Source: Alphaproteobacteria bacterium (GTDB taxonomy: Bacteria > Pseudomonadota > Alphaproteobacteria > MPNO01). From it: a DNA stretch of 64,000 nucleotides. Position 1 is the first letter of the stretch. Every line of letters begins with the position of its first letter. The notes beneath the pieces are model-generated. The model searched no databases, was not told where the DNA came from, and was given only the letters and a program-made list of their open reading frames with translations. The position numbers and the translations under genes are program-made. The stretch lies in NCBI GenBank assembly GCA_965202835.1, contig CBDBCA010000006.1, positions 1,731,828 to 1,795,827 on the forward strand, read 5' to 3'. This document shows positions 1 through 64,000 of this stretch, piece by piece.

Positions 1-186
1 CGGCTCTTGCCCGACCTCGTGGTCGAATGCGGCGGCATACCAGCTGTTGCGCAGGAACATGACGATCTCCCGGGGCCCGGCGACGGGAGCGGATTTGACC
101 ACAGCACCCGGGGCCGGACAAGGCGGGGACCGCTCCGGATTGCCAAACGGCGGCGCTTGTGGTCGTTTGATGCCCGGAGACTGAAA

Positions 187-594
187 ATGTCCGAGATCGA
201 CGCCCTTCTTTTCGCCAACGAGGCGTTCTACCGCGCCTTCGCCGACCGCGACGCGGATGCGATGGACGCGATCTGGGGGCAGCGCGAGCCGATCCTGTGC
301 GCCCACCCGGGCTGGGACGTGCTGACCGGCCGGGAGGCGGTCATGCGAAGCTGGGCCGCGATCGTCGCCAATCCCAACTCGCCCGACATCTCCTGCCATG
401 CCGCGGTGGCCTATGCGAACGGCGAGACGGGGGTGGTCGTGTGTTACGAGTCGCTGGACGGACAGGTCCTGCTCGCCACCAACCTGTTCGTCCGCGAGGG
501 CAGTATCTGGAAGATCGTTCACCACCATTCCGGCCCGACGCAGGGACGCCCGCCCGCGGAAGAGCCGCAGGCCGAACCGGGATCCATGAACTGA
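187..594 (+). CDS. SnoaL-like / NTF2-like (DUF4440-type) domain protein
   Basis: Real start is the internal Met at 187 (MSEIDALLFANEAFYRAF...) of ORF 7..594. The sequence pattern is NTF2/SnoaL-like. The N-terminal extension of the ORF is low-complexity and non-coding-looking. Confidence 0.55.
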   Translation: MSEIDALLFANEAFYRAFADRDADAMDAIWGQREPILCAHPGWDVLTGREAVMRSWAAIVANPNSPDISCHAAVAYANGETGVVVCYESLDGQVLLATNLFVREGSIWKIVHHHSGPTQGRPPAEEPQAEPGSMN

Positions 595-600
595 TCCAGC

Positions 601-2169
601 TTACGCCGTGGCCCCTTCGTGGGCCGCGATCCACGTTTCGCGCAGCGCGTCCCGCTTGATCTTGCCGCGGTCGGATTTGGGCAGAGAATCGGTGAACATC
701 ACCGCCTTGGGGCGCTTGAACGCCGGCAGGCTGTCGGCGCAATGCGCGGCGACGGCGGCTTCGTCGATCCCCCGGCCGGGCCTGGCGACCACGTAACACA
801 CCACTTCCTCGCCGTAGATCGGATCCGGCACGCCCACCGCGGCCGCTTCGAGAATGTCCTCGTGGCGCATCAGGACGTGATCGATCTCGAGCGGCGCGAT
901 GTTCACCCCTCCCCGGATGATCAGATCCTTGGTCCGTCCCGTGACGCGAACGAAACCGTCCTCGTCCATAACGGCGAGATCGCCCGTCTTGAGGCGCGCC
1001 CGGCTACGGTCCTCCCACTCTCCGTCCGGGGAGATCGCGGCGATGCTGGTCTGCGGACCGCCGACGGTGACCTCGCCCTCGACTCCCGGCGGGCATGGCG
1101 TCCCGTCGGCATCGACGATGACGAATTCCTGGTGCCGGGCGGGAGGGCCCACGGTCCCCATACGCCGGCGGTCGTGCCGGTTGCCGCAGATCCAGCCGGC
1201 CTCCGACATGCCGTAGAGCTGGAGCAGGGTAACGCCGTACATGTCCTCGAATTTGCGCCACTGGTCGGGGCTGAGAGGCGCGGTCGAGCAGGTCATCAGG
1301 CGGAGCGTAGGCACGTCTTCCGCCGTGATTCCGGTGGGCTCGTTGAGCAGCATGTTGACGACCGTCGGCACGCCGGCGGCGAACGTGATGCCGTGGTCGC
1401 GGATCCAGTCGAAGAACCGCCCATGCGAGAAGCGCCGGGCGATGTGCATGGTGAGGCCGGTCTGCAGAAACGGCATCAGGCTCAGGATCTGGGCGGAGTT
1501 CCAGCCGAACGATCGGTATTCGAGAGTGCGGTCGGCCGCCGTAAGCCCGAGCATGTCGAGCGTCGACAGCCCGCTCAGCCAGTATGCGGTGTGATCGAAC
1601 ACGACGCATTTGGGCTTCGATGTCGTGCCGGAGGTGCAGAAGATCGCGGCGATGTCGGAGATCCCGTTCCGGGTTTCGACTTCGGGCGTCGCCGGTACCG
1701 TATCCAGTCGGAAAAAGAACCCGTCCTCCCCCCAATCTCCGAAGATCTCGCGTCGGGGCTCCCGTGGAACGCCCATCGCGTCGGCGTCGAGGGCGTCGTG
1801 AACGAACGTCAGGCGCGGCTCGATATTGGCGAGGATTTCGCCGACATGAGCCTCGTTCATCTCGACGTTGAGCGGGCAGACGACCGCGCCCAGACGCCAG
1901 ATTCCGAGCCAGATAATCAGCTTCTCCAGACTCTCTTCCGACAGAAGGCCCACCCTGTCTCCGGGGCCAACGCCCCGTCCGTCGAGGAAATTGGCGATTC
2001 GGTTCGCCGCGTCGTGCAAACCCGCGAAGTCGATGCGGCGGCCGGTGTCGAGGTCGACGATGGCGGTCTTGTCGGGATGGCGGTCGCGGTAGCGTTCGAG
2101 CAGCGTCGCGATCGGTTCGACGGGAAGCGCGAGATCGTGCTCGCGCGTATTTCGATCCTCCAGCGCCAT
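601..2169 (-). CDS. AMP-dependent synthetase/ligase (acyl-CoA synthetase family)
   Basis: ORF 601..2301 minus; real start is Met 45 (MALEDRN..., ATG at 2169). AMP-binding motifs present: TSGTTSKPK, GMSEAG, TGDL, PKSDRGKIKR. Confidence 0.8.
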   Translation of the reverse strand: MALEDRNTREHDLALPVEPIATLLERYRDRHPDKTAIVDLDTGRRIDFAGLHDAANRIANFLDGRGVGPGDRVGLLSEESLEKLIIWLGIWRLGAVVCPLNVEMNEAHVGEILANIEPRLTFVHDALDADAMGVPREPRREIFGDWGEDGFFFRLDTVPATPEVETRNGISDIAAIFCTSGTTSKPKCVVFDHTAYWLSGLSTLDMLGLTAADRTLEYRSFGWNSAQILSLMPFLQTGLTMHIARRFSHGRFFDWIRDHGITFAAGVPTVVNMLLNEPTGITAEDVPTLRLMTCSTAPLSPDQWRKFEDMYGVTLLQLYGMSEAGWICGNRHDRRRMGTVGPPARHQEFVIVDADGTPCPPGVEGEVTVGGPQTSIAAISPDGEWEDRSRARLKTGDLAVMDEDGFVRVTGRTKDLIIRGGVNIAPLEIDHVLMRHEDILEAAAVGVPDPIYGEEVVCYVVARPGRGIDEAAVAAHCADSLPAFKRPKAVMFTDSLPKSDRGKIKRDALRETWIAAHEGATA

Positions 2170-2179
2170 CCTCTTCCTC

Positions 2180-3127
2180 TCAAACCTCTTGTCGCGGGAG
2201 CGGCGCATTTTCCACATCGAGCCCGGCGAGTGCCACCGCGATCTCCGCCGCCAGCCCGGCATTGTTGACGAGGAGGGCGGCGTTGGCGGCAAGACTGTCA
2301 CCTCCGGTCGCTTCGGCCACCCGGTCGAGCAGATAAGGGGTCAGCTCCTTGCCGGCGATGCCCGCCGCCCGGGCGGAGGCGACCGCGCCTTCGATCGCCG
2401 CCTCGATCGAGTCCGGATCGAGAGCCTCTCCTTCCGGCAGGGGGTTGGCCACGACGATCCCGGCGGTGAGCCCGAGCGCCTGCTGCGCCGCTACCATCCG
2501 GGCCGCCGAGCGGGCGTCGTCGACCCTGTGGGGCACGGGAATCGCGCTCTCCCGAACGTAGAACGCGGGCAGGGTATCGGTGCCGTAACCGACCACCGGC
2601 ACGCCCCGGGTTTCGAGGTATTCCATGGTCCGCGGCAGATCGAGGATCGATTTCGCGCCGGCGCAGACCACCGCGACAGGCGTGCGTCCGAGCTCTTCCA
2701 GATCGGCGGAAACGTCGAGCGTTTCCTCCACTCCGCGATGCACGCCACCGATTCCCCCGGTGGCGAAGACGGCAATGCCGGCGCGCGCCGCCGCGATCAT
2801 CGTCGCCGCCACCGTCGTCGCCCCGTCGCGTCGGGAGGCGGCCGCCGCGGCGAGATCGCGCCGGCTGACCTTCATGACGTCGGTTCCGGTAGCGAGCCGT
2901 TCCACCTCGCTCCATTCGAGTCCGACCGTCACGGTCCCCGAAAGGACGCCGATGAATGCGGGAAGCGCGCCGCGTTCGCGGACCGCGCGATCCAGGTCGG
3001 ACGCCACTTCGAGCGATCGCGCTGACGGAAAACCGTGCGCGATCGCGGTGGTTTCCAGCGCAACCATCGGGGCGCCGGCGGCCACTGAGTTACGTACCTC
3101 GTCAGCGATCATGAACACCGGTTCCAT
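2180..3127 (-). CDS. psuG: pseudouridine-5'-phosphate glycosidase
   Basis: Strong resemblance to YeiN/PsuG: VALETTAIAHGFP, VSRRDL, GATTVAATMIAA, VFATGGIGGVHRG, CAGAKSILDL. Start may instead be the Met at 3112 (MIADE...). Confidence 0.85.
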   Translation of the reverse strand: MEPVFMIADEVRNSVAAGAPMVALETTAIAHGFPSARSLEVASDLDRAVRERGALPAFIGVLSGTVTVGLEWSEVERLATGTDVMKVSRRDLAAAAASRRDGATTVAATMIAAARAGIAVFATGGIGGVHRGVEETLDVSADLEELGRTPVAVVCAGAKSILDLPRTMEYLETRGVPVVGYGTDTLPAFYVRESAIPVPHRVDDARSAARMVAAQQALGLTAGIVVANPLPEGEALDPDSIEAAIEGAVASARAAGIAGKELTPYLLDRVAEATGGDSLAANAALLVNNAGLAAEIAVALAGLDVENAPLPRQEV

Positions 3128-3260
3128 TTCGGGAAGGTAGCAGCAGGAACCATGACGCCGCTATCGGACGCCGGTTGTTGTCGGGCGGCCGGAAGGACGC
3201 CTATAGTTTTCCTTGCGAAGCAGGACGACGGGCTTTCCGGGACGCAACAGGGAGAAAATC

Positions 3261-4790
3261 ATGCCGAATGTACGCCTTATCGCTCTGGTGGCGGCGGTGG
3301 TCATCGCGGCCGGACCCGCTTTGGCCCAGAAATCCAAGGACACGCTCCGGATAGGCTTCTACGACCCGATCCCGGGCGTCGATCTGGTTTACGACCCCAA
3401 GGGGGAGACGGCGCTGACCGCCCGGGGGGTGTTCGACACTCTCATCGCCTACAACGAACGGACCAAGAAGTTCGAGCCCCTGCTCGCCAAGTCATGGAAG
3501 ACGGTCGATCCGACCACCTACGAGTTCGTCCTGCGCGACGACGTGAAGTTCCATGACGGCTCCGCCTTCGATGCCGACGACGTCGTCTACACGCTGAACT
3601 TCCTCGCCGACCCCAAGGTCAAGTTCCGGATCAAGTCGCGGTTCCTGTGGATCAAGCAGGCCACGAAGGTCGACCGCTACACCGTGCGGGTCACCACCAA
3701 GGGGCCGCGCGCGGTCGCGCCGGCACGCTTCGCCGTCAGCATCCCGATCTTCCCGTCGGACGTTCACGGCGCGCTGAAGAACAAGGCGGCGTTCGGGAAG
3801 AAGCCGATCGGGACCGGCCCGTACAAGGTCGTCGCCTACAGCCCCAACGACGGCGTCCGGATGGTACGCAACCCCGATTACCGCCACGGCTCCCCGTCCA
3901 GGCCGGCCGGCGCGATCGAGAACGTTCACGTTCTGCCCATCCCCGACGTTCAGAACCAGGTCGCCCAGATCATCACCGGCGGGCTGGACATGATCCACAA
4001 CGTGCCGAAGGACCAGGCGGACAATTTGGCGCAGAACCCCGAGCTCGCGGTGACGGTGAGCAACGGCATCCTCTACCGCTACATCGCGTTCGACGCGGTC
4101 GGGCGGACCGGCAGCGACGATCTCAAGGACGTTCGCGTGCGCCGCGCGCTGATCCACGCGATCGACCGGGACTCGATCCGCCGCAACATCTTCGCGGGCG
4201 GCGACGCGGTGCAGAAGATGGATTCGATCTGCAAGGCGATCCAGATCGGTTGCGTCTTCGACGTCAAGCCGCCGGCCTACGACCCGGGGAAGGCCAAGGC
4301 GCTGCTCAAGGAGGCCGGCAAGGCGGATCTCAAGCTTCAGGTCACGACCCTGCCCGAGGCCCGCAAGGTCGCCGAGGCGATCGTCGGTTATCTGAGGGCG
4401 GTCGGCGTCGAGGCATCGATCAAGAGCGTCACCTTCGGGGCCTATCGCAAGCTGCAACGGACCGGGAAGATCCAGACGCTGGTGCATCAGTTCAGCTCGG
4501 GCGGTGTCCCCGACACCGATGCTCTCGTCTCGTTCTATTTCGGCAGCAAAGCCCGCAACTACTACGGCGACAAGCAGATCGCGGGCTGGATGAAGGAAGC
4601 CGGCTCGACCTTCGACATCTCCGCGCGCGAGGAGCTCTACCGGAAGATCTTCAACCGGATCAACGAGCAGGCCTACATCATCCCGATCGCCAGCCTGCCC
4701 TCGGTCTTCGTGCACGCGAAGGACCTGGAGATCGACAAGGGAATCATCAACCCGTTCGGGGCGCAGCTCGCCCGGATCCGCTGGAAGTAG
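3261..4790 (+). CDS. ABC transporter substrate-binding protein, family 5 (peptide/nickel/opine type)
   Basis: Start at MPNVRLIALVAAVVIAAGPALAQ (signal peptide) inside ORF 3213..4790. SBP_bac_5-like length and motifs. No permease genes adjacent. Confidence 0.85.
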   Translation: MPNVRLIALVAAVVIAAGPALAQKSKDTLRIGFYDPIPGVDLVYDPKGETALTARGVFDTLIAYNERTKKFEPLLAKSWKTVDPTTYEFVLRDDVKFHDGSAFDADDVVYTLNFLADPKVKFRIKSRFLWIKQATKVDRYTVRVTTKGPRAVAPARFAVSIPIFPSDVHGALKNKAAFGKKPIGTGPYKVVAYSPNDGVRMVRNPDYRHGSPSRPAGAIENVHVLPIPDVQNQVAQIITGGLDMIHNVPKDQADNLAQNPELAVTVSNGILYRYIAFDAVGRTGSDDLKDVRVRRALIHAIDRDSIRRNIFAGGDAVQKMDSICKAIQIGCVFDVKPPAYDPGKAKALLKEAGKADLKLQVTTLPEARKVAEAIVGYLRAVGVEASIKSVTFGAYRKLQRTGKIQTLVHQFSSGGVPDTDALVSFYFGSKARNYYGDKQIAGWMKEAGSTFDISAREELYRKIFNRINEQAYIIPIASLPSVFVHAKDLEIDKGIINPFGAQLARIRWK

Positions 4791-4845
4791 CGGGCCAATT
4801 TAGCCTGAGATGCCGGAAGGCCCGCGCATTCGTCGACACCCCCGC

Positions 4846-4933
4846 TGTCACCCCGGACTTGTTCCGGGGTCCAGGGCCTCGCATGCGACGTTGGAGCGGT
4901 TGCTCTGGACCCCGGAACAAGTCCGGGGTGACA
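4846..4933. repeat. REP-like double-palindrome element, copy 1
   Basis: Left arm tgtcaccccggacttgttccggggtccag, then a ~30-nt spacer, then its perfect reverse complement. Each arm is itself a hairpin (ccccgga/tccgggg). Lies between convergent gene ends. A second copy is at 16500..16587. Confidence 0.8.
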
Positions 4934-4967
4934 GCGGGGCGATGGGCGGGCCGGGCACGGATGGTTT

Positions 4968-5864
4968 CTATTCGGCGGCCACGGCGGTGAGGACGGACTC
5001 ACCATAGCCGCCCTTGCCCCTGCTCTCCTCGGAGAACAGGTCGAGCTCTTCCATCCAACGGTGCGTGCGCTCGAATACCTCGCGGGTGTAGGGCTCGAAG
5101 ACGAAGCGTTCGCCCGGCCCCATGCGGCGGACGTCGACCATCGCACGGTAGCGCTCCGGCAGCTCGCGCAGGAAGTAGTGGGTGTAGCGCTCGGGCTCGA
5201 CGTCGAGGTCGCGCTGGGCGCGGCGCAGCGCGCGGAAGTATTTCTCCACGTCCCCGATATCGGCGTCGTTGGTGACCAGCGAGCCAATCATGAAGGTGGT
5301 GTCGACGATCTTCCGGAAGCCGAGCTGTTCGAGCAGATAATATGGCGCGCCGAACGCGTTGCCGGCTTCGGCCTTGCCGTCGACCAGAAGCGCGAGTCGG
5401 TCCCACAACACGCCGCCGAAATTGAGATCGATCCGGTCGCGGTCGAGAAAGCGCAATAGCGCCTGAAGGCTCGAATAGTGGCTGCCCGAGTGGTAACCGA
5501 CCTGGACCGGCACCCCGGCGAGGTCCTCGGGCGTCAGGATGTCGGAATCGGGCTGCACGAAGATCGCCGAGGGCGTCACCGAGTAGGCATCGCCCCACAT
5601 CCGGCCATGCCCCGCGGAAGCCGCCATGTTGACCGTCCAGTGACAGGCCGCGGAGACGTTGCAGGCGCGCCCCTCTTCGTAGGATTCGAAGGCGCCGCGC
5701 TTGACCTCGTCGGGCGCTTCGGCGCTGCTCGAGACCGTCGCCGACCAGCTCGCCGGCTTGCCGAGCGCCAGCACGTAATCGAGGCCTTCGTCGGCGAAAT
5801 AGCCGTGCTCTTCGGCGATCCATTCCTGCAGACGACCGTGCGACTGGATGACGAATTTCGGCAT
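4968..5864 (-). CDS. NMT1/THI5-like (SsuA/TauA-fold) protein, no signal peptide
   Basis: 298-aa ORF with a periplasmic-binding-protein-like pattern and no leader. Divergent from the Rieske oxygenase gene. Family call is tentative. Confidence 0.45.
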   Translation of the reverse strand: MPKFVIQSHGRLQEWIAEEHGYFADEGLDYVLALGKPASWSATVSSSAEAPDEVKRGAFESYEEGRACNVSAACHWTVNMAASAGHGRMWGDAYSVTPSAIFVQPDSDILTPEDLAGVPVQVGYHSGSHYSSLQALLRFLDRDRIDLNFGGVLWDRLALLVDGKAEAGNAFGAPYYLLEQLGFRKIVDTTFMIGSLVTNDADIGDVEKYFRALRRAQRDLDVEPERYTHYFLRELPERYRAMVDVRRMGPGERFVFEPYTREVFERTHRWMEELDLFSEESRGKGGYGESVLTAVAAE

Positions 5865-5961
5865 TGACCGACTCTCCTCCCCGCGCTGAACCGGGATGGT
5901 CGTTCCCGACGCCGCTCCCTGTCAATGCGCCCCGTAGTCCGATTGCCGCTATACTGCCGAC

Positions 5962-7236
5962 ATGCTCGATCACGACACCAACCGAAAACTCTCGCAGGTC
6001 GGCGCGGACACGCCGATGGGAGCGCTGATGCGACGCTACTGGCACCCCATCGCCGGCGCCGCCGAGATGGAACGCCGGCCCGCGATGCCGATCCGGCTGA
6101 TGGGCGAGGACCTCGTGCTCTACCGCGATCTCTCCGGAGGGTACGGGCTTCTCGACCGGCATTGCTGCCACCGGCGCGCCGATCTCACATACGGCTATGT
6201 CGAGGCGAACGGGCTCAGGTGCAGCTATCACGGCTGGCTCTACGATGCCCGGGGGGCCTGCATCGAACAACCTTTCGAGGACACCGCCGCGCCGGAGTCC
6301 CGGTTCAAGGAAAAGGTCCGCATCAAGTCCTATCCGGTGGAAGAGAAAGCGGGGATGCTCTGGGCCTATCTCGGTCCGGAGCCGGCGCCGCTGGTGCCGA
6401 CCTGGGAGCCCTTCACCTGGGCCAACGGTTTCCGCCAGGTCGTCATTTCGGAAATCCCCTGCAACTGGTTCCAGTGTCAGGAGAACTCCATCGACCCGGT
6501 CCATTTCGAATGGCAGCACGAGAACTGGCGCGTGCGGGCCGCCGGTACAGCGGGCCCCTACGCCCCGAAGCACGTGCGGATCGATTTCGAGGAATTCGAC
6601 TACGGCATTACCTACAAGCGGATCCGGGAGAACACCGACGAGCGTCATCCGCTCTGGACGGTCGGGCGCAACTGCCTGTGGCCGAACGCGCTGTTCACGG
6701 GCGACCATTTCGAGTGGCGGATCCCCATCGACGACGACAACACGCTGAGCGTCGGCTGGTTCTTCAACCCGGTGCCCAAGCACAGGCGTCCCTACGCGCA
6801 GAACGAGATCCCCTGCTGGCGGGGCCCGATCAAGGACGAGGACGGGCGCTGGATCACCAGCCACGTGATGAACCAGGACTTCGTCGCCTGGGTGGGCCAA
6901 GGCACGCTCGCCGACCGTTCGAAGGAGCATCTGGGGCGCAGCGACCGGGGCGTCATCATGATGCGCAAGCGCTTCCTCTCGGACATCGACCTCGTCGAAC
7001 GGAACGAGGACCCGAAGGCGGTCGTCCGCGATCCCGCCGTCAACGACTGCATCGAGCTTCCCATCTTCGACCGCGATTTCTTCGTCGACGGATGGGAGCC
7101 GAAAGACCTCCAGGATGCGGCGCACGTGCGCACGCGCTCGACGCTCAACTTCGTCTTTCAGGCGGGCCAGCCCGAAGAGGTTCGGGCCGCCTATGTCGAC
7201 GCGATGGGGCTATCCGACGAGGGCCGCGCCGGTTGA
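5962..7236 (+). CDS. Rieske [2Fe-2S] aromatic ring-hydroxylating oxygenase, alpha subunit
   Basis: Rieske motif CCHRRADLTYGY...CSYHGWLYD (CxH-X17-CxxH). 424 aa. No beta-subunit or reductase gene adjacent. Confidence 0.85.
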   Translation: MLDHDTNRKLSQVGADTPMGALMRRYWHPIAGAAEMERRPAMPIRLMGEDLVLYRDLSGGYGLLDRHCCHRRADLTYGYVEANGLRCSYHGWLYDARGACIEQPFEDTAAPESRFKEKVRIKSYPVEEKAGMLWAYLGPEPAPLVPTWEPFTWANGFRQVVISEIPCNWFQCQENSIDPVHFEWQHENWRVRAAGTAGPYAPKHVRIDFEEFDYGITYKRIRENTDERHPLWTVGRNCLWPNALFTGDHFEWRIPIDDDNTLSVGWFFNPVPKHRRPYAQNEIPCWRGPIKDEDGRWITSHVMNQDFVAWVGQGTLADRSKEHLGRSDRGVIMMRKRFLSDIDLVERNEDPKAVVRDPAVNDCIELPIFDRDFFVDGWEPKDLQDAAHVRTRSTLNFVFQAGQPEEVRAAYVDAMGLSDEGRAG

Positions 7237-7337
7237 ACGCCCGGAGTCGCGTCGATAGCATGTCCGCGAACGACCGAACCGGACGACCGGGCGCGGCGCT
7301 ACGTTCTATCGCCTGCCGCTCCGGACAGGGAGGAAAG

Positions 7338-8372
7338 ATGAAGACCCTTGCAAAGACCGCGCTACCGCTGGGCGCCGCGAGCCTGCTCTTCGCCGCGATG
7401 CCGGCGCAGGCCGAGACGAAAATTCTGTTCAACTATTTCGTGCCGCCCAAGCACCCGCTCAAGGTGGGCGTCATCGACAACTGGTCGAAGCGAGTCACCG
7501 AGGCCAGCAAGGGCCGCATCAAGGTGAGCTACCCCGCCAAGACGCTGGCACCGGCGCCGCGCCAGTGGAAGATGGTGACGTCCGGGATCGCCGATGCGAC
7601 CGTGATGTACAACAATTTCGAGCGCAAGCGGCTCTCGCTCGACCAGGTGGGCACGCTGCCCTTCAGCATCACCGACGCGTCCTCGACGGCGACGGCGCTG
7701 TGGCGCACCCACAAGAAATATTTCGAAGCCAAGAACCAGTACAACGGCGTCAAGTTCCTCGGCTACGTCATGCACGGGGGCGGTGTATTTTTCAGCCTCA
7801 AGAACCCCATCACCTCCGTTGCCGACCTGAAGAAGATGAAAATGAGGGTTCCCCCGGGCGATGTGGCCAAGTCGATCGCCAGGACCGGGGCGGCGGTGGT
7901 GCCGACGCCGGGCGTCAAGGCGTTCGACGTGGTCTCCAAGGGGATCGTCGACGGGCTGATCTTCCCCATCGGCGATGTCGAGAAGCTCAAGATGACACCC
8001 TACGTCAAGCACCTCACCAAGGTGCCGGGCAAGGTCTACGGAGCGGTGTTCTCGCTCTACATGAACCAGAAGGTCTGGAACAAGCTGTCGAAGGAAGACA
8101 AGGCGGTCGTCGACGCGGCGTCAGGCGAGAAGATATCGATGGACTCCAATAACTGGGGCAATTTCGACATCGAGGCCGAGAAGATCTACCGCAAGAGGGG
8201 GATCGGTATTCACGAAGCCAGCGCGGAGTTCACCGCGGACCTCAAGAAGCTCTGGGCGTACCAGGACGAGGCGTGGATCGAGACGGCCAACAAGGCGGGC
8301 GTCGACGGACGGGCCGCGCTTGACTTCTACCGCGCCGAATCGAAGAGGATCTACAAGGCCACCCAGAACTAG
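7338..8372 (+). CDS. dctP: TRAP transporter substrate-binding protein (DctP family)
   Basis: Start MKTLAKTALPLGAASLLFAAMPAQA (signal peptide) inside long ORF 5925..8372. GGGAGG ribosome-binding site upstream. DctP-like. Confidence 0.85.
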   Translation: MKTLAKTALPLGAASLLFAAMPAQAETKILFNYFVPPKHPLKVGVIDNWSKRVTEASKGRIKVSYPAKTLAPAPRQWKMVTSGIADATVMYNNFERKRLSLDQVGTLPFSITDASSTATALWRTHKKYFEAKNQYNGVKFLGYVMHGGGVFFSLKNPITSVADLKKMKMRVPPGDVAKSIARTGAAVVPTPGVKAFDVVSKGIVDGLIFPIGDVEKLKMTPYVKHLTKVPGKVYGAVFSLYMNQKVWNKLSKEDKAVVDAASGEKISMDSNNWGNFDIEAEKIYRKRGIGIHEASAEFTADLKKLWAYQDEAWIETANKAGVDGRAALDFYRAESKRIYKATQN

Positions 8373-8387
8373 AGCGGCTTCCGGCCG

Positions 8388-8906
8388 ATGTCTGAGGAAG
8401 GGAGCGGGCCGGACGCCGACGACGTCTGGCCCGACGGCCCCTTCGAAGCCGTCCTCATGGCGATCGTCGGGACGACGATCTTCCTGATGATGGCGATCAC
8501 CTTCGTCGACGTCGCCGGCCGGTACCTTTTCAACGCGCCGATCCCCGGCGGTTTCGAGCTCATCGAGTTCCTGATGCCGCTCTCGATCTTCGCCGGCCTG
8601 CCGATCATCACCCGGCGGCGGACGCATATCGTGGTCAGCATTCTCGACCGCTGGTTCCGCGGCGGGATCGGGGAGGTGCGACGGCTGATCGTCGACGGCG
8701 GGTCTCTCGCGGTCGTCGCCTTCATCGCGGAACGGATGTGGAGCCAAGGCGACGGCCTCGCGGAAGCGCAGATCGAGTCGGGCTATCTCGAATGGCCCGT
8801 TGCCCCCGCCGCCTATGCGATCAGCGTGCTCAGCGTCGTGACCTGCGTGGTTCTGGCCCTGATGCTGTTGCACGACGTGAAGGCGATGCTGGATCGGAGC
8901 TCGTGA
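8388..8906 (+). CDS. dctQ: TRAP transporter small permease (DctQ family)
   Basis: 172 aa with 4 predicted TM segments, located between dctP and dctM. Confidence 0.75.
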   Translation: MSEEGSGPDADDVWPDGPFEAVLMAIVGTTIFLMMAITFVDVAGRYLFNAPIPGGFELIEFLMPLSIFAGLPIITRRRTHIVVSILDRWFRGGIGEVRRLIVDGGSLAVVAFIAERMWSQGDGLAEAQIESGYLEWPVAPAAYAISVLSVVTCVVLALMLLHDVKAMLDRSS

Positions 8907-8919
8907 CGGGGCCGGACGC

Positions 8920-10215
8920 ATGACCGAATCGCTCATTGGGTTCGCGATCCTCCTGCTCATGGTCTTCCTGGGCTTTCCGCTCGGCTTCGCCATGGTGGCG
9001 GTGGGGTTCGTGGGGTTCGGGCTGGTGCGGGGCTGGGAGCCGGCGCTGGAGACGGTGGGTCAACTCATTCTCGATTTCGCGATGAGCTACTCCTTCTCGG
9101 TGCTGCCGCTGTTCGTGCTGATGGGAGCGTTCGTCTACCGGGCGGCACTGTCAGAAGACCTCTACGACGCCTCCAACGCCTGGCTGGGGCACTACAAGGG
9201 CGGGCTCGCGATGGCGACCGTCGCCGCCTGCGGCGGTTTCAGCGCGGTCTCGGGAAGCTCGGTGGCGACGGCCGCGACCATGGCCAAGGTCGCGATGCCG
9301 TCCATGCGGCGCTACCGCTACAACGAGAACCTCGCGGCCGGGACCATCGCCGCGGGCGGCACCATGGGCATCCTCATCCCGCCCAGCATCGCGCTCGTGA
9401 TCTACGGCATCATCGTCGAGGAGGATGTCGGCAAGCTTTTCATCGCCGGGATCGTTCCGGGGATCATCACCATCGCCCTCTACATATTCGTCATCAAGGT
9501 CCTGATCACCTTCCGCCCCTCGCTCGGCCCGCGCGGTCCTTGGACGCCGTGGAAGGAAAGGTTTTTCGCGCTGAAGGGCGTCTGGGGCATGATCGTCCTG
9601 TTCCTGCTGGTCCTGGGCGGCATCTATCTCGGCGTGTTCACGCCGACCGAGGCGGGAGGGATCGGCGCCGTCGGGGCCGTCGCCTTCGCCGTCTCGCGCA
9701 GGAAGATGGGCTGGCGGGGTTTCTGCGGCGCCTTGATCGAAGCCGGCCAGACCACTGCCATGGTGTTCAGCGTCGCTTTTGGCGCGATCATCCTGTCGAA
9801 CTTCATGAACATCTCGGGCATGCCCAACCAGATCGTCGATTGGGTCAATTCGCTCGAGATCGCGCCGATCACCGTGGTTCTGGTGATCTGCCTGATCTAC
9901 ATCGCGCTGGGCTGCGTCTTCGAAGGGATCGGGATGATCCTGCTGACGGTGCCGATCTTCTTCCCGGTGGTGCAGAGCCTGGGCTTCGACCTGATCTGGT
10001 TCGGCATCGTGGTCATCATGGTGACCGAGATCAGCCTGATCACGCCGCCCATCGGCATGAACGTGTTCGTGCTGAAGACGATCATGCCGGAAATGTCGCT
10101 ATGGGGCATTTTCGCCGGCATCAGCCCGTTTTTCGTGGCCGATATCGTCCGGCTGCTCCTGATCGTGTTCATCCCGGGGCTGACGCTCTATTTGCCCAGC
10201 CTGATGGGCGGGTAG
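8920..10215 (+). CDS. dctM: TRAP transporter large permease (DctM family)
   Basis: 431 aa, highly hydrophobic, DctM-like sequence throughout. Confidence 0.9.
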   Translation: MTESLIGFAILLLMVFLGFPLGFAMVAVGFVGFGLVRGWEPALETVGQLILDFAMSYSFSVLPLFVLMGAFVYRAALSEDLYDASNAWLGHYKGGLAMATVAACGGFSAVSGSSVATAATMAKVAMPSMRRYRYNENLAAGTIAAGGTMGILIPPSIALVIYGIIVEEDVGKLFIAGIVPGIITIALYIFVIKVLITFRPSLGPRGPWTPWKERFFALKGVWGMIVLFLLVLGGIYLGVFTPTEAGGIGAVGAVAFAVSRRKMGWRGFCGALIEAGQTTAMVFSVAFGAIILSNFMNISGMPNQIVDWVNSLEIAPITVVLVICLIYIALGCVFEGIGMILLTVPIFFPVVQSLGFDLIWFGIVVIMVTEISLITPPIGMNVFVLKTIMPEMSLWGIFAGISPFFVADIVRLLLIVFIPGLTLYLPSLMGG

Positions 10216-10224
10216 GCAGCCGGA

Positions 10225-11814
10225 TCACCGGCCGGAAGCGCCGGTGACCTTCGCCATGATGGGGCCGGCATCCGCCGGGGCGGCCTCGCCGATCCAAGCG
10301 ACGTAGGCATCGGGCCGCACCAGGACGAGGCGCGCGCCGTAGCGGCCCGGTCCGTCCGGCGACGGATCTCGGACGGCCGTGAACGGGATGAACCGCCGCG
10401 CGGCGGCCCGCTCGAACCGCGCGACGGCATCGTCTCCGGCGTTCAGCGCGACCAGCGTAAATCCCCGCCCCAGCTCTTCGAAAACGTTGCGCTCCGAGGT
10501 CAGCCGCCACGGCGGCAGGTAGTGTCCCGGCCGGACTTTCTCGGTCAGCGAGCCGCTGGCCCCGGTCTTGCCGCCGGGCGGCCCTTCGATCACGGTCGAT
10601 CCCTCGTAGTGGGGCGCATAGCTGTTCAGGTGCCTATTCCCCGTCTGCGCATAGGCCTCCCAGCCTTGCGCGAATTCCGTCGCGTCGCGTTCGGGGTCAA
10701 TCCGGTCGAACAGGTCCCGGTCCTTGGCAATGCGGCTGTCGATGAATTCCCGCGCCGTGTCCCCGGCCACCGCCTGGCGTTCCTCGCTGTACGAATCGAG
10801 CAGCGCTTCGCCACCCCAGCCCCGCAACGCGGCGGCCAGCTTCCAGCCCAGATTGGCCGCGTCCTCGAACCCGGTGTTGAGACCGTACCCGCCATAGGGC
10901 GGATGGCTGTGCGCGGCGTCTCCGGCGATGAAGACGCGCCCCGCGCGGAACCGGTCGGCGATGGAGACGCGAAGGTCCCAGTAGCCGATATGATCGAAGC
11001 TGCAGTCGAATTCGAAGCCCGCGGATTCATGGAGCAGCGCGCGGACCCCCTCCTCGCTCCGTTCCATATCGCCGACGGGCGCGTGAAAAAACCAGCTCTC
11101 ATGCTCGTCGACACGGCCGAAGAACCGCCAGTACCCCTTCAGGTCCCGGTGCACGACCCGATAGATGTAAGCCGGAGGAAACCGCTTCAGCCTCTCGTTC
11201 AGCGCGGGCGAGCGAAACACGGTGAGCACCATCGTCTGCTCGTAATCGGTTCCGCTTGAGGTCAGGCCCGCGCTCTCGCGGACCACGGACCGGGTCCCGT
11301 CGCAGCCGACCACGAATGCCGCGTCGATCGTTTCGCGGCGCGCGCCCTCGCGGTCTGCGATTTCGACTTCGACGCCGTGCTCTGATTGCCGGATCGCCGC
11401 GGCGGACCGACCCGTCTTCACGCTCACGCAGGGAATCCCGCCCAGCCGGTCGCGCAGCACCTGTTCGGTAAGATATTGGGGCAGCCTCTCGCTGCGCTGG
11501 AAGTAATGCCGGTCGACCGCCGTCCTGTAGACGCCGCTGAACCAGTGCTCGCCCATCAGATCGCCGTAGGCGACGATGGAGTTGCCGGGATATCCGGGCC
11601 GGATCATCCGGCGCGACCGCAATTCGTCGGCGATACCCCAGGAATAGAAGATATCGAGGGTGCGCTGGGTGAGGTTCTGACCCTTGGGAATGCGGTGCGG
11701 CTCGGTCCGCCGCTCGATCACCGTACTGGGGATACCCCGCAGTCCGAGCTCGACGGCGAGTGCGAGCCCGACGGGCCCCCCACCGACGACGACGACGCCC
11801 CGATTTCCGGTCAT
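10225..11814 (-). CDS. FAD-dependent aromatic monooxygenase (PheA/TfdB/MhpA-type hydroxylase)
   Basis: N-terminal VVVVGGGPVGLALAVELGLRGIPSTVIER dinucleotide-binding fold. 529 aa. Sits 20 nt downstream of the ligB-like gene on the same strand. Confidence 0.85.
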   Translation of the reverse strand: MTGNRGVVVVGGGPVGLALAVELGLRGIPSTVIERRTEPHRIPKGQNLTQRTLDIFYSWGIADELRSRRMIRPGYPGNSIVAYGDLMGEHWFSGVYRTAVDRHYFQRSERLPQYLTEQVLRDRLGGIPCVSVKTGRSAAAIRQSEHGVEVEIADREGARRETIDAAFVVGCDGTRSVVRESAGLTSSGTDYEQTMVLTVFRSPALNERLKRFPPAYIYRVVHRDLKGYWRFFGRVDEHESWFFHAPVGDMERSEEGVRALLHESAGFEFDCSFDHIGYWDLRVSIADRFRAGRVFIAGDAAHSHPPYGGYGLNTGFEDAANLGWKLAAALRGWGGEALLDSYSEERQAVAGDTAREFIDSRIAKDRDLFDRIDPERDATEFAQGWEAYAQTGNRHLNSYAPHYEGSTVIEGPPGGKTGASGSLTEKVRPGHYLPPWRLTSERNVFEELGRGFTLVALNAGDDAVARFERAAARRFIPFTAVRDPSPDGPGRYGARLVLVRPDAYVAWIGEAAPADAGPIMAKVTGASGR

Positions 11815-11834
11815 CTATCGAATGCGGCGCGGTG

Positions 11835-12845
11835 TCAGGTCCAGCAGACGAAGGCGTTGGCGGTTCCGGTCCCCGCCAGCGACCGGTAGCAGGGCACGTA
11901 GTCGATCACGTCGCCGTCGAGACGGGTGCCGAACAGGACGCCGGCCGCGACGATCCAGTTGCGAAGCTCGGACGAACCGGACTGGAGCAGGTCCTGCTCG
12001 ATACCGCACAGCCCCTCTTCGTCCCGGTCGCAGAACGCTTCGAGGAACCGCCGGTCGAGATCCTCGTCGATGCAGAAATGCGACATTCCGCCGGACCCGA
12101 CGACGGCCACCCGGGCCGGCGAATCCCAGTCGCGGATCGCGCGCCCGATCATCGTGCCGAAGTCAAAGCAACGCCGCGCGGTCGGCTGGTTCGGCGGGTA
12201 GAAGGTGTTGGAGATCACCGGCAGGGTGGGAACCGCGCGGTCGCGCATGATCCGGCGAAGGACGAAGCTGAACGCATGCGGGGTGCCGACATGGCGGTGG
12301 TTCTCGTGGCGGAGCCATTCATTCGACGCGGCGAGGTCGAACCCCTCCTCCATGGCGCGGGCGAACACGATTTCCGCGAGACCTGGCAAGCCGGGATAGA
12401 CCGTGTGCCGCTCCGGCCGGTAGGCCCATTCTGCATCGGCGACGCCGGGCGGCAGCTTGGCCTTCTGCTCCGCGCTGGTGGGCTGGTTGTAGAAGGTCTC
12501 GCCGCGATAGACGGTGAAGGTCGGCTGGATGTTCTCGAGAAACAGCTCGCGCTGGTCGTTGCCGAGGATGACGCAGGCATCGGGCGCCTCCTCTTCCCAC
12601 CTGTCGGCGAGCGCCTTGATGCCGCTCTGGCAGGCGTCGTAGCGCCGCCGGCGCTGGTCATCGGTGATCCACGCGGCAATGTCCTCCCCCGACCGCCGCT
12701 CGACCAGCTCGTCGAAGGTGAAGCGCTCGCCCTTGAACCAGTGCTCGTTCACCAGGTCGGCCTTGACGCGCTCGCCCCATTGGTCTGGCGTCGTGTTCAG
12801 AGTCGGCCCGTGGGTCGTCCACATGCCGAGAACGATTTCCGCCAT
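11835..12845 (-). CDS. class III extradiol ring-cleavage dioxygenase (LigB family)
   Basis: Real start is Met 197 of ORF 11835..13433 (MAEIVLGMWTTHGPTL..., ATG at 12845). LigB-family pattern, including GGMSHFCIDEDLD. The upstream 196 residues of the ORF are Arg/Gly-rich junk in the RraA gene's alternate frame. Confidence 0.8.
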   Translation of the reverse strand: MAEIVLGMWTTHGPTLNTTPDQWGERVKADLVNEHWFKGERFTFDELVERRSGEDIAAWITDDQRRRRYDACQSGIKALADRWEEEAPDACVILGNDQRELFLENIQPTFTVYRGETFYNQPTSAEQKAKLPPGVADAEWAYRPERHTVYPGLPGLAEIVFARAMEEGFDLAASNEWLRHENHRHVGTPHAFSFVLRRIMRDRAVPTLPVISNTFYPPNQPTARRCFDFGTMIGRAIRDWDSPARVAVVGSGGMSHFCIDEDLDRRFLEAFCDRDEEGLCGIEQDLLQSGSSELRNWIVAAGVLFGTRLDGDVIDYVPCYRSLAGTGTANAFVCWT

Positions 12846-13522
12846 CAATCGCCTCCACCGCGTTGCAGCATCGTTTCGTAGGACGCCCCCATGACGCGGC
12901 TGACCGGCTCGCCGCGCCTCACCGCCTCCGTCATCGCCCGTTCCCTGGCGACGATCGATTCGGCCTTGTCCAGCACGTCCTCCGCCCGGTCCCGCGGAAC
13001 CGCCGCTACGCCGCTGCGGTCGGCGATGATCAGGTCTCCGGGACGCACGGTCAATTCTCCGACGGCAATGTCGATATTGAAACCCTCTTCGTGAATCCGC
13101 CCGCGCGCCGTGCGCGCGGTCGCGCTTCGGCAGTAGACGGGAAAGCCGAGCTCGGCCGCCTCGTCGATGTCCCGTGCCGGCCCATCCACGATCACGCCTT
13201 CGATCCCGGCCGCCTGCGCCGCATTGGACAGCACCCCGCCCCACCCGGCCGCGTCGATGCCGGTGCGCTGTTCGATGACCAGAACCCGGCCCGGACCGGC
13301 CGAGTCCACCGCGCCGCTGCAGAGATGCCTTGCGGGAGCGTTCTCCGGTTTCCGGTCGGTCAGCTTGACCGTGACGGCCAGGCCGGCGACTCGCTTCGCC
13401 GTCGTCCGCGCCGCGATCCCGGTCACCGCGCAAGGCAGCCCGAGCGCATCCAGAGCGTCGGAAACCGCACAGCTATCGAGCTTCCCAAGTCGCGCGATCA
13501 GACGGGCGTCGTCATCGGTCAT
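12845..13522 (-). CDS. RraA-like protein (4-hydroxy-4-methyl-2-oxoglutarate / 4-carboxy-4-hydroxy-2-oxoadipate aldolase family)
   Basis: RraA/MenG-fold sequence (DSCAVSDALD..., GGVLSNAAQAAGIEGVIVDG). Its stop overlaps the ligB start as TGATG, indicating translational coupling. Its 5' end overlaps the dppF 3' end. Confidence 0.8.
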   Translation of the reverse strand: MTDDDARLIARLGKLDSCAVSDALDALGLPCAVTGIAARTTAKRVAGLAVTVKLTDRKPENAPARHLCSGAVDSAGPGRVLVIEQRTGIDAAGWGGVLSNAAQAAGIEGVIVDGPARDIDEAAELGFPVYCRSATARTARGRIHEEGFNIDIAVGELTVRPGDLIIADRSGVAAVPRDRAEDVLDKAESIVARERAMTEAVRRGEPVSRVMGASYETMLQRGGGD

Positions 13523-14510
13523 GGCTTGTCCCATGGTACAGGTGGCATTCGACGAGGCCCGATGAATCCGTCACCGTCTCCGGCGCGGTCCCGCCGCAGA
13601 TGTCCCTGGCTTCGGGGCAGCGGGGATGGAAACGGCAACCGGATGGCGGATCGAGCGGGTCCGGGAATTCGCCGTCGAACGGTCCCGGCGGAAGGCCCAG
13701 CGATGGATCGGGCGTCAGGATCGAGCGAAGCAGGGTCTCGGTATAGGGATGCCGTGGATCCTCGAAGATCCTGCCGGTCTCTCCCAGCTCGACCAGTCGG
13801 CCGAGATACATCACCGCTACCCGGTCGGCGATGTGTTCCACGACGGCAAGGTCGTGGCTGACGAAAACGTAGGTCAGGTTGAGCGTGCGCCTCAGATCCA
13901 TCAGCAGGTTAAGGATCTGCGCCTGCACGGACACATCGAGGGCCGAGGTCGGTTCGTCGAAAATCACGATACCCGGCTCGATCGCGAGAGCGCGCGCGAT
14001 GGCGATCCGCTGGCGCTGGCCGCCGGAAAGCTGGTTCGGATAGGCGTGGAGAAGATGCGCGGGGAGCCCCACCAGCTCCATGATCTCGGCGATGCGGGAG
14101 CGGCGTTCCTCTTCCGAGCCGATACGGTGGACGGAGAGCGGCAGTCCGATGATCTGCCCCAGTGTCTTGCGCGGGTTCAGCGAGGAATAGGGATCCTGAA
14201 AGACCGGCTGGACACGCGCGGCGATCTCCGAACGGCCGACTTCCTCGATCGGCCGGCCGGCGAAGCGTATGGTCCCGGCGGAGGGCGGCAGAAGTCCGAG
14301 AAGCATGCGCGCGAGCGTCGTCTTGCCGCATCCCGATTCGCCGACGATCGCGAGCACTTCGCCCTCTCGCACCGCGAAAGACACATCGTCCACCGCGCGC
14401 AGCGTAGCGACGGCCTCGAACAAGCCCCGCCTGACCCTGAAGAGGCGAGTGACACGGTCGCATTCGAGGACCGGCGCCCAGTCCGCGGCGGCTCCGGGTA
14501 CGCTGCTCAT
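13512..14510 (-). CDS. ABC transporter ATP-binding protein (DppF/OppF-like)
   Basis: Walker A GESGCGKTT, signature LSGGQRQR, C-terminal oligopeptide-transporter-type extension. Start MSSVPG..., overlapping the dppD stop. Confidence 0.85.
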   Translation of the reverse strand: MSSVPGAAADWAPVLECDRVTRLFRVRRGLFEAVATLRAVDDVSFAVREGEVLAIVGESGCGKTTLARMLLGLLPPSAGTIRFAGRPIEEVGRSEIAARVQPVFQDPYSSLNPRKTLGQIIGLPLSVHRIGSEEERRSRIAEIMELVGLPAHLLHAYPNQLSGGQRQRIAIARALAIEPGIVIFDEPTSALDVSVQAQILNLLMDLRRTLNLTYVFVSHDLAVVEHIADRVAVMYLGRLVELGETGRIFEDPRHPYTETLLRSILTPDPSLGLPPGPFDGEFPDPLDPPSGCRFHPRCPEARDICGGTAPETVTDSSGLVECHLYHGTSHDR

Positions 14511-15517
14511 GGCGGAACCGCCGCTCCCCGCAGTCGCTGGGCGGAATGGATGCATCGGTAAACGTGACCGCCCTCGATGATGCGTTCGTCATTGCCGCCG
14601 TCGCGGCATCTCTCGTCCGCCAGGGCGCACCTTGTGCGGAACATGCATCCCCGCATGTCTCCGATGAGGGAAGGAACGATACCCGGTATGGACCCGAGCG
14701 CGGTCCTGCGTTCCGTCTTGCCCGGATACGGAATGCAGTCGATCAGTCCCTGGGTGTAGGGGTGGGTGGGCGCTGCGAAGATCTGTCGGCTGGAGCCCGT
14801 CTCGACGATGCGCCCCGCGTACATCACGGCGATCCTGTCGGCGATCCGCGCGACGATCCCGAGATCGTGGGAGATCAGGATCAGCGCCATGTTGAATTCC
14901 GCCTGCAAATCCTTGAGCAGATGCAGGACCTGCGCCTGCACGGTGACGTCGAGCGCGGTGGTGGGTTCGTCCGCGACGATGAGGGCCGGATCGCACATCA
15001 GCGCCATCGCGATCATGATCCTCTGGCGCAGCCCGCCGGAAAGCTGGTGCGGGAACTGCCCGAGCCGCGTACTCGGATTGACGATTCCGACGCGGGCCAA
15101 CAGGTATTCGGCGCGCTCGCGCGCTTCGGCCCGGCCGCTTTGCCGGTGGCGGATGTAGATTTCCCCGAGCTGGTCTCCGATCGTGTAGACCGGGTTCAGC
15201 GACGTCATCGGGTCCTGAAATATCATCGCCATGCGGTTGCCGCGTATGGCGGAAAACGCCCTGTCGGAAAGCGACCGCAGATCGGTCTCCTCGAGGCTGA
15301 TTTCCTCCGCATGCAGCCTCGCGCGGCGGGGAAGCAGCCGCATGACCGCGAGCGCCGTCATCGTCTTGCCGCAGCCGGACTCGCCCACGATAGCCAGGGT
15401 TCGCCCGCGAATTGCCGACAGGTCGACATTTCTTACCGCGTGCAGCGTTCCGGACGGCACCGGAATGTCGACTCTGAGGTCGCGCACGCTCAGGATCGTG
15501 TCGCCCTCGCCGGTCAC
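14507..15517 (-). CDS. ABC transporter ATP-binding protein (DppD/OppD-like)
   Basis: C-terminal 336 aa of ORF 14507..16270 (ILSVRDLRV..., GESGCGKT, LSGGLRQR). Probable GTG start at 15517, overlapping the dppC stop as GTGA. The rest of the long ORF is out of frame over the permease gene. Confidence 0.85.
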   Translation of the reverse strand: MTGEGDTILSVRDLRVDIPVPSGTLHAVRNVDLSAIRGRTLAIVGESGCGKTMTALAVMRLLPRRARLHAEEISLEETDLRSLSDRAFSAIRGNRMAMIFQDPMTSLNPVYTIGDQLGEIYIRHRQSGRAEARERAEYLLARVGIVNPSTRLGQFPHQLSGGLRQRIMIAMALMCDPALIVADEPTTALDVTVQAQVLHLLKDLQAEFNMALILISHDLGIVARIADRIAVMYAGRIVETGSSRQIFAAPTHPYTQGLIDCIPYPGKTERRTALGSIPGIVPSLIGDMRGCMFRTRCALADERCRDGGNDERIIEGGHVYRCIHSAQRLRGAAVPP

Positions 15518-16416
15518 CGGCCGCGTCCCTCGGGCACGGTGATGTCTCGGATGCCGTCGCCCATCAGGTTGATCGCGATCACGAGGAAGAACAGGGCGAG
15601 CCCCGGCAGCGCGATCAGGTAGGGCTTGAAGAACATGAAGTTCCGCCCCTCGGAAATCAGCAGACCCCAGGACGGCGTCGGAGGCTGGATCCCGAGGCCG
15701 AGGAACGACAACACCGCTTCCACCAGAATGGCGATCGCCATTTCGAGGCTGGCGATGACGATGATGTGACTCATGACGTTGGGCAGGATCTCGCGGAACA
15801 CGATGCGCGCGTGCGACGCGCCGACCGCCTCGGCCGCGGTGACGAATTCCTGTCCCCTGATCTGCTGGGTAACGCTGCGGGAAACCACCGCGAAGCGGTC
15901 CCAGAACAGGAACCCGAGAATGGCGATCAGCGCGATCAGGGAGCCGCCGAACACCGAGACCAGGGAAAGCGCGATCAGGATGCCCGGAAGCGCAAGCTTG
16001 ACATTGATCAGGTACATCACGAAGGCATCGACGCGGCCTCCGAAATAGCCGCCGATTATTCCTATCGTCGATCCCACCACGCCGGAAATGATGGCGGCGC
16101 CGAACCCGATCATGAGGGAAATCCGCGCGCCGAACAAAATGCGCGTCAGGTAGTCCCGGCCGAGCGAGTCGGTGCCGAGCGGATGCGCCCAGCTTCCGCC
16201 CTTTCCCCAGATGGGGTTGAGCAGCCGGGCGTCCAGGTTCTGCGTAAAGGGATCGGACGGCGCGACCCAAGGCGCGAAAACCGCCAGCAAGACGACGGCA
16301 AGCACGAACCCGGCCCCGGACAGGAACCCGACATGGCTCCGCGCGCGGCGCCGCATGATTTCCGCCGGCGCCGGGGCGTCGACCTGGAATTCGTCCGCGA
16401 ACAATCCGCCTGCCAT
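15514..16416 (-). CDS. ABC transporter permease (DppC/OppC-like)
   Basis: 300 aa with the BPD_transp_1 permease pattern. Confidence 0.85.
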   Translation of the reverse strand: MAGGLFADEFQVDAPAPAEIMRRRARSHVGFLSGAGFVLAVVLLAVFAPWVAPSDPFTQNLDARLLNPIWGKGGSWAHPLGTDSLGRDYLTRILFGARISLMIGFGAAIISGVVGSTIGIIGGYFGGRVDAFVMYLINVKLALPGILIALSLVSVFGGSLIALIAILGFLFWDRFAVVSRSVTQQIRGQEFVTAAEAVGASHARIVFREILPNVMSHIIVIASLEMAIAILVEAVLSFLGLGIQPPTPSWGLLISEGRNFMFFKPYLIALPGLALFFLVIAINLMGDGIRDITVPEGRGR

Positions 16417-16499
16417 CGCCCGCCTAGCTCATCGTTTCGTGCTGCGGTGTGGGGTGGAATCCGGCGCCGCCGGTCCCGTGCCGTCGACCAACCCAACGC

Positions 16500-16587
16500 T
16501 GTCACCCCGGACTTCTTCCGGGGTCCAGCTAAACCGGGCGAAGGCGGTGCGGGCGGCCCTGGACTTCGGAACAAGTCCGGGGTGACA
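16500..16587. repeat. REP-like double-palindrome element, copy 2 (intra-operonic, between dppB and dppC)
   Basis: Left arm tgtcaccccggacttcttccggggtccag, spacer, then ctggacttcggaacaagtccggggtgaca. Same architecture as the copy at 4846..4933. Confidence 0.8.
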
Positions 16588-16709
16588 ATCGGAGGGAAAG
16601 ACACGGCGCAGGCTGCACCGAACCGCTCCGCGATGGGAGAAACGTCTGTGGCCCTGCCACTGTCGTGTGTTCGTCATCTACCGCCGCGACTCCTTGCGAG
16701 AGATCCTGC

Positions 16710-17627
16710 CTATCCGAGCCTTATTCGAGGATCGAGGCGGGCGTTGATCAGGTCCGATGCCAAGGTGAGCACGATATAGGCGAGGGACACGAAGACGAGG
16801 ATCGACTGCACGACCGGGAAGTCGCTGCGCAGGATCGATTCATAGGCCAGCAGGCCGATACCGTTGAGCGCGAAGACGGTCTCGACGATCACCGACCCGC
16901 CAAGCAGGAAGCCCAGCGAAACGGCGGAAAGGGAGACCACCGGAAGGATCGCGTTCCGGAGTGCGTGCTTGAAGAAGATCGCCCCCGGGCCGAGCCCCTT
17001 GGCGCGCGCGGTGCGGATGAAGTCGGCTTCCAGCACCTCCAGCATTCCGGTCCGGGTGAGCCGCATCAGCGCCGGCATCACCGCCGTGCCAAGCGCGACG
17101 GTCGGCAGGATGAAATGGGCGAAGCTGGACGAGCCCGAAATCGGCAGCCACCGCAACACCACGCCGAACAGGTAGATCAGAATCAGCCCGAACCAGAAAT
17201 TCGGGATCGCCTGCCCGAACACCGCGACGCCGAGCGCTGCCCGGTCGATCGACGTGTTGGCCCTGATCGCCGCCAGCACCCCGAGCGGAATGGCGATCGC
17301 CAGCGCCAGTACGAGGGAATAGAGCGCGAGCAGGATCGTCACCTCGACCCGTTCGAGGATCAGGTCCATCACCGGCTCGTTGGTGAACAGCGACTGCCCC
17401 AGATCGCCGCCGAGCGCGTTCCCGGCCCAGGTCAGGTACTGTTCGTGCAGCGGCCTGTCGAGGCCGTAAAGCGCCGCGATCTCGGCGACCTCGGCGGGCG
17501 TCGCGTCCTCGCCGGCGAGGTCCGCCGCCAGGTCGCCGGACACGCGCAGAAGCGCGAACCCGATGATCGACACGGTGATCGCCACCAGCACCGCCACGCC
17601 CAGCCTCTGTACGAAGAAACGTCCCAC
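16710..17627 (-). CDS. ABC transporter permease (DppB/OppB-like)
   Basis: 305 aa. Typical DppB N-terminus MGRFFVQRLGVAVLV and a conserved permease core. Confidence 0.85.
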   Translation of the reverse strand: MGRFFVQRLGVAVLVAITVSIIGFALLRVSGDLAADLAGEDATPAEVAEIAALYGLDRPLHEQYLTWAGNALGGDLGQSLFTNEPVMDLILERVEVTILLALYSLVLALAIAIPLGVLAAIRANTSIDRAALGVAVFGQAIPNFWFGLILIYLFGVVLRWLPISGSSSFAHFILPTVALGTAVMPALMRLTRTGMLEVLEADFIRTARAKGLGPGAIFFKHALRNAILPVVSLSAVSLGFLLGGSVIVETVFALNGIGLLAYESILRSDFPVVQSILVFVSLAYIVLTLASDLINARLDPRIRLG

Positions 17628-17654
17628 CTTCGGCTCTCCGCCTAGCAGTGGCCC

Positions 17655-18668
17655 TCACACATCGAGCTTGAAGACGCGGCGGGCGTTGTCCGCGAGAATC
17701 TTTTCCTTGTCCGGGTCCGACAGCCAGTCGAACCCCTTGATGTGGTACGCGACATCGTCCATGTGCCGCCCGGTATCGGGGTTGACGGACGAACCGACGC
17801 CGGGGCATTCCGCGCCGAACAGGCACCGATCGACACCCGCGACCCGGATCAGCAATTCGATCGCGTCGGGCGTATAGAGGACCGTGTCGTAGTAGAGCCG
17901 CCGCATGCGCTGGCTGAAGCGTTCGGCCCCTTCGCGGCGCAGCGTGCCGGATTCGAAGCGACCGAGCTGATAGGGGATCGCCCCGCCGCCGTGGCTGACG
18001 ACGATCTTGAGGTCGGGGAAATCGTCGAGGACCTGGGAGTTGACCAGCCCGTAGACGGCTGTCGTCTCCTCGTTGATGAAGCGGAGCGAATAGGGTTCCC
18101 GTTCGGAGCGCGACCCTGTGCCGTGGATATGCGCCGGGACGTCGAGCTCGCACAGTTTCTCGTAGAGCGGATACCAGTAGCGGTCGCCGAGCGCCGGCGG
18201 ATGGACCCCGGTGTTCTCGTAGGGGTCGGGATTGAGCAGGCAGCCCTTGAAGCCGAGCTCCGACACGCAGCGCTCCAGTTCCCGGATCGCCATGTCGAGC
18301 GGCTCGCCGCAGGGTTGGGGAAGGCCGCCGATGCCGATGAACCGGTCCGGGTAGAGCCCGGTCTCCCGGTGAATCATGTTGTTGCATTCCTCGTGGAACC
18401 ACTGGACGAGCTTCGCGGGCTTCTCGGAATGCATCAGCTGGAAGGGACGCGGGGAGACGAGTTGCATGTCGGTCCCCAGCGCGTCGAGATAGTCCATGTG
18501 GCTGTGGCCGGAGCCCGGAAAATGCTTCTTCTCGACGGCTTCGCGGATGTCGTCGTCGCTGACATTGACCCGGCCGCGCCCGTGCGAGCCGCGATGCGAG
18601 ATCAGCGTCGCCTTGTAGGCCCACAACTCGGCGGGCGCGCTTACATGGGCGTGGCAATCGATGATCAT
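17655..18668 (-). CDS. amidohydrolase_2 family enzyme (ACMSD/LigJ/LigI-like hydratase, decarboxylase or lactonase)
   Basis: MIIDCHAHV... metal-binding start and an overall PF04909-like pattern. 337 aa. First gene of the minus-strand operon that continues into dppB. Confidence 0.8.
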   Translation of the reverse strand: MIIDCHAHVSAPAELWAYKATLISHRGSHGRGRVNVSDDDIREAVEKKHFPGSGHSHMDYLDALGTDMQLVSPRPFQLMHSEKPAKLVQWFHEECNNMIHRETGLYPDRFIGIGGLPQPCGEPLDMAIRELERCVSELGFKGCLLNPDPYENTGVHPPALGDRYWYPLYEKLCELDVPAHIHGTGSRSEREPYSLRFINEETTAVYGLVNSQVLDDFPDLKIVVSHGGGAIPYQLGRFESGTLRREGAERFSQRMRRLYYDTVLYTPDAIELLIRVAGVDRCLFGAECPGVGSSVNPDTGRHMDDVAYHIKGFDWLSDPDKEKILADNARRVFKLDV

Positions 18669-18800
18669 GTTCCCCTCCCCCCTTCCGCGTTATCCGCGGC
18701 GAGCGCCGGTACTATAGGGGAGTTGCGGCCGCGCCCAAATTTGCGCGGCCGTTCAGGGTGAAGGTCAGGTGGCTCGCTCGCCGACTCCTCCCTGCCTTCT

Positions 18801-18822
18801 CCCCTCCCGCTTGCGGGAGGGG
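18801..18822 (-). terminator. GC-rich hairpin downstream of the livF-like gene (no U-tract)
   Basis: A 10-bp perfect stem (cccctcccgc/gcgggagggg) 35 nt past the livF stop on the minus strand. It lacks a T-run, so rho-independent function is uncertain. Confidence 0.3.
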
Positions 18823-18855
18823 TCGGGGGAGGGCGGCGCCGGGCCGGATTCTCCT

Positions 18856-19515
18856 TCAATCCACGAGTTCGTCGACGTTCTGACCGCGTTCGATCATGTA
18901 GGTCTGCTGGACGAATTCGACGCGCTTGTCGTCCGACTCCGCCATCAGCACGGTGAGCCCGTCCTCCTGGAGCTGGCGGATCGTCTCGCCGAGCTTGTCT
19001 CCCAGCCCGGGCGACAGGCCCTCGAACGGCTCGTCCAGCAGCAGGAGCTTCGTGCCGCTCATCAGCGAGCGGGCAAGCGCCGCCATCTTCTGCTGCCCGC
19101 CGCTCAGCATCGTTGCACGACGGCTCACCATCGGCACGAGGTCGGGCATTCGGTCGTAGATGTAGCGCAGCCGCTCCTCGGCGTTCTCCATCTTGGCCGC
19201 CCAGGCCGGCAGCAGGATGTTGTCCTCGACCGTCAGCGAGCCGATCAGGCGGCGATCCTCGGGCATGTAGCCGATGCCGCGCTGGGCCCGCATATGGCCC
19301 GGCACCTCGAGAAGGTTCTCGCCGTCGAGCTCGATGTCGCCGCCCACCACCGGCACGAGGCCCATGATGCTCTTGAGCGTCGTCGTCTTGCCGGCGCCGT
19401 TGCGGCCCACCAACGCGACCATTTCGCCCTCGGGTATGTCGAGGCTGATCCCGCGCAGGATCACGAAGGTCTTGATGGTGACCTTGATCTCGCCGAGCTT
19501 CAGCATGTCACTCAT
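18856..19515 (-). CDS. branched-chain-amino-acid-type ABC ATP-binding protein (LivF-like), operon 1
   Basis: Start MSDMLKLGEIK... (ATG at 19515; the ATGAGTGA overlaps the LivG stop). GRNGAGKTT and LSGGQQKM motifs. Confidence 0.85.
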   Translation of the reverse strand: MSDMLKLGEIKVTIKTFVILRGISLDIPEGEMVALVGRNGAGKTTTLKSIMGLVPVVGGDIELDGENLLEVPGHMRAQRGIGYMPEDRRLIGSLTVEDNILLPAWAAKMENAEERLRYIYDRMPDLVPMVSRRATMLSGGQQKMAALARSLMSGTKLLLLDEPFEGLSPGLGDKLGETIRQLQEDGLTVLMAESDDKRVEFVQQTYMIERGQNVDELVD

Positions 19516-20206
19516 GCCCCAGCACGGCGCGCCTGACCTCGGGCTGGGCCAGCACGCTCTCCGGCTCGCCGTCGGCGACCACCCGGCCGGTATCGAAGAC
19601 CAGGACCCGCTTCCCGTAGCGCTGGACGACATCCATGTCGTGCTCGACGAAGATCGTCGTGATATCGCCCTCCCGCAATACGGCCACCAGCGTGTCCATG
19701 ACCTGGAACTTGTCCTCGATGCTGACCCCGCTGGTCGGCTCGTCCATCACCAGCAGCGTCGGTTTGAGCGCGAACGAAAGCGCGATGTCGAGCAGCTTGC
19801 GCCCGCCCTCGGGAAGCTCGCCCACCGGCCGGTTTGCATAGGACTCGAGGCCGAACCGCTCGAGAATTTCCCACGCCTCCGTCTGCCAGGGATCGCGGTA
19901 GAGCGGCCTCCAGAACCCGCTCGATTCGCCCGCGGTGGCGGCGAGCGAGAGCAGGACGCCCTCGAAAACCGTCATGTTGGTGTAGAGCTGCGGGATCTGG
20001 AAGGAGCGCGCGACGCCGCGCTTGGCCAGCTCTCGCGGCGCGAGATCGGTGGTGTCCTGCCCCATCACCATGATGCGCCCGCTCTCCGGCTTGAGGTAGC
20101 CGGTGATCAGGTTGAGGAAGGTCGTCTTGCCGGACCCGTTGGCGCCGACGATCCCGACCAACTCGCCGTTATCGACCTCGATGTTCAGGTCGTCGGCGGC
20201 GACCAC
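19508..20206 (-). CDS. LivG-like ABC ATP-binding protein, operon 1 (5' end uncertain)
   Basis: GANGSGKTT and LDEPTSGVS motifs. The nearest start is the GTG at 20206, but the conserved LivG N-terminus (ITESTPILQTVAINRTFGAV) continues in frame upstream to about 20263 with no ATG, GTG or TTG. Confidence 0.75.
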   Translation of the reverse strand: MVAADDLNIEVDNGELVGIVGANGSGKTTFLNLITGYLKPESGRIMVMGQDTTDLAPRELAKRGVARSFQIPQLYTNMTVFEGVLLSLAATAGESSGFWRPLYRDPWQTEAWEILERFGLESYANRPVGELPEGGRKLLDIALSFALKPTLLVMDEPTSGVSIEDKFQVMDTLVAVLREGDITTIFVEHDMDVVQRYGKRVLVFDTGRVVADGEPESVLAQPEVRRAVLGHE

Positions 20207-20255
20207 CGCGCCGAATGTGCGGTTGATCGCGACGGTCTGGAGAATGGGCGTCGAT

Positions 20256-21233
20256 TCAGTGATGGTCGCCCCCCCTGTCCTTGCCGGTGATCCGGGCCTC
20301 GATCCGCTGATAGATCGCCCACAGCCCGCCCGGCTGGAACAGGATGATCAGCAGCATGATGATGCCCATCATCATCTGCCAGGCGAGCGGGAAGTACTTG
20401 GACGCGTAGGTCTGGAGGAATTCGAAGACCAGCGCGCCCAGCATGGGCCCGGGCACGCCGCCGAACCCGCCGAGCAGCGCGACGAAGACGAATTCGCCCG
20501 ACTGGATCCAGAAGGCGTCCTCCGGGACGATGTGGCCGATGGTGAATGCCGCCATCACGCCCGCCACCCCGCCCAGCGTGCCGGCGAGGAGATAGGTCCG
20601 GTAGACGACCTGGCGGACCGCGACGCCGGAATATTCGATGCGGATCTCGTTGTCGTACATCGCGCGCAGGAAATACCCGGCCGGCGAGGCCATGAAACGG
20701 TAGACCACGAGCGTCACGATACCGACCATCGTAAGGGCGAAATAGTAGTAGCCGTAGCTGTCGCTCGGCAGGGTGATCCCGGCGAGCGTCGCGGTGCCGA
20801 TCGCCAGCCCGTCGGTGCCGCCGGTGATCCAGTACAACTTGAGCAGGGCGCCGAAAAGCATCATCGAAAACGCGAGGTTCAGCATCGCGAAGAAGACCTC
20901 GCGGTAGCGCGCCATGACGATCCCGACCAGCGCGGCCATGATGAAACCCGCGAGCGCGCCGAGCGGAATCAGGAAGAGCAACTCCCGGACGCCGAGCCAC
21001 TTGATGCAGAAGCCGACCGCATAGGCGCCGGTCGCGTAGTAGAGCGCGTGGCCGAAGGTGAGCAACCCGCCGCGCAGCAGGACCGAAACCCCCATGACGG
21101 CGATGAACATGAACATCGCCTTGGTCAGAACGAACAAGATCCAGCCCGGCAGAAACGGCGGCACCAGGATCAGCAACGCCGCCGCGACGACGCCGGCGCG
21201 CGGCAGGGCTCTCCAGTCCATCCAGTTCATCAT
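20256..21233 (-). CDS. LivM-like ABC permease, operon 1
   Basis: Real start MMNWMDW... (ATG at 21233; the ATGATGA overlaps the LivH stop). The N-terminal 134 aa of the ORF are junk. Confidence 0.85.
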   Translation of the reverse strand: MMNWMDWRALPRAGVVAAALLILVPPFLPGWILFVLTKAMFMFIAVMGVSVLLRGGLLTFGHALYYATGAYAVGFCIKWLGVRELLFLIPLGALAGFIMAALVGIVMARYREVFFAMLNLAFSMMLFGALLKLYWITGGTDGLAIGTATLAGITLPSDSYGYYYFALTMVGIVTLVVYRFMASPAGYFLRAMYDNEIRIEYSGVAVRQVVYRTYLLAGTLGGVAGVMAAFTIGHIVPEDAFWIQSGEFVFVALLGGFGGVPGPMLGALVFEFLQTYASKYFPLAWQMMMGIIMLLIILFQPGGLWAIYQRIEARITGKDRGGDHH

Positions 21234-22126
21234 ATCCTTCGGAGCTCCGCTTCGCCGAAGAGTCCTTCGGGCCGGATCACCAGTACCAGGATCATGATCA
21301 GATAGACCACCATGAGCTCGACCTCGGGGGCGAGATGGATCGCGAGAGCCCGCGCGAAGCTCACGATGACCGCGCCGACCGCCGCGCCCTCGATGCTGCC
21401 CATCCCGCCGATGGCGATGACCGCGAAGGCAAGCACGACGACCTCGAGCGCGAATTGCGGGACGACGGCGATCTTGGGCGCGACGAACGCGCCTCCGAGC
21501 GCCGCGGCCAGCGCTCCCACCGTGAAGGCCACCGTGAAGACCAGGTTGACGTTGATGCCGATGGCCTGGCTGACCTCGCGGTCGTGAATCACCGCGATGA
21601 CGAGCTTGCCGAACCGGGTCGCGCGCACCATCCACACCAGCGCCCCGCCGAAAACCACCGAGACCCCGACCAGGACGAAGTCGTACCAGGGATAGATGAT
21701 CCCGCCGACCTTGAACCTGCCGAGCATCGAATAGGGCTCCGAGATGAACAGCGGCTCCATCCCCCAGATCAGCTTCATGCTGTCATCCAGGATCAGAAGG
21801 ATCGAGAAAGTAAGCAGCAGCTGGATATGCATGTCGCTGCCGTAGATCCGGCGCAACAGCAGTCGTTCGATGATCGGCCCGGCCAGGAAGCCGATGATCA
21901 CGGCGCCCAGCAGCAGCATCAGATAGGTCAGCACCGGCGGCAGGTCGGCGTCAAGCACCAGGAGCGCGAGCCAGGTGCCCATATAGGCGCCGAGGGCATA
22001 GATGCCGCCATGCGAGACGTTGAGGATCCGCATGACGCCGAAGACGACGGTCAACCCGACCGACAGCAGGAACAGCGTCGCCGCATAGTTGATCGCGTCG
22101 AAGACGATGATCGTGAGAAGGTTCAT
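21230..22126 (-). CDS. LivH-like ABC permease, operon 1
   Basis: 298 aa, LivH-like (LLSVGLTVVFGVMRILNVSHG). Confidence 0.85.
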   Translation of the reverse strand: MNLLTIIVFDAINYAATLFLLSVGLTVVFGVMRILNVSHGGIYALGAYMGTWLALLVLDADLPPVLTYLMLLLGAVIIGFLAGPIIERLLLRRIYGSDMHIQLLLTFSILLILDDSMKLIWGMEPLFISEPYSMLGRFKVGGIIYPWYDFVLVGVSVVFGGALVWMVRATRFGKLVIAVIHDREVSQAIGINVNLVFTVAFTVGALAAALGGAFVAPKIAVVPQFALEVVVLAFAVIAIGGMGSIEGAAVGAVIVSFARALAIHLAPEVELMVVYLIMILVLVIRPEGLFGEAELRRI

Positions 22127-22233
22127 TCCGCGCCCGACCCCTGCCGCCTGTCCCGGAACGGCCGTCCGAACCGGGCCGCGAGGGGGGCGTTACCCCCCTC
22201 GCGCTTTGGTTCGGTTGGCCCCGAAACGGCCGG

Positions 22234-23505
22234 CTACTTGATGCTCCGCACCCAGTCGAGGGTCTTGGTGCCGAGCGGCGGGTTGATGTCCTCCGCCTTG
22301 TGGTGGACGATGTTCTCGAGGACCGCGAAACCGTATTTCTTCGAGAACTTGGTCACCCCGACCAGCCCGCCATGCACCGCCTGGTGATCGGGCCGCATGG
22401 TGATGGTGCCGCTCGGCGTCTCCCAGCTCAGGTTCTCGAAGGCCTTGATCACCTCCTCGGTGGTGGGCCACCGCCCCGCCATCTCGATCGCCTTCTCGTA
22501 GGCGCCTTTCAACCCGGACCACGCCTGGTAGGTGCGATAGGCCGGGTAGTCGGGATAGCGCTTGTTGTGCGCGTAGACCGCGGCGACGAAATCCTGATGT
22601 GCCTTGCTCCCCTTGAGGGCGAAGAACCCGGCGGTCGCACGCGGCGCCGCGACCACGCCGTCGGGCATCGACTTGCCGACGTTCTGCAGCACCTGCTCCC
22701 CGGTCGAGAGCAGCACCAGGCTCTGGTCGAACAGCCCGCGCGGCCGCGCCTGCTTGATGAAGGTGATCAGCCCGCCGCCCCAGAAGCTGGAGTGGACGAC
22801 GTCGGGGCGCGACGCCAGAAGGCGGGAAATTTCGGCCGAGTATTCGCCGGCCTGGAACTTGGTCCAGAGCTCCGCGACCACCTTGACGTCGGGCTTGAGG
22901 CGCTGCATCGCGATCTTGAACGCCTCCCAGGAATCGCGGCCCCAGGCATAGTCCTCGTTGGCGCCGGCGATGGTCTTGATGTTCGGATTGACCGAGAGCG
23001 CGTAGCGCGCCAGCGAGACGCTGTCGCCGGCCTGGTTGGAAGCCGTCCGGAAGACGTATTTGAGCTTGTTGTCCTCGGTCAGGCGGTGGGTGCCGCAGAC
23101 ATGCACCACGGTGAGCACCTTGAGCTCCTCGGCCACCGGCGCGATGGCCAGGCAGTTGCCGCTCGAGGTGTAACCGACAACGGCGTCCACCTTCTCGTCG
23201 AGGACCAGGCGCCGCAGCTCCGAGACCTGCTTCTTCGGGCCTCCGCCCTCGTCGACCAGCACCAGGTCGATCGGAACGCCGCCGATGCCGCCTTCCTTGT
23301 TCCACTTGGCGACCAGCCACTCGGACGTGCCCTTGCCGGACACGCCGAACACCGCCGCGCCGCCCGAGAAGAAGTCGACGAACGCCACCTTGAGCGCCTT
23401 GGGCGCCCCCTTCGGCGGGGCCGCGGCCGCGCCGAACGCCATCGCCCCGGCGGCGAGCGCGCCGAGGACGAACGCGGGAATCCTGAATTTCGAAATTTGC
23501 CGCAT
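22234..23505 (-). CDS. Leu/Ile/Val-binding-protein-family SBP (LivK-like), operon 1
   Basis: Start MRQISKFRIPAFVLGALAAGAMAFGAAAA (signal peptide), then a Peripla_BP_6-like pattern. Confidence 0.85.
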   Translation of the reverse strand: MRQISKFRIPAFVLGALAAGAMAFGAAAAPPKGAPKALKVAFVDFFSGGAAVFGVSGKGTSEWLVAKWNKEGGIGGVPIDLVLVDEGGGPKKQVSELRRLVLDEKVDAVVGYTSSGNCLAIAPVAEELKVLTVVHVCGTHRLTEDNKLKYVFRTASNQAGDSVSLARYALSVNPNIKTIAGANEDYAWGRDSWEAFKIAMQRLKPDVKVVAELWTKFQAGEYSAEISRLLASRPDVVHSSFWGGGLITFIKQARPRGLFDQSLVLLSTGEQVLQNVGKSMPDGVVAAPRATAGFFALKGSKAHQDFVAAVYAHNKRYPDYPAYRTYQAWSGLKGAYEKAIEMAGRWPTTEEVIKAFENLSWETPSGTITMRPDHQAVHGGLVGVTKFSKKYGFAVLENIVHHKAEDINPPLGTKTLDWVRSIK

Positions 23506-23658
23506 GACGGACCTCCCTTTCCGTAGGGCTCCGCGCGACCGTAATTCACCGTTATTCGCGGCCGTTCGCGGACGGTTTATCGAAAACCGACTGAAACGGT
23601 AGCACAAAGGAATCCCGATCGAAAGCGCCCGGAAGCAGGCCGCCCGGCGGCAACCGGA

Positions 23659-24303
23659 TCAGTGCGGGACGATGCTGCCGCGCTCGATGACGTAGGTATC
23701 GTCCAGAAGGGGAGCGATGTGAACGTCGTTCGATTCCGCGACCAGCACCGACTCGCCCTCTTCCTTGAGACTGGCGAGAATTTCGACCATCCGCTGGGCG
23801 AAAACCGGCGCGATACCCTCGCTGGGCTCGTCGAGCAGCAGCAGTTTGGTGCCGCACATTATGGCGCGGGCGAAGGCGACGAATTTCTGCTGCCCGCCGG
23901 ACAGCGTCGTCGCGCCGCGATTGCGGAACTCCTCGACCTCGGGCATCAGCCCGTAGATCCACTGCAACCGCTCTTCCGCGCCCTCCGACCTGGTCGACCA
24001 GACCGGCAGCATGATGTTCTCTTCCGCCGTCAACTCGGGCACCAGGCGGCGATCCTCCGGCATGAATCCGATCCCGAGATGGGCGCGGCGGAAGGCGTGC
24101 GAGTTGCCGAGGTCGAGATGCTCGAACTCGATCGATCCCTTCTGCAGCTTGAGCGCGCCCATGATCGCGCGCATCACCGTCGTCTTGCCGGCGCCGTTGC
24201 GGCCGATCAGTCCGCACATTGCGCCGGGTGGCACTTCGAGAGTCACCCCCCGTAGAATCTCGGTGGCGCCGATGCTGACGTCGACGTCCTTGACGGTGAG
24301 CAT
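23659..24303 (-). CDS. LivF-like ABC ATP-binding protein, operon 2
   Basis: C-terminal 214 aa of ORF 23659..24855 (MLTVKDVDVS..., GRNGAGKTT, LSGGQQKF). ATG at 24303, overlapping the LivG stop (ATGA). Confidence 0.85.
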   Translation of the reverse strand: MLTVKDVDVSIGATEILRGVTLEVPPGAMCGLIGRNGAGKTTVMRAIMGALKLQKGSIEFEHLDLGNSHAFRRAHLGIGFMPEDRRLVPELTAEENIMLPVWSTRSEGAEERLQWIYGLMPEVEEFRNRGATTLSGGQQKFVAFARAIMCGTKLLLLDEPSEGIAPVFAQRMVEILASLKEEGESVLVAESNDVHIAPLLDDTYVIERGSIVPH

Positions 24304-25097
24304 CAGCCGGCCTCCCCTTCGCTCGCCCCGTTCTCGGAGCGCGCCCGGTGGTATTCCTTGCCGATGACGAATTCCTGCACCAGCGGATCGACCATCGCCT
24401 GTTCGGTCGGCGCGTCGCAGATGATCTCGCCCTGGGAGAAGGCGAGCACCCGGGAGACGTAGCGCTCGACGATCTCCATGTCGTGCTCGATGAACAGGAC
24501 CGTCGTCTCCTCCTCCTTCAGCGCCTGCATCAGGATGTCCATGATGCCGAACTTCTCCTCGGCGCTGATGCCGCTGGTCGGCTCGTCGAGCATCAGAAGC
24601 TTCGGCTTGCGCACGGTCGCCATCGCGATGTCGAGCAGCTTGCGCACGCCCTGCGGCAGGGCCGATGCCGCGACGTCGCGGTAATCGGCGATCTGGTAGC
24701 GGACCATGTGCGCGTCGACCCGGCCCGCCCGGTCGCCGCGCATCAGCGCGCCCAAGAGGCCCAGCCCGTCTCGCTCGGCGATGCCGAAGGAGATCATCAG
24801 GTTGTCGAACACCGATTCCGACAGGAAGACCTGCGGGACCTGGAACGAGCGGCACAAACCGAGCCGGGTGATGGCGCGTACCGAACGCCCGCGGATGTCC
24901 CGCCCCATGAACTCGATCCTGCCCTCGCTCGGCGGCAGGTAGCCAGTGACCATGTTGACGAAGGTGGTCTTGCCTGCACCGTTGGCGCCGATCACGCCGA
25001 TGGTCTCGCCTTCCTCGATGACGACGTTTATGTCGTGGGCCGCGACGACGGCGCCGAAGCTCTTCTCGAGACCCTGCACGTTCAGTACGACAGACAT
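24303..25097 (-). CDS. LivG-like ABC ATP-binding protein, operon 2
   Basis: Start MSVVLNVQGLEKSFGAV... (ATG at 25097). GANGAGKTT motif. Confidence 0.85.
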   Translation of the reverse strand: MSVVLNVQGLEKSFGAVVAAHDINVVIEEGETIGVIGANGAGKTTFVNMVTGYLPPSEGRIEFMGRDIRGRSVRAITRLGLCRSFQVPQVFLSESVFDNLMISFGIAERDGLGLLGALMRGDRAGRVDAHMVRYQIADYRDVAASALPQGVRKLLDIAMATVRKPKLLMLDEPTSGISAEEKFGIMDILMQALKEEETTVLFIEHDMEIVERYVSRVLAFSQGEIICDAPTEQAMVDPLVQEFVIGKEYHRARSENGASEGEAG

Positions 25098-25102
25098 CGG
25101 CC

Positions 25103-26095
25103 CTACGCCTTCTCTTGTTCGGCTGGCGCTTCGAGGCGGTTGCGCTCCGCGCGCTTCTTGTTCCAGCGATCGACCAGGGACCACAGCCCGTTGGGCAGGA
25201 ACATGATGATCAGCAGCAACGTCCCGCCCATGATGAGCTGCCAGATGCCGGGGAACTGCTCGAACGCGTAGGTGCGGATCAGCTCATAGAGCAGCGCGCC
25301 GATGAACGGCGCGCCGACATTCCCGGTGCCGCTGAGGATCGCGATGAACACGAAGTCGCCGGAAATCGGCCAATAGGCCATCGAGTCGGGATCGACATGG
25401 CCGATGGTCATCGCGGCAATGGCGCCGCCGAATCCGCCCACCAGGCCTGAGATCGTGTACTTGACGTGGATCGCCCGCTCCGCGGAATAGCCGAGATATT
25501 CGAGGCGGATTTCGTTCTCCCGAACAGCCGTCGTCATGTAGCCGAGCGTCGAGCGGAGATAGTGATGCACCGCCATCGCGACGCCCCAGGTCAGCACCGC
25601 GGCGAAGAAGAACAGCGTGGTCTTGTTCGCGGCGCCCTCCGGCGCGTACCAGAGATAGGTCGTCCGTTCGAGGCTGATGCCGTCGGTCGAACCCAGGCTC
25701 TCCAGCTTTGCGAGCACGCCGTAAAGGATCATCGAGAAGGCGAGGTTCAGGAGCGCGAAGAAGATGCCCCGGTAGCGCCTGAGCAGGAAGCCGAGGATCC
25801 AGGCGAACCCGCCCGCCACGACGACACCGCAGGCGATGGTGAAGAACGCGTCGGTGATTCCGAGATACTTGACGATCAGGGCCACCGTGTAGGCGCCGAA
25901 ACCGTAAAACAGCGCGTGGCCGAAGGAAATCAGCCCGCAGCGCCACAGCACCAGCAGGCCGAGCGCCACCGAACCGCGCGCAAGCGAGAGCAGCAGGATC
26001 GCCCGGAACCACTCCGGTATGAAAAAGTTGACGACGATCAGCAGGGCCAGACCGATGGTCAGCGCCCAAGTCGTCTGGTCCATGTATTTCGTCAT
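25103..26095 (-). CDS. LivM-like ABC permease, operon 2
   Basis: Real start MTKYMDQTTWALTIG... (ATG at 26095; ATGA overlap with LivH). The upstream 249 ORF residues are junk. Confidence 0.85.
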   Translation of the reverse strand: MTKYMDQTTWALTIGLALLIVVNFFIPEWFRAILLLSLARGSVALGLLVLWRCGLISFGHALFYGFGAYTVALIVKYLGITDAFFTIACGVVVAGGFAWILGFLLRRYRGIFFALLNLAFSMILYGVLAKLESLGSTDGISLERTTYLWYAPEGAANKTTLFFFAAVLTWGVAMAVHHYLRSTLGYMTTAVRENEIRLEYLGYSAERAIHVKYTISGLVGGFGGAIAAMTIGHVDPDSMAYWPISGDFVFIAILSGTGNVGAPFIGALLYELIRTYAFEQFPGIWQLIMGGTLLLIIMFLPNGLWSLVDRWNKKRAERNRLEAPAEQEKA

Positions 26096-26994
26096 ATCTT
26101 CCTCGGCCTGGCGGGGGCGAACAGACCCTGGGGCCGGACGATCAGGACGATCGCCATGATCATGTAGATGACGAACAGTTCCAGCACCGGCTCCAGATGG
26201 ACCGCCGCGGCGCGGGCGATGCCAACCACCACGGAACCGATCAGGGCGCCGGGGATCGACCCCATGCCGCCGATCACCACGACCGCGAAGGCGAGCACGA
26301 TGACCTCCACCCCGATTCCCGGCTGAACCGAGATCGCGGGTGCCTGATAGGCGCCGCCGAGAGCGCCGAGGAACGAGCCCACCATGAAGGTGAGCAGGAA
26401 GATCATGGTGACGTTGATCCCCATCGCCTGAGACAGCTCGCGGTCGTAGATCACCGCCAAAAGCATCTTGCCGAAGGTGGTCCGCCTCAGCCCGTACCAA
26501 AGCACGGCGGCGACCAGCGCCGACAGCGCGATCATTGACAGGTTGTAGTTGTCGAAGGGAAGTTCGGCGATATCGGTTTGGCCGAGCAGCGCCAGCGGCT
26601 CGGCCGCGATATAGGGGTTCGTCCCCCAGATCAGCAGCAGCACGTCCTCGAGGATCAGGAACGCAGCGAAGGTCGCCAGCACGATGATGTGCTCGTCCTC
26701 GGCGTAGAGGAACTGGAGCAGCCCGCGCTCGATGATGATCCCGAAGACGATTCCGAGAAAGATCGCGGTCAGCGCCATGATGACGAAGGCGCCGGCTCCG
26801 GGCCAGCCGGTCTCGGCGTAGACGATGAGAATCGTCGCGCACAGATAGGCGCCGAAGGCATATAGCGATCCGTGCGTGACGTTGAGGATCTTCTGAACGC
26901 CGCAGATCACCGTCAGCCCGACGGAAACCATGAACAGGTAGGAGGCGTAGACCAATCCGTCGATCAGGATGATGAGTAGGAGTTCGGTGTCCAA
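26092..26994 (-). CDS. LivH-like ABC permease, operon 2
   Basis: 300 aa, LivH-like. Confidence 0.85.
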   Translation of the reverse strand: MDTELLLIILIDGLVYASYLFMVSVGLTVICGVQKILNVTHGSLYAFGAYLCATILIVYAETGWPGAGAFVIMALTAIFLGIVFGIIIERGLLQFLYAEDEHIIVLATFAAFLILEDVLLLIWGTNPYIAAEPLALLGQTDIAELPFDNYNLSMIALSALVAAVLWYGLRRTTFGKMLLAVIYDRELSQAMGINVTMIFLLTFMVGSFLGALGGAYQAPAISVQPGIGVEVIVLAFAVVVIGGMGSIPGALIGSVVVGIARAAAVHLEPVLELFVIYMIMAIVLIVRPQGLFAPARPRKI

Positions 26995-27809
26995 CGGTCT
27001 GACCCCGTTAGCGGAAGCGCGGTTCCGGCAAATCGTGTGCGTACAGGCGAACGAGGGTCCGGGCGCCGATCGTCGGCGCCCGGACCGTTCGTTGCCTGAT
27101 TGGGACTAGGGCGTGGTCAGCCGCACTTCGCGCCTTTCATCCCGCCTTCGAGCCATGGGACGGACTCCACGCCGTCGGGCGGATTCACGCAATCGGGCTG
27201 GAAGACGACCACGTCCTTGACCACCATTTCGCCCTTTTTCTCGTCCCAGACGGTGACGCCCCAGCGATCCTCGGTGACCGCCTGATGCCCGTCGCTCAGC
27301 GCCATCCTCACCGTGCCGGCGAGCGACGTGTAGGTCGCGCCTTCAAGCGCCTTGATCACCTGGTCCGTGGTCGGGAACTTGCCGCCATTGTCCTTCATTG
27401 CCTTGTCATAGGCGTATTTGGCCCCGAGGATGCCCTGTGCGTACTGGTAGGTAGGCTGCGCCGGCGGATAACCGTAGGTCTTGCGGTATTCCTTCTGGAA
27501 CCAGTTGTTGAGCGGCGTGTCGATGCCGACCGCGTACATCCCATAGGGCCCCCGCGTGCCGATGATCTGGCCTTCCGGGAACTTCCTGCCGAGCCGGTAG
27601 GCGACCGTCTCGCCGACCGTGAGGATGAACGTCTTGCGCTTGAACAGTCCGCGCGCGTTGGCCTGGGCGATGAACGCTTCGAGATCGCCGCCCCAGAAGC
27701 TGGAATGAACCACCTTCGGCTTCGCCCGGAGCAGCGCCGAGATCTCGGAGCCGTACTGGCCGGAGAACAGCTTGGGGAACTGCTGCTTCCCCTGATCGGC
27801 GATCAGAAA

Positions 27810-29689
27810 GATTTGGTCACCCGGTTGGGCCATTGATTACAATGGGTTGCGCAGACAACCCGCCCCGAGGGGCGTCACCAACCGGGTGAAGATCATGGTC
27901 CCTTGTTATCGCTCTCCGATCAAGCTCGAAGTGACGCGGGATGGTACGGCCGCGACGGCGCGCGGCGGTCTGGTGCTGCTGTTCGAGGTTCTGGCGTCGC
28001 GGCGCATCCTGGCCGGGCTGCCGCGCTGCGGCGGCAGCCCGTCGCAGGGCTGGAGCGACGGCCAGATGATGCTGGCGGTGCTGGTTCTCAACGTTGCCGG
28101 CTTCGACCGGGTGTCGGACATCGAGCATCTGGAGGCCGATACGGGTCTTTGCGCTCTGGTCAGGCGGTTCGAGCCGAAGCTGTTGGGTCTGTCGAGGGGT
28201 GCGGTCGCGCGGCGGTTCCGGGGCGGTCGCGAGCGCTGCTTTCCCTCGGCGCGTTCGCTGCGCGACTGGCTCGACCGTTTCCATGTCGCTGGGGTGCACG
28301 ATGTCGAGAGGGAGAAGGGCACGGCGTTCATCCCGCCGCACACGGAACGCCACGAGTTGTTCCGGGCGGTCGCCCGCCGCCTTGTGGCCGAAGGGGTACG
28401 GGAGGCCGTCGCGGCGTCGGTGACCATCGACCTCGACGCGACGATCATCGCGTCCGGCAAGCGCGAGTGTCTGTATACCTACCGTGCCGCGGAGAGGCTG
28501 GTTCCGGGCGAGCGGGGCTACCAGCCGCTGGTCGCGTTCTGCCCCGAGATCGGGATGGCGCCGTGGCTGGAGAGCCGCGACGGCAACGTGCCGGCGGCGC
28601 TGGACAACCGGCGGGCGCTCGAGGAGGCGCTGTTGCAGCTTCCCGGCGCCGTGCGCCAGGTCACCCTCCGCACCGATGGGGCGGGCTACCAGGAGGATGT
28701 GATCCGCGCCTGCAACGACCCCGCCTTCCGCCGGGCGGAGACGCGGCGCTTCGGCACGGTGGGGCTGATCTGCGGCGCCACCCGTTCGGAGCCGCTGATG
28801 GCGGAGGTGGCGCGGCTCGCCGACGACGCCTGGCGCCCGGCGAAGGGGCCGGTGGAGACGCCGGACGCCGGGCCGGCGTCGGACAGTGTGGCGCTTGAAT
28901 GCGCCGAACTGCCCTACGTCCCCGCGACAACCAACGGACTGAAGCCGCGCCATGTGATCCGCTACGTCGTCACCCGGCGCGCCCTTCCCGGGGCGCTGGG
29001 CCTGGACGAGGGCGACCTCCCGGCCGCCGATGGCAGGCCCGCCTACAGGATCAGGGCCTACATGACCAACTTCCCGGCCCCCGACGCGATCCGGGCGGAA
29101 AAGGCGAACGGCCTGAGGGTGCTGGACGCCGCCGAGGTCGTGGCCGCGGCCCACGAGCGCTGCGGACGCGGCGAGGAGGTGCACGCGGTGCTCAAGTCCG
29201 ACCTCGCCGCCGGGACGATGCCGTCGGGGCGGTTCGGGGCCAACGCCGCCTGGCTGTGGCTCGCGGCGCTGGCGCTGAATGCGATGGCGCTGGTGCGCCG
29301 CGCCGCCTACGGCCCCGAGTGGCGCTGGGTGCGGATGAAGCGCATCCGCGCGATATGGATCCACCTCGTCGCCCGCGTCGCGCGTCACGGGCGCCGGGTC
29401 ACCCTCGTGCTCGGCGGCGCCGGCGCCCATCTCCTGGCGGCGCGCCGGCGGATCCACCTCGCCATGCCGCCGCCGGCATCCGCGCCCGGCTGACCCCGGC
29501 GCGACAGTTCGACGCGACAAGGCGGACCCGGCACGGCACCGGAGGGCGTTGCGCGCGCCCAACGCGCCGGTGAAGACCCAACCATCACGAAGAGGCCGCC
29601 GGCCCCGCTCCGTTGCCGCGTCAAGCTCACGCCGGCAGCCCAAATCGACGACCCGGCATGACCGGACGGCCCTGCCGATGGCCGAAATC
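27810..29689 (+). mobile_element. IS1380-family insertion sequence (about 1.88 kb)
   Basis: Imperfect 22-bp terminal inverted repeats: gatttggtcacccggttgggcc at 27810 and gatttcggccatcggcagggcc on the opposite strand at 29689. Single transposase ORF. Flanked by cagaaa on both sides. It interrupts the SBP gene. Confidence 0.75.
27847..29493 (+). CDS. IS1380-family DDE transposase
   Basis: N-terminal pattern RDGTAATARGGLVLLFEVL...LAGLP...SDGQMMLAVLVLNVAGFDRVSDIEHL, TIDLDAT motif, and about 500 aa length typical of the family. The true start may be the internal Met at 27895. Confidence 0.75.
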   Translation: MRRQPAPRGVTNRVKIMVPCYRSPIKLEVTRDGTAATARGGLVLLFEVLASRRILAGLPRCGGSPSQGWSDGQMMLAVLVLNVAGFDRVSDIEHLEADTGLCALVRRFEPKLLGLSRGAVARRFRGGRERCFPSARSLRDWLDRFHVAGVHDVEREKGTAFIPPHTERHELFRAVARRLVAEGVREAVAASVTIDLDATIIASGKRECLYTYRAAERLVPGERGYQPLVAFCPEIGMAPWLESRDGNVPAALDNRRALEEALLQLPGAVRQVTLRTDGAGYQEDVIRACNDPAFRRAETRRFGTVGLICGATRSEPLMAEVARLADDAWRPAKGPVETPDAGPASDSVALECAELPYVPATTNGLKPRHVIRYVVTRRALPGALGLDEGDLPAADGRPAYRIRAYMTNFPAPDAIRAEKANGLRVLDAAEVVAAAHERCGRGEEVHAVLKSDLAAGTMPSGRFGANAAWLWLAALALNAMALVRRAAYGPEWRWVRMKRIRAIWIHLVARVARHGRRVTLVLGGAGAHLLAARRRIHLAMPPPASAPG

Positions 29690-30549
29690 GCGCCGACAGA
29701 AAATCAGCTCGCCGATCAGGGGCTTCTTGGCGGCCTTGACGTCCGGCGCCACGATCTTCATCGCGAGGCTGAAGTCGCGCCACGAATCCTGACCCCACGC
29801 ATAGTTCTGATTGAGCCCGATAAAGCCGTCCTTGAGCAATTCCGGGTGCTTCATGGAGATATAGCGCGCCGCGCCCGTGTTGTTGCCCGTACCGTGGCTC
29901 ATGGTGCGGAACAGGTATTTCGGCTTCTTCACCAGCTCCTCGAAAACCCGCGGCGTTCCGCAGACCGTCATCAGGGTGAGAACCTTGACCTCTTCCGCGA
30001 CACGGGCCACCGCCGCGCAGGTGCCGGACGAGATATAGCCGACCACCAGATCGACGCCGTCCTTCTGCACCTTGTTACGCAGCTCGGTCACCTGCTTGGT
30101 CCCGCCGCCCGCCTCGTCGTAGATCAGCGGCTCGATCTTGCGACCGGCAAGGCCGACACTGTTGTAAGGTGCCGGAAGCTCGCCGTTGTTGATCCCGCGG
30201 ATGATGAGCTCGACGCCCTCCTTCGCCGGAATACCGAAGGCCGGAGCGCCGGCACCGGTCAGGAATGTGGGGACGCCCATCTTGACGGTCTGTGCGGTCG
30301 CGGCGCCGGCAACCAGTGCCACCCCCGCCACGGTCGCGAGCAAGACCGCAGTTCTCCCCTGTCCATGCTTCATGAAAACCTCCCGCATGTTCATTGGAAT
30401 CGGTCGAAGAGGCCGTAAACTGCCAGCCCGGCCGCACTCATGCAAGCCGCGCGGCGGCAAAATTACGCGGGAGCGGTCGCGCCCGCCGCTCATCGCATTC
30501 TTCCGCCATTCGGTGGAATACACCACAGCGATCTGTCCGATTTTCCGCG

Positions 30550-30645
30550 GCCATCTCGGTCGTCGTCGTATTCCGCGGCGACGATCTACTGCTGATCAGG
30601 CGCGCCAAGCCTCCAGTGTCGGAGAACCGGAGGATTCCCGTCGAA
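30550..30645 (+). pseudogene. 5' fragment of a NUDIX hydrolase gene (duplication scar)
   Basis: Roughly 80-85% nucleotide identity by eye with 36791..36885 of the intact NUDIX gene. Translates to VVVFRGDDLLLIRRAKPPVSENRRIP, versus VVVLRGDEVLLIRRAKPPVSDNWSIP in the intact gene. Confidence 0.6.
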
Positions 30646-30753
30646 GCGCGGAAGATCAGCCAGTCTCCGGCTGCGGGGCAGTCCGCATATGGTTCGAACT
30701 CCGGGTCGCCCGGGAACGGGGCCGCGCGGCCCCGTTCCCCAAGATCGGGTACG

Positions 30754-31923
30754 CTATTTCTTCACGTTGACGTATTTGCCGCCGACCACCTTGAGTATGG
30801 CGCTCGCACCCGAGCCGTCGCCCACCTCGTTCATGGTCGTCTCGCCGGAAATGCCGTTATAGCCCTTCAACTCGGCCCAGCCCTTGCGGATGCGGTCCCG
30901 ATCGGCGTCGAGATCGCCGGGCTTGTTGGTGACCCCCTGCCCCTCCATGATCATCTTGAGGATGTGCGTGGAGTCGTAGGAGCGAGGACCGCCATAGGGT
31001 GGCTTCTTACCCTTGTTTACGGCCTGAATCTTCTTCACATAGGCTTGCACGGCCTCGCGCGGGTCGTCGATCCAGGCGGCTGTCGACATGTAGCTGCCCT
31101 CGGTCGCCTTGCCGCCTAGCTGGATGAATCCCGGCGCGCCCGCGCAAGCGCCGCCGACGAAGGGCGCGTTCAGTCCCTGCTTGCGCGCCTCCTTGGCGAT
31201 CCCGGCAGCCTGCTGGTAGCAAGAACCCAGCGCGATTCCATCGGGGTTGAGCGCCTTGGCCTTGGTGATCTGCGCCGAGAAATCGGTGTCCTTGGTCCGG
31301 TAGGTCAGCATGCCGAGCTGCTTGACACCGTATTTCTTCAGCAACACCGGAAGGATCTTGGCGCCTTCTGCCTTGGAGACCGCGTCTTCCAGGTCATGGA
31401 TGATCACGGCGGATTTGATCTTGTACGCGTCGACCCACGCCTTCACGACCGGGTCGAGCTGCTTGTCGCTCGTCAGCGTGTTCCTGAAGGCCCAGGAACT
31501 CATCGCCGAAAGCCCGGGCTTGGACGAGCAGTACGAGATCATCGACACCTTGTAGCGGTCGAGCTGGGGCGCCAGGATTTCGTAAATCGAACTGAAGCAG
31601 GGTCCGAACACCGCGAGTACCTTGTCGCGGGTCACCAGTTTCTTGAAGCCCTTGATGCCCTCGGACTCCTTCGACTGGGTGTCCCAGAAGATAACCTTCA
31701 ACGGAACGCCGCCGATGCCACCCGCGGCGTTGATCTCGTCCTGGGCGATCTTGATCGACTCACGCGCCGTGTAGCCCCACTCGGCCCCCTTGCCGGTTAT
31801 CGGCACCAGGGCGCCGACCTTCACCGACCGTCCCGAGAGCTTCGCTGCCTCGGGCATCGCCGAGAACGCCACCAGCGCTGCTGCGCCCGCAGCGGTCGCC
31901 AGAAATGACTTGTTTCCGATCAT
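30754..31923 (-). CDS. LivK-like SBP, operon 3
   Basis: Start MIGNKSFLATAAGAAALVAFSAMPEAA (signal peptide). Peripla_BP_6-like. Confidence 0.85.
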   Translation of the reverse strand: MIGNKSFLATAAGAAALVAFSAMPEAAKLSGRSVKVGALVPITGKGAEWGYTARESIKIAQDEINAAGGIGGVPLKVIFWDTQSKESEGIKGFKKLVTRDKVLAVFGPCFSSIYEILAPQLDRYKVSMISYCSSKPGLSAMSSWAFRNTLTSDKQLDPVVKAWVDAYKIKSAVIIHDLEDAVSKAEGAKILPVLLKKYGVKQLGMLTYRTKDTDFSAQITKAKALNPDGIALGSCYQQAAGIAKEARKQGLNAPFVGGACAGAPGFIQLGGKATEGSYMSTAAWIDDPREAVQAYVKKIQAVNKGKKPPYGGPRSYDSTHILKMIMEGQGVTNKPGDLDADRDRIRKGWAELKGYNGISGETTMNEVGDGSGASAILKVVGGKYVNVKK

Positions 31924-31971
31924 CGAGAACCTCCCTTGGATTTCCTGCAAGAATAGTCGCGTTCGGCGACA

Positions 31972-32748
31972 TCAGGTAGCCCCGGTTTCGGCGGAGGCGC
32001 CATGCTTCTGTACCGTCAACGATCCGGCCTCCGCGTCGGCGCTCTTCCCCAGATAGGTATTCTGAACCCCCGGGTCGTTCAGGAGGTCGACGCCCGAGCC
32101 CTCAAGAGCGATCCGCCCCCGCTCCAGCACGTAACCTCGATCGGCGAGTTGGAGGGCACGCCGGGCATTTTGCTCGACGAGGAAGATCGTATTCCCCTCG
32201 AGCCGAAGATCCCGCAGCGTACGGAATATCTGGGTTACGATCATCGGCGCCAGTCCGAGCGACGGCTCGTCCAGCAGCAACAACCTCGGCCTCGCCATCA
32301 GCGCCCGACCGATCGCAAGCATCTGCTGTTCGCCGCCGCTCAACGTCCCGGCCAGCTGGGCTTGCCGTTCGTGAAGCGCCGGGAATTTCTCCAGGATCTG
32401 GCTTATGTCCGCGTCGATTTCTCCGTCCCGCCTCGTATGGGCACCCATCTTGAGGTTTTCGAGCACCGTCATACGCTTGAGGATCGCCCGCCCCTCCGCG
32501 ACCTGACAAATCCCCATCTCGACTGTTCTGTGGGCCGGAATTCGAACGATGTCGCGGCCCTCGAAAAGTATGCGTCCAGCGCTCGGGCGGATCAGCCCGG
32601 AAATGGTCTTCAGCAGTGTCGTCTTTCCGGCGCCATTGGCGCCGATAAGCGCGACGATCTCGCCGCGCTCGATGGTTAGCGCCACCCCGTGCAGCACCCG
32701 GATCTGACCGTAACCGGCGCGGAGATCGTCGACCTCGAGAATGGTCAC
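31972..32748 (-). CDS. LivF-like ABC ATP-binding protein, operon 3
   Basis: GANGAGKTT and LSGGEQQM motifs. 258 aa. Confidence 0.85.
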   Translation of the reverse strand: MTILEVDDLRAGYGQIRVLHGVALTIERGEIVALIGANGAGKTTLLKTISGLIRPSAGRILFEGRDIVRIPAHRTVEMGICQVAEGRAILKRMTVLENLKMGAHTRRDGEIDADISQILEKFPALHERQAQLAGTLSGGEQQMLAIGRALMARPRLLLLDEPSLGLAPMIVTQIFRTLRDLRLEGNTIFLVEQNARRALQLADRGYVLERGRIALEGSGVDLLNDPGVQNTYLGKSADAEAGSLTVQKHGASAETGAT

Positions 32749-33545
32749 AGCGTCTCCTCTTCGCCGAGATAGGCCTCGATCACCGCCCTGTCGCGCTGCA
32801 CTTCGGACGGACGGCCTTCGGCGATCTTGTCGCCGAAATTGAGCACCGTGATCCAGTCCGAAATCCCCATCACCAGATTCATGTCGTGTTCGACCAGGAC
32901 GACGGTGACGCCCCGGTCTCGCACCCTGCAGATCAGCGCGTCGAGATCCTCGGTCTCGCGGATGTTCATCCCGGCCGCCGGCTCGTCGAGCAGCAGGAGG
33001 CGGGGCTCCATCGCCAAAGCTCGGCCCAGCTCCAGGAGCCGTTGCTCTCCGTAGGGCAGATCAGTCGCCATGGCGTGGCGCTTGCCGGCAAGTCCGACGA
33101 ATTCGAGGGTTTCCAGCGCCCGCCGGCGCATCTCCGTCTCTTCCCGGGCCTCGCCGAACGGGCGGTGCAACGCCGCCTTCACAAACGATCGCCAGAGCGA
33201 GGGGTAGGTCCGCCAGTGTTCTCCCAGCATCACGTTTTCCAGCACGGTCATGTGCCCGAAGAGACGAATATTCTGAAAGGTCCTGGAGATCCCGAGCGCC
33301 GCGCGCCGATGCGGCCGCAACCGCCCGAGCGGCCGGTCGCGAAAGCGGATTTCTCCCGCGTCGGGCGCCATCACTCCGGACAGGAGGTTGAACAGGGTCG
33401 TCTTGCCGGCGCCATTGGGGCCAATCACCGCGTGGATGGTTCCCTCGCGTACCGCAATATCGACATCGCGAAGCGCGTGGAACCCGCCGAACCGCTTCGT
33501 CAGTCCGGAAGCAAGGAGACAGGGATTCTCGGCCGTCTCAGGCAT
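32745..33545 (-). CDS. LivG-like ABC ATP-binding protein, operon 3
   Basis: LTKRFGGFHALRDVDIAV and GPNGAGKTT motifs. Confidence 0.85.
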   Translation of the reverse strand: MPETAENPCLLASGLTKRFGGFHALRDVDIAVREGTIHAVIGPNGAGKTTLFNLLSGVMAPDAGEIRFRDRPLGRLRPHRRAALGISRTFQNIRLFGHMTVLENVMLGEHWRTYPSLWRSFVKAALHRPFGEAREETEMRRRALETLEFVGLAGKRHAMATDLPYGEQRLLELGRALAMEPRLLLLDEPAAGMNIRETEDLDALICRVRDRGVTVVLVEHDMNLVMGISDWITVLNFGDKIAEGRPSEVQRDRAVIEAYLGEEETL

Positions 33546-34485
33546 TGTCCATTCGCCGCTGGACGAACTGGAACGGTCGCACCGTATTCCTGGTGATCAG
33601 GCCCTGCGGTCTCAGCACCATCATGACGATGAGAACGAGGCCGTAAACGATCAGGCGTTTCTCGTTCTCGAAGTCGAGGAATTCATAGACGGTGTCGTAC
33701 AGGTAATTCCACGGCGCGTCCTCGGTCCACGAGACCGGGATCAACTCCATCGGATCCCGCAGCGCACGCAGGAATTCCGGCAACAGGGACAAAAACATCG
33801 CACCGAACAGCGGTCCCCAATAGCTGAATCCGCCGCCGACGAGTACGAACATCAGGATCTCGACGCCGACAAGGATGTTGAACGTGACCGAGTCGACATA
33901 GGTGGAGTAGTGGGCGAAGAGCGCGCCGGCAAGGCCGGCGATGAAGGCGCCCAGACCGAAGGCGAACAGCTTGATGCGCACGACATCGATGCCCATTACC
34001 TCGGCCGCGGTCTCGTCCTCATGGATGGAATCCATCGCCCGCCCAAGGCTGGAGCGCTCGAGACGGGCAAAAAACACGATGAGGACGGCGACGACGGCGT
34101 AAATCCAGACCAAGGAGTTTTCCAGGAAAGGTATGTTCTGAAAGCCCTGTGCGCCGCCGGTGTAGTCCCATGTCAGGATGATCACCTGAACGATCTCGGC
34201 GAACCCGAGCGTTAGCAACAGCAGGTAAATTCCCCTGATCCGAAGCGCCGGGAATCCGACCCCGACTCCGATGAGCCCCGCCGCGACGCCGCCGGCCAGA
34301 AGACCGAGCGGGAACGGCAGCCCGAGCTTGGCGGTAACGATACCGGCCGCATAGGCCCCCACCCCCATGAATCCGGCCTGTCCGAGAGAGATCTGACCGG
34401 TCTTGAACGGAACATAGAAGCTGAAAGCGGCGATGACGTTGATGCCGGCAAAGATCAGCACCGACCGGATGTATTCGTCGATCAT
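33538..34485 (-). CDS. LivM-like ABC permease, operon 3
   Basis: 315 aa, hydrophobic, LivM-like. Confidence 0.85.
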   Translation of the reverse strand: MIDEYIRSVLIFAGINVIAAFSFYVPFKTGQISLGQAGFMGVGAYAAGIVTAKLGLPFPLGLLAGGVAAGLIGVGVGFPALRIRGIYLLLLTLGFAEIVQVIILTWDYTGGAQGFQNIPFLENSLVWIYAVVAVLIVFFARLERSSLGRAMDSIHEDETAAEVMGIDVVRIKLFAFGLGAFIAGLAGALFAHYSTYVDSVTFNILVGVEILMFVLVGGGFSYWGPLFGAMFLSLLPEFLRALRDPMELIPVSWTEDAPWNYLYDTVYEFLDFENEKRLIVYGLVLIVMMVLRPQGLITRNTVRPFQFVQRRMDNA

Positions 34486-34499
34486 CTCGCGCGCGCCAC

Positions 34500-35375
34500 C
34501 TAGCCCGACTCGATGGTCCGCGTGCCGAACAATCCGGTGGGCCGGTAGAGCAGCAGCAGGATCAGTATCAAGAAGGTGAAGAAGTCGCGTACGCTGGTTC
34601 CGAGATAGCTCGCCGTGAGGATCTCGACCATTCCGAGCAGGATGCCGCCTACCATCGCGCCAGGCACGTTGCCCAGCCCACCGAGCAACATGACGACCAG
34701 CGCCTTGACCGCGACCTCCAAGCCCATATGGGGGGTGATGGCGCTGTTCTTGACCCCGTCCAGTACCCCGGCGATGCCGGCGAGCGCGGACGCGACGATG
34801 AAGGTGACCACGACCACGCGATTGACGTCGACGCCGAGCAGGGCGGCGGTCTCATGACTCTCCGAAGTCGCCCGGATCGCGCGGCCCATCCGGGTCCGGT
34901 CGATGAACAGCCAGAGCGCCGCCATGGACAGGAGCGCGATCACCAGAATGAAGATTTGCACCGAGCTGATGGTTAGCGGTCCGATCCGGTAGAGCACTTG
35001 TTCGATCGTCTCGGGGAACGCGACCTGCTCGCCGCCGAAGATATTGATCGCCAGGTTCTGCAGCACGATGGTAACTCCGATCGTGCTGATCAGGGGGGCC
35101 AGAGGATAGTTCTTGTCGACCGGTTGCACAGCGAACCGGGCAACGATCCAGCCGACCAGGGCGGTGATGACCATTGCGCCGGCGATCGCCACGTAGATGT
35201 TGGCGAAGGCGAACCAGAGGACGATGTGGAGGCCGACGAACGCGCCCACCATGAACACCTCGCCATGTGCGAAATGGAGCAGCCGCAATACGCCGAAGAT
35301 GAGGGTGTAGCCGATCGCGACCAGTGAGTAGGACGCACCCAGCATCAACCCATTGATGAGTTGCTGGCCCAGCAT
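34500..35375 (-). CDS. LivH-like ABC permease, operon 3
   Basis: Real start MLGQQLINGLMLGASYSLVAIGYTLIFGV (ATG at 35375). Confidence 0.85.
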   Translation of the reverse strand: MLGQQLINGLMLGASYSLVAIGYTLIFGVLRLLHFAHGEVFMVGAFVGLHIVLWFAFANIYVAIAGAMVITALVGWIVARFAVQPVDKNYPLAPLISTIGVTIVLQNLAINIFGGEQVAFPETIEQVLYRIGPLTISSVQIFILVIALLSMAALWLFIDRTRMGRAIRATSESHETAALLGVDVNRVVVVTFIVASALAGIAGVLDGVKNSAITPHMGLEVAVKALVVMLLGGLGNVPGAMVGGILLGMVEILTASYLGTSVRDFFTFLILILLLLYRPTGLFGTRTIESG

Positions 35376-35616
35376 CGCGTTTGCGAAGTTCCCGAAGGTC
35401 GTCTGCCAGTTGGTCTCAGCGCAGGCTATGGACTTGCGTTGGCGAAGGCAACGCGCGGGGCGTCCTGCAAGAACCGGCCTGAGTCTCGATTTCGACCGAT
35501 CCGTTGTTCGGTGTAGCGGATCGGATCCAACCGCCAACTCTTCGCGAGGTCAGAGGTTTTCGGCTTGACGACCAGCGTTCGGACCGTCCCGTTCGACATC
35601 GGCTGCACGAGCCCGC

Positions 35617-35988
35617 TTACGCCCGCCGCCAGAATATCTCCGCCTTCGAACCCGGTCCGTAGGCGATGCTGGGCTCGGCGGTCAGGGTCATGGTGTCGCC
35701 GTCGAGGCTCACCTTCCGGCGTTGCCTGGTGCCGCGCAGATCGGAGCGGGAACTCATCTCGATGGTATGGACGTTCTCGCCCTCCAGGCACTCCAGCAGG
35801 CCGCAATAGGTCAGGTGATCGGTGCCGCCCGCGCCGTCCGGCCGCTCGACCGAGCACGACATGTGGCCGTCGGCGGCATAGAAGATGTAACCCTTCGCTT
35901 CCGTCCACGGTCTCGACACGGTGCCGTCCGCCGCCGTCAGCCGGTAATCGGCGAGCCGCCAGGTGCCGATCAGTTCCTCGCGTACCAT
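35617..35988 (-). CDS. lipocalin-like domain protein
   Basis: Start MVREELIGTWRLADYRL... (ATG at 35988), then the lipocalin-like GTW...YIFYAADGHM pattern. The upstream part of the ORF is junk. Confidence 0.55.
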   Translation of the reverse strand: MVREELIGTWRLADYRLTAADGTVSRPWTEAKGYIFYAADGHMSCSVERPDGAGGTDHLTYCGLLECLEGENVHTIEMSSRSDLRGTRQRRKVSLDGDTMTLTAEPSIAYGPGSKAEIFWRRA

Positions 35989-36084
35989 TCCTGCGTTTCC
36001 TCCGGGTTGTGTCCTCGGCGCCCAGCCTATTCGCCCTCCCGCGCGGACGCTATATTCGTCCGCCGCAACCGGGAGAACCGTCCC

Positions 36085-36684
36085 ATGCCCAGGATCACGC
36101 CGTGCCGGCGCGAGGAGGCCCCCGAACTGGAAGACGTTTTCGATCGTGCAGAACGCGCGCTCGGCTTCGTCCCCAACAGCTTCTTCGTCATGGCGCGTTC
36201 GCCCGGGATGCTGCGGGCGTTCTCCCGCCTGTCGCGCGAGGTGATCGGCGTCCCGGGCAAGGCGCCGCTCGGCCTGAAACGCATGCTCGCCTACATGGCG
36301 AGCCGGTCGGCCGGATGCCAGTACTGCTCCGCCCACACGGCGAGCGCCGCGGTCGACATCGACGGCGTGCCGGCGGAAAAGATCGAGGCGATCTTCGAAT
36401 ACGAGACCAGCCCGCTATTTTCCGAGGCCGAGCGCACCGCGCTGCGCATGGCGCAATGCGCGGGTTCGGTCCCCAACGCGGTCACCGATGAGGACATGGA
36501 CTCCCTGAAACGCCATTTCGACGAGGACCAGATCGTGGAACTGGTCGGCGTCGTCTGCCTGTTCGGCTGGCTCAACCGCTGGAACGACACCATGGCGACC
36601 CCGCTCGAGGAACGGCCGATCGCGTTCGGCGAACGGCATCTCGCGCAAAGCGGCTGGGACCCCGCGAAGCACATCGACGCCTGA
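36085..36684 (+). CDS. carboxymuconolactone decarboxylase / AhpD-like family protein
   Basis: Start MPRITPCRREEAPELEDVF. CxxC-H motif (SAGCQYCSAHT). Confidence 0.75.
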   Translation: MPRITPCRREEAPELEDVFDRAERALGFVPNSFFVMARSPGMLRAFSRLSREVIGVPGKAPLGLKRMLAYMASRSAGCQYCSAHTASAAVDIDGVPAEKIEAIFEYETSPLFSEAERTALRMAQCAGSVPNAVTDEDMDSLKRHFDEDQIVELVGVVCLFGWLNRWNDTMATPLEERPIAFGERHLAQSGWDPAKHIDA

Positions 36685-36746
36685 CGCCCGTCGCGGGTCA
36701 GCCGGAGGGACGATCCTCGACGAACCATCGCGGCGGGAGCGACGAA

Positions 36747-37190
36747 ATGGACAGCAACCGTCTCTATCCCGACCGGCCGATCGTCGGTGTCGGCGTCGTC
36801 GTTCTCCGCGGCGACGAAGTGCTGCTGATCAGGCGCGCCAAGCCTCCGGTATCGGACAACTGGAGCATCCCCGGCGGCGCGCAGGAGATCGGCGAGACCG
36901 TGCGCGAGGCGGCGCGGCGCGAGGTCGCGGAAGAGACCGGAATCGAGATCGAGATCGTCGGCCTCATCGATGTCGTCGACGGCATCACCCGCGATGACGG
37001 GGGACGGGCGAAATTTCACTACACGCTGGTCGATTTCGCGGCGCTCTGGCGTTCGGGCGAGGCGCGCGCGGCGAGCGACGCGGCGGCGACGCGCTGGGCC
37101 GGGCTCGACGAGATCGCGAAAATTCCGCTCTGGGACGAAACCCGAAGGATCATCGCGCGCGCGGCCGAAATGACCGACGGGCGCCGTTGA
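36747..37190 (+). CDS. NUDIX hydrolase
   Basis: Nudix box GGAQEIGETVREAARREVAEETGI. Confidence 0.85.
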   Translation: MDSNRLYPDRPIVGVGVVVLRGDEVLLIRRAKPPVSDNWSIPGGAQEIGETVREAARREVAEETGIEIEIVGLIDVVDGITRDDGGRAKFHYTLVDFAALWRSGEARAASDAAATRWAGLDEIAKIPLWDETRRIIARAAEMTDGRR

Positions 37191-37239
37191 AGAAAGCGGC
37201 GATGAGATCCTGAACGAACCGCTACGCCGGGGACCGTCC

Positions 37240-37473
37240 TCAGCCCGGGCAGTCGGCGCGGTCGCAGGACCGCCCGCCTTGCGCCGGTACGAAGACGCCG
37301 CACTGGCTGCACGCGACGAGGTCCTCCGAGGACGGATCGCCGCCGCGCTCCATCTTGTCGCGTTCCGCCGACTGCTGCAGTTGCTGGTGCCGCTGGATCC
37401 AGCGAAAGCCGTACCAGACCGCGGCGATCAGCGCGCCGAGGACGAGAAGCTTGGACAGGCTGAACCCAAACAT
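37240..37473 (-). CDS. small membrane-anchored protein with C-terminal Cys4 zinc-ribbon-like motif
   Basis: N-terminal TM helix (LLVLGALIAAVWYGF) and CSQCGVF...CDRADC. Immediately downstream of sppA on the same strand. Confidence 0.45.
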   Translation of the reverse strand: MFGFSLSKLLVLGALIAAVWYGFRWIQRHQQLQQSAERDKMERGGDPSSEDLVACSQCGVFVPAQGGRSCDRADCPG

Positions 37474-37524
37474 GACCCCATTTGGCGCTTCGCGGAGCGG
37501 CCGGTCAAGGAATCCTTCCGCCGC

Positions 37525-38430
37525 CTAGAGCCCGTAGCGCTTCCACATGGCCCACTCGTCGAGCGCGGCCAGGATTTCCGAACCGAGCGTTCCGGCGTCC
37601 ATTCCCAGCGCCGGCGCGCCGTCGAGGACGCCCAGCCCGAGGCGGCGCCGCAAGCCCCGCCGAACCGCGACGGGACGGATGCGGACCCTATCGCCGAAGC
37701 GGTCTCGCAGGACGCCCCGCAGATCGCCCAGCCCGTCCACGAGGCCGAGCTCGATCGCCTTTCGGCCGGTCCAGAACTCGCCGGAGAACAGGGCCTCTTC
37801 CTCTTCCCTGAGGCGCCGGCCGCGGCGCGCGCGGACATGCGCTATGAAGCTCTCGTGCATGTCGCGCTGGACGGCACGCAGTCTTTCGACCTCCTCCGGG
37901 TTCTCCGGCCGAAACGGGTCGAGCATCCCCTTGCGCTCGCCCGCGGTATGCACGCGCCGCTCGACGCCGTGTCGCGCGATCAGGTCGGGGAAACCGAACC
38001 CGGCGGCGATCACACCTATCGAGCCCACGATGGAGTTTTCGTCGGCGAAGATCTCGTCGCCCGCGCAGGCGAGCCAGTATCCGCCCGAGGCCGCGACATC
38101 CTCGGCGAAGGCAAGCACGGGAACGCCCCGGTCGTCGGCACGGGCACGGATGCGCCTGGCAATGAGGGCGCTCTGCACCGGGGAGCCGCCGGGGGAATTG
38201 ACCGAGAGCGCCACCGCGGCAAGCCGCCTGGGCGCGAAGGCGCGGTCGATCGCCTTCTCCATGTTCGCGAGCGTGATACTGCCGCTACGGACCGGTCCGA
38301 CCCGCCCGACGATTCCGGCAAGGCGAAGGACGGAAACCAGAGGAGCGTCCCTGCGGCGGCGCCAGGGCAGTATCCGGCGCCGCCGAGGTGGGTCTTTCCG
38401 TGCCTTCGCGACGGAGTTCGCGCCGTTCAT
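37525..38430 (-). CDS. sppA: signal peptide peptidase SppA (36K type, S49 family)
   Basis: S49 pattern, including AFAEDVAASGGYWLACAGDEIFADENSIVGSIGV. Confidence 0.85.
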   Translation of the reverse strand: MNGANSVAKARKDPPRRRRILPWRRRRDAPLVSVLRLAGIVGRVGPVRSGSITLANMEKAIDRAFAPRRLAAVALSVNSPGGSPVQSALIARRIRARADDRGVPVLAFAEDVAASGGYWLACAGDEIFADENSIVGSIGVIAAGFGFPDLIARHGVERRVHTAGERKGMLDPFRPENPEEVERLRAVQRDMHESFIAHVRARRGRRLREEEEALFSGEFWTGRKAIELGLVDGLGDLRGVLRDRFGDRVRIRPVAVRRGLRRRLGLGVLDGAPALGMDAGTLGSEILAALDEWAMWKRYGL

Positions 38431-38477
38431 GCGCTATAGATAGAAGCGAACCCGGGGTTCGCCAAGCGGCGCCGGAG

Positions 38478-39233
38478 TCACAGTTCGAGGGCGCCGCCGT
38501 GGAGTATCCGGTCTGCCTCCGGTGTGAAGCTGCCGTCCTCCTCGTGGAGGACCAGGCCCTGGGCGATGCGAAGCGGCGCAGCCGTTCCGCGCCGCGCACG
38601 CACGATGATGCGCTTTGCAGGACTGCCGTCGCGACGGGGCCACAGCGGGAAGACCACGACCTCTCCGGCCCGGCCCTGGATCGCGGCGAGCACATCGGCG
38701 AGTCGGTCCGCCCGGTGGATCAGGGTCATCGTGCCCATGCCCCGCAGCATGCTGATGCCAAACGCGATCCAGTCTTCGAGCCTCGCCTCCCCCTCGACAT
38801 GCGATGCCGCGCGGCTCGCCTCGGCCGGCGCGTGGGTGCGGCCGGCCTCGTTGAACGGCGGGTTCATCATCACCTGGTCGAAGGCACCGAGAGCGAGGCG
38901 GGACGGAAGGTTGACGAGATCTCCCATCACGATGTCGACGCGTTCGCTCATCCCGTTGAGGCGGACGTTTTCCCCCGCGATCCCGACCAGGCCACGCTGG
39001 CTTTCCAACCCGACCACGCTGCAGCCGGGCACGCGCGCAACCAGCGTCAGCGCCGCTCCGCCGACCCCGGCGCCGGGCTCCAGCACGCGATCGCCGTCTC
39101 CGCACGGAACCGCGGCGGACAGCAGGACGGTGTCGATCGATACCCTGAATCCCTGCTTGGGCTGGCGGATCTTCACCCGCCCGCCGAGCAGGCGATCCTC
39201 GGTCAACGGACCCGGGCGCTCGTCGCTTGCCAT
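38478..39233 (-). CDS. SAM-dependent N6-adenine methyltransferase (tRNA m6A37 TrmN6/YfiC-like)
   Basis: GAGVGGAALTL SAM-binding motif and NPPF motif (MMNPPFNEAG). Confidence 0.6.
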   Translation of the reverse strand: MASDERPGPLTEDRLLGGRVKIRQPKQGFRVSIDTVLLSAAVPCGDGDRVLEPGAGVGGAALTLVARVPGCSVVGLESQRGLVGIAGENVRLNGMSERVDIVMGDLVNLPSRLALGAFDQVMMNPPFNEAGRTHAPAEASRAASHVEGEARLEDWIAFGISMLRGMGTMTLIHRADRLADVLAAIQGRAGEVVVFPLWPRRDGSPAKRIIVRARRGTAAPLRIAQGLVLHEEDGSFTPEADRILHGGALEL

Positions 39234-39237
39234 GCTC

Positions 39238-39462
39238 TCAGCCGGGGCTCAATTTGTGCCCCTCGCCCGCCTCGGTCACCAGCCGCCGGGCGCGGACGAG
39301 GTCGTCGTCCTCCACCATCACCCGGCGCGGGATCGCCAGCGTGGAACCTTCGAGGACGCTGGTGTGGGTATCGAGGAGAATGGGTTCGATCCCCTCGGCG
39401 CGCAGGAACGCATCGAGCCAGGAGAGGAAGACCAGCTCGTTGCTCCTTACCAACTCGCGCAT
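39238..39462 (-). CDS. DUF2007-like small protein
   Basis: MRELVRSNELVFLSWLDAFLRAEGIEP pattern. Start taken at the ATG at 39462. Confidence 0.5.
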   Translation of the reverse strand: MRELVRSNELVFLSWLDAFLRAEGIEPILLDTHTSVLEGSTLAIPRRVMVEDDDLVRARRLVTEAGEGHKLSPG

Positions 39463-39573
39463 GGATCCCGCCCGGACAGATCGTCGCATGCCGGTGCCGC
39501 GTCTTGACGGGAACCGGCCTGGGACTATGGTCGGCAACCTGTCTATCACCAATTTCCGGGGCGGACAAAGCAG

Positions 39574-40596
39574 GTGAGCGTTGTCGTTGAGCTTGCGCGC
39601 AGGACGAAGCCGCACCCGCGCCCGTCACTCGAGCGCCTGACGGCACTGACCGCGGCCGATATGGAGGCGGTCAACCGCACGATCGTCGACCGCATGCAAA
39701 GCCCGGTGCTGCTGGTCTCCCAGCTGGCCGGGCACATCGTCGCCGCCGGGGGCAAGCGCCTCCGGCCGATGATCACCCTCGCGTCGGCGCGGATGTGCGG
39801 TTATGAGGGCGAACGGCATGTCGGGCTCGCGGCCTGTGTGGAGCTGATCCATACCGCGACGCTGCTGCATGACGACGTGGTCGACGACAGCGATCTGCGC
39901 CGCGGCGCCGCGACGGCCAACGCGGTCTGGGGCAATCAGGCCTCGGTCCTGGTGGGCGATTTCCTGTTCTCGCGCTCTTTCGAGCTCATGGTCGCGGACG
40001 CCTCCCTCGACGTCCTCGCCATCCTTTCGGAAGCCTCGTCCGTGATCGCCGAGGGCGAAGTCCTGCAACTCATGACCGCGAACGACATCGACACCGGCGA
40101 GCAGGACTATCTCGACGTCATTCGCGCGAAGACCGCGAAGCTGTTCGCGGCGGCCGCGGAGATCGGCGCCGTCGTCGGCCGCCGTCCCGTCGCCGAGCGG
40201 GAGGCGTTGAAGAGCTTCGGCCACAATCTCGGCATGGCCTTCCAGCTCGTCGACGATGTGCTCGACTATTCGGCGCATCAGGCCACGCTCGGCAAGACGG
40301 TGGGCGACGATTTCCGCGAGGGCAAGATCACCCTGCCCATCGTGTATGCGGTCAGTGCGGCGGACGACGACGGCAAGACGTTCTGGCGCCGCACGCTGGA
40401 AGACCAGATCCAGAAGAAAGGCGACCTAAAGCGGGCGATCGACCTGCTGGAAAGCACCGGCGCGCTCCGCGCCACGCTGGAACGCGCCCGCGGCTATTCC
40501 GCCAAGGCCCGCGAGGCGCTCGCCGATTTCCCGGAGAGCGAAGCCAGGCAGGCTCTCGCGGAAGGCATCGAGTTCGCGGTCGAGAGGGCGTATTGA
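39574..40596 (+). CDS. polyprenyl diphosphate synthase (IspB-like)
   Basis: Two Asp-rich motifs (LLHDDVVDDSDLRRG and DDVLD) and GKRLRP. Probable GTG start. Confidence 0.85.
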   Translation: MSVVVELARRTKPHPRPSLERLTALTAADMEAVNRTIVDRMQSPVLLVSQLAGHIVAAGGKRLRPMITLASARMCGYEGERHVGLAACVELIHTATLLHDDVVDDSDLRRGAATANAVWGNQASVLVGDFLFSRSFELMVADASLDVLAILSEASSVIAEGEVLQLMTANDIDTGEQDYLDVIRAKTAKLFAAAAEIGAVVGRRPVAEREALKSFGHNLGMAFQLVDDVLDYSAHQATLGKTVGDDFREGKITLPIVYAVSAADDDGKTFWRRTLEDQIQKKGDLKRAIDLLESTGALRATLERARGYSAKAREALADFPESEARQALAEGIEFAVERAY

Positions 40597-40682
40597 ACGC
40601 CCGGCCGCGATACGCGGATACGCCGTCGCGCATTTCTTGCAGGCCGAATCGACAGAAGCTATAAGGGCCTTCCGCTGGGGTT

Positions 40683-40759
40683 CGGAGTGTAGCTCAGCCT
40701 GGTAGAGCACTGTCTTCGGGAGGCAGGGGCCGGTGGTTCGAATCCACTCACTCCGACCA
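40683..40759 (+). tRNA. tRNA-Pro (anticodon CGG)
   Basis: Cloverleaf: acceptor CGGAGTG/CACTCCG, D-arm GCTCAGCCTGGTAGAGC, anticodon stem CTGTC/GGCAG with loop TTCGGGA, T-arm GGTGGTTCGAATCCACT, and an encoded CCA. Confidence 0.85.
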
Positions 40760-40833
40760 GCGATTTCAGGCAGTCAGCCAAGTTGCGACGGGTCGAGCCC
40801 ACGACCTCCAAGGGTAAGTCGGTCGCTGAATTG

Positions 40834-41805
40834 GTGTGCTCGCCTGTGCGCGTAATCGACTCCCACACCGCGGGTGAGCCGACCCGCGTAATCGTCGAAG
40901 GCGGGCCCGATTTGGGCGCCGGCGGGCTGGCGGAGCGGGCGGTTCGGTTCGAGGCGGGCCATGCCTGGGTCCGCAACGCCCTGCTCACCGAGCCGCGCGG
41001 CTTCGACGGCATGGTGGGCGCGCTGCTCTGCCCGCCCGACGATCCGTCCTGCGCGGCGGGCATCGTCTTCTTCGACACCGCCGGCAATCTCGGCATGTGC
41101 GGGCACGGCACGATCGGGGTGACCGCGACTCTCGCCTTCCTGGGCCGCATCGCGCCCGGGACCCACCGGCTCCAGACACCGGTCGGTGTCGTCACGGTTG
41201 CGGCGGGGAGCGCAAACGCCGTGGCGGTCGAGAATGTCGAGAGCTACCGGTCGCAAGCCGGCATTTCGGTCGAGGTTGGAGGGCTCGGCCGGATCGTGGG
41301 CGACGTGGCCTGGGGCGGCAACTGGTTCTTTCTGTGCAAGCAGGCGCCGCTACCGCTGGAAATGGACAATATCCCGGCTCTGACCGACGCGGCGGCGCGG
41401 GTGCGGGCGGCGCTCGCCGAGGCCGGCATTACCGGCACAGGCGGCGCCGCGATCGACCATATCGAGTTCTTCGGGCCGCCGGCTTCGCCCGCCGCGAACA
41501 GCCGCAACTTCACTCTGTGCCCCGGCGGCGCATACGACCGCTCGCCCTGCGGCACCGGGACCAGCGCCAAGCTCGCCTGTCTCGCCGCCGACGGCGCCCT
41601 CGCCCCCGGCAAGATTTGGGTGCAGGAGAGCGTCATCGGCAGCACCTACCGCGCGCATTACCGGCCGGGAGCCGGCAACGGCATCGTCCCCACTATCGAG
41701 GGGGAGTCCTTTGTGGTGGGCGAAACGGTCCTGCATTTCGCTCCGGACGATCCATACCGAGCCGGGATCGGATCGTCCTTTTCCGCCGGCGCCGGCGGCC
41801 GCTGA
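40834..41805 (+). CDS. proline racemase family enzyme (4-hydroxyproline 2-epimerase / proline racemase type; both catalytic residues Cys)
   Basis: VIDSHTAGEPTR, MCGHG and SPCGTGTSA. Probable GTG start at 40834. The ORF-track ATG at 40783 would add 17 non-conserved residues and begins only 24 nt past the tRNA. Confidence 0.75.
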   Translation: MCSPVRVIDSHTAGEPTRVIVEGGPDLGAGGLAERAVRFEAGHAWVRNALLTEPRGFDGMVGALLCPPDDPSCAAGIVFFDTAGNLGMCGHGTIGVTATLAFLGRIAPGTHRLQTPVGVVTVAAGSANAVAVENVESYRSQAGISVEVGGLGRIVGDVAWGGNWFFLCKQAPLPLEMDNIPALTDAAARVRAALAEAGITGTGGAAIDHIEFFGPPASPAANSRNFTLCPGGAYDRSPCGTGTSAKLACLAADGALAPGKIWVQESVIGSTYRAHYRPGAGNGIVPTIEGESFVVGETVLHFAPDDPYRAGIGSSFSAGAGGR

Positions 41806-41903
41806 TCCGGATTTCAGGACGGCGGACCTCGTGTGCCTGCGTCGAGCCCGTTGTCCGGGGCTGCTTGCCCGGGCCGGGGCGACTCGCGTAGGTTTCGCCC
41901 CGC

Positions 41904-42638
41904 ATGACGGAAAGCACGAACCAACCGACGATAGTCGTCACCGGCGGCGGCAGCGGGGTCGGCTATGCCATCGTCCACCGCGCGCTGGCCGGAGGCTACG
42001 CGGTGTCGGCCTGGGACGCGGACGAAGGCTGTCTCGCCGGGATGAACCGGCCGGATTTCTCGTTCTACCGGCTCGACGTCCGCGACAAGGCGGCGATGGA
42101 CCGCGCGGTGTCCGGAATCGTGGAGGCCGGCGGGACAATCGTCGGTCTCGCCGCCTGCGCGGCGGTCTACAAGCCCGTCCCGTTCCTCGATCTCGACGAC
42201 GAAGCCTGGGACCGGCATCTCGACATCAACCTCAAGGGCACGCTGCTCGCCAGCCAGGCGGTGCTGCCCGAGATGCGCCGCGCGGGCAAGGGGGCGATCG
42301 TCATGTTCTCGTCCTCGATCGCGCGCAACGGCGCCGCAGGGGGCGCGCATTACGCCGCGACCAAGGGCGGCGTGCTGGGGCTCGCCCGGGCGATGGCGCT
42401 GGAAACGGCGCGCGACGGTATCCGCGTCAACGCGATCTCGCCCGGAGTCACCGACACGCCGCAGCCGCGCGGGCACCGCAGCCAGGCCGATCTCGACGCG
42501 GCGGCGGCGGCGAACCCGATGGGACGCATCGGCGAGCCGGAGGACATGGCGGAAGCCGCGCTGTTCCTGATGGAAGACGATTCGAGCTTCGTCACCGGCC
42601 AGGACCTCCGTATCAACGGCGGCCGGCTGATGATCTAG
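41904..42638 (+). CDS. SDR-family oxidoreductase
   Basis: TGGGSGVGYA, Ser-Tyr-Lys triad (SSS...YAATK). 244 aa. Confidence 0.8.
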   Translation: MTESTNQPTIVVTGGGSGVGYAIVHRALAGGYAVSAWDADEGCLAGMNRPDFSFYRLDVRDKAAMDRAVSGIVEAGGTIVGLAACAAVYKPVPFLDLDDEAWDRHLDINLKGTLLASQAVLPEMRRAGKGAIVMFSSSIARNGAAGGAHYAATKGGVLGLARAMALETARDGIRVNAISPGVTDTPQPRGHRSQADLDAAAAANPMGRIGEPEDMAEAALFLMEDDSSFVTGQDLRINGGRLMI

Positions 42639-42649
42639 GGACCGGGGGT

Positions 42650-43387
42650 ATGGGCAGCGTTCTGATAACCGGCGCCGCCAGCGGGATCGCGCGGGCCGCG
42701 GCGATGCGTCTCGCCGGGCACATGACGGTATACGCCGCCGACATCGACGCCGACGGGCTGGCGGAGACCGTCGACGCCATCGGGGCCTCGGGCGGCGGCG
42801 CGAAGGCGATCCGCGTCGACGTCTCGGACCGCGCATCGGTGGAGGACATGGTGGAGGCCGTCGACGGAAACATCGACGCCGCGTTCTTCGCCGCGGGTAT
42901 CCACATCAGAGGCACCGCCGAGACCGTATCCGAGGAAGACTGGGATCGGATGATCGGCGTCCACGTCAAGGGCACGTTTCTCTGCTGTCAGGCGACGCTC
43001 CGCCGCATGCGGGCGCAAGGCACCGGCGGAGCGATCGTCACCATGTCGTCGGACTACGCGGTGATGGCAGTGCCGGGGGGCGCCGCCTATTGCGCCGCAA
43101 AGGCCGCGATCCATTCGCTCACCAAGTCGATCGCCCAGGAATTCGCGCCGGACGGGGTACGCATCAACGCGCTGGGCCCCGGTCCGATCGACACCCCGAT
43201 CCTGCGCGCCGGCCGGACGGAGGAAGAATACGATGCTGCCCGGAAGAGGCTCGCGGACAATTTGCCGATCGGCCGTCTGGGCCAACCGGAGGAGGTCGCG
43301 GCGGTGGTCGATTTCCTGCTGAGCGAGCGGTCGTCCTACATCACCGGGCAGATCGTCCACCCGAACGGCGGCCAGCTCACCTGGTAG
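42650..43387 (+). CDS. SDR-family oxidoreductase (second, tandem)
   Basis: ATG at 42650 inside long ORF 41711..43387. ITGAASGIA, YCAAK. 245 aa. Confidence 0.8.
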   Translation: MGSVLITGAASGIARAAAMRLAGHMTVYAADIDADGLAETVDAIGASGGGAKAIRVDVSDRASVEDMVEAVDGNIDAAFFAAGIHIRGTAETVSEEDWDRMIGVHVKGTFLCCQATLRRMRAQGTGGAIVTMSSDYAVMAVPGGAAYCAAKAAIHSLTKSIAQEFAPDGVRINALGPGPIDTPILRAGRTEEEYDAARKRLADNLPIGRLGQPEEVAAVVDFLLSERSSYITGQIVHPNGGQLTW

Positions 43388-43394
43388 CGCGCCT

Positions 43395-44228
43395 TCAGGC
43401 CGGGATTACCCGGTCCTTGCCCTTGATCTGGATGCGGTAGCCCGACCGCGTATTGGGATGGTAGTCCCAGATCGCGAAATGATGCGTGCACCGGTTGTCC
43501 CAGAACGCGACCGAATGGGGCTGCCAGCGGAAGCGCACGTGAAAGTTGGGGTGCTCGCAGTGGCGGTAGAGAAAACCGAGGATCGCGTCGCTCTCGGCCT
43601 TCGAGACGCCGCATATGTGGGACGTGAAACCGGGATTGACATAGAGCAGCTTGCGTCCGGTGACCGGGTGCTTCGCGACCATCGGCTGTTCGGTGACCGG
43701 CAGCTGGTTGGTCGCCGTACGGGAGAACGCGCCGGCGCCGTCATGCACCGCCGTCATGCCTTCGAGATAACGCTTCATCGCCGGCGACAGCGCCTCGTAA
43801 GCCGCGTACATGCTCGCGAACATCGTATCCCCACCGCCCGCCGGGGGCACGGTGTGGATATAGAGGACCGTGCCCATGGGCGGGGTTTCCATGCACGACT
43901 GGTCGGTGTGCCAGGTCTCGTTGCCGGACACCGATTTCGAGTTCTCGTCGAAATGGAGCGCACGCACTTCGGGGTATTCCTGAAGCTGTTTGGAGTTGGT
44001 GCCGTCGCCGCCGACGCTGACGTGAAGCTTCCCGAAATGCTCGCCAAGCGCCTTCTGGGTTTCGTGGGTCAACTCCTGGTCGCGGAAGAACAGGACCTGG
44101 TGCTCCATCAGCGCATCGTGCAGATCCTCGACCGTCGGGGCGTCCAGCGGGCGGGTGAGATCGATGCCTTCCACGAGTCCGCCGATATTCGGCGTCACCG
44201 AGGTCACTCTGATCGTGTTGTGGCCCAT
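43395..44228 (-). CDS. TauD/TfdA-family Fe(II)/2-oxoglutarate-dependent dioxygenase
   Basis: C-terminal 277 aa of ORF 43395..45308 (MGHNTIRV..., HTDQS and HxD...H pattern). Convergent with SDR2, with only an 8-nt gap. Confidence 0.85.
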   Translation of the reverse strand: MGHNTIRVTSVTPNIGGLVEGIDLTRPLDAPTVEDLHDALMEHQVLFFRDQELTHETQKALGEHFGKLHVSVGGDGTNSKQLQEYPEVRALHFDENSKSVSGNETWHTDQSCMETPPMGTVLYIHTVPPAGGGDTMFASMYAAYEALSPAMKRYLEGMTAVHDGAGAFSRTATNQLPVTEQPMVAKHPVTGRKLLYVNPGFTSHICGVSKAESDAILGFLYRHCEHPNFHVRFRWQPHSVAFWDNRCTHHFAIWDYHPNTRSGYRIQIKGKDRVIPA

Positions 44229-44323
44229 GATCGTTCCCTTCGGCCAAGGCACAAGGAGCATGCGCGTACGGTCCGCAGCGGAAACCGAGGATGGCCGCAA
44301 ATTCCCCGCCGGGCAAGCCGTCG

Positions 44324-45421
44324 TTATCGCGGCTCCAGGCGCCACACCGAGGCGTCGTTCTCGTCGAGCAGCAGGTAGATCAGCCCGTCCGGACCCGTGC
44401 GCACGTCGCGTATGCGGTTGCCGAAATCGGTGAGCATGCGCTCTTCGCGAACAACCCTGTCGCCATCGAGTTCCAGCCGGACGAGGAGTTGGGACCGGAG
44501 CGCGCCGACGAAAAGATTGCCGTCCCAGCGAGGAAACCGCTCGCCGCGATAGACCGTCAGCCCGGATGGCGCGATGGACGGCACCCAATAGGTCCTGGGC
44601 TGCTCCATCCCGGGGCGCGCGGTCTCGTCGGTGATCTTGGTCCCGATATAGTTGCGCCCGTAGGTGATCACCGGCCAGCCGTAGTTCCTGCCGCGCTCGA
44701 CGAGGTTCACCTCGTCCCCGCCCTTGGGCCCGTGCTCCTGCGACCACAGGCGGCCGGTTTCGGGATCGAATGCAAGACCTTGCGGGTTGCGGTGCCCATA
44801 GGACCATATCTCCGGCAGCGCGCCGGGCCGGCCGACGAAGGGGTTGTCGGCGGGAGGGGTTCCGTCTCGGTTGAGCCTGAGGATCGCGCCCGCGTGGGTG
44901 CCGAGATCCTGCGCGTTGGGCCGGTGGCCGCGGTCGCCGATGGTGACGTAGAGCTTGCGATCGGGACCGAAGCGGAGGCGCGAGCCGAAATGCCGGCCCG
45001 AGCCGCTCCCCGGCCGTCCGGCGAAGATCAGCTTGAAGCCGCCAACCCGGTCGCTTGTCAGCCGGGCTGAGCCGACGGCGGTCGTCTTGCCGCCTTTGGC
45101 GTCCCAGGCCAGGCTCAGGAAAATGCGCCGGTTGCGAGAGAAATCGGGGTCCAGCACCACGTCCATCAACCCGCCCTGGCCGTAGGACTCGATCCGGGGA
45201 AGACCACGGAGCGGCCCGGATACCCGTCCTTCGCGGTCGAGAATGCGGAGATTGCCGTCCTTTTCGGTAACCAGGATTCGTCCGTCGGGCAGGAACGACA
45301 TGCCCCACGCCTGATCGAGCGGACCGCCGACCGGCACCAGTCGGAATTCGTGCTTTTCCGAGCGGTAGTCGCGCGGTTCCGCCGCCAGGCCGGTGCCCGG
45401 AAACTCGGCAAGGAGGATCAC
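44324..45421 (-). CDS. PQQ-dependent soluble sugar/aldose dehydrogenase (YliI/Asd-like); start uncertain
   Basis: GSB/YliI-like pattern (GLAFDPETGRLWSQEHGPKGGDEVNLVERGRNYGWP). GTG at 45421 is the first canonical start. A signal-peptide-like segment (RRGCFRALGAAVILLA...GLAAEP) lies in frame upstream, up to the cupin stop at 45469. Confidence 0.7.
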   Translation of the reverse strand: MILLAEFPGTGLAAEPRDYRSEKHEFRLVPVGGPLDQAWGMSFLPDGRILVTEKDGNLRILDREGRVSGPLRGLPRIESYGQGGLMDVVLDPDFSRNRRIFLSLAWDAKGGKTTAVGSARLTSDRVGGFKLIFAGRPGSGSGRHFGSRLRFGPDRKLYVTIGDRGHRPNAQDLGTHAGAILRLNRDGTPPADNPFVGRPGALPEIWSYGHRNPQGLAFDPETGRLWSQEHGPKGGDEVNLVERGRNYGWPVITYGRNYIGTKITDETARPGMEQPRTYWVPSIAPSGLTVYRGERFPRWDGNLFVGALRSQLLVRLELDGDRVVREERMLTDFGNRIRDVRTGPDGLIYLLLDENDASVWRLEPR

Positions 45422-45468
45422 CGCGGCGCCCAGCGCGCGGAAGCAGCCTCGCCGTGGCCGGTCGCCGA

Positions 45469-45888
45469 TCAGTCCGCCACCTCGATCTCGACGGTGGGAT
45501 AGTCCGCCGGCATGGTGACCTCGATCACTTCCATGTCTTCGCTGTAATCGATCACGTTGTGCACCTCGCCGGGCGGCGAGTAGACCGAAGCGCCGGCATG
45601 GGCGGTGATCGGCTCGTCGTGCCCCTGCCACCGATAGGTTACCCAGCCCTTCAGGATGTAGACCATCTGGAAGGCGAGGTCGTGCCGGTGGAAGCCGAGA
45701 TCGCGCTGGCACGGCCCCTTGGCGCGGAGGTGGATGGCGCCCACCTCGCCGCCGGTCGCCTCCGCCATGCCGAGGTCGCGGTAGTCGAAGGAGTCCCAGA
45801 GCCCGATGGGCTTGAACGATTCCTCGTCGCATTCGTGGATGGCGAGCGCGCTCAGCGCTTCGGTCAGCTTGAATACGTCGCTGGACAT
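45469..45888 (-). CDS. cupin_2 domain protein
   Basis: 139 aa with a cupin barrel motif (GGEVGAIHLRAKGP...HRHDLAFQMVYILKG...PPGEVHNV). Confidence 0.7.
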   Translation of the reverse strand: MSSDVFKLTEALSALAIHECDEESFKPIGLWDSFDYRDLGMAEATGGEVGAIHLRAKGPCQRDLGFHRHDLAFQMVYILKGWVTYRWQGHDEPITAHAGASVYSPPGEVHNVIDYSEDMEVIEVTMPADYPTVEIEVAD

Positions 45889-45898
45889 CTCCCCTCCC

Positions 45899-46852
45899 CT
45901 ATGCCGCGAGCCGCCTTTCCCATTCGGCGAGCGCCGGGCCTCGCTCGTTGTCGCCGAGATGGCCGAGCGCCTGGGCCACGAAGTCCATGTCCACCATCTC
46001 GTTCCAGGCGCGGATCAGCCGCATCGTGACCGGTCCGGGCGTCGTTCCGTCGCCGATCGGAGAAGCGTTCAGGCTGCGGGCGGGCAGCATGGTGCCGCTG
46101 GTCCCGGATAGGAACGCCTCGTCGGCGGTATAGACGTCGTAGGGCGCGAACGCGTCCTCGACCACCTCGATGCCGAGCTCGTCGGCGAGCTCGATCACCG
46201 TGGCCCGGGTGATGCCGCCGAGCACGTTCCTCGCCTTCGGCGTGCAGAGCTTGCCGTTCGAGACGAAGAAGAAGTTGGCGGTGTTCGACTCGGCGATATT
46301 GCCGTCGAGGTCGAGGATCAACGGCAGGGCTTCCGGGTCGGATTGCTGGGCCTCGAACCTGGCCTGGAGCTGGTTCATCCGGTTGGTGAGCTTCGCCTTG
46401 GGATCGGCACATTGCGGGGGCGTCCGGCGCACGCCGGGAGTCACCAGCTTGAGGCCGTTGAGATAGGCATGCGCGAAACCGGTGAACCCGACTTCGAGGC
46501 AGTACATCGTCACGGTCGCGGGCGCGGCGTCGCCGAGCCGCCTGTCGCCGCGGCTGATCACCTGCCAGAGGGCATAGTCGCTATCGTCGGCCCGCAGGGG
46601 CAGGTTGCGCGCGACCGTCTCCTCGGCGATGGCGGTTATCTGCTCGCGGCTCAGCTCGGGATCGATCCGGGCATAGGCGAGCGATCGGAACAGCCGGGAG
46701 AGATGGGTCTGGAGCCGGAACAGCTTTCCATCGAAAGTACGGGCGACCTCATAGACCCCGTCGCCGCCCGAAAAGCCCCAGTCGAGGACCGACACCTTGG
46801 CCTCGCTTTCGGCCACGAACTCGCCGTTGAGGTAAACGACCTTCTCGCTCAT
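45899..46852 (-). CDS. class IV (fold type IV) aminotransferase, BCAT / D-amino-acid aminotransferase family
   Basis: Start MSEKVVYLNGEFV (ATG at 46852). Type IV pattern including ...KLTNRMNQLQA... and ...FFVSNGKLCTP. Confidence 0.75.
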   Translation of the reverse strand: MSEKVVYLNGEFVAESEAKVSVLDWGFSGGDGVYEVARTFDGKLFRLQTHLSRLFRSLAYARIDPELSREQITAIAEETVARNLPLRADDSDYALWQVISRGDRRLGDAAPATVTMYCLEVGFTGFAHAYLNGLKLVTPGVRRTPPQCADPKAKLTNRMNQLQARFEAQQSDPEALPLILDLDGNIAESNTANFFFVSNGKLCTPKARNVLGGITRATVIELADELGIEVVEDAFAPYDVYTADEAFLSGTSGTMLPARSLNASPIGDGTTPGPVTMRLIRAWNEMVDMDFVAQALGHLGDNERGPALAEWERRLAA

Positions 46853-46916
46853 CTCCCGCTCCCGATCGACTTCACCCACGTCAAGATCGCCGAATCCGGG
46901 GGACGCGGCAAGGCTC

Positions 46917-47693
46917 TCAGCCGTTTGACGCGTCCAGACCCTTGAGTCGCTCGACCGCCTGCTTGTGAAGAATGCGGTCATAGGCATCCTTCGCCGGCAG
47001 TTCGACGGCGCGCTTCAGCAGGCGACGCGCCTTGTCGCGGTATTCGTCCTCGTCCATCACCAGAAGGCCGAGCGCGTATTGCAGAGGCACCGCCTTCGCC
47101 TCGGGCGCGAGCTCCAGCGCCCGTTGAAGAGAAGCGAGAGCGTCCTTCTCCCGGGCACCATATGTAATGCGCGCCATGAACGAACCGACCGCGCCCACCA
47201 CTTCCGCGTGCCACAAGCCCAGGCTGACAAGGGCCGGCACCATCTTCGGATCGAGCCGGAGCGCCTGCTCGGTCGCATCCCGGATCTTTTCCGCATATCC
47301 GCGGTTCATCGCTTCGAACGAACCGATTGTCTGCGCGTGCCGGCCGATGGCTCGGGCCAGCTGCAGATGGGCGCCCGCATTGTCGGGATCGGATTGGATC
47401 GCTTTCTTCGCCAGCCCGATGGCCCGCGCGAACAGCGCTTCCTTCTCTTCGTCCGGAGCCTTGTAGTTCGCGTGGATCGTCACCGATTCCGCGGCTAGAG
47501 CAAGTCCTTCCGACGTTCCGACGGCCTCGGCGATCCGGGCGGCCTCGATGAACCGGCCTTCGCCATGGGCCGCCCGCGCCTCTTCGATGGATTGGGGTCC
47601 CGCCGCAAGGGACGGAAGAGAGGCCAGGACCAGACAAGAGAAGAGCAGGAGGCCGAACGCCAAACCTGCGCGGTGGATGACCTGACAGACCAT
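46917..47693 (-). CDS. exported TPR-like repeat protein
   Basis: Signal peptide MVCQVIHRAGLAFGLLLFSCLVLASLPSLAAGP, then a helical repeat pattern. Confidence 0.55.
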   Translation of the reverse strand: MVCQVIHRAGLAFGLLLFSCLVLASLPSLAAGPQSIEEARAAHGEGRFIEAARIAEAVGTSEGLALAAESVTIHANYKAPDEEKEALFARAIGLAKKAIQSDPDNAGAHLQLARAIGRHAQTIGSFEAMNRGYAEKIRDATEQALRLDPKMVPALVSLGLWHAEVVGAVGSFMARITYGAREKDALASLQRALELAPEAKAVPLQYALGLLVMDEDEYRDKARRLLKRAVELPAKDAYDRILHKQAVERLKGLDASNG

Positions 47694-47876
47694 TGGGGCA
47701 ATCCGCTTTTTTCGATTAGCCGACCCTAGCATTGGGGACGACGCCCAACAAAACATGCGAGAACCGCACACCGACCGCACTTAAGGTCGAATCGGAGACG
47801 CTCTCCCAATATGGAACGGGCTTGGGGCCTGCGTTAACCTGAGCGCGCTGTTGTCGACGATCCTCCTATTTTGCCC

Positions 47877-48038
47877 ATGACCGATTTGTTTTTCGAGCGC
47901 CCGATTCTCAATTCGCCCTATGACTATCCGGCGCGGCATTGGGAACTCGACGAAATCGGCCAGCCGACCGACCGGATTCTGGACTCGCGCCGCCGCAGGG
48001 TTGGCCGGCGTCGGCGACACTATGCCCGGCCTGGATGA
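47877..48038 (+). pseudogene. 53-codon 5' fragment resembling the N-terminus of a restriction-type helicase (Res-like) protein
   Basis: MTDLFFERPILNSPYDYPARHWELDEIGQPTDRILDSRRRR, then divergence and a stop. From memory, this is the conserved N-terminus of Res/helicase partners of Mod-like methylases. Not verified. Confidence 0.35.
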
Positions 48039-48172
48039 CATCCCTCGACGCCAAGGCGAGGCGGCGGAATGATTCTTGTGGACAGGAAGGCACGGATCGG
48101 CCATTCGCATTTGCGCGCGTTGTCCGGGTGTGACGCAGCGCGAGCGAATTCCTGAAACCAGGGAGAGGCGAC

Positions 48173-48370
48173 GTGAAACTGAAAGCGGTCGTTCACGAGG
48201 CGGAAGAAGGGGGTTATTGGGCGGCGGTGCCGGCCATCCCCGGATGCGCGACCCAGGGAGAGACTTTCGAGGAGCTTCTAAACAACCTCTGCGGGGCCGT
48301 GAAAGGATGCCTGTCGGTGGATGTCGAGGAATTCGACGTTGCGGAGGCCGGCAGGATCGGACATCCATGA
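48173..48370 (+). CDS. HicB-like (UPF0150) antitoxin-fold protein, orphan
   Basis: GTG start. EEGGYWAAVPAIPGCATQGETFEELLNNL matches the HicB N-terminal domain pattern. No hicA neighbour. Confidence 0.6.
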   Translation: MKLKAVVHEAEEGGYWAAVPAIPGCATQGETFEELLNNLCGAVKGCLSVDVEEFDVAEAGRIGHP

Positions 48371-48446
48371 GTCCGAACTGTAGGACCGGGAGGAAGGGCT
48401 GAGCGGTGGCGCTGGGTTTCGGGACGCCAAGGACAAGGAACGGCCG

Positions 48447-48737
48447 GTGAGCAGAGACGAGGTCCTGGCCCTGCTGCGGGCGCATAAGCCGGTGCTCGAA
48501 CAACGCTTCGGTATCGCCGATCTCGCCCTGTTCGGCTCGTTCGCTCGCGACCGGGCCAGCGATGAGAGCGATGTCGATATCCTGGTTCGTTTCGACGAAC
48601 CGCCGGATTGGCGTCGGTACTTCGGCGCCCAGTTCTATCTGGAGGATCTGCTCGGCCGCCCGGTCGATCTGGCGACGGACAAGACGCTCCGGGCTGAATT
48701 GCGCCCCTATGTGGAGCGGGAGGCGGTGAATGTCTGA
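48447..48737 (+). CDS. nucleotidyltransferase antitoxin (MNT)
   Basis: GSFARDRASDESDVDILV (GS-x9-13-DxD NTase motif). 96 aa. Overlaps hepT by 8 nt. Confidence 0.8.
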   Translation: MSRDEVLALLRAHKPVLEQRFGIADLALFGSFARDRASDESDVDILVRFDEPPDWRRYFGAQFYLEDLLGRPVDLATDKTLRAELRPYVEREAVNV

Positions 48738-49095
48738 CGCCGGCGAAACGCCGCGAGAATGGCGCTTCCACATAACCGACATGATCGAATTCGGTGAGAA
48801 GGTCCAAGCCTACACGGCCGGCCTGGATCGAGCCGGGTTCGTGGCAAGCGGCATGATCTATGACGCCACGCTGCGCAATCTCGCACTCATCGGCGAGGCG
48901 GCAAACCACATCCCCGAAACGATCCGCGACGCCCATCCGGAGATTCCATGGCGTGCCATCATCGGAGCGCGGAACCGTCTGGCTCACAGCTATCTGGAAA
49001 TCGACGACAGTATCGTCTGGAGCATGGTCGAAGACGCCGTGCCCGCGCTGCTGCCGGCGTTGCGGAAACTGTTGGACACGGCGGGCAGCAAGTAG
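48730..49095 (+). CDS. HepT-like (DUF86) RNase toxin
   Basis: Rx4HxY motif RNRLAHSY. 121 aa. Confidence 0.8.
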   Translation: MSDAGETPREWRFHITDMIEFGEKVQAYTAGLDRAGFVASGMIYDATLRNLALIGEAANHIPETIRDAHPEIPWRAIIGARNRLAHSYLEIDDSIVWSMVEDAVPALLPALRKLLDTAGSK

Positions 49096-49419
49096 ATGGC
49101 GAAACGGAAGAAGTCCAAATCCGTCGAGATCCTCGTTCACGACGAGGCGACGCGGCGGAACATCCCGACGGCGGAATACCACCCCGTCATGCCGGAGGAG
49201 GACAAGGCTCCGATCCGCGTGGCCTACGAACGCCGCAACCGCGACCTCGACCCGCAGCTCGTCTGGCGCGGCAAGGACGAGCAGGCCGCCTCCAAACTCG
49301 CCGTCCAGGCGCCGCCGCTCTACATCCGGAAGAAGGTGCACCCCAAGGTCCTGATCGACGACCTGCTGCGCCAAACGAAGGAACGGCAGGACGAGGCGAT
49401 GAAAGTGTTCCGGGTCTGA
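49096..49419 (+). pseudogene. 107-codon ORF resembling the N-terminus of a Mod-like adenine DNA methyltransferase (probable 5' fragment)
   Basis: MAKRKKSKSVEILVHDEATRRNIPTAEY...NRDLDPQLVWRGKDEQ...PPLYIRKKVHPKVLIDDLLR, then an early stop. The ATG directly abuts the hepT stop. The methyltransferase match is recalled from memory, not searched. Confidence 0.4.
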
Positions 49420-49457
49420 CGGCGGTGGCGCCTGTCGATCGACGCGAGGGAAGGAGC

Positions 49458-50156
49458 ATGGCGGAGGGCGGAGAAGGACGAAGGGAAGAACGCGGGGAGG
49501 CGCGCGTCTGGGACCGTTCGACCCGGATCTTTCACTGGGTTCTGGTCGTGCTGGTGGTCGTCTGCTACCTGAGCGGGCGGAACGGTCGGTTCGATATCCA
49601 TATCCCGGCGGGACAGGCTCTCCTCGTGCTCGTCGTCGCACGGGTGATCTGGGGCTTCGCCGGCAGCACCTCGACCCGCTTCCGTTCCTTCGTGCGCCCG
49701 GTGCGGGAGATCGTCGCTTACCTCCCCACACTCTTCCGCCGCGAGCCGGACGGGCGCGCGGGCCACAACCCGCTGGGCGGGCTGTCGGTGGTGGCGATGC
49801 TGCTCCTCCTGATCGCACAGGCGGGTCTGGGCATCTTCTCCGTCGACGTCGACGGGCTTAACGAGGGTCCGCTCAGCTTCCTGGTCAGCTACGACGCGGC
49901 GCGGAACGCCGCCGAGCTGCACGCGATAGTGGTAGATCTTCTCCTCATACTCGTCGGTCTCCACGTCGCCGCGGTGCTGTTTCACCTTCTCTACAAGCGG
50001 GAGAACCTCACCGGGACGATGCTGACCGGGCGCGCGCGGCTCGCCGAAGGAGAGACCCCGCCCCGCCTCGTCTCCGACCGGCGCGCGCTCCTCGTGCTCG
50101 TTCTGGCGGCGGCCGTCGTGCTCGGCGGGATCGAGATCGCGGCGCGCGTATTCTAG
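49458..50156 (+). CDS. cytochrome b561 family protein (PF01292-like)
   Basis: ATG at 49458 inside ORF 48948..50156. Four TM helices with conserved His residues (RIFHW, AGHNPLG). Confidence 0.6.
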   Translation: MAEGGEGRREERGEARVWDRSTRIFHWVLVVLVVVCYLSGRNGRFDIHIPAGQALLVLVVARVIWGFAGSTSTRFRSFVRPVREIVAYLPTLFRREPDGRAGHNPLGGLSVVAMLLLLIAQAGLGIFSVDVDGLNEGPLSFLVSYDAARNAAELHAIVVDLLLILVGLHVAAVLFHLLYKRENLTGTMLTGRARLAEGETPPRLVSDRRALLVLVLAAAVVLGGIEIAARVF

Positions 50157-50180
50157 CCGCGCCGACGGTTTCCGACCGGC

Positions 50181-50666
50181 TCAGTTCCGCTTCTGCCGGA
50201 ACTGGCGGTGGCAGCCGCCGCAACCGTTCTTGCCGAGGTCGCCGAACGCGGCGGCCGCGGCGCCCTTGTCGCCGGAAGCGAGCGCCGTCTTGAAGGCCGA
50301 AGCCTTGTCTCCCAGCAGTTTCGCCGCCGCGGTGAAGGCATCCCATTCTTTCCAGATGTTGTCCTTCGCCTCGGACTTGGGGTTCGCCCCCATCCCGGTA
50401 TTGGGCGGAAAGACGGCGGCGATCTTCGGTGCGGACGCGGCGATGACCGCGGCCGCCGCGGCTGCGTCATCGGCGGAGTTCCGGCCGTCGACGAAGCCCT
50501 TGATGTTGCGCATCGCGCCGCCCATGCCCTTCATGAGCTTGCTTCGTTCCTCCGCCACCTTCGCGCCCTGATCGGCGACCGCGGCCCGTTCCGGACCGAA
50601 CGCCGCGAACGCCACCGCGAGCACGACGGCCAAGCCGGCCGCCCATTTCAATTTCCCGAATTGCAT
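50181..50666 (-). CDS. cycP: cytochrome c' (class II cytochrome c)
   Basis: Start MQFGKLKWAAGLAVVLAVAFAAFG (signal peptide). C-terminal CGGCH heme-binding motif. Confidence 0.8.
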   Translation of the reverse strand: MQFGKLKWAAGLAVVLAVAFAAFGPERAAVADQGAKVAEERSKLMKGMGGAMRNIKGFVDGRNSADDAAAAAAVIAASAPKIAAVFPPNTGMGANPKSEAKDNIWKEWDAFTAAAKLLGDKASAFKTALASGDKGAAAAAFGDLGKNGCGGCHRQFRQKRN

Positions 50667-50730
50667 CGTTCCTCCCCGGAATAAGGTCTTACGAATCCTC
50701 GGAAAGCCAAGCATAGAACCCGGCGGCGCG

Positions 50731-51285
50731 CTACCCCTTGCCGGCGAATTTGGGATAGAGGTTGCGGTAGCCGAGCTTCTTGCGGCTCTCGGCGTTCTCC
50801 CGCGCCTTCTCCGGGCTCATCGGGGTGAAGCCGTAACCCTGGACCAGCCGGCACATGAAGTTCATCCGCGCGGTGACGGCGATCGCGTCGTGCAGCGCCT
50901 TCTCGTCCCAGCCGGCGGCGAACACCGCGTCCGCGTCCTCCTGGCCCACCTCGGTCGGCGTGAGGGTGAGTTTCCGAGCGTAGGCGAGGAGCGGCTTAAG
51001 GCGGCCCTCCACCGGAGCGCTTTCAAGGTTCTCGACGGCCTTGTCGATGGCATCGCCGTCCATTCCCCACGCGACCGCCGCCGCGCGATGCGCGACCCAC
51101 GCGTATCGGCAATTCGCGGTGCCGACGACGAACGCCGCGATCGCCTCGCGCTCGCCGGGGGTCAGCGGCGACGGGCCGCGCATCAGCGCCTGGCTGGTGT
51201 CCGCCCATGGCAGATAGATCTCGGGATAGGCCTCGAAGACGTTGCCCGGGCCGGCGTCCGCCGGCAGCGACTTGAAGAACGGCAC
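50731..51285 (-). CDS. peroxidase-related AhpD-like / carboxymuconolactone decarboxylase family protein
   Basis: 184 aa, TIGR01926-like pattern (GTANCRYAWVAH). Confidence 0.7.
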   Translation of the reverse strand: MPFFKSLPADAGPGNVFEAYPEIYLPWADTSQALMRGPSPLTPGEREAIAAFVVGTANCRYAWVAHRAAAVAWGMDGDAIDKAVENLESAPVEGRLKPLLAYARKLTLTPTEVGQEDADAVFAAGWDEKALHDAIAVTARMNFMCRLVQGYGFTPMSPEKARENAESRKKLGYRNLYPKFAGKG

Positions 51286-51286
51286 G

Positions 51287-52006
51287 CTATCCCTCCCCTC
51301 GTTTGTCGAAAGCGGTCTGCATTTCGGCGGTCACCGCGCGGGCGACGCACGGGGGATTCTCCGCCCGGACGATCGGCCGGCCCATGACGATGTAATCGGC
51401 CCCCGCCTCGATCGCGTCAGTTGGCGTCCCGCCCCGCTTGTGGTCGTCCCGTGCGTGACCGGCCGGGCGAACGCCCGGCGTCCCGAGAAGCAGTTTGTCG
51501 GACGGCGCGATGGCGCGAATCCTACGGGCGTCCTGGGGCGCCGCGATCAGACCGTCGCAGCCGTATTCCATCGCCTTGCGCACGCGAATTTCGATCAACT
51601 CCTCGACCGGCCGGAGATAGCCCAACTCGCGCATGTCGTCGTCGTCGAGGTTTGTGAGCACCGAAATCGCGAAGACCTTTAGATCGGAACCATGCTTGGC
51701 TTCGTTGGCGGCGAGCAGGATGTCGCGGTTGCCGTGAACCGTGACCAGGCTGACGCCGCGCTCGGCGGCGCGCGCGACGCCTTCGCGCACGGTCTCGCCG
51801 ATGTCGTACATCTTGCAGTCGAGGAAGAGCTCCTTGCCGGAACGGAGCACGAGGTCGATCAGCCCTTCGATCCCCTTCGCATAGAGAAGCCAGGGGCCGA
51901 TCTTGTAATACGCGACGGAGTCGCCGAGCGTGTCGATCAGCGTCGTAGCCTCATCGACGGTCCTAACATCGAGCGCGACGATCAACCGCCGCTTCGCTTC
52001 GATCAT
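51287..52006 (-). CDS. pyrF: orotidine-5'-phosphate decarboxylase
   Basis: LIVALDV...FLDCKMYDIGETV...GRPI motifs. 239 aa. Confidence 0.9.
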   Translation of the reverse strand: MIEAKRRLIVALDVRTVDEATTLIDTLGDSVAYYKIGPWLLYAKGIEGLIDLVLRSGKELFLDCKMYDIGETVREGVARAAERGVSLVTVHGNRDILLAANEAKHGSDLKVFAISVLTNLDDDDMRELGYLRPVEELIEIRVRKAMEYGCDGLIAAPQDARRIRAIAPSDKLLLGTPGVRPAGHARDDHKRGGTPTDAIEAGADYIVMGRPIVRAENPPCVARAVTAEMQTAFDKRGEG

Positions 52007-52416
52007 CGGCCCGCGCCGGAAAGCTGCGCGCGCTTGGCGTCGACGCGCTCGGCCTGCCGGGCGAGGTCGACCACGAAGCGGACGTGGCGGCCCTTGCCCA
52101 CCAGGTCCACGGGATCGCGAACTTCGACATCGAGCGCGATCCGCCTGCCCTCGATCTCCGCGATTGTTCCCGTGACCTCGACCCAGGAACCCTCCAGCGA
52201 GGCGCCGAGATGATCGATCTCGACCTTCATGCCGACCGTCGCCTCGCTCCCGTCGAGATGTTGGGCGATCATCCCGAGGCAGGCGATCTCGATATCGCGC
52301 ACCATCGCGGGCGTCGCGTAGACCCGCCGGTCCTCGCCGAGAACGTCGATCGTACTTTCGCGCGTGATGTCGAACCGGCGGGTGACGCTGAGCCCCGGCC
52401 TGAGCGTGTCCTTCAT
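52003..52416 (-). CDS. hotdog-fold thioesterase family protein
   Basis: C-terminal 137 aa of ORF 52003..53409 (MKDTLRPG..., ATG at 52416). ATGA overlap with pyrF. Confidence 0.6.
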   Translation of the reverse strand: MKDTLRPGLSVTRRFDITRESTIDVLGEDRRVYATPAMVRDIEIACLGMIAQHLDGSEATVGMKVEIDHLGASLEGSWVEVTGTIAEIEGRRIALDVEVRDPVDLVGKGRHVRFVVDLARQAERVDAKRAQLSGAGR

Positions 52417-52427
52417 GCTGTCTCCTG

Positions 52428-53981
<1,554 letters not shown>

Positions 53982-53991
53982 ACCCCGACGT

Positions 53992-54097
53992 CGTCATGGT
54001 CGGCGGAGGCCGACCATCCACGTTTTGTTTTGGGTTTTCCGACCTCCCAACGCAAACAAAAAAACTCGTGGATGGTCGGCCTCCGCCGACCATGACG
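53992..54097. repeat. 31-bp perfect inverted repeat (cgtcatggtcggcggaggccgaccatccacg) with 44-nt spacer, in a divergent promoter region
   Basis: Arms at 53992..54022 and 54067..54097. Each arm contains an inner palindrome (ggtcggc...gccgacc). The spacer is itself quasi-palindromic (ttttgtttt...aaacaaaaaaa). Confidence 0.8.
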
Positions 54098-54198
54098 GAG
54101 AAAAGGCAAGAGCGGGAGCCCTCCGTCGTCGAATCGGGGGGTTCGGTTGCGACCCCGCCGGACGCTCCATAGGATGCCGACATTCGGGGAGGATCGGA

Positions 54199-54651
54199 TT
54201 GCAGATCGAAGACAGCTTTACCGTCGATGCGCCGCTGGAAAGGGTCTGGGCGATGATCACCGACCCCGAGGTGGTGGGACCGTGCATCCCGGGTTGCCAG
54301 CACATCGAGGTGACAGGCCCGGATACGTACAGGGCCGACATCAAGGTCGCCGTGGGTCCCATCAAGACGACATTTACGGTCACCGTGGAGAAGACCGAGG
54401 AACGGCCGCCCCATTTCGCAGCGTCGACCACAAAGGGAGAAGAAGGCGGTCGCGCCAGCACGCTTAATGCGACCAGCACGCTGTCGCTCTCGGAAGTCGA
54501 GGGAAAGACAGAGATCGCCTACGCCTCCGACGTTTCGGTTTTCGGCCGCCTCGGCAAGTTCGGTCTCGGCGTGATGAAGAAGAAGGCGCGCGACCTCGGG
54601 CACAGTTTCGCGGATACCTTCCGGGAAAAGGTCGAGGGAATCGCCAAATGA
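54199..54651 (+). CDS. SRPBCC / CoxG-family protein
   Basis: TTG start at 54199, preceded by GGGAGG. A CoxG-like pattern spans the ORF. Confidence 0.65.
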   Translation: MQIEDSFTVDAPLERVWAMITDPEVVGPCIPGCQHIEVTGPDTYRADIKVAVGPIKTTFTVTVEKTEERPPHFAASTTKGEEGGRASTLNATSTLSLSEVEGKTEIAYASDVSVFGRLGKFGLGVMKKKARDLGHSFADTFREKVEGIAK

Positions 54652-55181
54652 CCGGGGAAGCCGTTCCCGAATACGCGCGGCTGTTCGTCGAGGGGCTGAA
54701 GGAGGCCGACGTCAGCGTCGTCGCCGCGCTGCCCGAATCGCTGCTCGCTAGCGTTTATCGCCTGTGCGCGGCGGACAACGCGATTCGCTACATCCAGGTC
54801 TCGAACGAGGGCGACATGCCGGGAATCTGCGCCGGTACCTATCTCGCCGGCAAACGGGCGCTGATGATCATGGAGAATTCCGGGATCCGGCAGTGCTGCG
54901 AGCCGGTCGCGCGCCTCGCCTTCCAACACGCGGTGCCGATGGTGATGGCGATGAGCTATCGCGGCGAATGGGGCGAGCAGAACTGGTGGGGCCACAACCA
55001 CGCGCAGACCATGGCGCCGATTCTCGATTCGCTTCGCATTCCCCACCGCTTCGTCACGGAGACGGACGAGATCAAGCCGGCGATCAGTCGCGCATTCAAG
55101 CACGCCGACGGCAGCAACTGGCCGGTCGCGCTGGTGTTCTCGGGCGACTGCGTGGAGCTTCCCTCCTATGCGAAGGATTGA
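54648..55181 (+). CDS. TPP-dependent decarboxylase, alpha (N-terminal PYR domain) subunit, sulfopyruvate/phosphonopyruvate decarboxylase ComD-like
   Basis: 177 aa with a ComD-like TPP_enzyme_N pattern. ATGA overlap with the coxG-like gene. Confidence 0.7.
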   Translation: MTGEAVPEYARLFVEGLKEADVSVVAALPESLLASVYRLCAADNAIRYIQVSNEGDMPGICAGTYLAGKRALMIMENSGIRQCCEPVARLAFQHAVPMVMAMSYRGEWGEQNWWGHNHAQTMAPILDSLRIPHRFVTETDEIKPAISRAFKHADGSNWPVALVFSGDCVELPSYAKD

Positions 55182-55776
55182 CGCTTTCCGCGCGATCGCG
55201 CCGATGGTCTCGGCCGAAGACCTGGTGACGACCTCGATCGGGGCGACCTGGGACGACTGGTGGAACCTGAAGCCCGCCGACAATACCTTCTTCACGGGCG
55301 TCCTGGGTTCGGTGACGTCGACCGCGCTGGGGCTCGCGGTATCGCTGCCGCATCGGCGCATCGTCGCCTTCGAGAGCGATGGCTCGATGCTGATGAACAC
55401 CGGCATCCTGTGCACGCTGGGTGCCGAGCGCCCACCCAACCTGACGGTCCTCGTCTTCGACAACGGCATATACGAGAATATCGGCGGACCGCCCACGCTG
55501 ACCTCGAAGAATACCGATCTCGCGCGGATGGCCGAAGGGGCGGGATGCCTCAACTGCGCGACGGCCGGCGATCCGGACGCGCTGGCCGAGAGATTCTCCA
55601 CGATGCTCGACGACGGCGAGATGGGCTATCTGGTCGCCAAGATCGAGCCTGGCAAGCATCCCTGGGAGTGGAAGGACCGCAAGCCGACCGACGGGATCGA
55701 AGACAAGTACCGCTTCCTGCGCTATGTCGAACGGCTGGAAGGCGTGGTCATCCACCCGGGGGCACCGCAGAACTGA
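55168..55776 (+). CDS. TPP-dependent decarboxylase, beta (C-terminal TPP-binding) subunit, ComE-like
   Basis: GSMLMN...N TPP-binding (GDG-like) region. 202 aa. Overlaps the alpha subunit. Confidence 0.7.
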   Translation: MRRIDAFRAIAPMVSAEDLVTTSIGATWDDWWNLKPADNTFFTGVLGSVTSTALGLAVSLPHRRIVAFESDGSMLMNTGILCTLGAERPPNLTVLVFDNGIYENIGGPPTLTSKNTDLARMAEGAGCLNCATAGDPDALAERFSTMLDDGEMGYLVAKIEPGKHPWEWKDRKPTDGIEDKYRFLRYVERLEGVVIHPGAPQN

Positions 55777-55782
55777 GCCGCC

Positions 55783-56088
55783 ATGACGGCCGGGATCGAC
55801 GACAAGCGCTATCTCAACCTCACCGGCCCGTTCCGCGCGCTCTACCGCGCCGCGCGCGAGGCGGAAAAGGACGGGGCCGACGACGCAACGGCTCCGGAGG
55901 ACGCGCCGGAACCACCGGACCCGATCCACTCCGCGATCCGCCGCCAGGTCGAAGACCTGCTGGCGGACACGGATATCTCGCCCGAGCGGCGCCGGGAAAT
56001 CTTCGACTCGATATCCTGCCCCTGCTGCGGCGGAACCGGCGCCAGCTTCGCGATTTCCATCAAACCGGCCTCGCAGGCCGGGTTCTAG
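55783..56088 (+). CDS. hypothetical small protein with CPCCGG motif
   Basis: 101-aa ORF with an Asp/Glu-rich centre and a C-terminal SCPCCGGTG. Overlaps the hyuB stop by 4 nt, convergent. Confidence 0.35.
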   Translation: MTAGIDDKRYLNLTGPFRALYRAAREAEKDGADDATAPEDAPEPPDPIHSAIRRQVEDLLADTDISPERRREIFDSISCPCCGGTGASFAISIKPASQAGF

Positions 56089-57848
56089 GGATCGCCGGCC
56101 TGCGCCAGCGTCGCCTTGGCGGCGCGGATGCGTTCGGTAGCCTTGACATCGATTTCGAGAGTCGTCGCATCGCACACCACGCCGTAGTCGCGGAACGCGG
56201 CTTCGGGGGTGACATAGCCCTGGCGCACGTCGTGGGCGACCGCCTCGATCGCCCGTTCCAGAGGCGGACCGAACCCGCCCCCGCCCCCAGAACGAAGCGC
56301 GAAGGCCTCGCCCGGTCCGATTCGGGCGGTCAGAACCTTGGCGTTGGGATAGTCGTCCCTCCAGGCGCCGTCGCGGCGAAGCGACACCGAATTGCCCATC
56401 GCGTCCAGACCGCCGGCGAGCCCCCAGGGCGCGCAATGCATGCGGTCGATCTGCGTATTGACCGTGAGCGGCGCGCGGGCCTGGACGACGTTCTCGATGC
56501 CGAGCCCGCCGCGCTGCCGTCCGGCGCCGCAGGAATCGGGGCGCAGCGCGTGGGCTTCGAACAACAACGGGTACTTGGCCTCAAGCTGCTCGACGGGGCT
56601 GTTATGGGTGTCTCCGTCGTTCATGCAGATCGTCGCGCTGTTCCCGTCCGCCGCCTGTTTCGCGCCCCAGCCGCCGCCTGTCGGGCCGATGAAAACGATG
56701 TAGAACTCCGAGGTCTGGGGATTGACTCCGTTCAGCATGCCGATGATCAGGTCGGCATGGTGTCCGGCGACGATGCGGTCCGGGATCGCGGGCGCAAGCG
56801 CCTTGAACACCGTATCGACGATGGTCATCGGGAAGGTCATCCACCAGCGCATCGGCGCCGGCCTCTCGGCGCTGACGACGCGACCCATCGGCACCACCAC
56901 TTCCAGGTTGCGGAAGCTGCCGTCGTTGATCGGATAGTCGGTCGGCGAGGTAAGGCACTTGAACGCGACCTGCGAGCAGGCGAACCCCGTGGTCACGCCC
57001 GAGTTGTAGAAACCCTTGACCTGCTCCGACACGTCGGAAAGATCGACGGTTACCCGGTCTCCTTCGACGATCACCCTGACCCGGATGGGAACGGGCTGGG
57101 CGATGTCGACCCCGTCGTCGTCCATGAAGGACTCGGCCTGGTAGACTCCGTCCGGTATCGCGAGAGTCCGCGCGCGGGCGGCCGTTTCGGACTGATCCAT
57201 GATCTCCGCGATGCCGTCGAGCACCGCGTCGCGTCCGTAGCGGCGGATAAGTTCGAGAAAGCGCCTCTCTCCGCTGGAAATCGCCGTGAGCTGCGCGCGG
57301 AGGTCGCCCATCGCCCGCTCCGGCAGGCGGACGTTCATCTGCAGAATGTCGAGCAGGTCCTGGTTGACCTTGCCGGCCCTCTGGTACTTCAGGATGGGAA
57401 TCTGCAGACCTTCCGAATAGATGTCGGTGGTCATGCCGTCGAGCGTGCCGCCGATATCCGGCCAGTGCGCCATGCAGACCGCGAACCCGACCAGCGTGCC
57501 GCCGTCGAAGATCGGCATGCTGAAAGTCAGGTGGTTGAGATGGCTGCCGGTGATGTAGGCGTCGTTGGTGAGCAGAATGTCGCCCGGCCCGATATCGTCG
57601 CCGAAATGCCGCAGCTTGGCCTTCACGGTCTCCGCCATGCCGCGGATGAACATGGGCAGGCCGAGCCCGATGGAGACCGTCTCTCCCTTCGCCGTGAACA
57701 GCCCGACGGTGAAGTCGAGCGCCTCGTAGATGATCATGTTGTAGGCGGTGCGGGTGAGGTTGGTCTTCATCTCCTCGGTGATGGCGATCACGCCGTTTCG
57801 CACCAGCTCGGTGACCACCGGGTCGACGCGCGGGCGGTCTCCGTTCAT
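56085..57848 (-). CDS. hyuB: hydantoinase B / 5-oxoprolinase family (HyuB-like)
   Basis: C-terminal 587 aa of ORF 56085..58568 ([27 protein letters not shown]..., ATG at 57848). Confidence 0.85.
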   Translation of the reverse strand: MNGDRPRVDPVVTELVRNGVIAITEEMKTNLTRTAYNMIIYEALDFTVGLFTAKGETVSIGLGLPMFIRGMAETVKAKLRHFGDDIGPGDILLTNDAYITGSHLNHLTFSMPIFDGGTLVGFAVCMAHWPDIGGTLDGMTTDIYSEGLQIPILKYQRAGKVNQDLLDILQMNVRLPERAMGDLRAQLTAISSGERRFLELIRRYGRDAVLDGIAEIMDQSETAARARTLAIPDGVYQAESFMDDDGVDIAQPVPIRVRVIVEGDRVTVDLSDVSEQVKGFYNSGVTTGFACSQVAFKCLTSPTDYPINDGSFRNLEVVVPMGRVVSAERPAPMRWWMTFPMTIVDTVFKALAPAIPDRIVAGHHADLIIGMLNGVNPQTSEFYIVFIGPTGGGWGAKQAADGNSATICMNDGDTHNSPVEQLEAKYPLLFEAHALRPDSCGAGRQRGGLGIENVVQARAPLTVNTQIDRMHCAPWGLAGGLDAMGNSVSLRRDGAWRDDYPNAKVLTARIGPGEAFALRSGGGGGFGPPLERAIEAVAHDVRQGYVTPEAAFRDYGVVCDATTLEIDVKATERIRAAKATLAQAGDP

Positions 57849-59929
57849 CGCGCGGCGGCTCCGACGCGGATGCGGAGATTGCCGAACCCGTCGACTCCGA
57901 GACTGTCGCCCGGCAGCAGCAGCGTCGTCGATGCCTCTTCCTCGATCACCGCGGGCCCTTCGACGGTCGCTCCGGAGCCCAGACCGGCCCGCGCGTAAAC
58001 CGGCGTTTCCACGAAATCGCCCGTCTCGGAGAAATAGATCCGCCGCGTTTCCAGCGGAGCGGGATCGGCCGATCCACCTTCCGCGCCGCGCACCATCGGC
58101 GGCTTCCTGAGCAGACCCGAGACCGTCGTCCTGAGGCTCACCAGCTCGGCCGGCTCGGCCGGCGCCGACGTGCCGTAGCGCACCGCGTGCACCTCGTCGA
58201 AGCGGCGCTTGACGGCCTCCCGGTCGCCCGCCGAGAAGAGATCGGCGGCAAGATCGACCGTCACCGCATGCTCCTGGCCGACATAGCGCATGTCGGCGGC
58301 CCGTCCCACGACGACGGCTTCGACTTCGGCGCCGGTGGCGGCCACCGCCGCGCGGCCCTGCGCTTCCATCTCGTCGTAGAGCCGTTCGACCTCGTCGAGC
58401 GGCGCCTCGGCCAGGCGCGCGAACCACGTCCGGACGTAGTCGTAGCGGAGATCGGCGTGCAGCATCCCGATAGCCGAAAAGTGGCCGGGTGCCGGCGGAA
58501 CAACGATTTGTCCCATGCCGATCTCGCGCGCCACCGCGCTGGCGTGCAGCGGCCCGGCGCCGCCGCACGCGACCAGCGTGAACGCGCCGGCATCGAGACC
58601 GCGCTCGGTGGAGACTCCCTTGACCGCGAACGACATGGCAGTGGCGGCGATCTGCAGCACACCGGCCGCCGCTTCCACGACATCCATGCCGAGCGGGTCC
58701 GCGACATCAGTCCTCATCGCGTCGTGCGCGGCATCGGGATCGAGCGTCATCTCACCGCCGAGAAACCTGTCCGGGGCGATCCGACCCAGGATCAGGTTGG
58801 CGTCGGTGACCGTCGGCGCCGTGCCGCCGGTCCCATAACATGCGGGCCCCGGGGTCGCGCCGGCGCTTTCCGGTCCCACACGGAGCGCGCCGCGCGCATC
58901 GGCACGCGCGATCGACCCGCCGCCGGTGCCGACCTCGAAAATGTCCATCATGGCGATCTGGACCGGCAGCCCCTGCTCGTACCCGCCGATCTTCGCGCTT
59001 CCCGTGGTCAGCGCCTCGCCGCCATAGATGACCCCCGACTTGGCGGTGGTGCCGCCCATGTCGAAGGTGATCGCGTTTTCGATCCCCACGGCACGGGCCA
59101 GTGCGCGGCCGGCGATGACGCCCGCGGCGGGACCCGATTCGAGCATGTGGACGCAGTCGTGCCGAGCCTGTGCGGCGTCGTAGAGCCCGCCGGTCGATTG
59201 CACGACGAGGAAGGCGCCGGGGAAAGACCGGGCGTCGAGATGCTCGCCGATCCCGTCGAGATAGCTGCGAACGCCCGGACCGATATAGGCGTTCGCCGCG
59301 ACGGTCGAGCAGCGTTCGAACTCGCGGTATTCCTGCGAGAGCTCGTAGGAAGCGGTGACGAACGCGCCCGGCAGACATTCCTCCAGGATTTCTTTCGTCC
59401 GCTTTTCGTGGTCCGGATTGCGATAGCTGTGCAGAAGCAGGATCGCGACGGCCTCGACATCGAGCCCGGCGAGCTTTTCCCCGAGCGCGCGAACCTCGTC
59501 CTCGTCGAGCGGGGTCAGCGGCTCGCCCTCGGCAAGCATCCGTTCGTCGAGCTCGAAGCACATCGCGCGCTCGATCAGCGGGCGGTGCTTCTTGAAGAAC
59601 AGGTTGTACGAATCGGGCCGGTTGATCCGGCCGATCTCGTAGATGTCGCGAAATCCCTTTGTGATGACCAGCGCGGCCCGCGCGCCGGTCCTCTCCAGCA
59701 TCGTGTTGATGGCGATCGTCGAGCCATGCAGGAAAAGCGCCGCGTCGGCGAACGCGACTCCCGCCCTGTCTACCCCGGCGGCGATCCCGTCCACCAGATG
59801 CGAAGGCGTAGACAGCGCCTTGCCGAGCCTGAGCGCGCCCGTCGCCGGGTCGAAGGCTGCGATATCGGTGAACGTGCCGCCGATATCGGCGGCGAGCCTC
59901 AGCCCGCCGGGAATTTCCGGATCCGCCAT
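57845..59929 (-). CDS. hyuA: hydantoinase A / 5-oxoprolinase family (HyuA-like)
   Basis: 694 aa. N-terminal [16 protein letters not shown]-fold motif. ATGA overlap with hyuB. Confidence 0.85.
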
Positions 59930-60012
59930 GCCTGGTCCGAAGGTGAGAAATCCGTGCGCGCGCGACTATCGAAACGGGCACGGGCGGAGTCAACTGGACG
60001 GAAGGAAACGTC

Positions 60013-60903
60013 CTAACCGGCGGCCCGCAGCATCCGGATGATGCCGGAGAAATCCGAGCCTTCTTCACCGTCGGCGCAGTACTGTTCATAGAGCGCGGCG
60101 GCGTGGCTGCCGAGAGGTGTGTTGGCGCCGTTCGCCTGGGCGGCGCCGCGCGCGAGCCTCAGGTCCTTGAGCATCATCGCGGCGGTGAAGCCTGCCTGGT
60201 AATCGCGGTTGGCGGGCGATGACGGTACCGGCCCCGGCACCGGGCAATAGCTGGTGAGCGACCAGCACTGGCCCGACGCGGTTGACACAATGTCGAACAG
60301 CGTCTGGGCATCGAGACCGACCCGTTCCGCGAGCGCGAAGGCCTCCGACACCGCGATCATCGAGACACCGAGGACCATGTTGTTGCACATCTTGGCCGCC
60401 TGGCCGTTTCCCGCTCCGCCGGCGTGAACGATGTTGCGGCCCATCGCGGCCATCATGGACTCTCCCCGCGCGACGGCATCCGCTTCGCCGCCGACCATGA
60501 AGGTGAGCGTGCCCGCTTCGGCCCCGCCGACCCCGCCGGAGACCGGCGCGTCCAGCATGGCGAAACCTTTGGCGGATGCCTCTGCATGGACGGCGCGAGC
60601 GGTTTCGAGATCGATGGTGGAGCAGTCGACGAGCAGGGTGCCCGGGTCCGCCGCTTCCAGCAGGCCGCCGGCATCGCAATAGACCGAACCCACGTCCGCG
60701 CCTGCCGGCAGCATGGTGAACACCGCCTCCACGCCGTCCGTCGCCGCCGCCAGCTCGTCGACCGGCGGGATTTCCGCCACCTTTGCCGCCTCGCGCGCGG
60801 ACTCGGCAACATCGAAACCACGCACGGCGTGCCCGGCCGCGATCAGCCGGCATGCCATCGGCCGCCCCATATTGCCCAACCCGACGAAACCGATCTCCGC
60901 CAT
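60013..60903 (-). CDS. mmsB: 3-hydroxyisobutyrate dehydrogenase
   Basis: Start MAEIGFVGLGNMGRPMA (NAD-binding GxGxxG). GAGNGQAAKMCNN motif. Confidence 0.85.
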   Translation of the reverse strand: MAEIGFVGLGNMGRPMACRLIAAGHAVRGFDVAESAREAAKVAEIPPVDELAAATDGVEAVFTMLPAGADVGSVYCDAGGLLEAADPGTLLVDCSTIDLETARAVHAEASAKGFAMLDAPVSGGVGGAEAGTLTFMVGGEADAVARGESMMAAMGRNIVHAGGAGNGQAAKMCNNMVLGVSMIAVSEAFALAERVGLDAQTLFDIVSTASGQCWSLTSYCPVPGPVPSSPANRDYQAGFTAAMMLKDLRLARGAAQANGANTPLGSHAAALYEQYCADGEEGSDFSGIIRMLRAAG

Positions 60904-60916
60904 GGTTCCTCTCCCG

Positions 60917-61966
60917 TCAGTCGAAGGCGAGCTCGCGCTCCAGCGGCGCGAAATAGCGCCCGACATCCGCTTCGCCGACATCTTCGAGCCGCGCCGGCTC
61001 CCAGCGCGGCTTCCGGTCCTTGTCGATCACCGCCGCCCGGATCCCCTCGAAGAAGTCGTGACCGGCGAGGAAAGCACAAGCCATGCGGTACTCCCGACGC
61101 ATGACCTCTTCGAAGGCGAGCCCAGCGCCACCGCGAAGCTGGCGATGGGTCACCAGCATGCTGGTGGGTGACTTGGTGCGCAGCGTGTCCGCCGTCTCGA
61201 TCGCGAAATAGCCGTCCTCGGCTTCCAGGGCGTCGATGATTTCGGGAACCGTGGGCGTCGAAAAGCACCGGTCGATCACCCGCGCATGTTCGCGAATCTG
61301 GACGGGACCCGCGTCCTCGGCAAATGCCTCGACCACGGCATCGACCGATTCGACTCCCCCGGTCAGGTCGGCATTCGATAGACATTCCAGCAAGGCGTCC
61401 AGCTTTGCGCTCGGCATATAGTGCGTGCCAATCCCCGCGTGGATCGCGTCCGCAGCCTTCATGCGTGCGCCGGTAAGCGCGAGATACATGCCGAGTTCGC
61501 CGGGCGCGCGCGGCAGGAAATCCGTCCCGCCGACATCCGGGAACAACCCGATTCCGCATTCGGGCATGGCGAACGTCGTACGCTCCGTCATCACCCGGTG
61601 GGAGCCGTGGACCGATATGCCGACCCCTCCGCCCATGACGATCCCGTCGACCAGCGCGACATAGGGTTTCGGGAACCGATGGACCGCGTAATCGAGCCGG
61701 TACTCGTCCCAGAAGAACATGTGGGTCGTTTCGTTACCGGCCCGATGGGAGTCGTAGAGCGCGCGGATATCGCCGCCGGCGCAGAACGCCCGGTCGCCCT
61801 CGCCGGAAACCAGGACCGCACCGATCGCGGGATCGTCCGCCCACTCGAGCAGCTTCGCGCGAAAGGCGATACACATCTCGCGAGTCAGCGCGTTGAAAGT
61901 GGACGGAGAGTTGAGGTGCACGCGGCCCAGGGCACCCGTGACGCTGAATTCGATGAGATTCGACAT
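60917..61966 (-). CDS. 3-hydroxyisobutyryl-CoA hydrolase (enoyl-CoA hydratase/isomerase family)
   Basis: C-terminal 349 aa of ORF 60917..62347 (MSNLIEF...GDRAFCAGGDIRAL...MPECGIGLFPDVGG). Confidence 0.8.
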   Translation of the reverse strand: MSNLIEFSVTGALGRVHLNSPSTFNALTREMCIAFRAKLLEWADDPAIGAVLVSGEGDRAFCAGGDIRALYDSHRAGNETTHMFFWDEYRLDYAVHRFPKPYVALVDGIVMGGGVGISVHGSHRVMTERTTFAMPECGIGLFPDVGGTDFLPRAPGELGMYLALTGARMKAADAIHAGIGTHYMPSAKLDALLECLSNADLTGGVESVDAVVEAFAEDAGPVQIREHARVIDRCFSTPTVPEIIDALEAEDGYFAIETADTLRTKSPTSMLVTHRQLRGGAGLAFEEVMRREYRMACAFLAGHDFFEGIRAAVIDKDRKPRWEPARLEDVGEADVGRYFAPLERELAFD

Positions 61967-63108
61967 CAGGTCCGAGCCAGAAGGCGCCGGGCGATGATGA
62001 CCCGCATGATTTCGTTGGTCCCTTCGAGGATCTGGTGGACGCGGAGATCGCGCAGATAGCGCTCGATCGCGTGGTCGCGAAGATACCCGTAACCCCCGTG
62101 CAATTGGAGAGCCTCGTTGCACACCTCGAACCCCATGTCGGTCGCGACCCGCTTGGCCATCGCGCAGCGCAGCGTCGCCTCCGCCTCCCCGGCATCGACC
62201 GCCGCCGCCGCACGCCAGACCATGAGCCGCGCCGATTCGAGCGCGGTCGCCATGTCTGCAAGCTTGAACTGGGTTACCTGAAAGTCCGCGATGGCGCGGC
62301 CGAACTGGCGCCGCTCCCCGACATAGGTCCGCGCCGCCTCGTAGCACGCTCGCGCGCCGCCGATCGAACAGGCGCCGATATTGATCCGCCCGCCGTCCAG
62401 GCCCTGCATGGCGATTTTGAACCCCTCACCCTCGTCGCCGATGCGGTTGGTCACGGGTACACGGCAATCGTCGAAATAGACCATCGCCGTCGGTTGGGAG
62501 TGCCAGCCGAGCTTCTTCTCCTGCTCTCCGAATGAGAGACCGGTCGTACCCGCCTCGATTCCGATGCAGGAAATGCCCTCCGGCCCCTCGCCGCCCGTGC
62601 GTACCATCGTGACGTAAAGATCGGAGCTGCCGGCACCCGAGATGAACGCCTTGGCGCCGTTGAGCACGTAGTGTTCGCCGTCGCGGACCGCCCGGGTGGA
62701 GAGCGCGGCCGCGTCCGAGCCGCTGCCGGGCTCGGTCAGGCAGTAGCTCGCGAACCACTCCATCGTGTTGAGCTTCGGCAGCCACGCCTGGCGAAGATTG
62801 TCGCCGCCGAAGGCGTCGATCATCCAGGCGGCCATGTTGTGGATCGAAATATAGGCGGCCGTCGAGGTGCAGCCGGCTGCGAGCTCTTCCAGCACGATTG
62901 CCGCGTCGAGCCGCGGGCACGCCGTTCCGCCCACATCCTCGCGCACGTAGAGCCCGGCAAATCCCAGCGCGGCGGCGGAGCGCAGCGTCTCCGCCGGGAA
63001 CACGGAATCCTCGTCCCACGTCGCCGCGTGCGGCGCAAGCTCCCCTTCGGCGAACGCCCGGGCGGCCTCGCGGAACCGCGCCTGCTCCTCGGAAAGTTCG
63101 AAGTCCAT
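61966..63108 (-). CDS. acyl-CoA dehydrogenase (isobutyryl-CoA dehydrogenase-like)
   Basis: 380 aa. ACAD motifs (CLTEPGSGSDAA, YGGYGY). TGATG overlap with the hydrolase gene. Confidence 0.9.
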   Translation of the reverse strand: MDFELSEEQARFREAARAFAEGELAPHAATWDEDSVFPAETLRSAAALGFAGLYVREDVGGTACPRLDAAIVLEELAAGCTSTAAYISIHNMAAWMIDAFGGDNLRQAWLPKLNTMEWFASYCLTEPGSGSDAAALSTRAVRDGEHYVLNGAKAFISGAGSSDLYVTMVRTGGEGPEGISCIGIEAGTTGLSFGEQEKKLGWHSQPTAMVYFDDCRVPVTNRIGDEGEGFKIAMQGLDGGRINIGACSIGGARACYEAARTYVGERRQFGRAIADFQVTQFKLADMATALESARLMVWRAAAAVDAGEAEATLRCAMAKRVATDMGFEVCNEALQLHGGYGYLRDHAIERYLRDLRVHQILEGTNEIMRVIIARRLLART

Positions 63109-63203
63109 CGCCCCTCCGGCGCCGGACCCTAGCCGCCGCCGGGCGGGCGCTCAACCCGCCGGCGGGGGTTGTCCGGGCTCCGGCGAGGGCCTACATTCGG
63201 TTC

Positions 63204-63446
63204 ATGGTGGAGTATGCGGACGATCCGCATCGAACGGTCGCGGTGCTGGAAGAACGCATGAAGACGATGCAAGCCGAATACAAGACGGACATCGCCCGCC
63301 TCGCCGAGGACATGGCGAAACGGGACGCCGAGGCGGCGAAACGGGACGCCGAGGCGGCCCGCCGGGAAACCCGGCTCCTGCTCTCCATGGCCGGGCTTCT
63401 GGCGGTGGCGGTCGCGATCCTCGGGCTCCTGATCGGCCTCGACTGA
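63204..63446 (+). CDS. hypothetical small protein, coiled-coil region plus C-terminal TM helix
   Basis: 80 aa, with AKRDAEAAKRDAEAARRE repeats and an LLLSMAGLLAVAVAILGLLIGL anchor. Confidence 0.35.
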   Translation: MVEYADDPHRTVAVLEERMKTMQAEYKTDIARLAEDMAKRDAEAAKRDAEAARRETRLLLSMAGLLAVAVAILGLLIGLD

Positions 63447-63576
63447 GCCGCACGGCCCGGCATGGGAGGATTCGGGGCGCTTTTCGTCGGATTTTCCGTC
63501 CGATCGGAAGGGGCAGGAAAAGTCCGCGGTTCCAAGAGCTTGGCGATCAAAAATTTCTCTTTAGAGCATTTTGTGC

Positions 63577-63605
63577 TTGAATCTGGACGCGTTTCTGGAT
63601 AGATT
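63577..63605 (+). promoter_or_regulatory. sigma70-like promoter (TTGAAT-17-TAGATT) in an AT-rich island
   Basis: -35 element at 63577..63582, a 17-nt spacer, and -10 element at 63600..63605. This is the only strongly AT-rich stretch in the region. Confidence 0.4.
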
Positions 63606-63626
63606 TTCTATATTACGCGAAATGGG

Positions 63627-63653
63627 GGCGCCGGAGAGGTCGGCGCCCTTTTT
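63627..63653 (+). terminator. intrinsic terminator hairpin (ggcgccg-gagaggt-cggcgcc, then CTTTTTC)
   Basis: A 7-bp GC stem with a 7-nt loop followed by a T-run, on the plus strand. About 20 nt downstream of the putative promoter. Confidence 0.5.
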
Positions 63654-63765
63654 CGTGGCCGCAGGGCAGGGTTTTCCGCCGGGCTCTTTCCCTGTCCCGG
63701 CCGGCCCGGTATACGATTGCGCGGAAACGGCGACCCGGACGGCGGTCACAGAGGAGACGAAACGG

Positions 63766-64000
63766 ATGCGTTACGAAGCGCCGGCGTCGCTGGACGCGGC
63801 GACGAGATTGCTGGCCGACGCCGGCGGCGCGGCGAGGGTGCTGGCCGGCGGGACCGACCTGCTGATCCAGATGCGCGGCGATCTGGTCGAACCCGAGATT
63901 CTGGTAGACATCAAGAACATCGCCGAAATGCGCGAAATTTCCGAGGAGGACGGGCGTTTCCGGCTCGGCGCCGCGGTGACGGGCATGGAGATCATGGAGC
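63766..64000 (+). CDS. molybdopterin dehydrogenase FAD-binding subunit (CoxM/XdhB-like), 5' partial at window edge
   Basis: GAGGAG ribosome-binding site, then MRYEAPASLDAATRLLADAGGAARVLAGGTDLLIQM (FAD_binding_5 N-terminus). Confidence 0.7.
   Translation, partial: MRYEAPASLDAATRLLADAGGAARVLAGGTDLLIQMRGDLVEPEILVDIKNIAEMREISEEDGRFRLGAAVTGMEIME

Follow-up and report, generated by a model that had tools for sequence, protein, structure and literature searches.

The window, by which we mean the whole 64,000-nt stretch of DNA that was analysed, carries a minus-strand gene cluster in which an Amidohydro_2 gene is followed by four genes of a Dpp-type ABC importer, an RraA-like gene, a LigB-type dioxygenase gene and a gene for an FAD monooxygenase. 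Next to this cluster are genes for a family-5 periplasmic substrate-binding protein (SBP5), a Rieske oxygenase and a TRAP system, all on the plus strand, and a minus-strand gene for a conserved cytoplasmic protein (Table 1). Three Liv-type ABC systems are encoded just upstream. The domain scan covered about 45 of the ~53 genes called in the window.

Table 1 Features of the cluster and its flanks (positions are those of the window)
Feature	Position	Strand	Evidence or remark
Promoter-like site upstream of SBP5	3178-3207	+	TTGTCG-18 nt-TATAGT, consensus scan
Family-5 periplasmic SBP (SBP5)	3261-4790	+	PF00496, E 1.5e-75; Sec signal peptide ending ALA-QKS
Palindromic repeat, copy A	4812-4933		termini TGTCACCCCGGACTT
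Conserved cytoplasmic protein, NMT1/THI5/SsuA (periplasmic-binding-protein) fold (unk298)	4968-5864	-	AF2 and Foldseek
LigXa-like Rieske oxygenase	5962-7236	+	Rieske and LigXa_C domains
TRAP dctP	7338-8372	+	Pfam DctP
TRAP dctQ	8388-8906	+	Pfam DctQ
TRAP dctM	8920-10215	+	431-aa membrane ORF
FAD monooxygenase	10225-11814	-	Pfam FAD_binding_3 and Rng_hyd_C
LigB-type dioxygenase (LigZ-like, class III extradiol)	11835-12845	-	Pfam LigB, PF02900
RraA-like gene	12845-13534	-	Pfam RraA-like, PF03737
dppF-type ABC ATPase	13512-14510	-	ABC_tran and oligo_HPY
dppD-type ABC ATPase	14507-15517	-	ABC_tran and oligo_HPY
dppC-type permease	15514-16416	-	BPD_transp_1 and OppC_N
Insertion between dppB and dppC	16427-16707		~281 bp; holds repeat copy B and terminator-like hairpin
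Palindromic repeat, copy B	16466-16587		inside the insertion
Terminator-like hairpin	16620-16604		within the insertion; terminator-like site in scan
dppB-type permease	16710-17627	-	BPD_transp_1 and BPD_transp_1_N
Amidohydro_2 gene (LigY-like)	17655-18668	-	Pfam Amidohydro_2; first in operon
Promoter-like site upstream of ligY	18711-18738	-	TTGGGC-16 nt-TATAGT, 42 nt before ATG

A preliminary description of this DNA spoke of a nine-gene minus-strand operon. Its coordinates, gene order, strand and repeat element are correct, but the count amounts to eight genes plus one repeat element. The overlapping stops and starts that it listed were read in the sequence (GTGA for dppC/dppD, ATGA for dppD/dppF and TGATG for rraA/ligB), and the start of rraA (13534 or 13522) does lie inside the 3′ end of dppF, whose stop is at 13512-13514. 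The gaps of at most 28 nt were found between the amidohydrolase gene and dppB (27 nt) and between the dioxygenase and FAD monooxygenase genes (20 nt), but not between dppB and dppC, which are 293 nt apart. The promoter-like site upstream of ligY scored below the threshold of the promoter scan and was found by direct reading; its TTGGCC...CCTATAGTACC form is kept in 8 relatives, despite unrelated sequence farther upstream. Likewise, the CCTATAGT element upstream of the SBP5 gene is kept in three related loci (L004, L005 and L009), with the variant CCTATAAT in L012.

The insertion between dppB and dppC is bracketed by a TAGGC direct repeat (16422-16426 and 16708-16712) and is missing from every related locus that aligns across this junction. 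In L005, which was read directly, 8 nt separate the dppB stop from the dppC start. The insertion holds an 88-nt palindrome with TGTCACCCCGGACTT at its termini and 29-nt inverted arms that are 90% complementary, and the window has 4 matches to this terminus, where chance alone would give 0.08. With its terminator-like hairpin, the insertion could weaken the expression of the genes past dppB in this genome.

The enzymes of the cluster provided insights into the pathway that it may encode. The amidohydrolase, previously described as LigJ/LigI-like, matched the structures of LigY (PDB 5VN5/6E6I) over its full length with an E-value of 2.5e-143 and displayed 64% global identity to LigY of strain SYK-6. 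LigJ was its second-best solved relative (E 8e-59), and LigI was absent among the matches. LigY residues H6, H8, R72, H179, Y190, H223, R234 and E282, which we take to be active-site residues, are all conserved. This similarity makes the amidohydrolase an ortholog of LigY rather than of LigJ or LigI. In the pathway for the lignin biphenyl 5,5′-dehydrodivanillate (DDVA), LigY is the Zn-dependent enzyme that hydrolyses a C-C bond of the OH-DDVA meta-cleavage product.

Homologs of the dioxygenase carry the JGI name OH-DDVA oxygenase (LigZ), in some cases as the dual name 'OH-DDVA oxygenase/3-O-methylgallate 3,4-dioxygenase'. As a proxy for SYK-6 LigZ we used the LigZ of a SYK-6-like contig (L024), to which the dioxygenase is 54% identical and which has a 5-residue gap at the GGMSHF motif. 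On this contig the genes run ligZ-rraA-rraA-ligY-ligXa, a TonB receptor and an MFS transporter are encoded close by, and its LigY is 90% identical to that of SYK-6. The AF2 model of the dioxygenase (pLDDT 90.7) had its top Foldseek matches to LigAB beta, DesB, MhpB and aminophenol dioxygenase, placing the enzyme in the aromatic ring-cleaving LigB group and not in a non-aromatic one, in agreement with the earlier proposal that the module couples uptake to meta-cleavage of a hydroxylated aromatic. By these comparisons the enzyme is a member of the LigZ (OH-DDVA dioxygenase) family, with orthology traced through the proxy contig.

The RraA-like protein is 51% identical to the first of the two RraA-like proteins encoded between ligZ and ligY in the proxy contig. 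It matches both TIGR02798 and PDB 3NOJ; its R121-D122 aligns with R123-D124 of aldolase 3NOJ, and a Gly takes the place of D102. On these matches, it is a member of an uncharacterised subfamily of the HMG/CHA-aldolase superfamily. The suggested contrast between an RraA-like and a LigK class II aldolase is a false one, since LigK-type aldolases have the RraA fold and the LigK-type model and structure match this protein. Nor is the gene atypical: it is a regular member of ligZ-ligY clusters, those of the SYK-6 type included, and since RraA-like genes also lie between ligZ and ligY in the proxy contig, the set is what one expects of a DDVA-type cluster. A LigC-type dehydrogenase is indeed absent, but a hydrolytic route through LigY would not call for one.

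The Rieske protein is 59% identical over 423 aa to LigXa of the proxy contig and is predicted to be the oxygenase component of an O-demethylase. Neither a LigXa ferredoxin or reductase nor a LigW-type decarboxylase was detected in the scanned genes around the cluster. Adjoining the Rieske and SBP5 genes, here and in every relative that has them, is the gene of the conserved cytoplasmic protein. This protein belongs to a large family (about 65% identity across phyla) and had no match in the Pfam search; its AF2 model (pLDDT 79) had 3IX1, SsuA and Thi5 as top Foldseek matches, and DszB was also matched.

Meanwhile, the last gene of the operon is predicted to encode a group-A aromatic monooxygenase of the RebC/PRK06126 kind, in an accessory role. 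It contains FAD_binding_3 (E 2.8e-72) and Rng_hyd_C domains, scored 359 bits against NCBIfam PRK06126, which is under the cutoff, and matched RebC (E 7.6e-57) and 2-hydroxybiphenyl 3-monooxygenase (E about 1e-29) in the PDB. The gene follows ligZ in L001-L013, L002 excepted. It forms an accessory unit with the TRAP genes, which follow ligXa on its strand: both are missing in L002 and both are kept in L008, so that the unit is gained or lost jointly between relatives.

Taken together, LigY (64%), LigXa (59%) and LigZ (54%) point to the DDVA type rather than to the protocatechuate/gallate 4,5-cleavage-type route of atypical composition that had been proposed. The identities to characterised enzymes, at 51-64%, leave room for a different biaryl, or some other bulky catechol, as the actual substrate. 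We consider it rather unlikely that DDVA-like chemistry (hydroxylation/demethylation, extradiol cleavage and C-C hydrolysis) acts here on a substrate other than a 5,5′-biaryl, for example a bulky substituted catechol of plant or wastewater origin, produced by the FAD monooxygenase once its precursor has entered through the ABC or TRAP system. Such a reading would suit the monooxygenase gene, which sits beside ligZ in most relatives and is not matched by any gene within 10 kb of the SYK-6-like cluster, as well as the transporter type and regulator content, which are unlike those of SYK-6. Defluviicoccus-type MAGs are also a lineage not known for lignin catabolism, and we found no literature specifically linking the two. 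However, three enzymes of the DDVA pathway (LigXa, LigZ and LigY) are conserved together with the RraA-like gene, all checked LigY residues are retained, and LigXa_C-type Rieske oxygenases at 59% identity would in most cases act on the same class of substrate.

A variant of the 4,5-cleavage route for gallate, 3-O-methylgallate or protocatechuate is quite unlikely. The FAD monooxygenase would then make the substrate, the LigB-type enzyme would act as DesZ/GalA, the amidohydrolase as LigJ hydratase and the RraA-like protein as LigK/GalC aldolase, so that dioxygenase, hydratase and aldolase would make up the whole lower pathway. The LigB-type, Amidohydro_2 (LigJ-related) and RraA-fold (LigK/GalC-related) superfamilies are indeed shared with the known pathways (LigAB-LigC-LigI-LigJ-LigK and GalA-GalD-GalB-GalC), and both the rank of LigJ among the solved relatives and the retained Arg-Asp pair of the CHA aldolase are compatible with these roles. 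The LigB, RraA and Amidohydro_2 trio is also seen in four further distant contexts, in four sampled distant lineages no Rieske gene lies within 9-10 kb of it, and L008 combines rraA, ligZ, the FAD monooxygenase and TRAP genes without ligY. In L008, LigZ must either act in a LigY-independent route or rely on a ligY gene elsewhere in the genome. Against this, the amidohydrolase falls in the LigY clade, with an E-value about 85 orders of magnitude better for LigY than for LigJ, and the scores with the pathway-specific NCBIfam models are far below cutoff (47 bits against 837 for LigAB, 24 against 412 for gallate dioxygenase and 79 against 304.5 for LigK). Furthermore, the window cluster has neither LigC nor LigI, its linked LigXa ortholog is conserved and lost together with ligY, and the ligZ-rraA-rraA-ligY-ligXa set is also that of the SYK-6-type DDVA cluster.

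The operon contains no SBP gene, the only family-5 SBP gene is that of SBP5, and the Rieske and TRAP genes lie between the two, all as first described. The importer was called 'without its own SBP', which is true of the operon itself but not of the importer, whose conserved partner is SBP5. Of 23 related genome loci, 15 have ligY-dppBCDF-(rraA)-ligZ as an uninterrupted series on a single strand, with LigZ identities as low as 69%. SBP5 adjoins ligY on the opposite strand in L016, L017, L019, L020 and L037, and is present as 2-3 copies beside ligY in L012 and L021. In L008, ligY-dppBCD is gone, with a 3′ remnant of dppF left, and so is ligXa-unk298-SBP5, while rraA-ligZ is kept. In an unrelated organism of 50% GC (L041), SBP5, dppBCDF, ligY, rraA, ligXa, ligZ and a MarR gene occur together in another arrangement. 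Among metagenome loci, lig-type neighbours occurred at 7 of the 9 with an SBP5 of at least 45% identity, against 1 of the 71 below 45%. From this linkage we infer that SBP5 is the cognate binding protein of the DppBCDF importer.

On another reading, which we regard as highly improbable, the lig enzymes would be of the DDVA type but dppBCDF and SBP5 would make up a common importer of peptides, nickel or opines, with aromatic uptake left to the TRAP or an unlinked transporter. In its favour, every characterised relative of the SBP and of the permeases carries peptides, nickel, glutathione, heme or opines, the TRAP genes are co-oriented with ligXa, Liv-type systems are close by, and known DDVA uptake relies on a TonB-dependent receptor together with an MFS transporter (PMC6874591). 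However, the importer genes are placed between ligY and ligZ, with codons that overlap, were lost jointly with SBP5, ligY and ligXa in L008, recur with lig genes in the 50%-GC organism and belong with an SBP clade tied to such genes, while the TRAP genes are absent from L002 and the L016-L020 group, where lig genes are kept. In addition, SBP5 reached no cutoff of the NCBIfam peptide, nickel and opine models, nor did the importer with the peptide, nickel, glutathione and opine equivalog models.

The closest known system is the DDVA cluster of SYK-6 (Sphingobium/Parasphingobium lignivorans), which comprises ligXa, ligZ, ligY, ddvK, ddvT and ddvR (PMC12997858). Apart from the enzyme identities given above, the two share LigXa electron-transfer partners that are unlinked, and an RraA-like gene beside ligZ is shared with the SYK-6-type contig, which has two such genes where the window has one. 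Unlike in SYK-6, the MFS transporter DdvK, the TonB-dependent DdvT and the MarR regulator DdvR were not among the genes scanned in the window, which instead has a Dpp/Opp-family ABC importer between ligY and ligZ and a family-5 SBP whose gene is a neighbour of ligXa. The FAD monooxygenase, the TRAP system and the NMT1-fold protein are extras of the window, and the host is a Rhodospirillales-type MAG rather than a sphingomonad.

The importer resembles Dpp/Opp/Nik (PepT family) systems in its two BPD_transp_1 permeases (one with OppC_N), two oligo_HPY ATPases and secreted SBP_bac_5 protein, but differs in that the SBP gene lies apart from the permease genes in this genome and its clade is specifically linked to lig genes. 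Lignin-derived aromatic acids are taken up elsewhere by Liv-type ABC and TRAP systems such as CouP and TarP of Rhodopseudomonas palustris. These are likewise SBP-dependent and encoded beside aromatic catabolic genes, and TRAP and Liv-type systems flank the window cluster; the importer of the lig operon, however, is of the peptide/opine family. To our knowledge, aromatic acid transport is not known for the Dpp/Opp family, and we found no description of a lignin-derived aromatic acid as a PepT-family (Dpp/Opp/Nik) substrate in the searched literature.

Based on these findings, we postulate, with a probability of about 0.6, that this DNA specifies a pathway of the DDVA type, acting on a lignin-derived 5,5′-biaryl dicarboxylate and equipped with ABC uptake of its own, in a Defluviicoccus-related alphaproteobacterium of the wastewater type. 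Orthology-level similarity, conserved residues, conserved linkage, joint loss and the conserved promoter-like site were computed; what we infer is every substrate, which way transport runs and what the RraA-like protein and FAD monooxygenase do. In the proposed pathway, secreted SBP5 would bind the biaryl acid in the periplasm and pass it to the DppBC permease, powered by the DppDF ATPases. The LigXa-like oxygenase, with a ferredoxin and reductase encoded elsewhere, would take off a single methyl group, and the LigZ-like extradiol dioxygenase would open the resulting catechol ring. The LigY-like hydrolase would then cut a C-C bond of the ring-fission product, resulting in a 5-carboxyvanillate-type monoaromatic acid and a CHPD-type C6 dienoate. 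The RraA-fold protein may act on the C6 product, after hydration, by aldolase or decarboxylase chemistry. The FAD monooxygenase and TRAP system probably feed a second hydroxylated aromatic to the LigZ-like dioxygenase or serve to hydroxylate the monoaromatic product. On the strength of these sequence comparisons, the use of a Dpp/Opp-family ABC importer in place of the DdvK and DdvT uptake proteins appears to be a new feature of DDVA-type pathways.

Genes of the window (GC 63-71%) were called from third-position GC, together with Pfam and NCBIfam scans, and the protein scans covered about 45 of the roughly 53 called genes. The minus-strand operon contains eight genes. The order given in the preliminary description stands, while its count of nine had included a repeat element. 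Direct reading bore out the stop/start overlaps described there (GTGA at dppC/dppD, ATGA at dppD/dppF, and TGATG at rraA/ligB) as well as the position of the rraA 5′ end inside dppF, with a start 11 or 23 nt within that gene. Gaps of 27 and 20 nt separate the genes at the remaining two tight junctions. The claim that no gap exceeds 28 nt fails at dppB-dppC, where the gap is 293 nt. As described, the operon itself carries no SBP gene, and the sole family-5 SBP (SBP5) is encoded on the other strand, with the Rieske and dctPQM genes in between. The DNA of the window is chromosomal and comes from a Defluviicoccus-type MAG. A plasmid source was considered and rejected, as a megablast of the operon against plasmids returned only short ABC and amidohydrolase matches. 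Scanning reference genomes with the dioxygenase yielded 23 loci, the closest of which (90-96% identity) come from MAGs labelled Defluviicoccus sp. or Alphaproteobacteria bacterium.

Features of the window discussed in the text, with the basis of the operon gene calls
Feature	Position	Strand	Basis
Amidohydro_2 (LigY-like), first transcribed	17655-18668	-	third-position GC, Pfam/NCBIfam
dppB	16710-17627	-	third-position GC, Pfam/NCBIfam
dppC	15514-16416	-	third-position GC, Pfam/NCBIfam
dppD	14507-15517	-	third-position GC, Pfam/NCBIfam
dppF	13512-14510	-	third-position GC, Pfam/NCBIfam
RraA-like	12845-13534	-	third-position GC, Pfam/NCBIfam
LigB-type dioxygenase (LigZ-like)	11835-12845	-	third-position GC, Pfam/NCBIfam
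FAD_binding_3 monooxygenase, last transcribed	10225-11814	-	third-position GC, Pfam/NCBIfam
SBP5, family-5 SBP	3261-4790	+	
Palindromic element, second copy	4812-4933		
unk298	4968-5864	-	
Region upstream of LigXa-like gene	5920-5961		
Rieske (LigXa-like)	5962-7236	+	
TRAP dctPQM	7338-10215	+	
dppB-dppC insertion (about 281 bp)	16427-16707		
Three Liv-type ABC sets	18856-35537	-	
Peripla_BP_6 SBP gene, split	27117-30526		
Peripla_BP_6, C-terminal piece	27117-27833		
DDE_Tnp_1_4 transposase	27847-29493	+	
Peripla_BP_6, N-terminal piece	29627-30526		
NUDIX hydrolase gene stretch, two copies	30561-30663; 36794-36896		
tRNA-Pro (CGG)	40683-40759	+	

The first gene of the operon encodes a LigY-like protein. 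In Sphingobium sp. SYK-6, which degrades the lignin biphenyl 5,5′-dehydrodivanillate (DDVA), LigY hydrolyses the meta-cleavage compound formed from OH-DDVA. The window amidohydrolase aligned over its full length to the solved LigY structure (residues 1-337 against 1-332, E 2.5e-143) with a global identity of 64%. Residues H6, H8, R72, H179, Y190, H223, R234, and E282, which we take to be the active-site set of the LigY structure paper and which agree with the residues at those positions, are all conserved. As in the SYK-6-type DDVA system, this is a full-length Zn-dependent member of the amidohydrolase superfamily with the LigY active site. The next-best solved relative, the 4-oxalomesaconate hydratase LigJ, reached an E value of only 8e-59, and LigI was absent from the PDB matches of the protein, so that its earlier description as LigJ/LigI-like is replaced by LigY.

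A database search gave about 2,900 homologs of the dioxygenase. Where JGI has named them, the name is OH-DDVA oxygenase, as it is for the nearest of these (69% identity), and some of the names are dual, adding 3-O-methylgallate 3,4-dioxygenase (LigZ/DesZ). The protein is 54% identical to the LigB-family gene product at the ligZ position of L024, a SYK-6-like metagenome contig that serves as a proxy and is not SYK-6 itself. The top structural matches of its AlphaFold model (pLDDT 90.7) were LigAB beta, DesB, MhpB, and aminophenol dioxygenases. The predicted fold therefore places it among the aromatic ring-cleaving members of the LigB superfamily, as had been proposed, and not in a non-aromatic subfamily. 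At the second iron ligand of LigB (His61, within an NDH motif), the dioxygenase carries an invariant Gln (N96-D97-Q98-x-E100). This NDQxE motif was present in all 34 aligned LigZ-like sequences and reads DDQHE in L041, a locus from a 50% GC organism, while H12, H190, H256, and E293 are retained in the family. Hence, the metal site of the LigZ-like family may differ from those of LigAB and DesB.

The Rieske protein combines a Rieske domain with PF19301, the LigXa C-terminal domain, and is 59% identical over 423 residues to the LigXa of L024, matching the LigXa of a SYK-6-type DDVA system. No LigXc ferredoxin or LigXd reductase was found among the genes scanned within about 47 kb of the window. 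This says little, because in SYK-6 these genes are also unlinked to the cluster (SLG_08500 and SLG_21200; PMC12997858).

These results bear on the protocatechuate/gallate 4,5-cleavage route proposed in the preliminary description. The dioxygenase fell far short of the corresponding family cutoffs (PRK13372, 47.2 against 837; PRK13367, gallate dioxygenase, 24.3 against 412), and the operon holds no dehydrogenase gene. The lack of LigC had been considered atypical, yet this dehydrogenase is not expected in a LigZ/LigY-type route. A gallate- or 3-O-methylgallate-type route draws on the dual JGI names, on the relationship of the amidohydrolase to LigJ, and on a related locus (L008) that retains ligZ without ligY. 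Nevertheless, the LigY-level identity of the amidohydrolase, the missed cutoffs, and the linkage of a LigXa ortholog to the cluster leave it with a low probability.

The comparison with SYK-6 was made through L024, the contig of the 90% cluster representative retrieved with SYK-6 LigY. Its gene order (TonB receptor, then LigB-family, two RraA-like, LigY, and LigXa genes, the last on the opposite strand, followed by an MFS gene) agrees with the published SYK-6 numbering (ddvT 07650, ligZ 07720, ligY 07750, ligXa 07770; PMC6874591, PMC12997858). In the LigZ gene of L024 (7670-8665), five residues (SHFxI) are missing from the GGMSHF motif, which is otherwise invariant and corresponds in the alignment to the conserved GGMSH of LigB. 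Whether it stems from misassembly or is genuine variation, this gap weakens L024 as a LigZ reference. A gene similar to cobalamin-independent methionine synthase (Meth_synt_2) occurs near ligY both in L024 (14707-15843) and in L032 (11753-12874), two unrelated LigZ/LigY clusters, and directly 3′ of ligY in the latter. It may be a methyl-transfer partner in these lineages, and was absent from the window genes scanned.

The combination of LigB-type, RraA-like, and Amidohydro_2 genes recurs in L024 and in four further unrelated contexts. Therefore, the enzyme set is the normal core of a LigZ/LigY-type module and not, as previously suggested, an atypical one. The contrast drawn between an RraA-like aldolase and LigK also fails, because LigK-type aldolases are themselves RraA-fold proteins. 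The window protein is 51% and 33% identical to the first and second RraA-like proteins of L024, respectively. It shares the fold of the LigK/GalC CHA aldolases and scored 78.9 bits against a cutoff of 304.5 for TIGR02798. The Arg-Asp pair of HMG/CHA aldolases is kept (R121-D122), with G100 at the position of Asp102. The window protein and its L024 ortholog share WGG in place of WGD/FGD, and the second L024 paralog keeps the Asp. In sphingomonads, the two paralogs may act as a hetero-oligomer, of which the window has the Gly type only. As judged from these residues, the catalytic activity of the RraA-like protein is uncertain.

The main difference from SYK-6 concerns uptake. SYK-6 takes up DDVA with the MFS transporter DdvK and the TonB-dependent DdvT, together with the MarR-type regulator DdvR (PMC6874591). 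Among the window proteins scanned there was no MFS, TonB-receptor, or MarR gene, and a Dpp-type ABC importer takes their place. MFS genes are present in L024 and in the loci L027, L033, and L034; one lies nearby in two of the four further contexts of the enzyme trio, none of which has a Dpp-type importer. The window encodes every component of a Dpp/Opp (PepT-family) system: permeases and oligo_HPY ATPases, two of each, and a family-5 SBP with a Sec signal peptide. The SBP, permeases, and ATPases all scored below the cutoffs of the dipeptide, oligopeptide, nickel, glutathione, and opine equivalog models (Opp2B 294.9 against 350, NikA 155 against 393, DppA 94 against 1005).

Synteny ties this importer to the lig genes. 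The genes ligY-dppBCDF-(rraA)-ligZ lie side by side in this order on a single strand in 15 of the 23 genome loci, down to 69% LigZ identity. In four more distant loci (L016, L017, L019, and L020), SBP5 adjoins the operon on the opposite strand, in the arrangement Rieske(-) unk298(+) SBP5(-), ligY(+) dppBCDF ligZ, and the operon-adjacent position holds two SBP5 copies in L012 and three in L021. In the sub-lineage of the window, Rieske-unk298-SBP5 is found at the opposite end of the operon, past the FAD monooxygenase and TRAP genes. L008 has lost ligY-dppBCD, with a C-terminal remnant of dppF left, as well as Rieske-unk298-SBP5, and retains rraA-ligZ-FAD monooxygenase-TRAP. In L002, the FAD monooxygenase and TRAP genes are missing together. 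These deletions define three units: ligXa/unk298/SBP5/ligY/dppBCDF, an accessory FAD monooxygenase and TRAP unit, and a shared rraA-ligZ unit.

The SBP clade itself gave a similar picture. Seven of the nine metagenome loci with an SBP of at least 45% identity had LigZ-, LigY-, LigXa-, or unk298-type neighbours, the other two being contigs of 3.5 kb or less. Of 71 loci whose SBPs were more distant, 42 of which lie on contigs of 8 kb or longer, only one had even a weak Rieske match, and the listed examples were ordinary SBP-dppBCDF operons. L041 encodes LigZ (45%), two LigXa-type proteins, Amidohydro_2, MFS, MarR, SBP5 (49%), DppFDCB (63-70%), GntR, LigY (73%), an RraA-like protein (53%), and LigXa (60%), in an order that differs from that of the window. 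We therefore regard the link between this SBP/Dpp clade and lig genes, as read from gene neighbourhoods, as specific and recurrent. An unrelated peptide or nickel importer that entered the cluster by chance is unlikely given the co-conservation with lig genes, the joint loss in L008, and the clade-specific SBP linkage.

Based on these findings, we propose that SBP5 and DppBCDF form an ATP-driven importer dedicated to a biaryl dicarboxylate derived from lignin, either DDVA or a close analog. The SBP clade accompanies ligXa/ligZ/ligY in at least two unrelated lineages. We give this proposal a probability of roughly 0.45. In the best-supported scheme, for which we infer all substrates, SBP-dependent uptake of a DDVA-type biaryl dicarboxylate would be followed by O-demethylation by LigXa, extradiol ring cleavage by LigZ, and C-C hydrolysis by LigY, which would yield a monoaromatic acid and a C6 dienoate, in the SYK-6-type system 5-carboxyvanillate and CHPD. 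The RraA-like protein could then act as an aldolase or decarboxylase on the C6 product. The identities to characterised enzymes are only 51-64%, and the same chemistry might serve a different, non-biaryl substrate, which we consider rather improbable.

The FAD monooxygenase and the TRAP system are accessory to this scheme. The best solved relative of the monooxygenase is RebC, and 2-hydroxybiphenyl 3-monooxygenase also matches. Its role may be to turn a non-methoxylated analog into a catechol, or to add a hydroxyl group to the monoaromatic product. The PDB matches of the TRAP SBP were only unnamed or generic DctP entries, which point to no particular ligand.

The protein unk298 (298 aa, cytoplasmic) is a member of a very large family in which identity across phyla is about 65%, with invariant residues C68, C74, H75, H86, H125, and H129. 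Neither Pfam nor the PDB gave a sequence match, and the protein does not resemble the product of the uncharacterised gene beside ligXa in L024. A search with its predicted fold pointed to a generic NMT1/THI5/SsuA binding-protein fold, with a further match to DszB (2′-hydroxybiphenyl-2-sulfinate desulfinase). It travels with ligXa and SBP5 in the lineage of the window but not in distant ones, where family members were not found beside Rieske genes.

Within the dppB-dppC gap lies a palindrome that has TGTCACCCCGGACTT termini and arms of 29 nt (90% complementary). This terminus has four matches in the window against 0.08 expected. A second copy of the element occupies the intergenic space that follows the SBP5 gene, and a partial copy was seen in L011 near 17941-17983. 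The insertion is flanked by a TAGGC duplication. No related locus with an alignment across this junction has it, which makes it strain-specific. In L005, read directly, the dppB stop lies 8 nt from the dppC start. The element is palindromic, intergenic, strain-variable, and multi-copy (two copies, counted in the window only), as REP/MITE-type elements are, and it looks like a recent MITE-like event that broke a tight junction. The insertion contains a terminator-like hairpin and could dampen expression of the downstream genes. Its central palindrome is strong, though the folding of the entire insertion is unremarkable (z -1.43).

Three consecutive Liv-type (branched-chain/aromatic-acid family) ABC sets lie directly upstream of ligY, and read-through from the nearest could drive the operon. 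Nevertheless, this set adjoins ligY in close relatives only, GC-rich hairpins follow livF, and a promoter-like site (TTGGGC-16 nt-TATAGT, 18738-18711) precedes the ligY ATG by 42 nt. A CCTATAGTACC core with a TTGGCC element is kept upstream of ligY in eight relatives, while the sequence further upstream is unrelated, which argues for a putative operon-specific promoter rather than Liv read-through. A similar TTGTCG-18 nt-TATAGT precedes the SBP5 gene. A comparison of the three upstream regions for a common operator found only the -10-like TATAGT/TATACT shared. The region upstream of the LigXa-like gene holds a conserved CTGTCAA(T/C)GC motif together with a CGCTATACT element. In most close relatives, about 6 nt separate the end of this element from the ATG, a position that suggests a leaderless or very short-leader transcript and possibly a regulator site.

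A transposase gene, the stretch with the highest GC of the window (71%), splits a Liv-type (Peripla_BP_6) SBP gene. A 103-nt stretch of a NUDIX hydrolase gene is duplicated (83% identity); the duplicate is intergenic, beside the split SBP gene, and is probably a gene fragment left by rearrangement. A whole-window Rfam search found no structured RNA besides tRNA-Pro, the sole Rfam or ARAGORN match.

DDVA represents the 5-5′ biphenyl linkage, among the hardest lignin bonds to break, and to our knowledge its catabolism is known in detail from one sphingomonad only. In SYK-6, uptake by DdvK/DdvT limits DDVA conversion (PMC6874591). When the pathway was moved to Pseudomonas putida, DdvK/DdvT were required and the yield was only about 30% (PMC12997858). 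According to the gene table of the same 2026 review, the other two strains lack ligXa, ligY, and ligZ (PMC12997858). Our literature searches turned up neither an ABC transporter for DDVA nor a cluster of this type, and nothing relevant on SLG_07730/07740 or a CHPD hydratase.

The enzymes are new members of known families, and the novelty lies in the embedded PepT-family importer with its lig-specific SBP clade. The cluster offers a testable and potentially useful transporter hypothesis, and not a new kind of biology. Should the substrate differ, the cluster would still neatly illustrate how transporters are swapped around a conserved LigZ-RraA-LigY core. If our proposal is confirmed, this would be the first ABC importer for a lignin dimer, with aromatic-acid specificity within the PepT (peptide/opine) family, a new ligand class for family-5 SBPs, and, for lignin valorisation strains, a new means of uptake. 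Candidates for steps after C-C hydrolysis that are still to be assigned in the literature searched, such as CHPD processing, would be the RraA-like and NMT1-fold proteins. The cluster suggests that a high-affinity SBP-dependent importer of the peptide/opine family was recruited for a DDVA-type pathway, and that this pathway has a wider distribution, which takes in uncultured Alphaproteobacteria as well as other lineages.

Follow-up and report, generated by a model that had tools for sequence, protein, structure and literature searches.

Insertion sequences of the IS1380 family are about 1.5-2.0 kb long and carry a single transposase ORF that fills most of the element, bounded by short terminal inverted repeats (TIRs), typically starting with CC, and flanked by target-site duplications (TSDs) of 4-5 bp. 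Among the described members, IS1247 has a length of 1672 bp, IR of 16/13 and DR of 5 bp (PMC3281130). Strong outward promoters are known in some members of the family, e.g. ISEcp1 and ISPme1, these two being notable for the combination of the outward promoter with one-ended mobilisation of adjacent DNA, i.e. transposition-module formation (PMC9330008).

The element considered here lies in a 64,000-nt stretch of a contig of an uncultured alphaproteobacterium (referred to as the window), where it was expected to belong to the IS1380 family and to interrupt the gene for the periplasmic binding protein (SBP) of the middle Liv-like ABC transporter operon; the profile matches and the collinearity of the gene halves bear this out. 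Like IS1247, ISEcp1 and ISPme1, it encodes a single DDE transposase fitting NF033539 / PF13701, and, as generally in the family, one ORF occupies most of the element, the short TIRs begin with CC, and the element is present in multiple near-identical copies. The length of its target duplication is the same as in IS1247. In size, single ORF, short TIRs, TSD and the putative DDE+K residues it agrees with the IS1380 family, though it is longer than the family examples (1932 bp, with a transposase of 532 aa), and, in contrast to ISEcp1 and ISPme1, shows no evidence of an outward promoter or one-ended mobilisation. The element is a new, divergent member of this known family.

Boundaries of the element

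The features of the element, with the evidence that supports them, are as follows.

27790..29721, plus strand: complete insertion sequence of the IS1380 family, 1932 bp (shared ends and differing flanks in 15 other copies)
27790..27802, plus strand: left terminal inverted repeat CCCTGATCGGCGA (13/13, perfect against the right end; repeat search)
29709..29721, minus strand: right terminal inverted repeat, the reverse complement of CCCTGATCGGCGA
27785..27789, no strand: left TSD copy GCTTC, 5 bp
29722..29726, no strand: right TSD copy GCTTC, 5 bp (single copy at the empty-site locus L058)
27895..29493, plus strand: transposase gene, intact, 532 aa (NCBIfam NF033539 IS1380; Pfam PF13701)

The ends were fixed by comparison of several copies, and not by repeats seen near the IS. 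Fifteen further 1932-bp copies (L001-L015), coming from two related assemblies, have exactly the same ends as the window copy, and the sequences diverge outside the element. The inverted repeat CCCTGATCGGCGA matches in 13/13 positions at both ends and is identical in these 15 copies; moreover, it is conserved in relatives with transposase identity of 65-79%. Over the set of other copies, the TSD is 5 bp in most cases (n=11), less frequently 6 bp (n=3) or 4 bp (n=1), and absent in one (n=1); the clade of 79% identity likewise shows a 5-bp TSD. Between its ends, the element consists of a 105-bp leader, one ORF of 1599 bp and a 228-bp 3' region.

The first-pass annotation had described a 1.88-kb element with imperfect 22-bp TIRs (27810-27831 and 29668-29689) and CAGAAA as the duplicated target (27804-27809 and 29697-29702), the insertion being probably accompanied by a small deletion or rearrangement that left no clean frame at the junction. 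Both 22-mers are real, similar to each other and located near the ends, and CAGAAA is present on both sides, but the 22-mers and the hexamers alike recur in all 15 other copies whatever the flank, and hence are internal IS sequence; in addition, 7 bp separate the right 22-mer from CAGAAA, whereas the ends at 27790 and 29721 give a perfect 13-bp repeat, a 5-bp TSD and an exact frame. This description, to which we ascribe an extremely low probability, is refuted by the multi-copy comparison together with the in silico excision (see below). Visual selection of repeats close to an IS can thus yield internal sequences, and it is the comparison of multiple copies that fixes the ends.

An exact match to the 13-bp repeat at positions 50566-50578 was considered as a candidate solo end and rejected; it is explained by chance, since the match does not continue past these 13 bp, and the GC-rich window contains matches to dozens of further 13-mers from the IS. 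A Pfam scan of about 54 ORFs, which covered the window except for about 5 kb of gap regions, revealed no second transposase or integrase. The ORF following tRNA-Pro (40683), a possible integrase marking an island boundary, turned out to encode an enzyme of the proline-racemase family, and the tRNA was the only finding of the Rfam scan of the window.

Transposase and family assignment

A single ORF is situated between the gene halves, as had been reported, and it matches only IS1380 models. NF033539 (IS1380) is the sole NCBIfam match (E 4e-49, profile positions 2-416 of 419), its score of 167.3 bits being below the curated cut-off of 180, and Pfam PF13701 gives 73.5 bits against the gathering score of 34.7; with matches to IS1380 profiles and to no other IS-family profile, the assignment holds at the family level, the equivalog score being sub-threshold.

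In the alignment of 20 homologues (28-82% identity), D181, D261, E427 and K434, as well as D179, are invariant or nearly so, and the window copy has all five. Of these, D181 (or D179), D261 and E427 are the candidate catalytic residues, with K434 located 7 residues after the glutamate. Compared to the relatives of 470-510 aa in this alignment, the transposase has about 50-100 additional residues, and the extra length is comprised of three insertions relative to relatives of ~478 aa.

The tblastn search of the transposase against 72,556 PLSDB plasmids yielded no named IS1380-family element. The lone weak match (24% identity, query coverage 50%), to a gene whose product is annotated as having unknown function, thus places the element in a divergent branch of the family. 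No name for the protein was found in the sources searched, and the element qualifies for registration as a new IS of the IS1380 family.

Putative promoter and structured leader

Two features were identified in the region preceding the transposase gene.

27814..27843, plus strand: promoter-like site TGGTCA-18-TACAAT, ahead of the transposase gene (consensus scan)
27817..27889, plus strand: structured transposase leader (repeat search; consensus fold across 14 elements)

The site TGGTCA-18-TACAAT, the only sigma-70-like match of the consensus scan in 26900..30700, is the putative transposase promoter, and its TACAAT box is kept in most clade members. A perfect inverted repeat of 12 bp, with arms at 27817-27828 and 27878-27889, encloses two small hairpins together with the -10 box, and stops 5 nt short of the transposase ATG. 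In the consensus fold of 14 elements, 92.5% of cells are paired, compared to 29-53% in slid controls. Four of the five pairs of the inner helix are compensatory, and the outer stem is almost invariant, with covariation confined to one pair in two sequences.

Leader hairpins of IS10 and IS50 give protection from read-through transcription. The arrangement observed here is similar, as the -10 box of the transposase gene is preceded by one arm of the leader inverted repeat, and the second arm lies immediately in front of the start codon, so that a hairpin occluding the translation start could form only on transcripts entering from outside. By this structural likeness, the leader hairpin may play a role in read-through protection.

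The disrupted SBP gene

The gene interrupted by the element comprises the following parts.

27117..30373, minus strand: disrupted SBP gene, whole locus
29722..30373, minus strand: SBP 5' part, codons 1-217, with a signal-peptide-like N-terminus (tblastn, 94% identity; Pfam; translation)
27117..27789, minus strand: SBP 3' part, codons 217-439 and stop (tblastn, 97% identity; Pfam)

In its present state, the N-terminal ORF reads into the IS and stops at 29627. Peripla_BP_6 positions 1-160 are found on 29627..30373 (minus strand) and positions 176-330 on 27117..27833 (minus strand), and, with the intact orthologue as the tblastn query, residues 1-217 map to 30373..29723 and residues 217-438 to 27788..27123. 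Both halves also align collinearly with the intact paralogue at 22234..23505 (37-41% identity), and this part of the earlier description stands. Exact-sequence look-ups of the N-terminal fragment and of the intact paralogue gave no matches.

Removal of the IS together with one GCTTC copy in silico restores the frame exactly, yielding an uninterrupted ORF of 439 codons, whose product is identical to the intact orthologue P0001 in 420 of 439 positions, with 0 gaps. The peptide AAKKQQFPKLF of the intact orthologues spans precisely the insertion site, and the uninterrupted site would read ...CTGCTGCTTCTTGGC... in the DNA. The search for an uninterrupted SBP gene elsewhere, suggested previously, yields the syntenic empty locus L058 with an intact orthologue, where the two window halves cover the site with a 5-bp overlap (L058 8648-8652). 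At the DNA level, identity to the nearest intact loci is about 87-90%. The ungapped reconstructed ORF and the empty site leave no place for an accompanying deletion or rearrangement.

Taken as they stand, both fragments are ORFs with start codons, as they would be if they were naturally separate genes with the IS merely located between them. Still, every close orthologue is one continuous protein of 439 aa, the ends of the fragments are encoded by the IS, and removal of the IS with one TSD copy joins the halves with single-nucleotide precision; the single-protein orthologues and the exact join refute this reading, whose likelihood we regard as practically nil. Somewhat less remote, yet still very improbable, is an assembly artefact, by which a multicopy IS was misplaced into an SBP gene that is in reality intact. 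The IS is indeed multicopy in related genomes (at least 7-8 copies each), and repeats are classic misassembly sites, but a misjoin would not yield a 5-bp target duplication exactly flanking complete IS ends, nor would it keep the gene halves collinear in the original orientation.

With high confidence, we therefore interpret the locus as a simple insertion of an IS1380-family element into the first gene of a HAAT/Liv-type operon, with a 5-bp GCTTC duplication and nothing else lost or rearranged, the SBP being inactivated, the event recent and downstream polarity probable. The appropriate annotation for the two SBP fragments is accordingly a single pseudogene split by a mobile element, for which exact coordinates, inverted repeats and TSD are given.

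The transporter operon and its ligand

Downstream of the SBP gene, the operon contains four genes, preceded by an intergenic hairpin.

27056..27086, minus strand: strong hairpin between the SBP and permease genes, with no T-run after it (MFE fold; conserved in L058 and L059)
26092..26994, minus strand: permease, intact (tblastn against the L058 protein)
25103..26095, minus strand: permease, intact (tblastn against the L058 protein)
24303..25097, minus strand: ATPase, intact (tblastn against the L058 protein)
23659..24303, minus strand: ATPase, intact (tblastn against the L058 protein)

The four genes, in the positions of livHMGF, have full-length tblastn matches with 92-96% identity to the L058 proteins, in agreement with their previous description as intact, and the gene order is the same in L058-L061. 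The hairpin may be involved in mRNA stabilisation or attenuation, judging from its predicted fold.

Of the three Liv-like (HAAT-type) operons, the disrupted one occupies the middle position, and it shares the canonical order SBP-permease-permease-ATPase-ATPase of the HAAT operons (LivJ/LivK-type, TC 3.A.1.4). The reconstructed 439-aa protein, with a complete Peripla_BP_6 type-I fold signature and accompanied by two BPD_transp_2 permeases and two ABC ATPases, has the features of a HAAT SBP. The former label of a LivK-like SBP is thus valid at the family level, but not as a LivJ/K equivalog, since the N-terminal half scores 46.9 bits on NCBIfam PRK15404 against the cut-off of 477; the intact paralogue reaches 62.8 bits on the same model, and the UrtA equivalog gives 22.8 bits for the window SBP against the cut-off of 493. 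Genes for a LigB-type dioxygenase, a ring hydroxylase and CoA ligases are located nearby, and therefore ligands other than branched-chain amino acids may be considered. By these comparisons, "Liv-like" denotes family resemblance only.

Proposed event and its consequences

According to the proposed mechanism, the 1932-bp IS transposed into codons 216-218 of the 439-codon SBP gene, and staggered target cleavage followed by repair duplicated the 5 bp GCTTC, with no deletion and no rearrangement. The SBP is inactivated, leaving an N-terminal fragment with an IS-encoded tail of 31 residues and a promoterless, signal-less C-terminal fragment. The insertion is likely recent, because the reconstructed SBP ORF has no further lesions and the IS copy, at 99.7-99.8% identity, differs from the others in only 3-6 of 1932 positions.

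The transposase gene is oriented opposite to the operon, and transcription of the downstream genes hence has to pass about 1.9 kb of the IS, giving antisense RNA that is not translated, which probably reduces their expression by polarity. A polar loss of downstream transporter expression is plausible, and the transporter in this genome should be treated as probably non-functional.

A real but non-polar insertion, with an outward promoter of the IS keeping the permease and ATPase genes on, perhaps to serve another SBP such as those of the adjacent paralogues, seems unlikely. It would be consistent with the strong outward promoters of IS1380-family members (PMC9330008), the lack of decay in the downstream genes and the presence of two paralogous SBP genes nearby. 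However, the IS end concerned points not to the permease genes but to the 5' half of the SBP gene, in antisense, no minus-strand promoter-like site was found by the consensus scan anywhere in 26900..30700, and a recent insertion accounts equally well for the intact downstream genes. Within the IS, the same scan revealed neither an outward promoter nor a terminator likely to influence the operon, this being a weak negative. Returning to the polar insertion, the loss of one among three paralogous transporter operons to an IS is commonplace where genomes are rich in IS.

Other copies and relatives of the element

The many near-identical copies, located at differing sites and having their own TSDs, provide indirect evidence suggesting transposition activity. 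An identical transposase protein is encoded on 24 contigs, some of which have clearly different coverage within one metagenome (about 34x, 26x and 9.6x). It is possible, though we propose it only tentatively, that the element represents a distinct IS1380 subgroup, with transposases of about 500-530 aa bearing the three insertions and a conserved structured leader, which at present is active and spreads by horizontal transfer among uncultured bacteria sharing a habitat. Relatives with 65-80% identity occur in MAGs labelled Alphaproteobacteria, Rhodospirillales, Candidatus Marinacidobacterium and Candidatus Binatia, and one relative with 49% identity is found in a gammaproteobacterial MAG.

Insertion into the SBP gene

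Two minus-strand ORFs in 27117..30373 together make up one type-I periplasmic binding protein (SBP) of the middle operon, half in each, with a single transposase ORF between them:

30373 to ~29722, minus strand: SBP 5' fragment, Pfam Peripla_BP_6 profile positions 1-160
27789 to 27117, minus strand: SBP 3' fragment, Peripla_BP_6 profile positions 176-330
27895..29493, plus strand: transposase ORF, 532 codons
27785-27789 and 29722-29726: target duplication GCTTC, on both sides of the element

Both SBP fragments are collinear with the intact paralogue at 22234..23505 (37-41% identity); this alignment and the profile coverage agree with the first-pass annotation, which had described collinear halves separated by one element. 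Judging by sequence, the "Liv-like" label of the SBP is justified at the family level only.

At 27790-27802 and 29709-29721 the element is bounded by inverted repeats that match perfectly, CCCTGATCGGCGA, and an independent repeat search recovers the same pair. Fifteen other copies, seven on one 9.4-Mb metagenomic contig and eight in Alphaproteobacteria MAG CBDBCG01, are each exactly 1932 bp long, differ from the window copy in 3-6 positions, start with CCCTGATCGGCGA and finish with its complement, while the flanks beyond are wholly divergent. Direct duplications at the flanks of the copies comprise 5 bp in eleven cases, 6 bp in three and 4 bp in one, and are lacking in one. The imperfect 22-bp terminal repeats (27810-27831/29668-29689) and the flanking "cagaaa" duplication proposed earlier have to be reassigned: every copy contains the two 22-mers as well as the two CAGAAA hexamers, which thus are internal sequence of the element, not a target duplication.

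The copy without a target duplication is L007, from the metagenomic contig. L008, one of the eight in the MAG, and L031, outside the fifteen, adjoin sequences resembling the element's own end, which suggests that they inserted into or next to the terminus of another copy. A further copy outside the fifteen, L033, is truncated, retaining transposase residues 1-300 only.

Intact SBP orthologues have 439 aa, are up to 96% identical, and natively read ...AAKKQQFPKLF... across the break, so that the true break points lie further outward than first placed. If 27790..29721 and one GCTTC copy are excised in silico, what remains is an ORF of 1320 nt (439 codons) whose product is identical to the orthologue P0001 in 420 of 439 positions with no gaps, the insertion point being at codons 216-218. 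Moreover, L058, where P0001 is encoded, is a syntenic locus (lipocalin-like gene, SBP, permease, permease, ATPase, ATPase, second SBP, etc.), and in BLASTN comparison with it one alignment of the window halves ends at 8652 and the other begins at 8647/8648; the 5 bp common to both (8648-8652) are the signature of an empty site. The gap-free ORF and the empty site refute the small deletion or rearrangement suggested previously: at the sequence level the insertion is clean, with no deletion. It amounts to an ordinary gene disruption, and the SBP is inactivated, leaving two fragments: the N-terminal one has an element-encoded tail with its stop at 29627, and the C-terminal one lacks a signal peptide.

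Transposase and family assignment

In NCBIfam, which has one model per IS family, the sole match of the transposase is NF033539, "IS1380 family transposase" (E = 4e-49, profile positions 2-416 of 419), with a score of 167.3 bits, below the curated cut-off of 180 bits. The IS1380-type domain PF13701 (DDE_Tnp_1_4) is matched at 73.5 bits, above its gathering score of 34.7, and the two matches bear out the IS1380-type assignment made from the sequence alone. Alignment with 19 homologues (28-82% identity) shows no or almost no variation at D181 (with D179), D261, E427 and K434, and the window copy has them all; from this conservation we infer that D181/D179, D261 and E427 are the catalytic D, D and E, with the lysine seven residues past E.

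Three insertions account for the extra length of the transposase over its ~478-aa relatives. The tblastn search of 72,556 plasmids gives one weak match (24% identity over half of the query), whose gene carries the annotation "protein of unknown function". The sub-threshold profile score, the extra length and the single weak plasmid match place the transposase in a divergent branch of the family. All examined features of the family are present: the profile, DDE residues, single ORF, size, short inverted repeats starting with CC, and 5-bp duplication. The latter is shared with IS1247 (1672 bp, IR 16/13, DR 5 bp; PMC3281130), while the window element is 1932 bp long. The element belongs to a known family, of which it is a new and divergent member.

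Distribution of the element

In all, 24 contigs encode the exact 532-aa transposase. Among those from one metagenome, ERZ25068511 (L062-L067), are contigs with coverage of ~34x, 26x, 11x, 9.6x and 4x, and these differences suggest that several co-resident genomes share nearly identical elements. Gene disruption is seen with other copies too, e.g. the one in L062, which splits a CoA-transferase gene. The ends of relatives at 65-85% identity, CCCTGATCGGCG or CCCTAGATCGGCG, are similar, and their duplications also measure 5 bp; the MAGs that host these relatives carry the labels Alphaproteobacteria, Rhodospirillales, Candidatus Marinacidobacterium and Candidatus Binatia.

The operon after the insertion

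The genes downstream of the SBP and the intervening spacer are:

27056..27086, minus strand: hairpin with a 14-bp stem and no T-run, between the SBP stop and the first permease gene
26092..26994: permease, full length
25103..26095: permease, full length
24303..25097: ATPase, full length
23659..24303: ATPase, full length

These four genes are 92-96% identical to their L058 counterparts and are intact, as noted at first pass. Relative to the operon, the transposase gene runs in the antisense direction. Consensus scans detect no minus-strand promoter-like site in 26900..30700 and no terminator within the element, and the 122-bp SBP-permease spacer holds only the strong hairpin, conserved in L058 and in another syntenic locus (L059); downstream transcription presumably still starts from the SBP promoter. 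Such transcripts would cross ~1.9 kb of untranslated RNA to reach the permease genes, and polarity on the downstream genes is likely. The end at issue for outward promoters of IS1380-family relatives faces away from the permease genes here. The probable role of the hairpin is mRNA stabilisation or attenuation, setting the SBP:permease expression ratio.

Leader of the transposase gene

Two features precede the transposase ATG:

27814-27843: sigma-70-like site TGGTCA-18-TACAAT
27817-27828 and 27878-27889: perfect 12-bp inverted repeat, bracketing the TACAAT box and stopping 5 nt before the ATG

The former is the only sigma-70-like match of the consensus scan in 26900..30700, and most clade members keep its TACAAT box. 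In a comparison of 14 elements, pairing in the leader structure reaches 92.5%, compared to 29-53% in slid controls. The inner hairpin shows compensatory changes in four of five pairs; the outer stem, nearly invariant, is weakly supported by the sequence comparison. Protection against read-through is described for IS10 and IS50, and, by analogy with their similar arrangement, the leader stem may protect against activation by read-through transcription. Structured leaders are seen in the window (27817..27889) and in L016, L025-L029, L036, L038 and L045-L051.

Rest of the window

Pfam scans of ~54 ORFs, covering the window except ~5 kb of gap regions, reveal no other transposase, integrase or recombinase, and the window holds no second copy or remnant of the element, in line with its initial description as the only mobile element in the 64 kb. 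After the single tRNA (Pro, 40683) the next gene belongs to the proline-racemase family and is no integrase gene. The longest ORFs on both strands of 42635..44378 (~1.7 kb), between genes of a short-chain dehydrogenase and a glucose/sorbosone dehydrogenase, have no Pfam match. At 48384..49095 (plus strand) a nucleotidyltransferase (NTP_transf_2) gene adjoins a HepT-like RNase gene, a pairing typical of MntA/HepT-type toxin-antitoxin modules.

The third, upstream Liv-type operon (30488..35628) is absent from the syntenic L058 and L059:

34500-35537 and 33538-34485, minus strand: permeases
32745-33545 and 31972-32748, minus strand: ATPases
30754-31950, minus strand: SBP, last in the permease-permease-ATPase-ATPase-SBP order

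The lipocalin-like gene of these two loci directly adjoins the SBP promoter region, the difference being a 5.1-kb indel whose edges carry no obvious repeats or mobile genes.

Follow-up and report, generated by a model that had tools for sequence, protein, structure and literature searches.

The 1.5-kb interval at positions 47877-49419 of the 64,000-nucleotide stretch of alphaproteobacterial DNA analysed here (the window) is very probably the decayed remnant of a BPTD_3080-family Type III-like restriction-modification (R-M) operon with the gene order res - cargo slot - mod, in which the toxin-antitoxin (TA) genes are the normal cargo of the slot and four genes were gutted by separate internal deletions. 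The locus has the gene order of a BPTD_3080-type member, its gene ends are homologous and it is syntenic with intact members, which marks it as the remnant of such a member rather than a functional one. It is a clear case of an ordinary process, the decay of a known defence operon, and the parts predicted to be left functional are a class I HepT/MntA (type VII) TA pair and an orphan HicB antitoxin. An initial annotation had listed five ORFs here together with a TAGATG junction and an RX4HXY motif, all of which lie where it placed them (all features below are on the + strand), and had regarded the interval as the decayed 5' scaffold of a defence locus. The locus is indeed a decayed Res/Mod locus, but its fragments are not simple 5' truncations, as internal deletions have kept both gene ends. 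The lower GC content remarked on at the time amounts to a weak dip (0.6325 for the islet; mean over the window 0.6605, with an sd of 0.021 between segments of equal size) at the 10th percentile, with 10% of such segments as low.

The region directly upstream of res (47781..47876) contains blocks (GGTCGAATCGGA and TGGAACGG..TTGGGGCCTGCG.TAAC) conserved with the related loci L008, L011, L014 and L015, and they are kept in L015 although res is wholly gone there. This region probably represents the operon promoter and 5' UTR; a sigma-70 promoter scan upstream of res gave no consensus match, and an intrinsic terminator scan was likewise empty. The 53-codon ORF that follows (47877-48038, MTDLFFERPILNSPYDYPARHWELDEIGQPT...) begins with codons 1-40 of res (47877..47996). 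Its peptide aligns to NF046055, the NCBIfam model of the BPTD_3080 family restriction endonuclease, at model positions 1-34 (E = 8e-9). Identity to full-length Res proteins at their N-termini is 68-86%, including 86% amino acid identity to residues 1-37 of L008 Res (88% nucleotide identity to L008 5266-5385). Past the res 5' remnant the ORF continues out of frame to a TGA, one third of it being read-through. The other end of the gene, comprising the last ~27 codons and the native stop (TGA 48070-48072), survives at 47990..48072 in a different frame, and its translation AAAGLAGVGDTMPGLDDIPRRQGEAAE aligns with the Res C-termini (...GGSEPDLEYIPRRRSEPAE) of L021, L022, L025, L026, L055 and L067 (blastn E = 1e-8 to 1e-5). 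The peptide ...GDTMPGLDDIPRRQGEAAE was also considered as a HicA C-terminus, a candidate that was rejected because it is the Res C-terminus. The deletion junction is a GCCGC microhomology at which about 2.9 kb were lost, out of frame. Only end codons are left of a protein of ~1000 aa, whose ResIII helicase and C-terminal endonuclease domains occupy residues 166-371 and 884-963 of L008 Res and are both gone from the window.

The 107-codon ORF at 49096-49419 was found as annotated, but instead of stopping early it ends at the native mod stop, after an in-frame internal deletion that fused codons 1-~100 of mod to its last ~8-10 codons (49096..49419, junction 49390-49396). Positions 49096-49396 correspond to L008 10367-10667 and positions 49390-49419 to L008 13130-13159, giving a deletion of 2,469 bp (823 codons; 930 - 823 = 107 aa) with the 7-nt microhomology GACGAGG on both sides. 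A homologue search with this peptide gave 3,704 matches, and over residues 1-99 of a 930-aa Type III methyltransferase (1347 bits on PADLOC MTase_III) its identity is 86%. The N6_N4_Mtase domain of L008 Mod (residues 157-483) lies entirely within the part deleted from the window; no Mod of ~930 aa with an N6_N4 DNA methyltransferase domain is encoded here, and Pfam gave no match on the 107-aa product. The earlier proposal that both short ORFs are N-termini of a methyltransferase/helicase R-M pair is therefore borne out in their identities (53 aa with NF046055 Res, 107 aa with Type III Mod), and the methylase does have a partner, but that partner is a helicase-nuclease (Res), and a separate UvrD helicase is not present at this chromosomal site.

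We questioned whether the short ORFs could be something other than remnants. The best 120 of the 3,704 homologues, all of 101-186 aa and many with the same alternative-frame tail, had suggested a conserved small-protein family or a programmed frameshift in mod; this reading was rejected because the checked contigs L004 and L005, from a long-read ENA assembly set in which several contig names are tagged _3x_, _4x_ or _5x_, show Res and Mod in many pieces. Most of the 79 GTDB loci (from the best 80 of ~600+ genome matches) align along the full length of Mod with the same N-terminus, the exceptions being for the most part interrupted or broken off at a contig end. The short homologues examined proved to be either genuine truncations or gene calls with frameshifts, the latter on long-read assemblies of low coverage, a warning against seeing a small-protein family in them. 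Such calls, which make up many of the short database homologues and lie on contigs with names implying 3-5x long-read coverage, might also invite the view that the genes of the window are really intact and their short ORFs the product of sequencing or assembly error. This is scarcely credible here, given that about 2.5 kb and about 2.9 kb are missing, losses that are not frameshifts, that the flanks are collinear with those of relatives, and that the same junction occurs in L003; the same 107-aa ORF was found in two other independent assemblies, namely L003 and a 1,920-bp ENA contig, which carries a 107-aa ORF of the same 90%-identity cluster along with hepT and cyt b cluster members.

A further possibility, already raised in the initial annotation, is that the two short ORFs were kept as co-opted small proteins, for example with the ModN domain as a regulator or as a partner of HepT/MntA. 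In its favour, identity across phyla is unusually high in the N-terminal 100 residues of Mod (62-86%), the deletion is in frame with the native stop and the hepT stop/ATG abutment kept, and the 107-aa ORF recurs in three assemblies. Since the deletion, however, the Mod remnant has accumulated substitutions (T13I, D64A, E/D67K, Q78R, E79K and R->Q) at sites that are invariant or nearly so in the family, with six non-synonymous changes at otherwise invariant residues versus one in the 217 codons of MNT and HepT in the same comparison. Between the window and L003 the Mod remnant shows five non-synonymous differences and one synonymous (pN/pS 1.56), against no non-synonymous difference in MNT. Moreover, L015 keeps just 25 N-terminal mod codons and no ResN, and the read-through third of the 53-codon ORF does not speak for a retained protein. 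We consider co-option highly improbable; because of the substitutions at family-invariant residues, the Mod remnant appears to be decaying rather than reused.

Between the two remnants lies the cargo. Directly overlapping the res stop by an ATGA is the putative 5' remnant of a PIN (VapC-like) toxin gene, of which the first five codons, MILVD, are left (48069..48083). The same ATGA overlap and a MILVDT start occur in L022, L023, L025 and L067, where they open an intact PIN gene of 123-124 aa (PF01850, E = 3e-9), and truncated PIN remnants were also found in L026 and L055. The window locus has no ORF with a PIN domain: homology does not extend past codon 5, and a Pfam search of the 28-codon ORF returned nothing, such that the assignment to PIN is suggested by five codons and the shared junction context. 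The next gene is a putative orphan antitoxin gene of the hicB type (48173..48370, 65 aa, apparently full length), preceded by a Shine-Dalgarno-like GGGAGAGG. Its product falls slightly under the Pfam cut-offs (PF15919, 25.1 bits versus 27; PF21748, 23.7 bits versus 27.3), although annotated HicB antitoxins were matched by tblastn at E = 1e-4, and homologues are present in L055, L003 and L014, with 99% identity in the latter two. The L055 homologue (77% nucleotide and 68% amino acid identity) passes Pfam at 29.9 bits and has a bona fide hicA next to it.

The gene had been described as lacking hicA, and only the last six codons and stop of hicA are indeed left (48363..48383). This scrap shares 19 of 20 nt with L055 2774-2793, where a HicA gene (PF07927, E = 6e-15) ends, and its position is precisely that of a hicA behind hicB. 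An upstream hicA remnant had been considered as well; an all-frame Pfam scan of 47984-48402 (E <= 10) yielded no HicA, the remnant being located instead downstream by DNA homology to L055, and no hicA was found elsewhere in the window. The gutting of hicA left HicB orphaned. Relative to the HicAB type II TA system, the window protein probably shares the N-terminal fold of HicB, and its closest homologue, the L055 HicB, precedes a genuine HicA with an ATGA overlap; it differs in that hicA is reduced to six codons and in that HicB, at 65 aa, is without the DNA-binding C-terminal domain.

Homology with intact operons resumes in a conserved leader upstream of mntA (48400..48446), and from 48400 (L007, L008, L011) or 48397 (L006) to 49396 the window aligns at 91-93% nucleotide identity. 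This block contains intact mntA (48447..48737, 96 aa), encoding an MNT nucleotidyltransferase antitoxin (PF01909, E = 3e-15; PADLOC PDC-S09, E = 3e-28; PDB 1wot, minimal nucleotidyltransferase, E = 2e-9) with the GSX10DXD motif (GSFARDRASDESDVD), and intact hepT (48730..49095, 121 aa), encoding a HEPN RNase toxin (PF01934, E = 2e-26) with the RX4HXY motif as RNRLAHSY. As previously noted, the two genes overlap (by 8 nt), and the hepT stop adjoins the next ATG (TAGATG at 49093-49098). A PDB sequence search with HepT gave no match, and its 90%-identity cluster has 15 members, in related loci. By the motif and neighbourhood criteria of PMC7641770, the pair has the make-up of class I HepT/MntA, with PF01909 upstream of PF01934 and both motifs present. 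The NCBIfam equivalog cut-off of 60 bits was not reached (NF047751 HepT_toxin, 35.6; NF047752 MntA_antitoxin, 42.5), and the assignment of the predicted pair is to the class at family level, not to equivalog status. MNT appears to be under strong purifying selection (pN/pS 0.07-0.13 versus relatives, with no non-synonymous and three synonymous differences from L003 and L014), and HepT, with intact motifs and pN/pS of 0.3-0.6, under weaker, only moderate constraint.

In the wider bacterial group the operon occupies this chromosomal site, flanked by a TPR/RMD1-3 gene and a cytochrome b561 gene. The comparison with syntenic loci proposed in the initial annotation was carried out, and L007-L011 hold full-length Res and Mod at this site, in the order Res (1036 aa) - 159-aa gene - DUF1828 - MNT - HepT - Mod (930-941 aa); the mod of L007 is about 0.5 kb shorter and split into two ORFs. 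Nucleotide identity to these relatives is 77-85% in the flanks and 91-93% in the MNT-HepT-ModN block. The loci include independent decay states: in L015 only MNT-HepT is left, with the 25 first and ~42 last mod codons, while L006, in a different context, encodes a 369-aa Mod with an internal deletion. Together these loci form a nucleotide-resolved decay series at one chromosomal site, from intact (L008, L011) through damage to mod (L007) and the gutting of res, PIN, hicA and mod (window, L003) to MNT-HepT alone (L015). L008 and L011 differ from the window in slot content (159-aa gene and DUF1828 against PIN and HicBA) and in the C-terminal subtype of Res; an immediate full-length ancestor was therefore not observed, and recombination must have replaced part of the island.

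This difference in slot content, along with the mobility of TA genes, is what could favour the original proposal that TA modules moved into an already dead R-M locus, with the remnants formed first and HicB and MNT/HepT inserted afterwards. That order of events seems very unlikely to us. An identical MNT-HepT-Mod stop/ATG abutment is found in intact operons, both at the same site (L008, L011) and in other phyla, and homology with those operons is unbroken from 47 nt upstream of mntA to mod codon 100. Beside HicB lie scraps of its cognate hicA and of a PIN gene, the gene found after res in intact operons, which argues that the cargo was present before the deletions. Among the loci examined, we found neither decayed loci with ResN and ModN adjacent without TA genes nor TA pairs with insertion scars.

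Under the preferred reading, decay of an operon that already held its cargo, the ancestral order would have been res - PIN toxin - ... - hicB - hicA - mntA - hepT - mod, and four separate internal deletions would have removed parts of res (about 2.9 kb, out of frame), the PIN toxin gene, hicA and mod (2,469 bp, in frame). Each would have ended short of the neighbouring genes, leaving the ends of the genes behind as scraps or short ORFs; those of 53 and 107 codons would then be by-products, not functional proteins. If Res requires Mod to act, loss of Mod would be harmless, and once Res was dead Mod would have become dispensable. MntA, by contrast with these expendable parts, would have to go on AMPylating the RX4HXY tyrosine to keep the HepT RNase inactive, and loss of mntA alone would consequently be lethal. 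The MNT/HepT pair also appears to be retained by selection; addiction may be the cause, with a defence role of HepT/MntA an equally good explanation. Transcription of the surviving genes probably starts in the kept res promoter region. The locus illustrates which parts of such a system are expendable (nuclease, methylase, unpartnered toxins) and which persists (a toxin with its enzyme antitoxin), as well as what short 'hypothetical protein' ORFs beside TA genes can be.

Remnants might nonetheless be useful as DNA, with the conserved gene ends serving as homology arms for re-acquiring an intact system or new cargo, a landing pad rather than a dead end. The main locus bearing on this is L014, which follows the L003 pattern to about 49150, then has nine private differences in 240 nt and then full Mod and UvrD, as a crossover within ModN would leave. 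Such exchange is also in keeping with the additional copies of ResN, ModN and ModC in other family loci and with the greater similarity of MNT-HepT-ModN between relatives (92-93%) than of their chromosomal flanks (77-85%). However, L014 (ERZ26693581) derives from a 4x-coverage long-read metagenome assembly in which nothing to the right of the junction matches the window, and it could be a chimeric contig; a second example at this site was not found, and recombination at any conserved sequence requires no selection for the remnant. On balance we regard a use of the remnants as DNA as unlikely. L014 had also been tried as the pre-deletion ancestor, since it has full Mod and UvrD and is 98% identical as far as the deletion junction, and was rejected in that role. 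Its private differences all fall in the last 240 nt of ModN, and its homology to the window is bounded on both sides, by an integrase-containing stretch on the left and by the Mod body, UvrD and an ABC transporter on the right, which marks it, as judged from these patterns, as either a mosaic recombinant or a chimeric low-coverage assembly.

To place the slot in the wider family, we surveyed the best 80 of ~600+ genome matches. Within this set, 54 of 71 genomes, spread over many phyla, had 150-5,200 nt between res and mod, and the commonest Pfam families among the slot ORFs were HepT-like (10 ORFs), NTP_transf_2 (8) and PIN (6), with HicA and HicB at three each. An intact operon in L063 (Opitutales) reads HicB - HicB - HicA - MNT - HepT - Mod, and HepT adjoined Mod, mostly by TAGATG, in 7 of the 11 loci with an MNT-HepT pair among those examined. 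MNT-HepT-Mod with the TAGATG junction is, by these comparisons, a conserved block in intact operons of several phyla. The res-mod slot was filled in about three quarters of the genomes examined, mostly with TA/defence genes, and may merit systematic study. A general association of HEPN/MNT genes with R-M operons has already been published (PMC3710099), and no paper with the term 'BPTD_3080' was found in the library searched.

More speculatively, res-mod(-uvrD) operons of the BPTD_3080 type could form a pan-phylum scaffold in which the inter-subunit slot is a dedicated exchange site for TA/defence genes and the gene ends are recombination arms; the window remnants would then be a landing pad for regaining an intact system, and MNT-HepT an integrated 'guardian' of the methylase, coupled to it in translation and outlasting the host system. 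We hold this extended scheme to be doubtful, if somewhat less so than a use of the remnants as DNA taken by itself. L014 may be an instance of such a regain.

The locus can be compared with several known systems. With the BPTD_3080-family operon (NF046055 Res; PADLOC MTase_III PDLC03632 Mod) it shares the N-terminal 37-40 residues of Res, the first ~100 residues of Mod, the gene order, the hepT-stop/mod-ATG junction and the chromosomal site; it differs from intact members in the loss of the ResIII helicase, endonuclease and N6_N4 methyltransferase domains. Family members often have a downstream UvrD-like helicase, and the window site is without UvrD, as are L008 and L011. The TA pair resembles the class I HepT/MntA type VII system of Shewanella oneidensis (SO_3166/SO_3165; PMC7641770), in which a PF01934 gene is preceded and overlapped by a PF01909 gene, with exactly these motifs. 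Unlike that system, the window clade travels inside an R-M operon with hepT adjoining mod.

The position of a HEPN RNase gene between R-M subunit genes also recalls PrrC in the EcoprrI Type IC locus and the neighbourhoods of HEPN and R-M genes described by Anantharaman et al. 2013 (PMC3710099), and a second-line or 'guardian' role has been proposed in the literature for HEPN RNases embedded in R-M operons. PrrC is an ABC-ATPase-HEPN anticodon nuclease that is held inactive by the R-M complex itself. In contrast, the HepT of the window has its own MNT antitoxin and outlasts the dead R-M system, which suggests that its neutralisation is independent of the R-M proteins.

As a separate observation on the family, in one Res subtype the C-terminal tail (...PDLEYIPRRRSE.AE) always precedes an antitoxin-less PIN gene, and this tail could be a built-in antitoxin that links the integrity of Res to PIN activation.

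The two short open reading frames (ORFs) bounding the islet at 47877-49419 are what is left of a Type III-like restriction-modification (R-M) operon with toxin-antitoxin (TA) cargo, which lost res, a PIN gene, hicA and mod through four internal deletions. The 53-aa product of the first ORF (47877-48038) corresponds to positions 1-34 of NF046055 (NCBIfam 'BPTD_3080 family restriction endonuclease', E = 8e-9) and is 68-86% identical to full-length Res N-termini. The 107-aa product of the second (49096-49419) has 3,704 homologues in a protein search and shares 86% identity with residues 1-99 of a 930-aa methyltransferase (PADLOC MTase_III, 1347 bits; PF01555 present). On two annotated plasmids the intact system reads Res (~790-1016 aa), at least one small gene, Mod (~900-1030 aa) and a UvrD-like helicase/exonuclease, with an extra small gene between the last two in one plasmid. 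These homologies and this gene order bear out the initial annotation, which had named a methyltransferase/helicase R-M-like pair. Between the remnants lie a 65-codon HicB-like ORF (48173-48370; PF15919, 25.1 bits vs a threshold of 27), which matches annotated HicB antitoxins in tblastn, and the overlapping genes for MNT (48447-48737; PF01909, E = 3e-15) and HepT (48730-49095; PF01934, E = 2e-26). The five ORFs, the MNT/HepT overlap, the RNRLAHSY motif of HepT and the TAGATG at which the hepT stop abuts the mod ATG were all found where they had first been described. The 64-kb window holds no second copy of Res, Mod, UvrD, HicA or PIN. The low GC content noted earlier is a real dip, but a weak one (63.3% vs a window mean of 66.1%, or 1.35 sd; a GC this low occurs in 10% of windows of equal size). 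The GC minimum of the window, at ~33050-35200 (about 0.613-0.618 in 1.5-kb windows), is lower than the islet.

Both remnants had been read as truncated 5' fragments; their 5' ends are indeed kept, but so are their 3' ends, and the losses are internal. For mod, 49096-49396 corresponds to 10367-10667 of L008, a homologous locus from another assembly, and 49390-49419 to L008 13130-13159, with a 7-nt overlap (GACGAGG) found on both sides in intact genes. The deletion removed 2,469 bp, exactly 823 codons, and the ORF of 107 codons (930 - 823) therefore stops at the native mod stop, with the methyltransferase domain (residues 157-483) wholly absent. In res, a GCCGC microhomology marks the junction between codons 1-40 (47877-47996) and the final ~27 codons (about 47990-48072), which lie in a different frame. 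Translation of this 3' remnant ends ...AAAGLAGVGDTMPGLDDIPRRQGEAAE before the stop, matching the Res tail ...GGSEPDLEYIPRRRSEPAE, likewise terminal, of six comparison loci (L021, L022, L025, L026, L055, L067). A PIN gene starting MILVDT (PF01850) overlaps the res stop (ATGA) in L022, L023, L025 and L067, only a PIN remnant follows res in L021, L026 and L055, and the window retains ATGATTCTTGTGGAC, encoding MILVD and nothing beyond. The window HicB is 68-69% identical to those of L055 and L063, and in L055 a genuine hicA (PF07927, E = 6e-15) follows hicB with an ATGA overlap. Window positions 48363-48382 match the last codons of this hicA at 19 of 20 nt, so that, judged by this alignment, the hicA toxin gene is excised almost exactly.

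The Res tail defines a subtype ending ...GGSEPDLE(Y/D)IPRRRSE.AE at the stop (L021, L022, L023, L025, L026, L055, L067 and window 47990-48083). A VapC-like PIN gene or remnant follows with ATGA stop/start overlap in all seven loci and the window, in each case without an intervening VapB gene. The tail might act as a built-in antitoxin coupling Res integrity to PIN activation.

The 90%-identity cluster of HepT has 15 members, and their contigs display a common chromosomal neighbourhood, with TauD, GSDH, cupin, aminotransferase and TPR/RMD1-3 genes on one flank of the site and cytochrome b561, cytochrome c', CMD and OMP decarboxylase genes on the opposite flank. Comparison of syntenic loci, as the initial annotation had proposed, revealed full-length Res and Mod at this site: L008 and L011 carry Res (1036 aa), a 159-aa gene, DUF1828, MNT, HepT and Mod (930-941 aa), L009 and L010 partially show the same Res-to-Mod arrangement (L008-L011 derive from two unrelated metagenome series), and L007 (NCBI GCA_022826125.1) shares it with a Mod ~0.5 kb shorter and in two ORFs. 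Gene order in L007-L011 thus places MNT-HepT, with hepT abutting mod, in the full-length system. Identity between the window and its relatives is 77-85% in the flanks vs 91-93% in the MNT-HepT-ModN block. Beside the island, two tandem TPR/RMD1-3 paralogues occur in L007, L008 and L011 and a single one in the window, L003, L014 and L015; the window gene (46917-47780) aligns to both L008 paralogues (3505-5067), reflecting either duplication or loss via recombination between paralogues.

Cargo between res and mod is widespread in this family. Of the 71 genome loci in which both a Res C-terminus and ModN occur, 17 have <100 nt separating res from mod and 54 have 150-5,200 nt. Pfam families identified among 130 slot ORFs were HepT-like (10), NTP_transf_2 (8), PIN (6), HATPase_c_4, DUF2283 and DUF1828 (5 each), YhcG and GmrSD (4 each), AbiEii-type AAA, HicA and HicB (3 each) and, in smaller numbers, other families. 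Homologues of the window MNT and/or HepT (50-90% aa identity) occur in 11 loci annotated as Alphaproteobacteria, Rhodospirillales, Spirochaetia, Latescibacterota and Opitutales; in seven, the hepT stop is immediately followed by the mod ATG, and the junction reads TAGATG in six, all intact operons (L016, L018, L024, L027, L047 and L063, at ~9995-10003). Conservation of TAGATG in intact operons across taxonomic labels suggests that MNT, HepT and Mod are inherited together as a translationally coupled block. The intact operon of L063 runs HicB, HicB, HicA, MNT, HepT and Mod. Given the slot counts, the hepT/mod abutment elsewhere and the L063 operon, the TA genes are resident cargo of live operons, and the window TAGATG is an inherited operon feature. 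The earlier proposal that TA modules had moved into a decayed scaffold does not hold, as intact operons already contain MNT-HepT with hepT abutting mod.

The pair and the mod remnant differ in their substitutions. MNT has a pN/pS of 0.07-0.13 vs relatives (0 non-synonymous and 3 synonymous differences from L003 and L014), and HepT, its motifs intact, 0.3-0.6. The mod remnant has 5 non-synonymous changes and 1 synonymous change relative to L003, and in the window lineage T13I, D64A, E/D67K, Q78R, E79K and an R-to-Q change fall at family-invariant or near-invariant positions. In L015 only 25 N-terminal mod codons are left and ResN is gone, with MNT-HepT and the res upstream region kept. The MNT-HepT pair is under maintenance and the 53- and 107-codon ORFs are decaying by-products; their reuse as small proteins, initially offered as an alternative, is not supported, given the changes at invariant or near-invariant mod positions and the near absence of both from L015.

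Short database homologues of the 107-aa ORF mimic a small-protein family: all of the best 120 of 3,704 are 101-186 aa long, many with a common alternative-frame tail, which the ~135-aa ones share among the handful examined. P0003 and P0008 come from long-read ENA assemblies in which Res and Mod are shattered, and P0002 is a genuine truncation. Res and Mod are split into many ORFs in both contigs inspected (L004, L005), from a long-read ENA assembly set in which several contig names are tagged _3x_, _4x_ or _5x_. In GTDB genomes, Mod aligned full-length with the same N-terminus at most of 79 loci. These shattered ORFs and full-length genes led to the rejection of a conserved small protein or programmed frameshift, and the pattern is largely an artefact.

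Because Res activity depends on Mod in Type III systems, loss of Mod would be harmless, and Mod would have no role once Res was dead. The window pair carries exact matches to GSX10DXD and RX4HXY, the motifs of class I HepT/MntA; going by PMC7641770, MntA would AMPylate the HepT motif tyrosine and so silence RNase activity. Losing only mntA would in that case be toxic, favouring retention of the pair, and the surviving deletions would be those confined within neighbouring genes (cf. PMC7641770). The surviving genes may be expressed from the conserved res upstream region. A scan detected no consensus promoter or terminator. Upstream of res (47800-47850), TGGAACGG(N3)TTGGGGCCTGCG.TAAC is kept in all variants, including L015, which lacks res; it loosely resembles a -24/-12 promoter and does not match the consensus.

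The slot variant of the window (PIN-HicBA, Res tail subtype) is unlike that of the syntenic L008 and L011, so recombination must have swapped part of the island; an intact direct ancestor was not seen. L014 (ENA ERZ26693581, a 4x contig; 10924-11224 and onward) carries ResN, HicB, MNT and HepT, followed by a full-length Mod and UvrD; its identity to the window is 98% as far as 49396. Its differences up to ~49150 are all common to L003, followed by 9 private ones in 240 nt of ModN, and on either side homology to the window gives way to unrelated flanks. The clustered private differences and bounded homology led us to reject it as a clean ancestor: L014 is either a chimeric 4x assembly or a locus that regained mod through homologous recombination within ModN.

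Each component belongs to an established type: an R-M system of the BPTD_3080/Type III-like kind (NCBIfam, PADLOC), a type VII TA pair of class I HepT/MntA, HicAB and PIN. R-M operons with embedded HEPN genes and the PrrC-based guardian idea are already published (PMC3710099; PMC12707154); the literature library searched yielded no paper with the term 'BPTD_3080'. The locus is an ordinary, if unusually legible, example of how a defence operon decays while a TA pair survives, and some novelty lies only in the family-level cargo slot and a possible role of the remnants as a landing pad, where evidence is limited or uncertain.

Elsewhere in the family, gene ends are duplicated near cargo (ResN three times in L037; ModN twice in L019, L055 and L086), and extra ModC pieces lie downstream in L021, L027, L028, L045 and L063; the duplicated ends may have been left behind by recombination that exchanged cassettes. 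An insertion of ~430-470 nt occupies the same mod position (near Mod residue ~820) in L041, L042, L063 and L086, which bear differing taxonomic labels; it may be either an in-frame domain or an inserted element. In L064 (2874-3833), tandem 274-nt repeats, each with the last 24 Mod codons and interrupted by a run of N, directly follow mod; they may form a true repeat array or stem from an assembly error.
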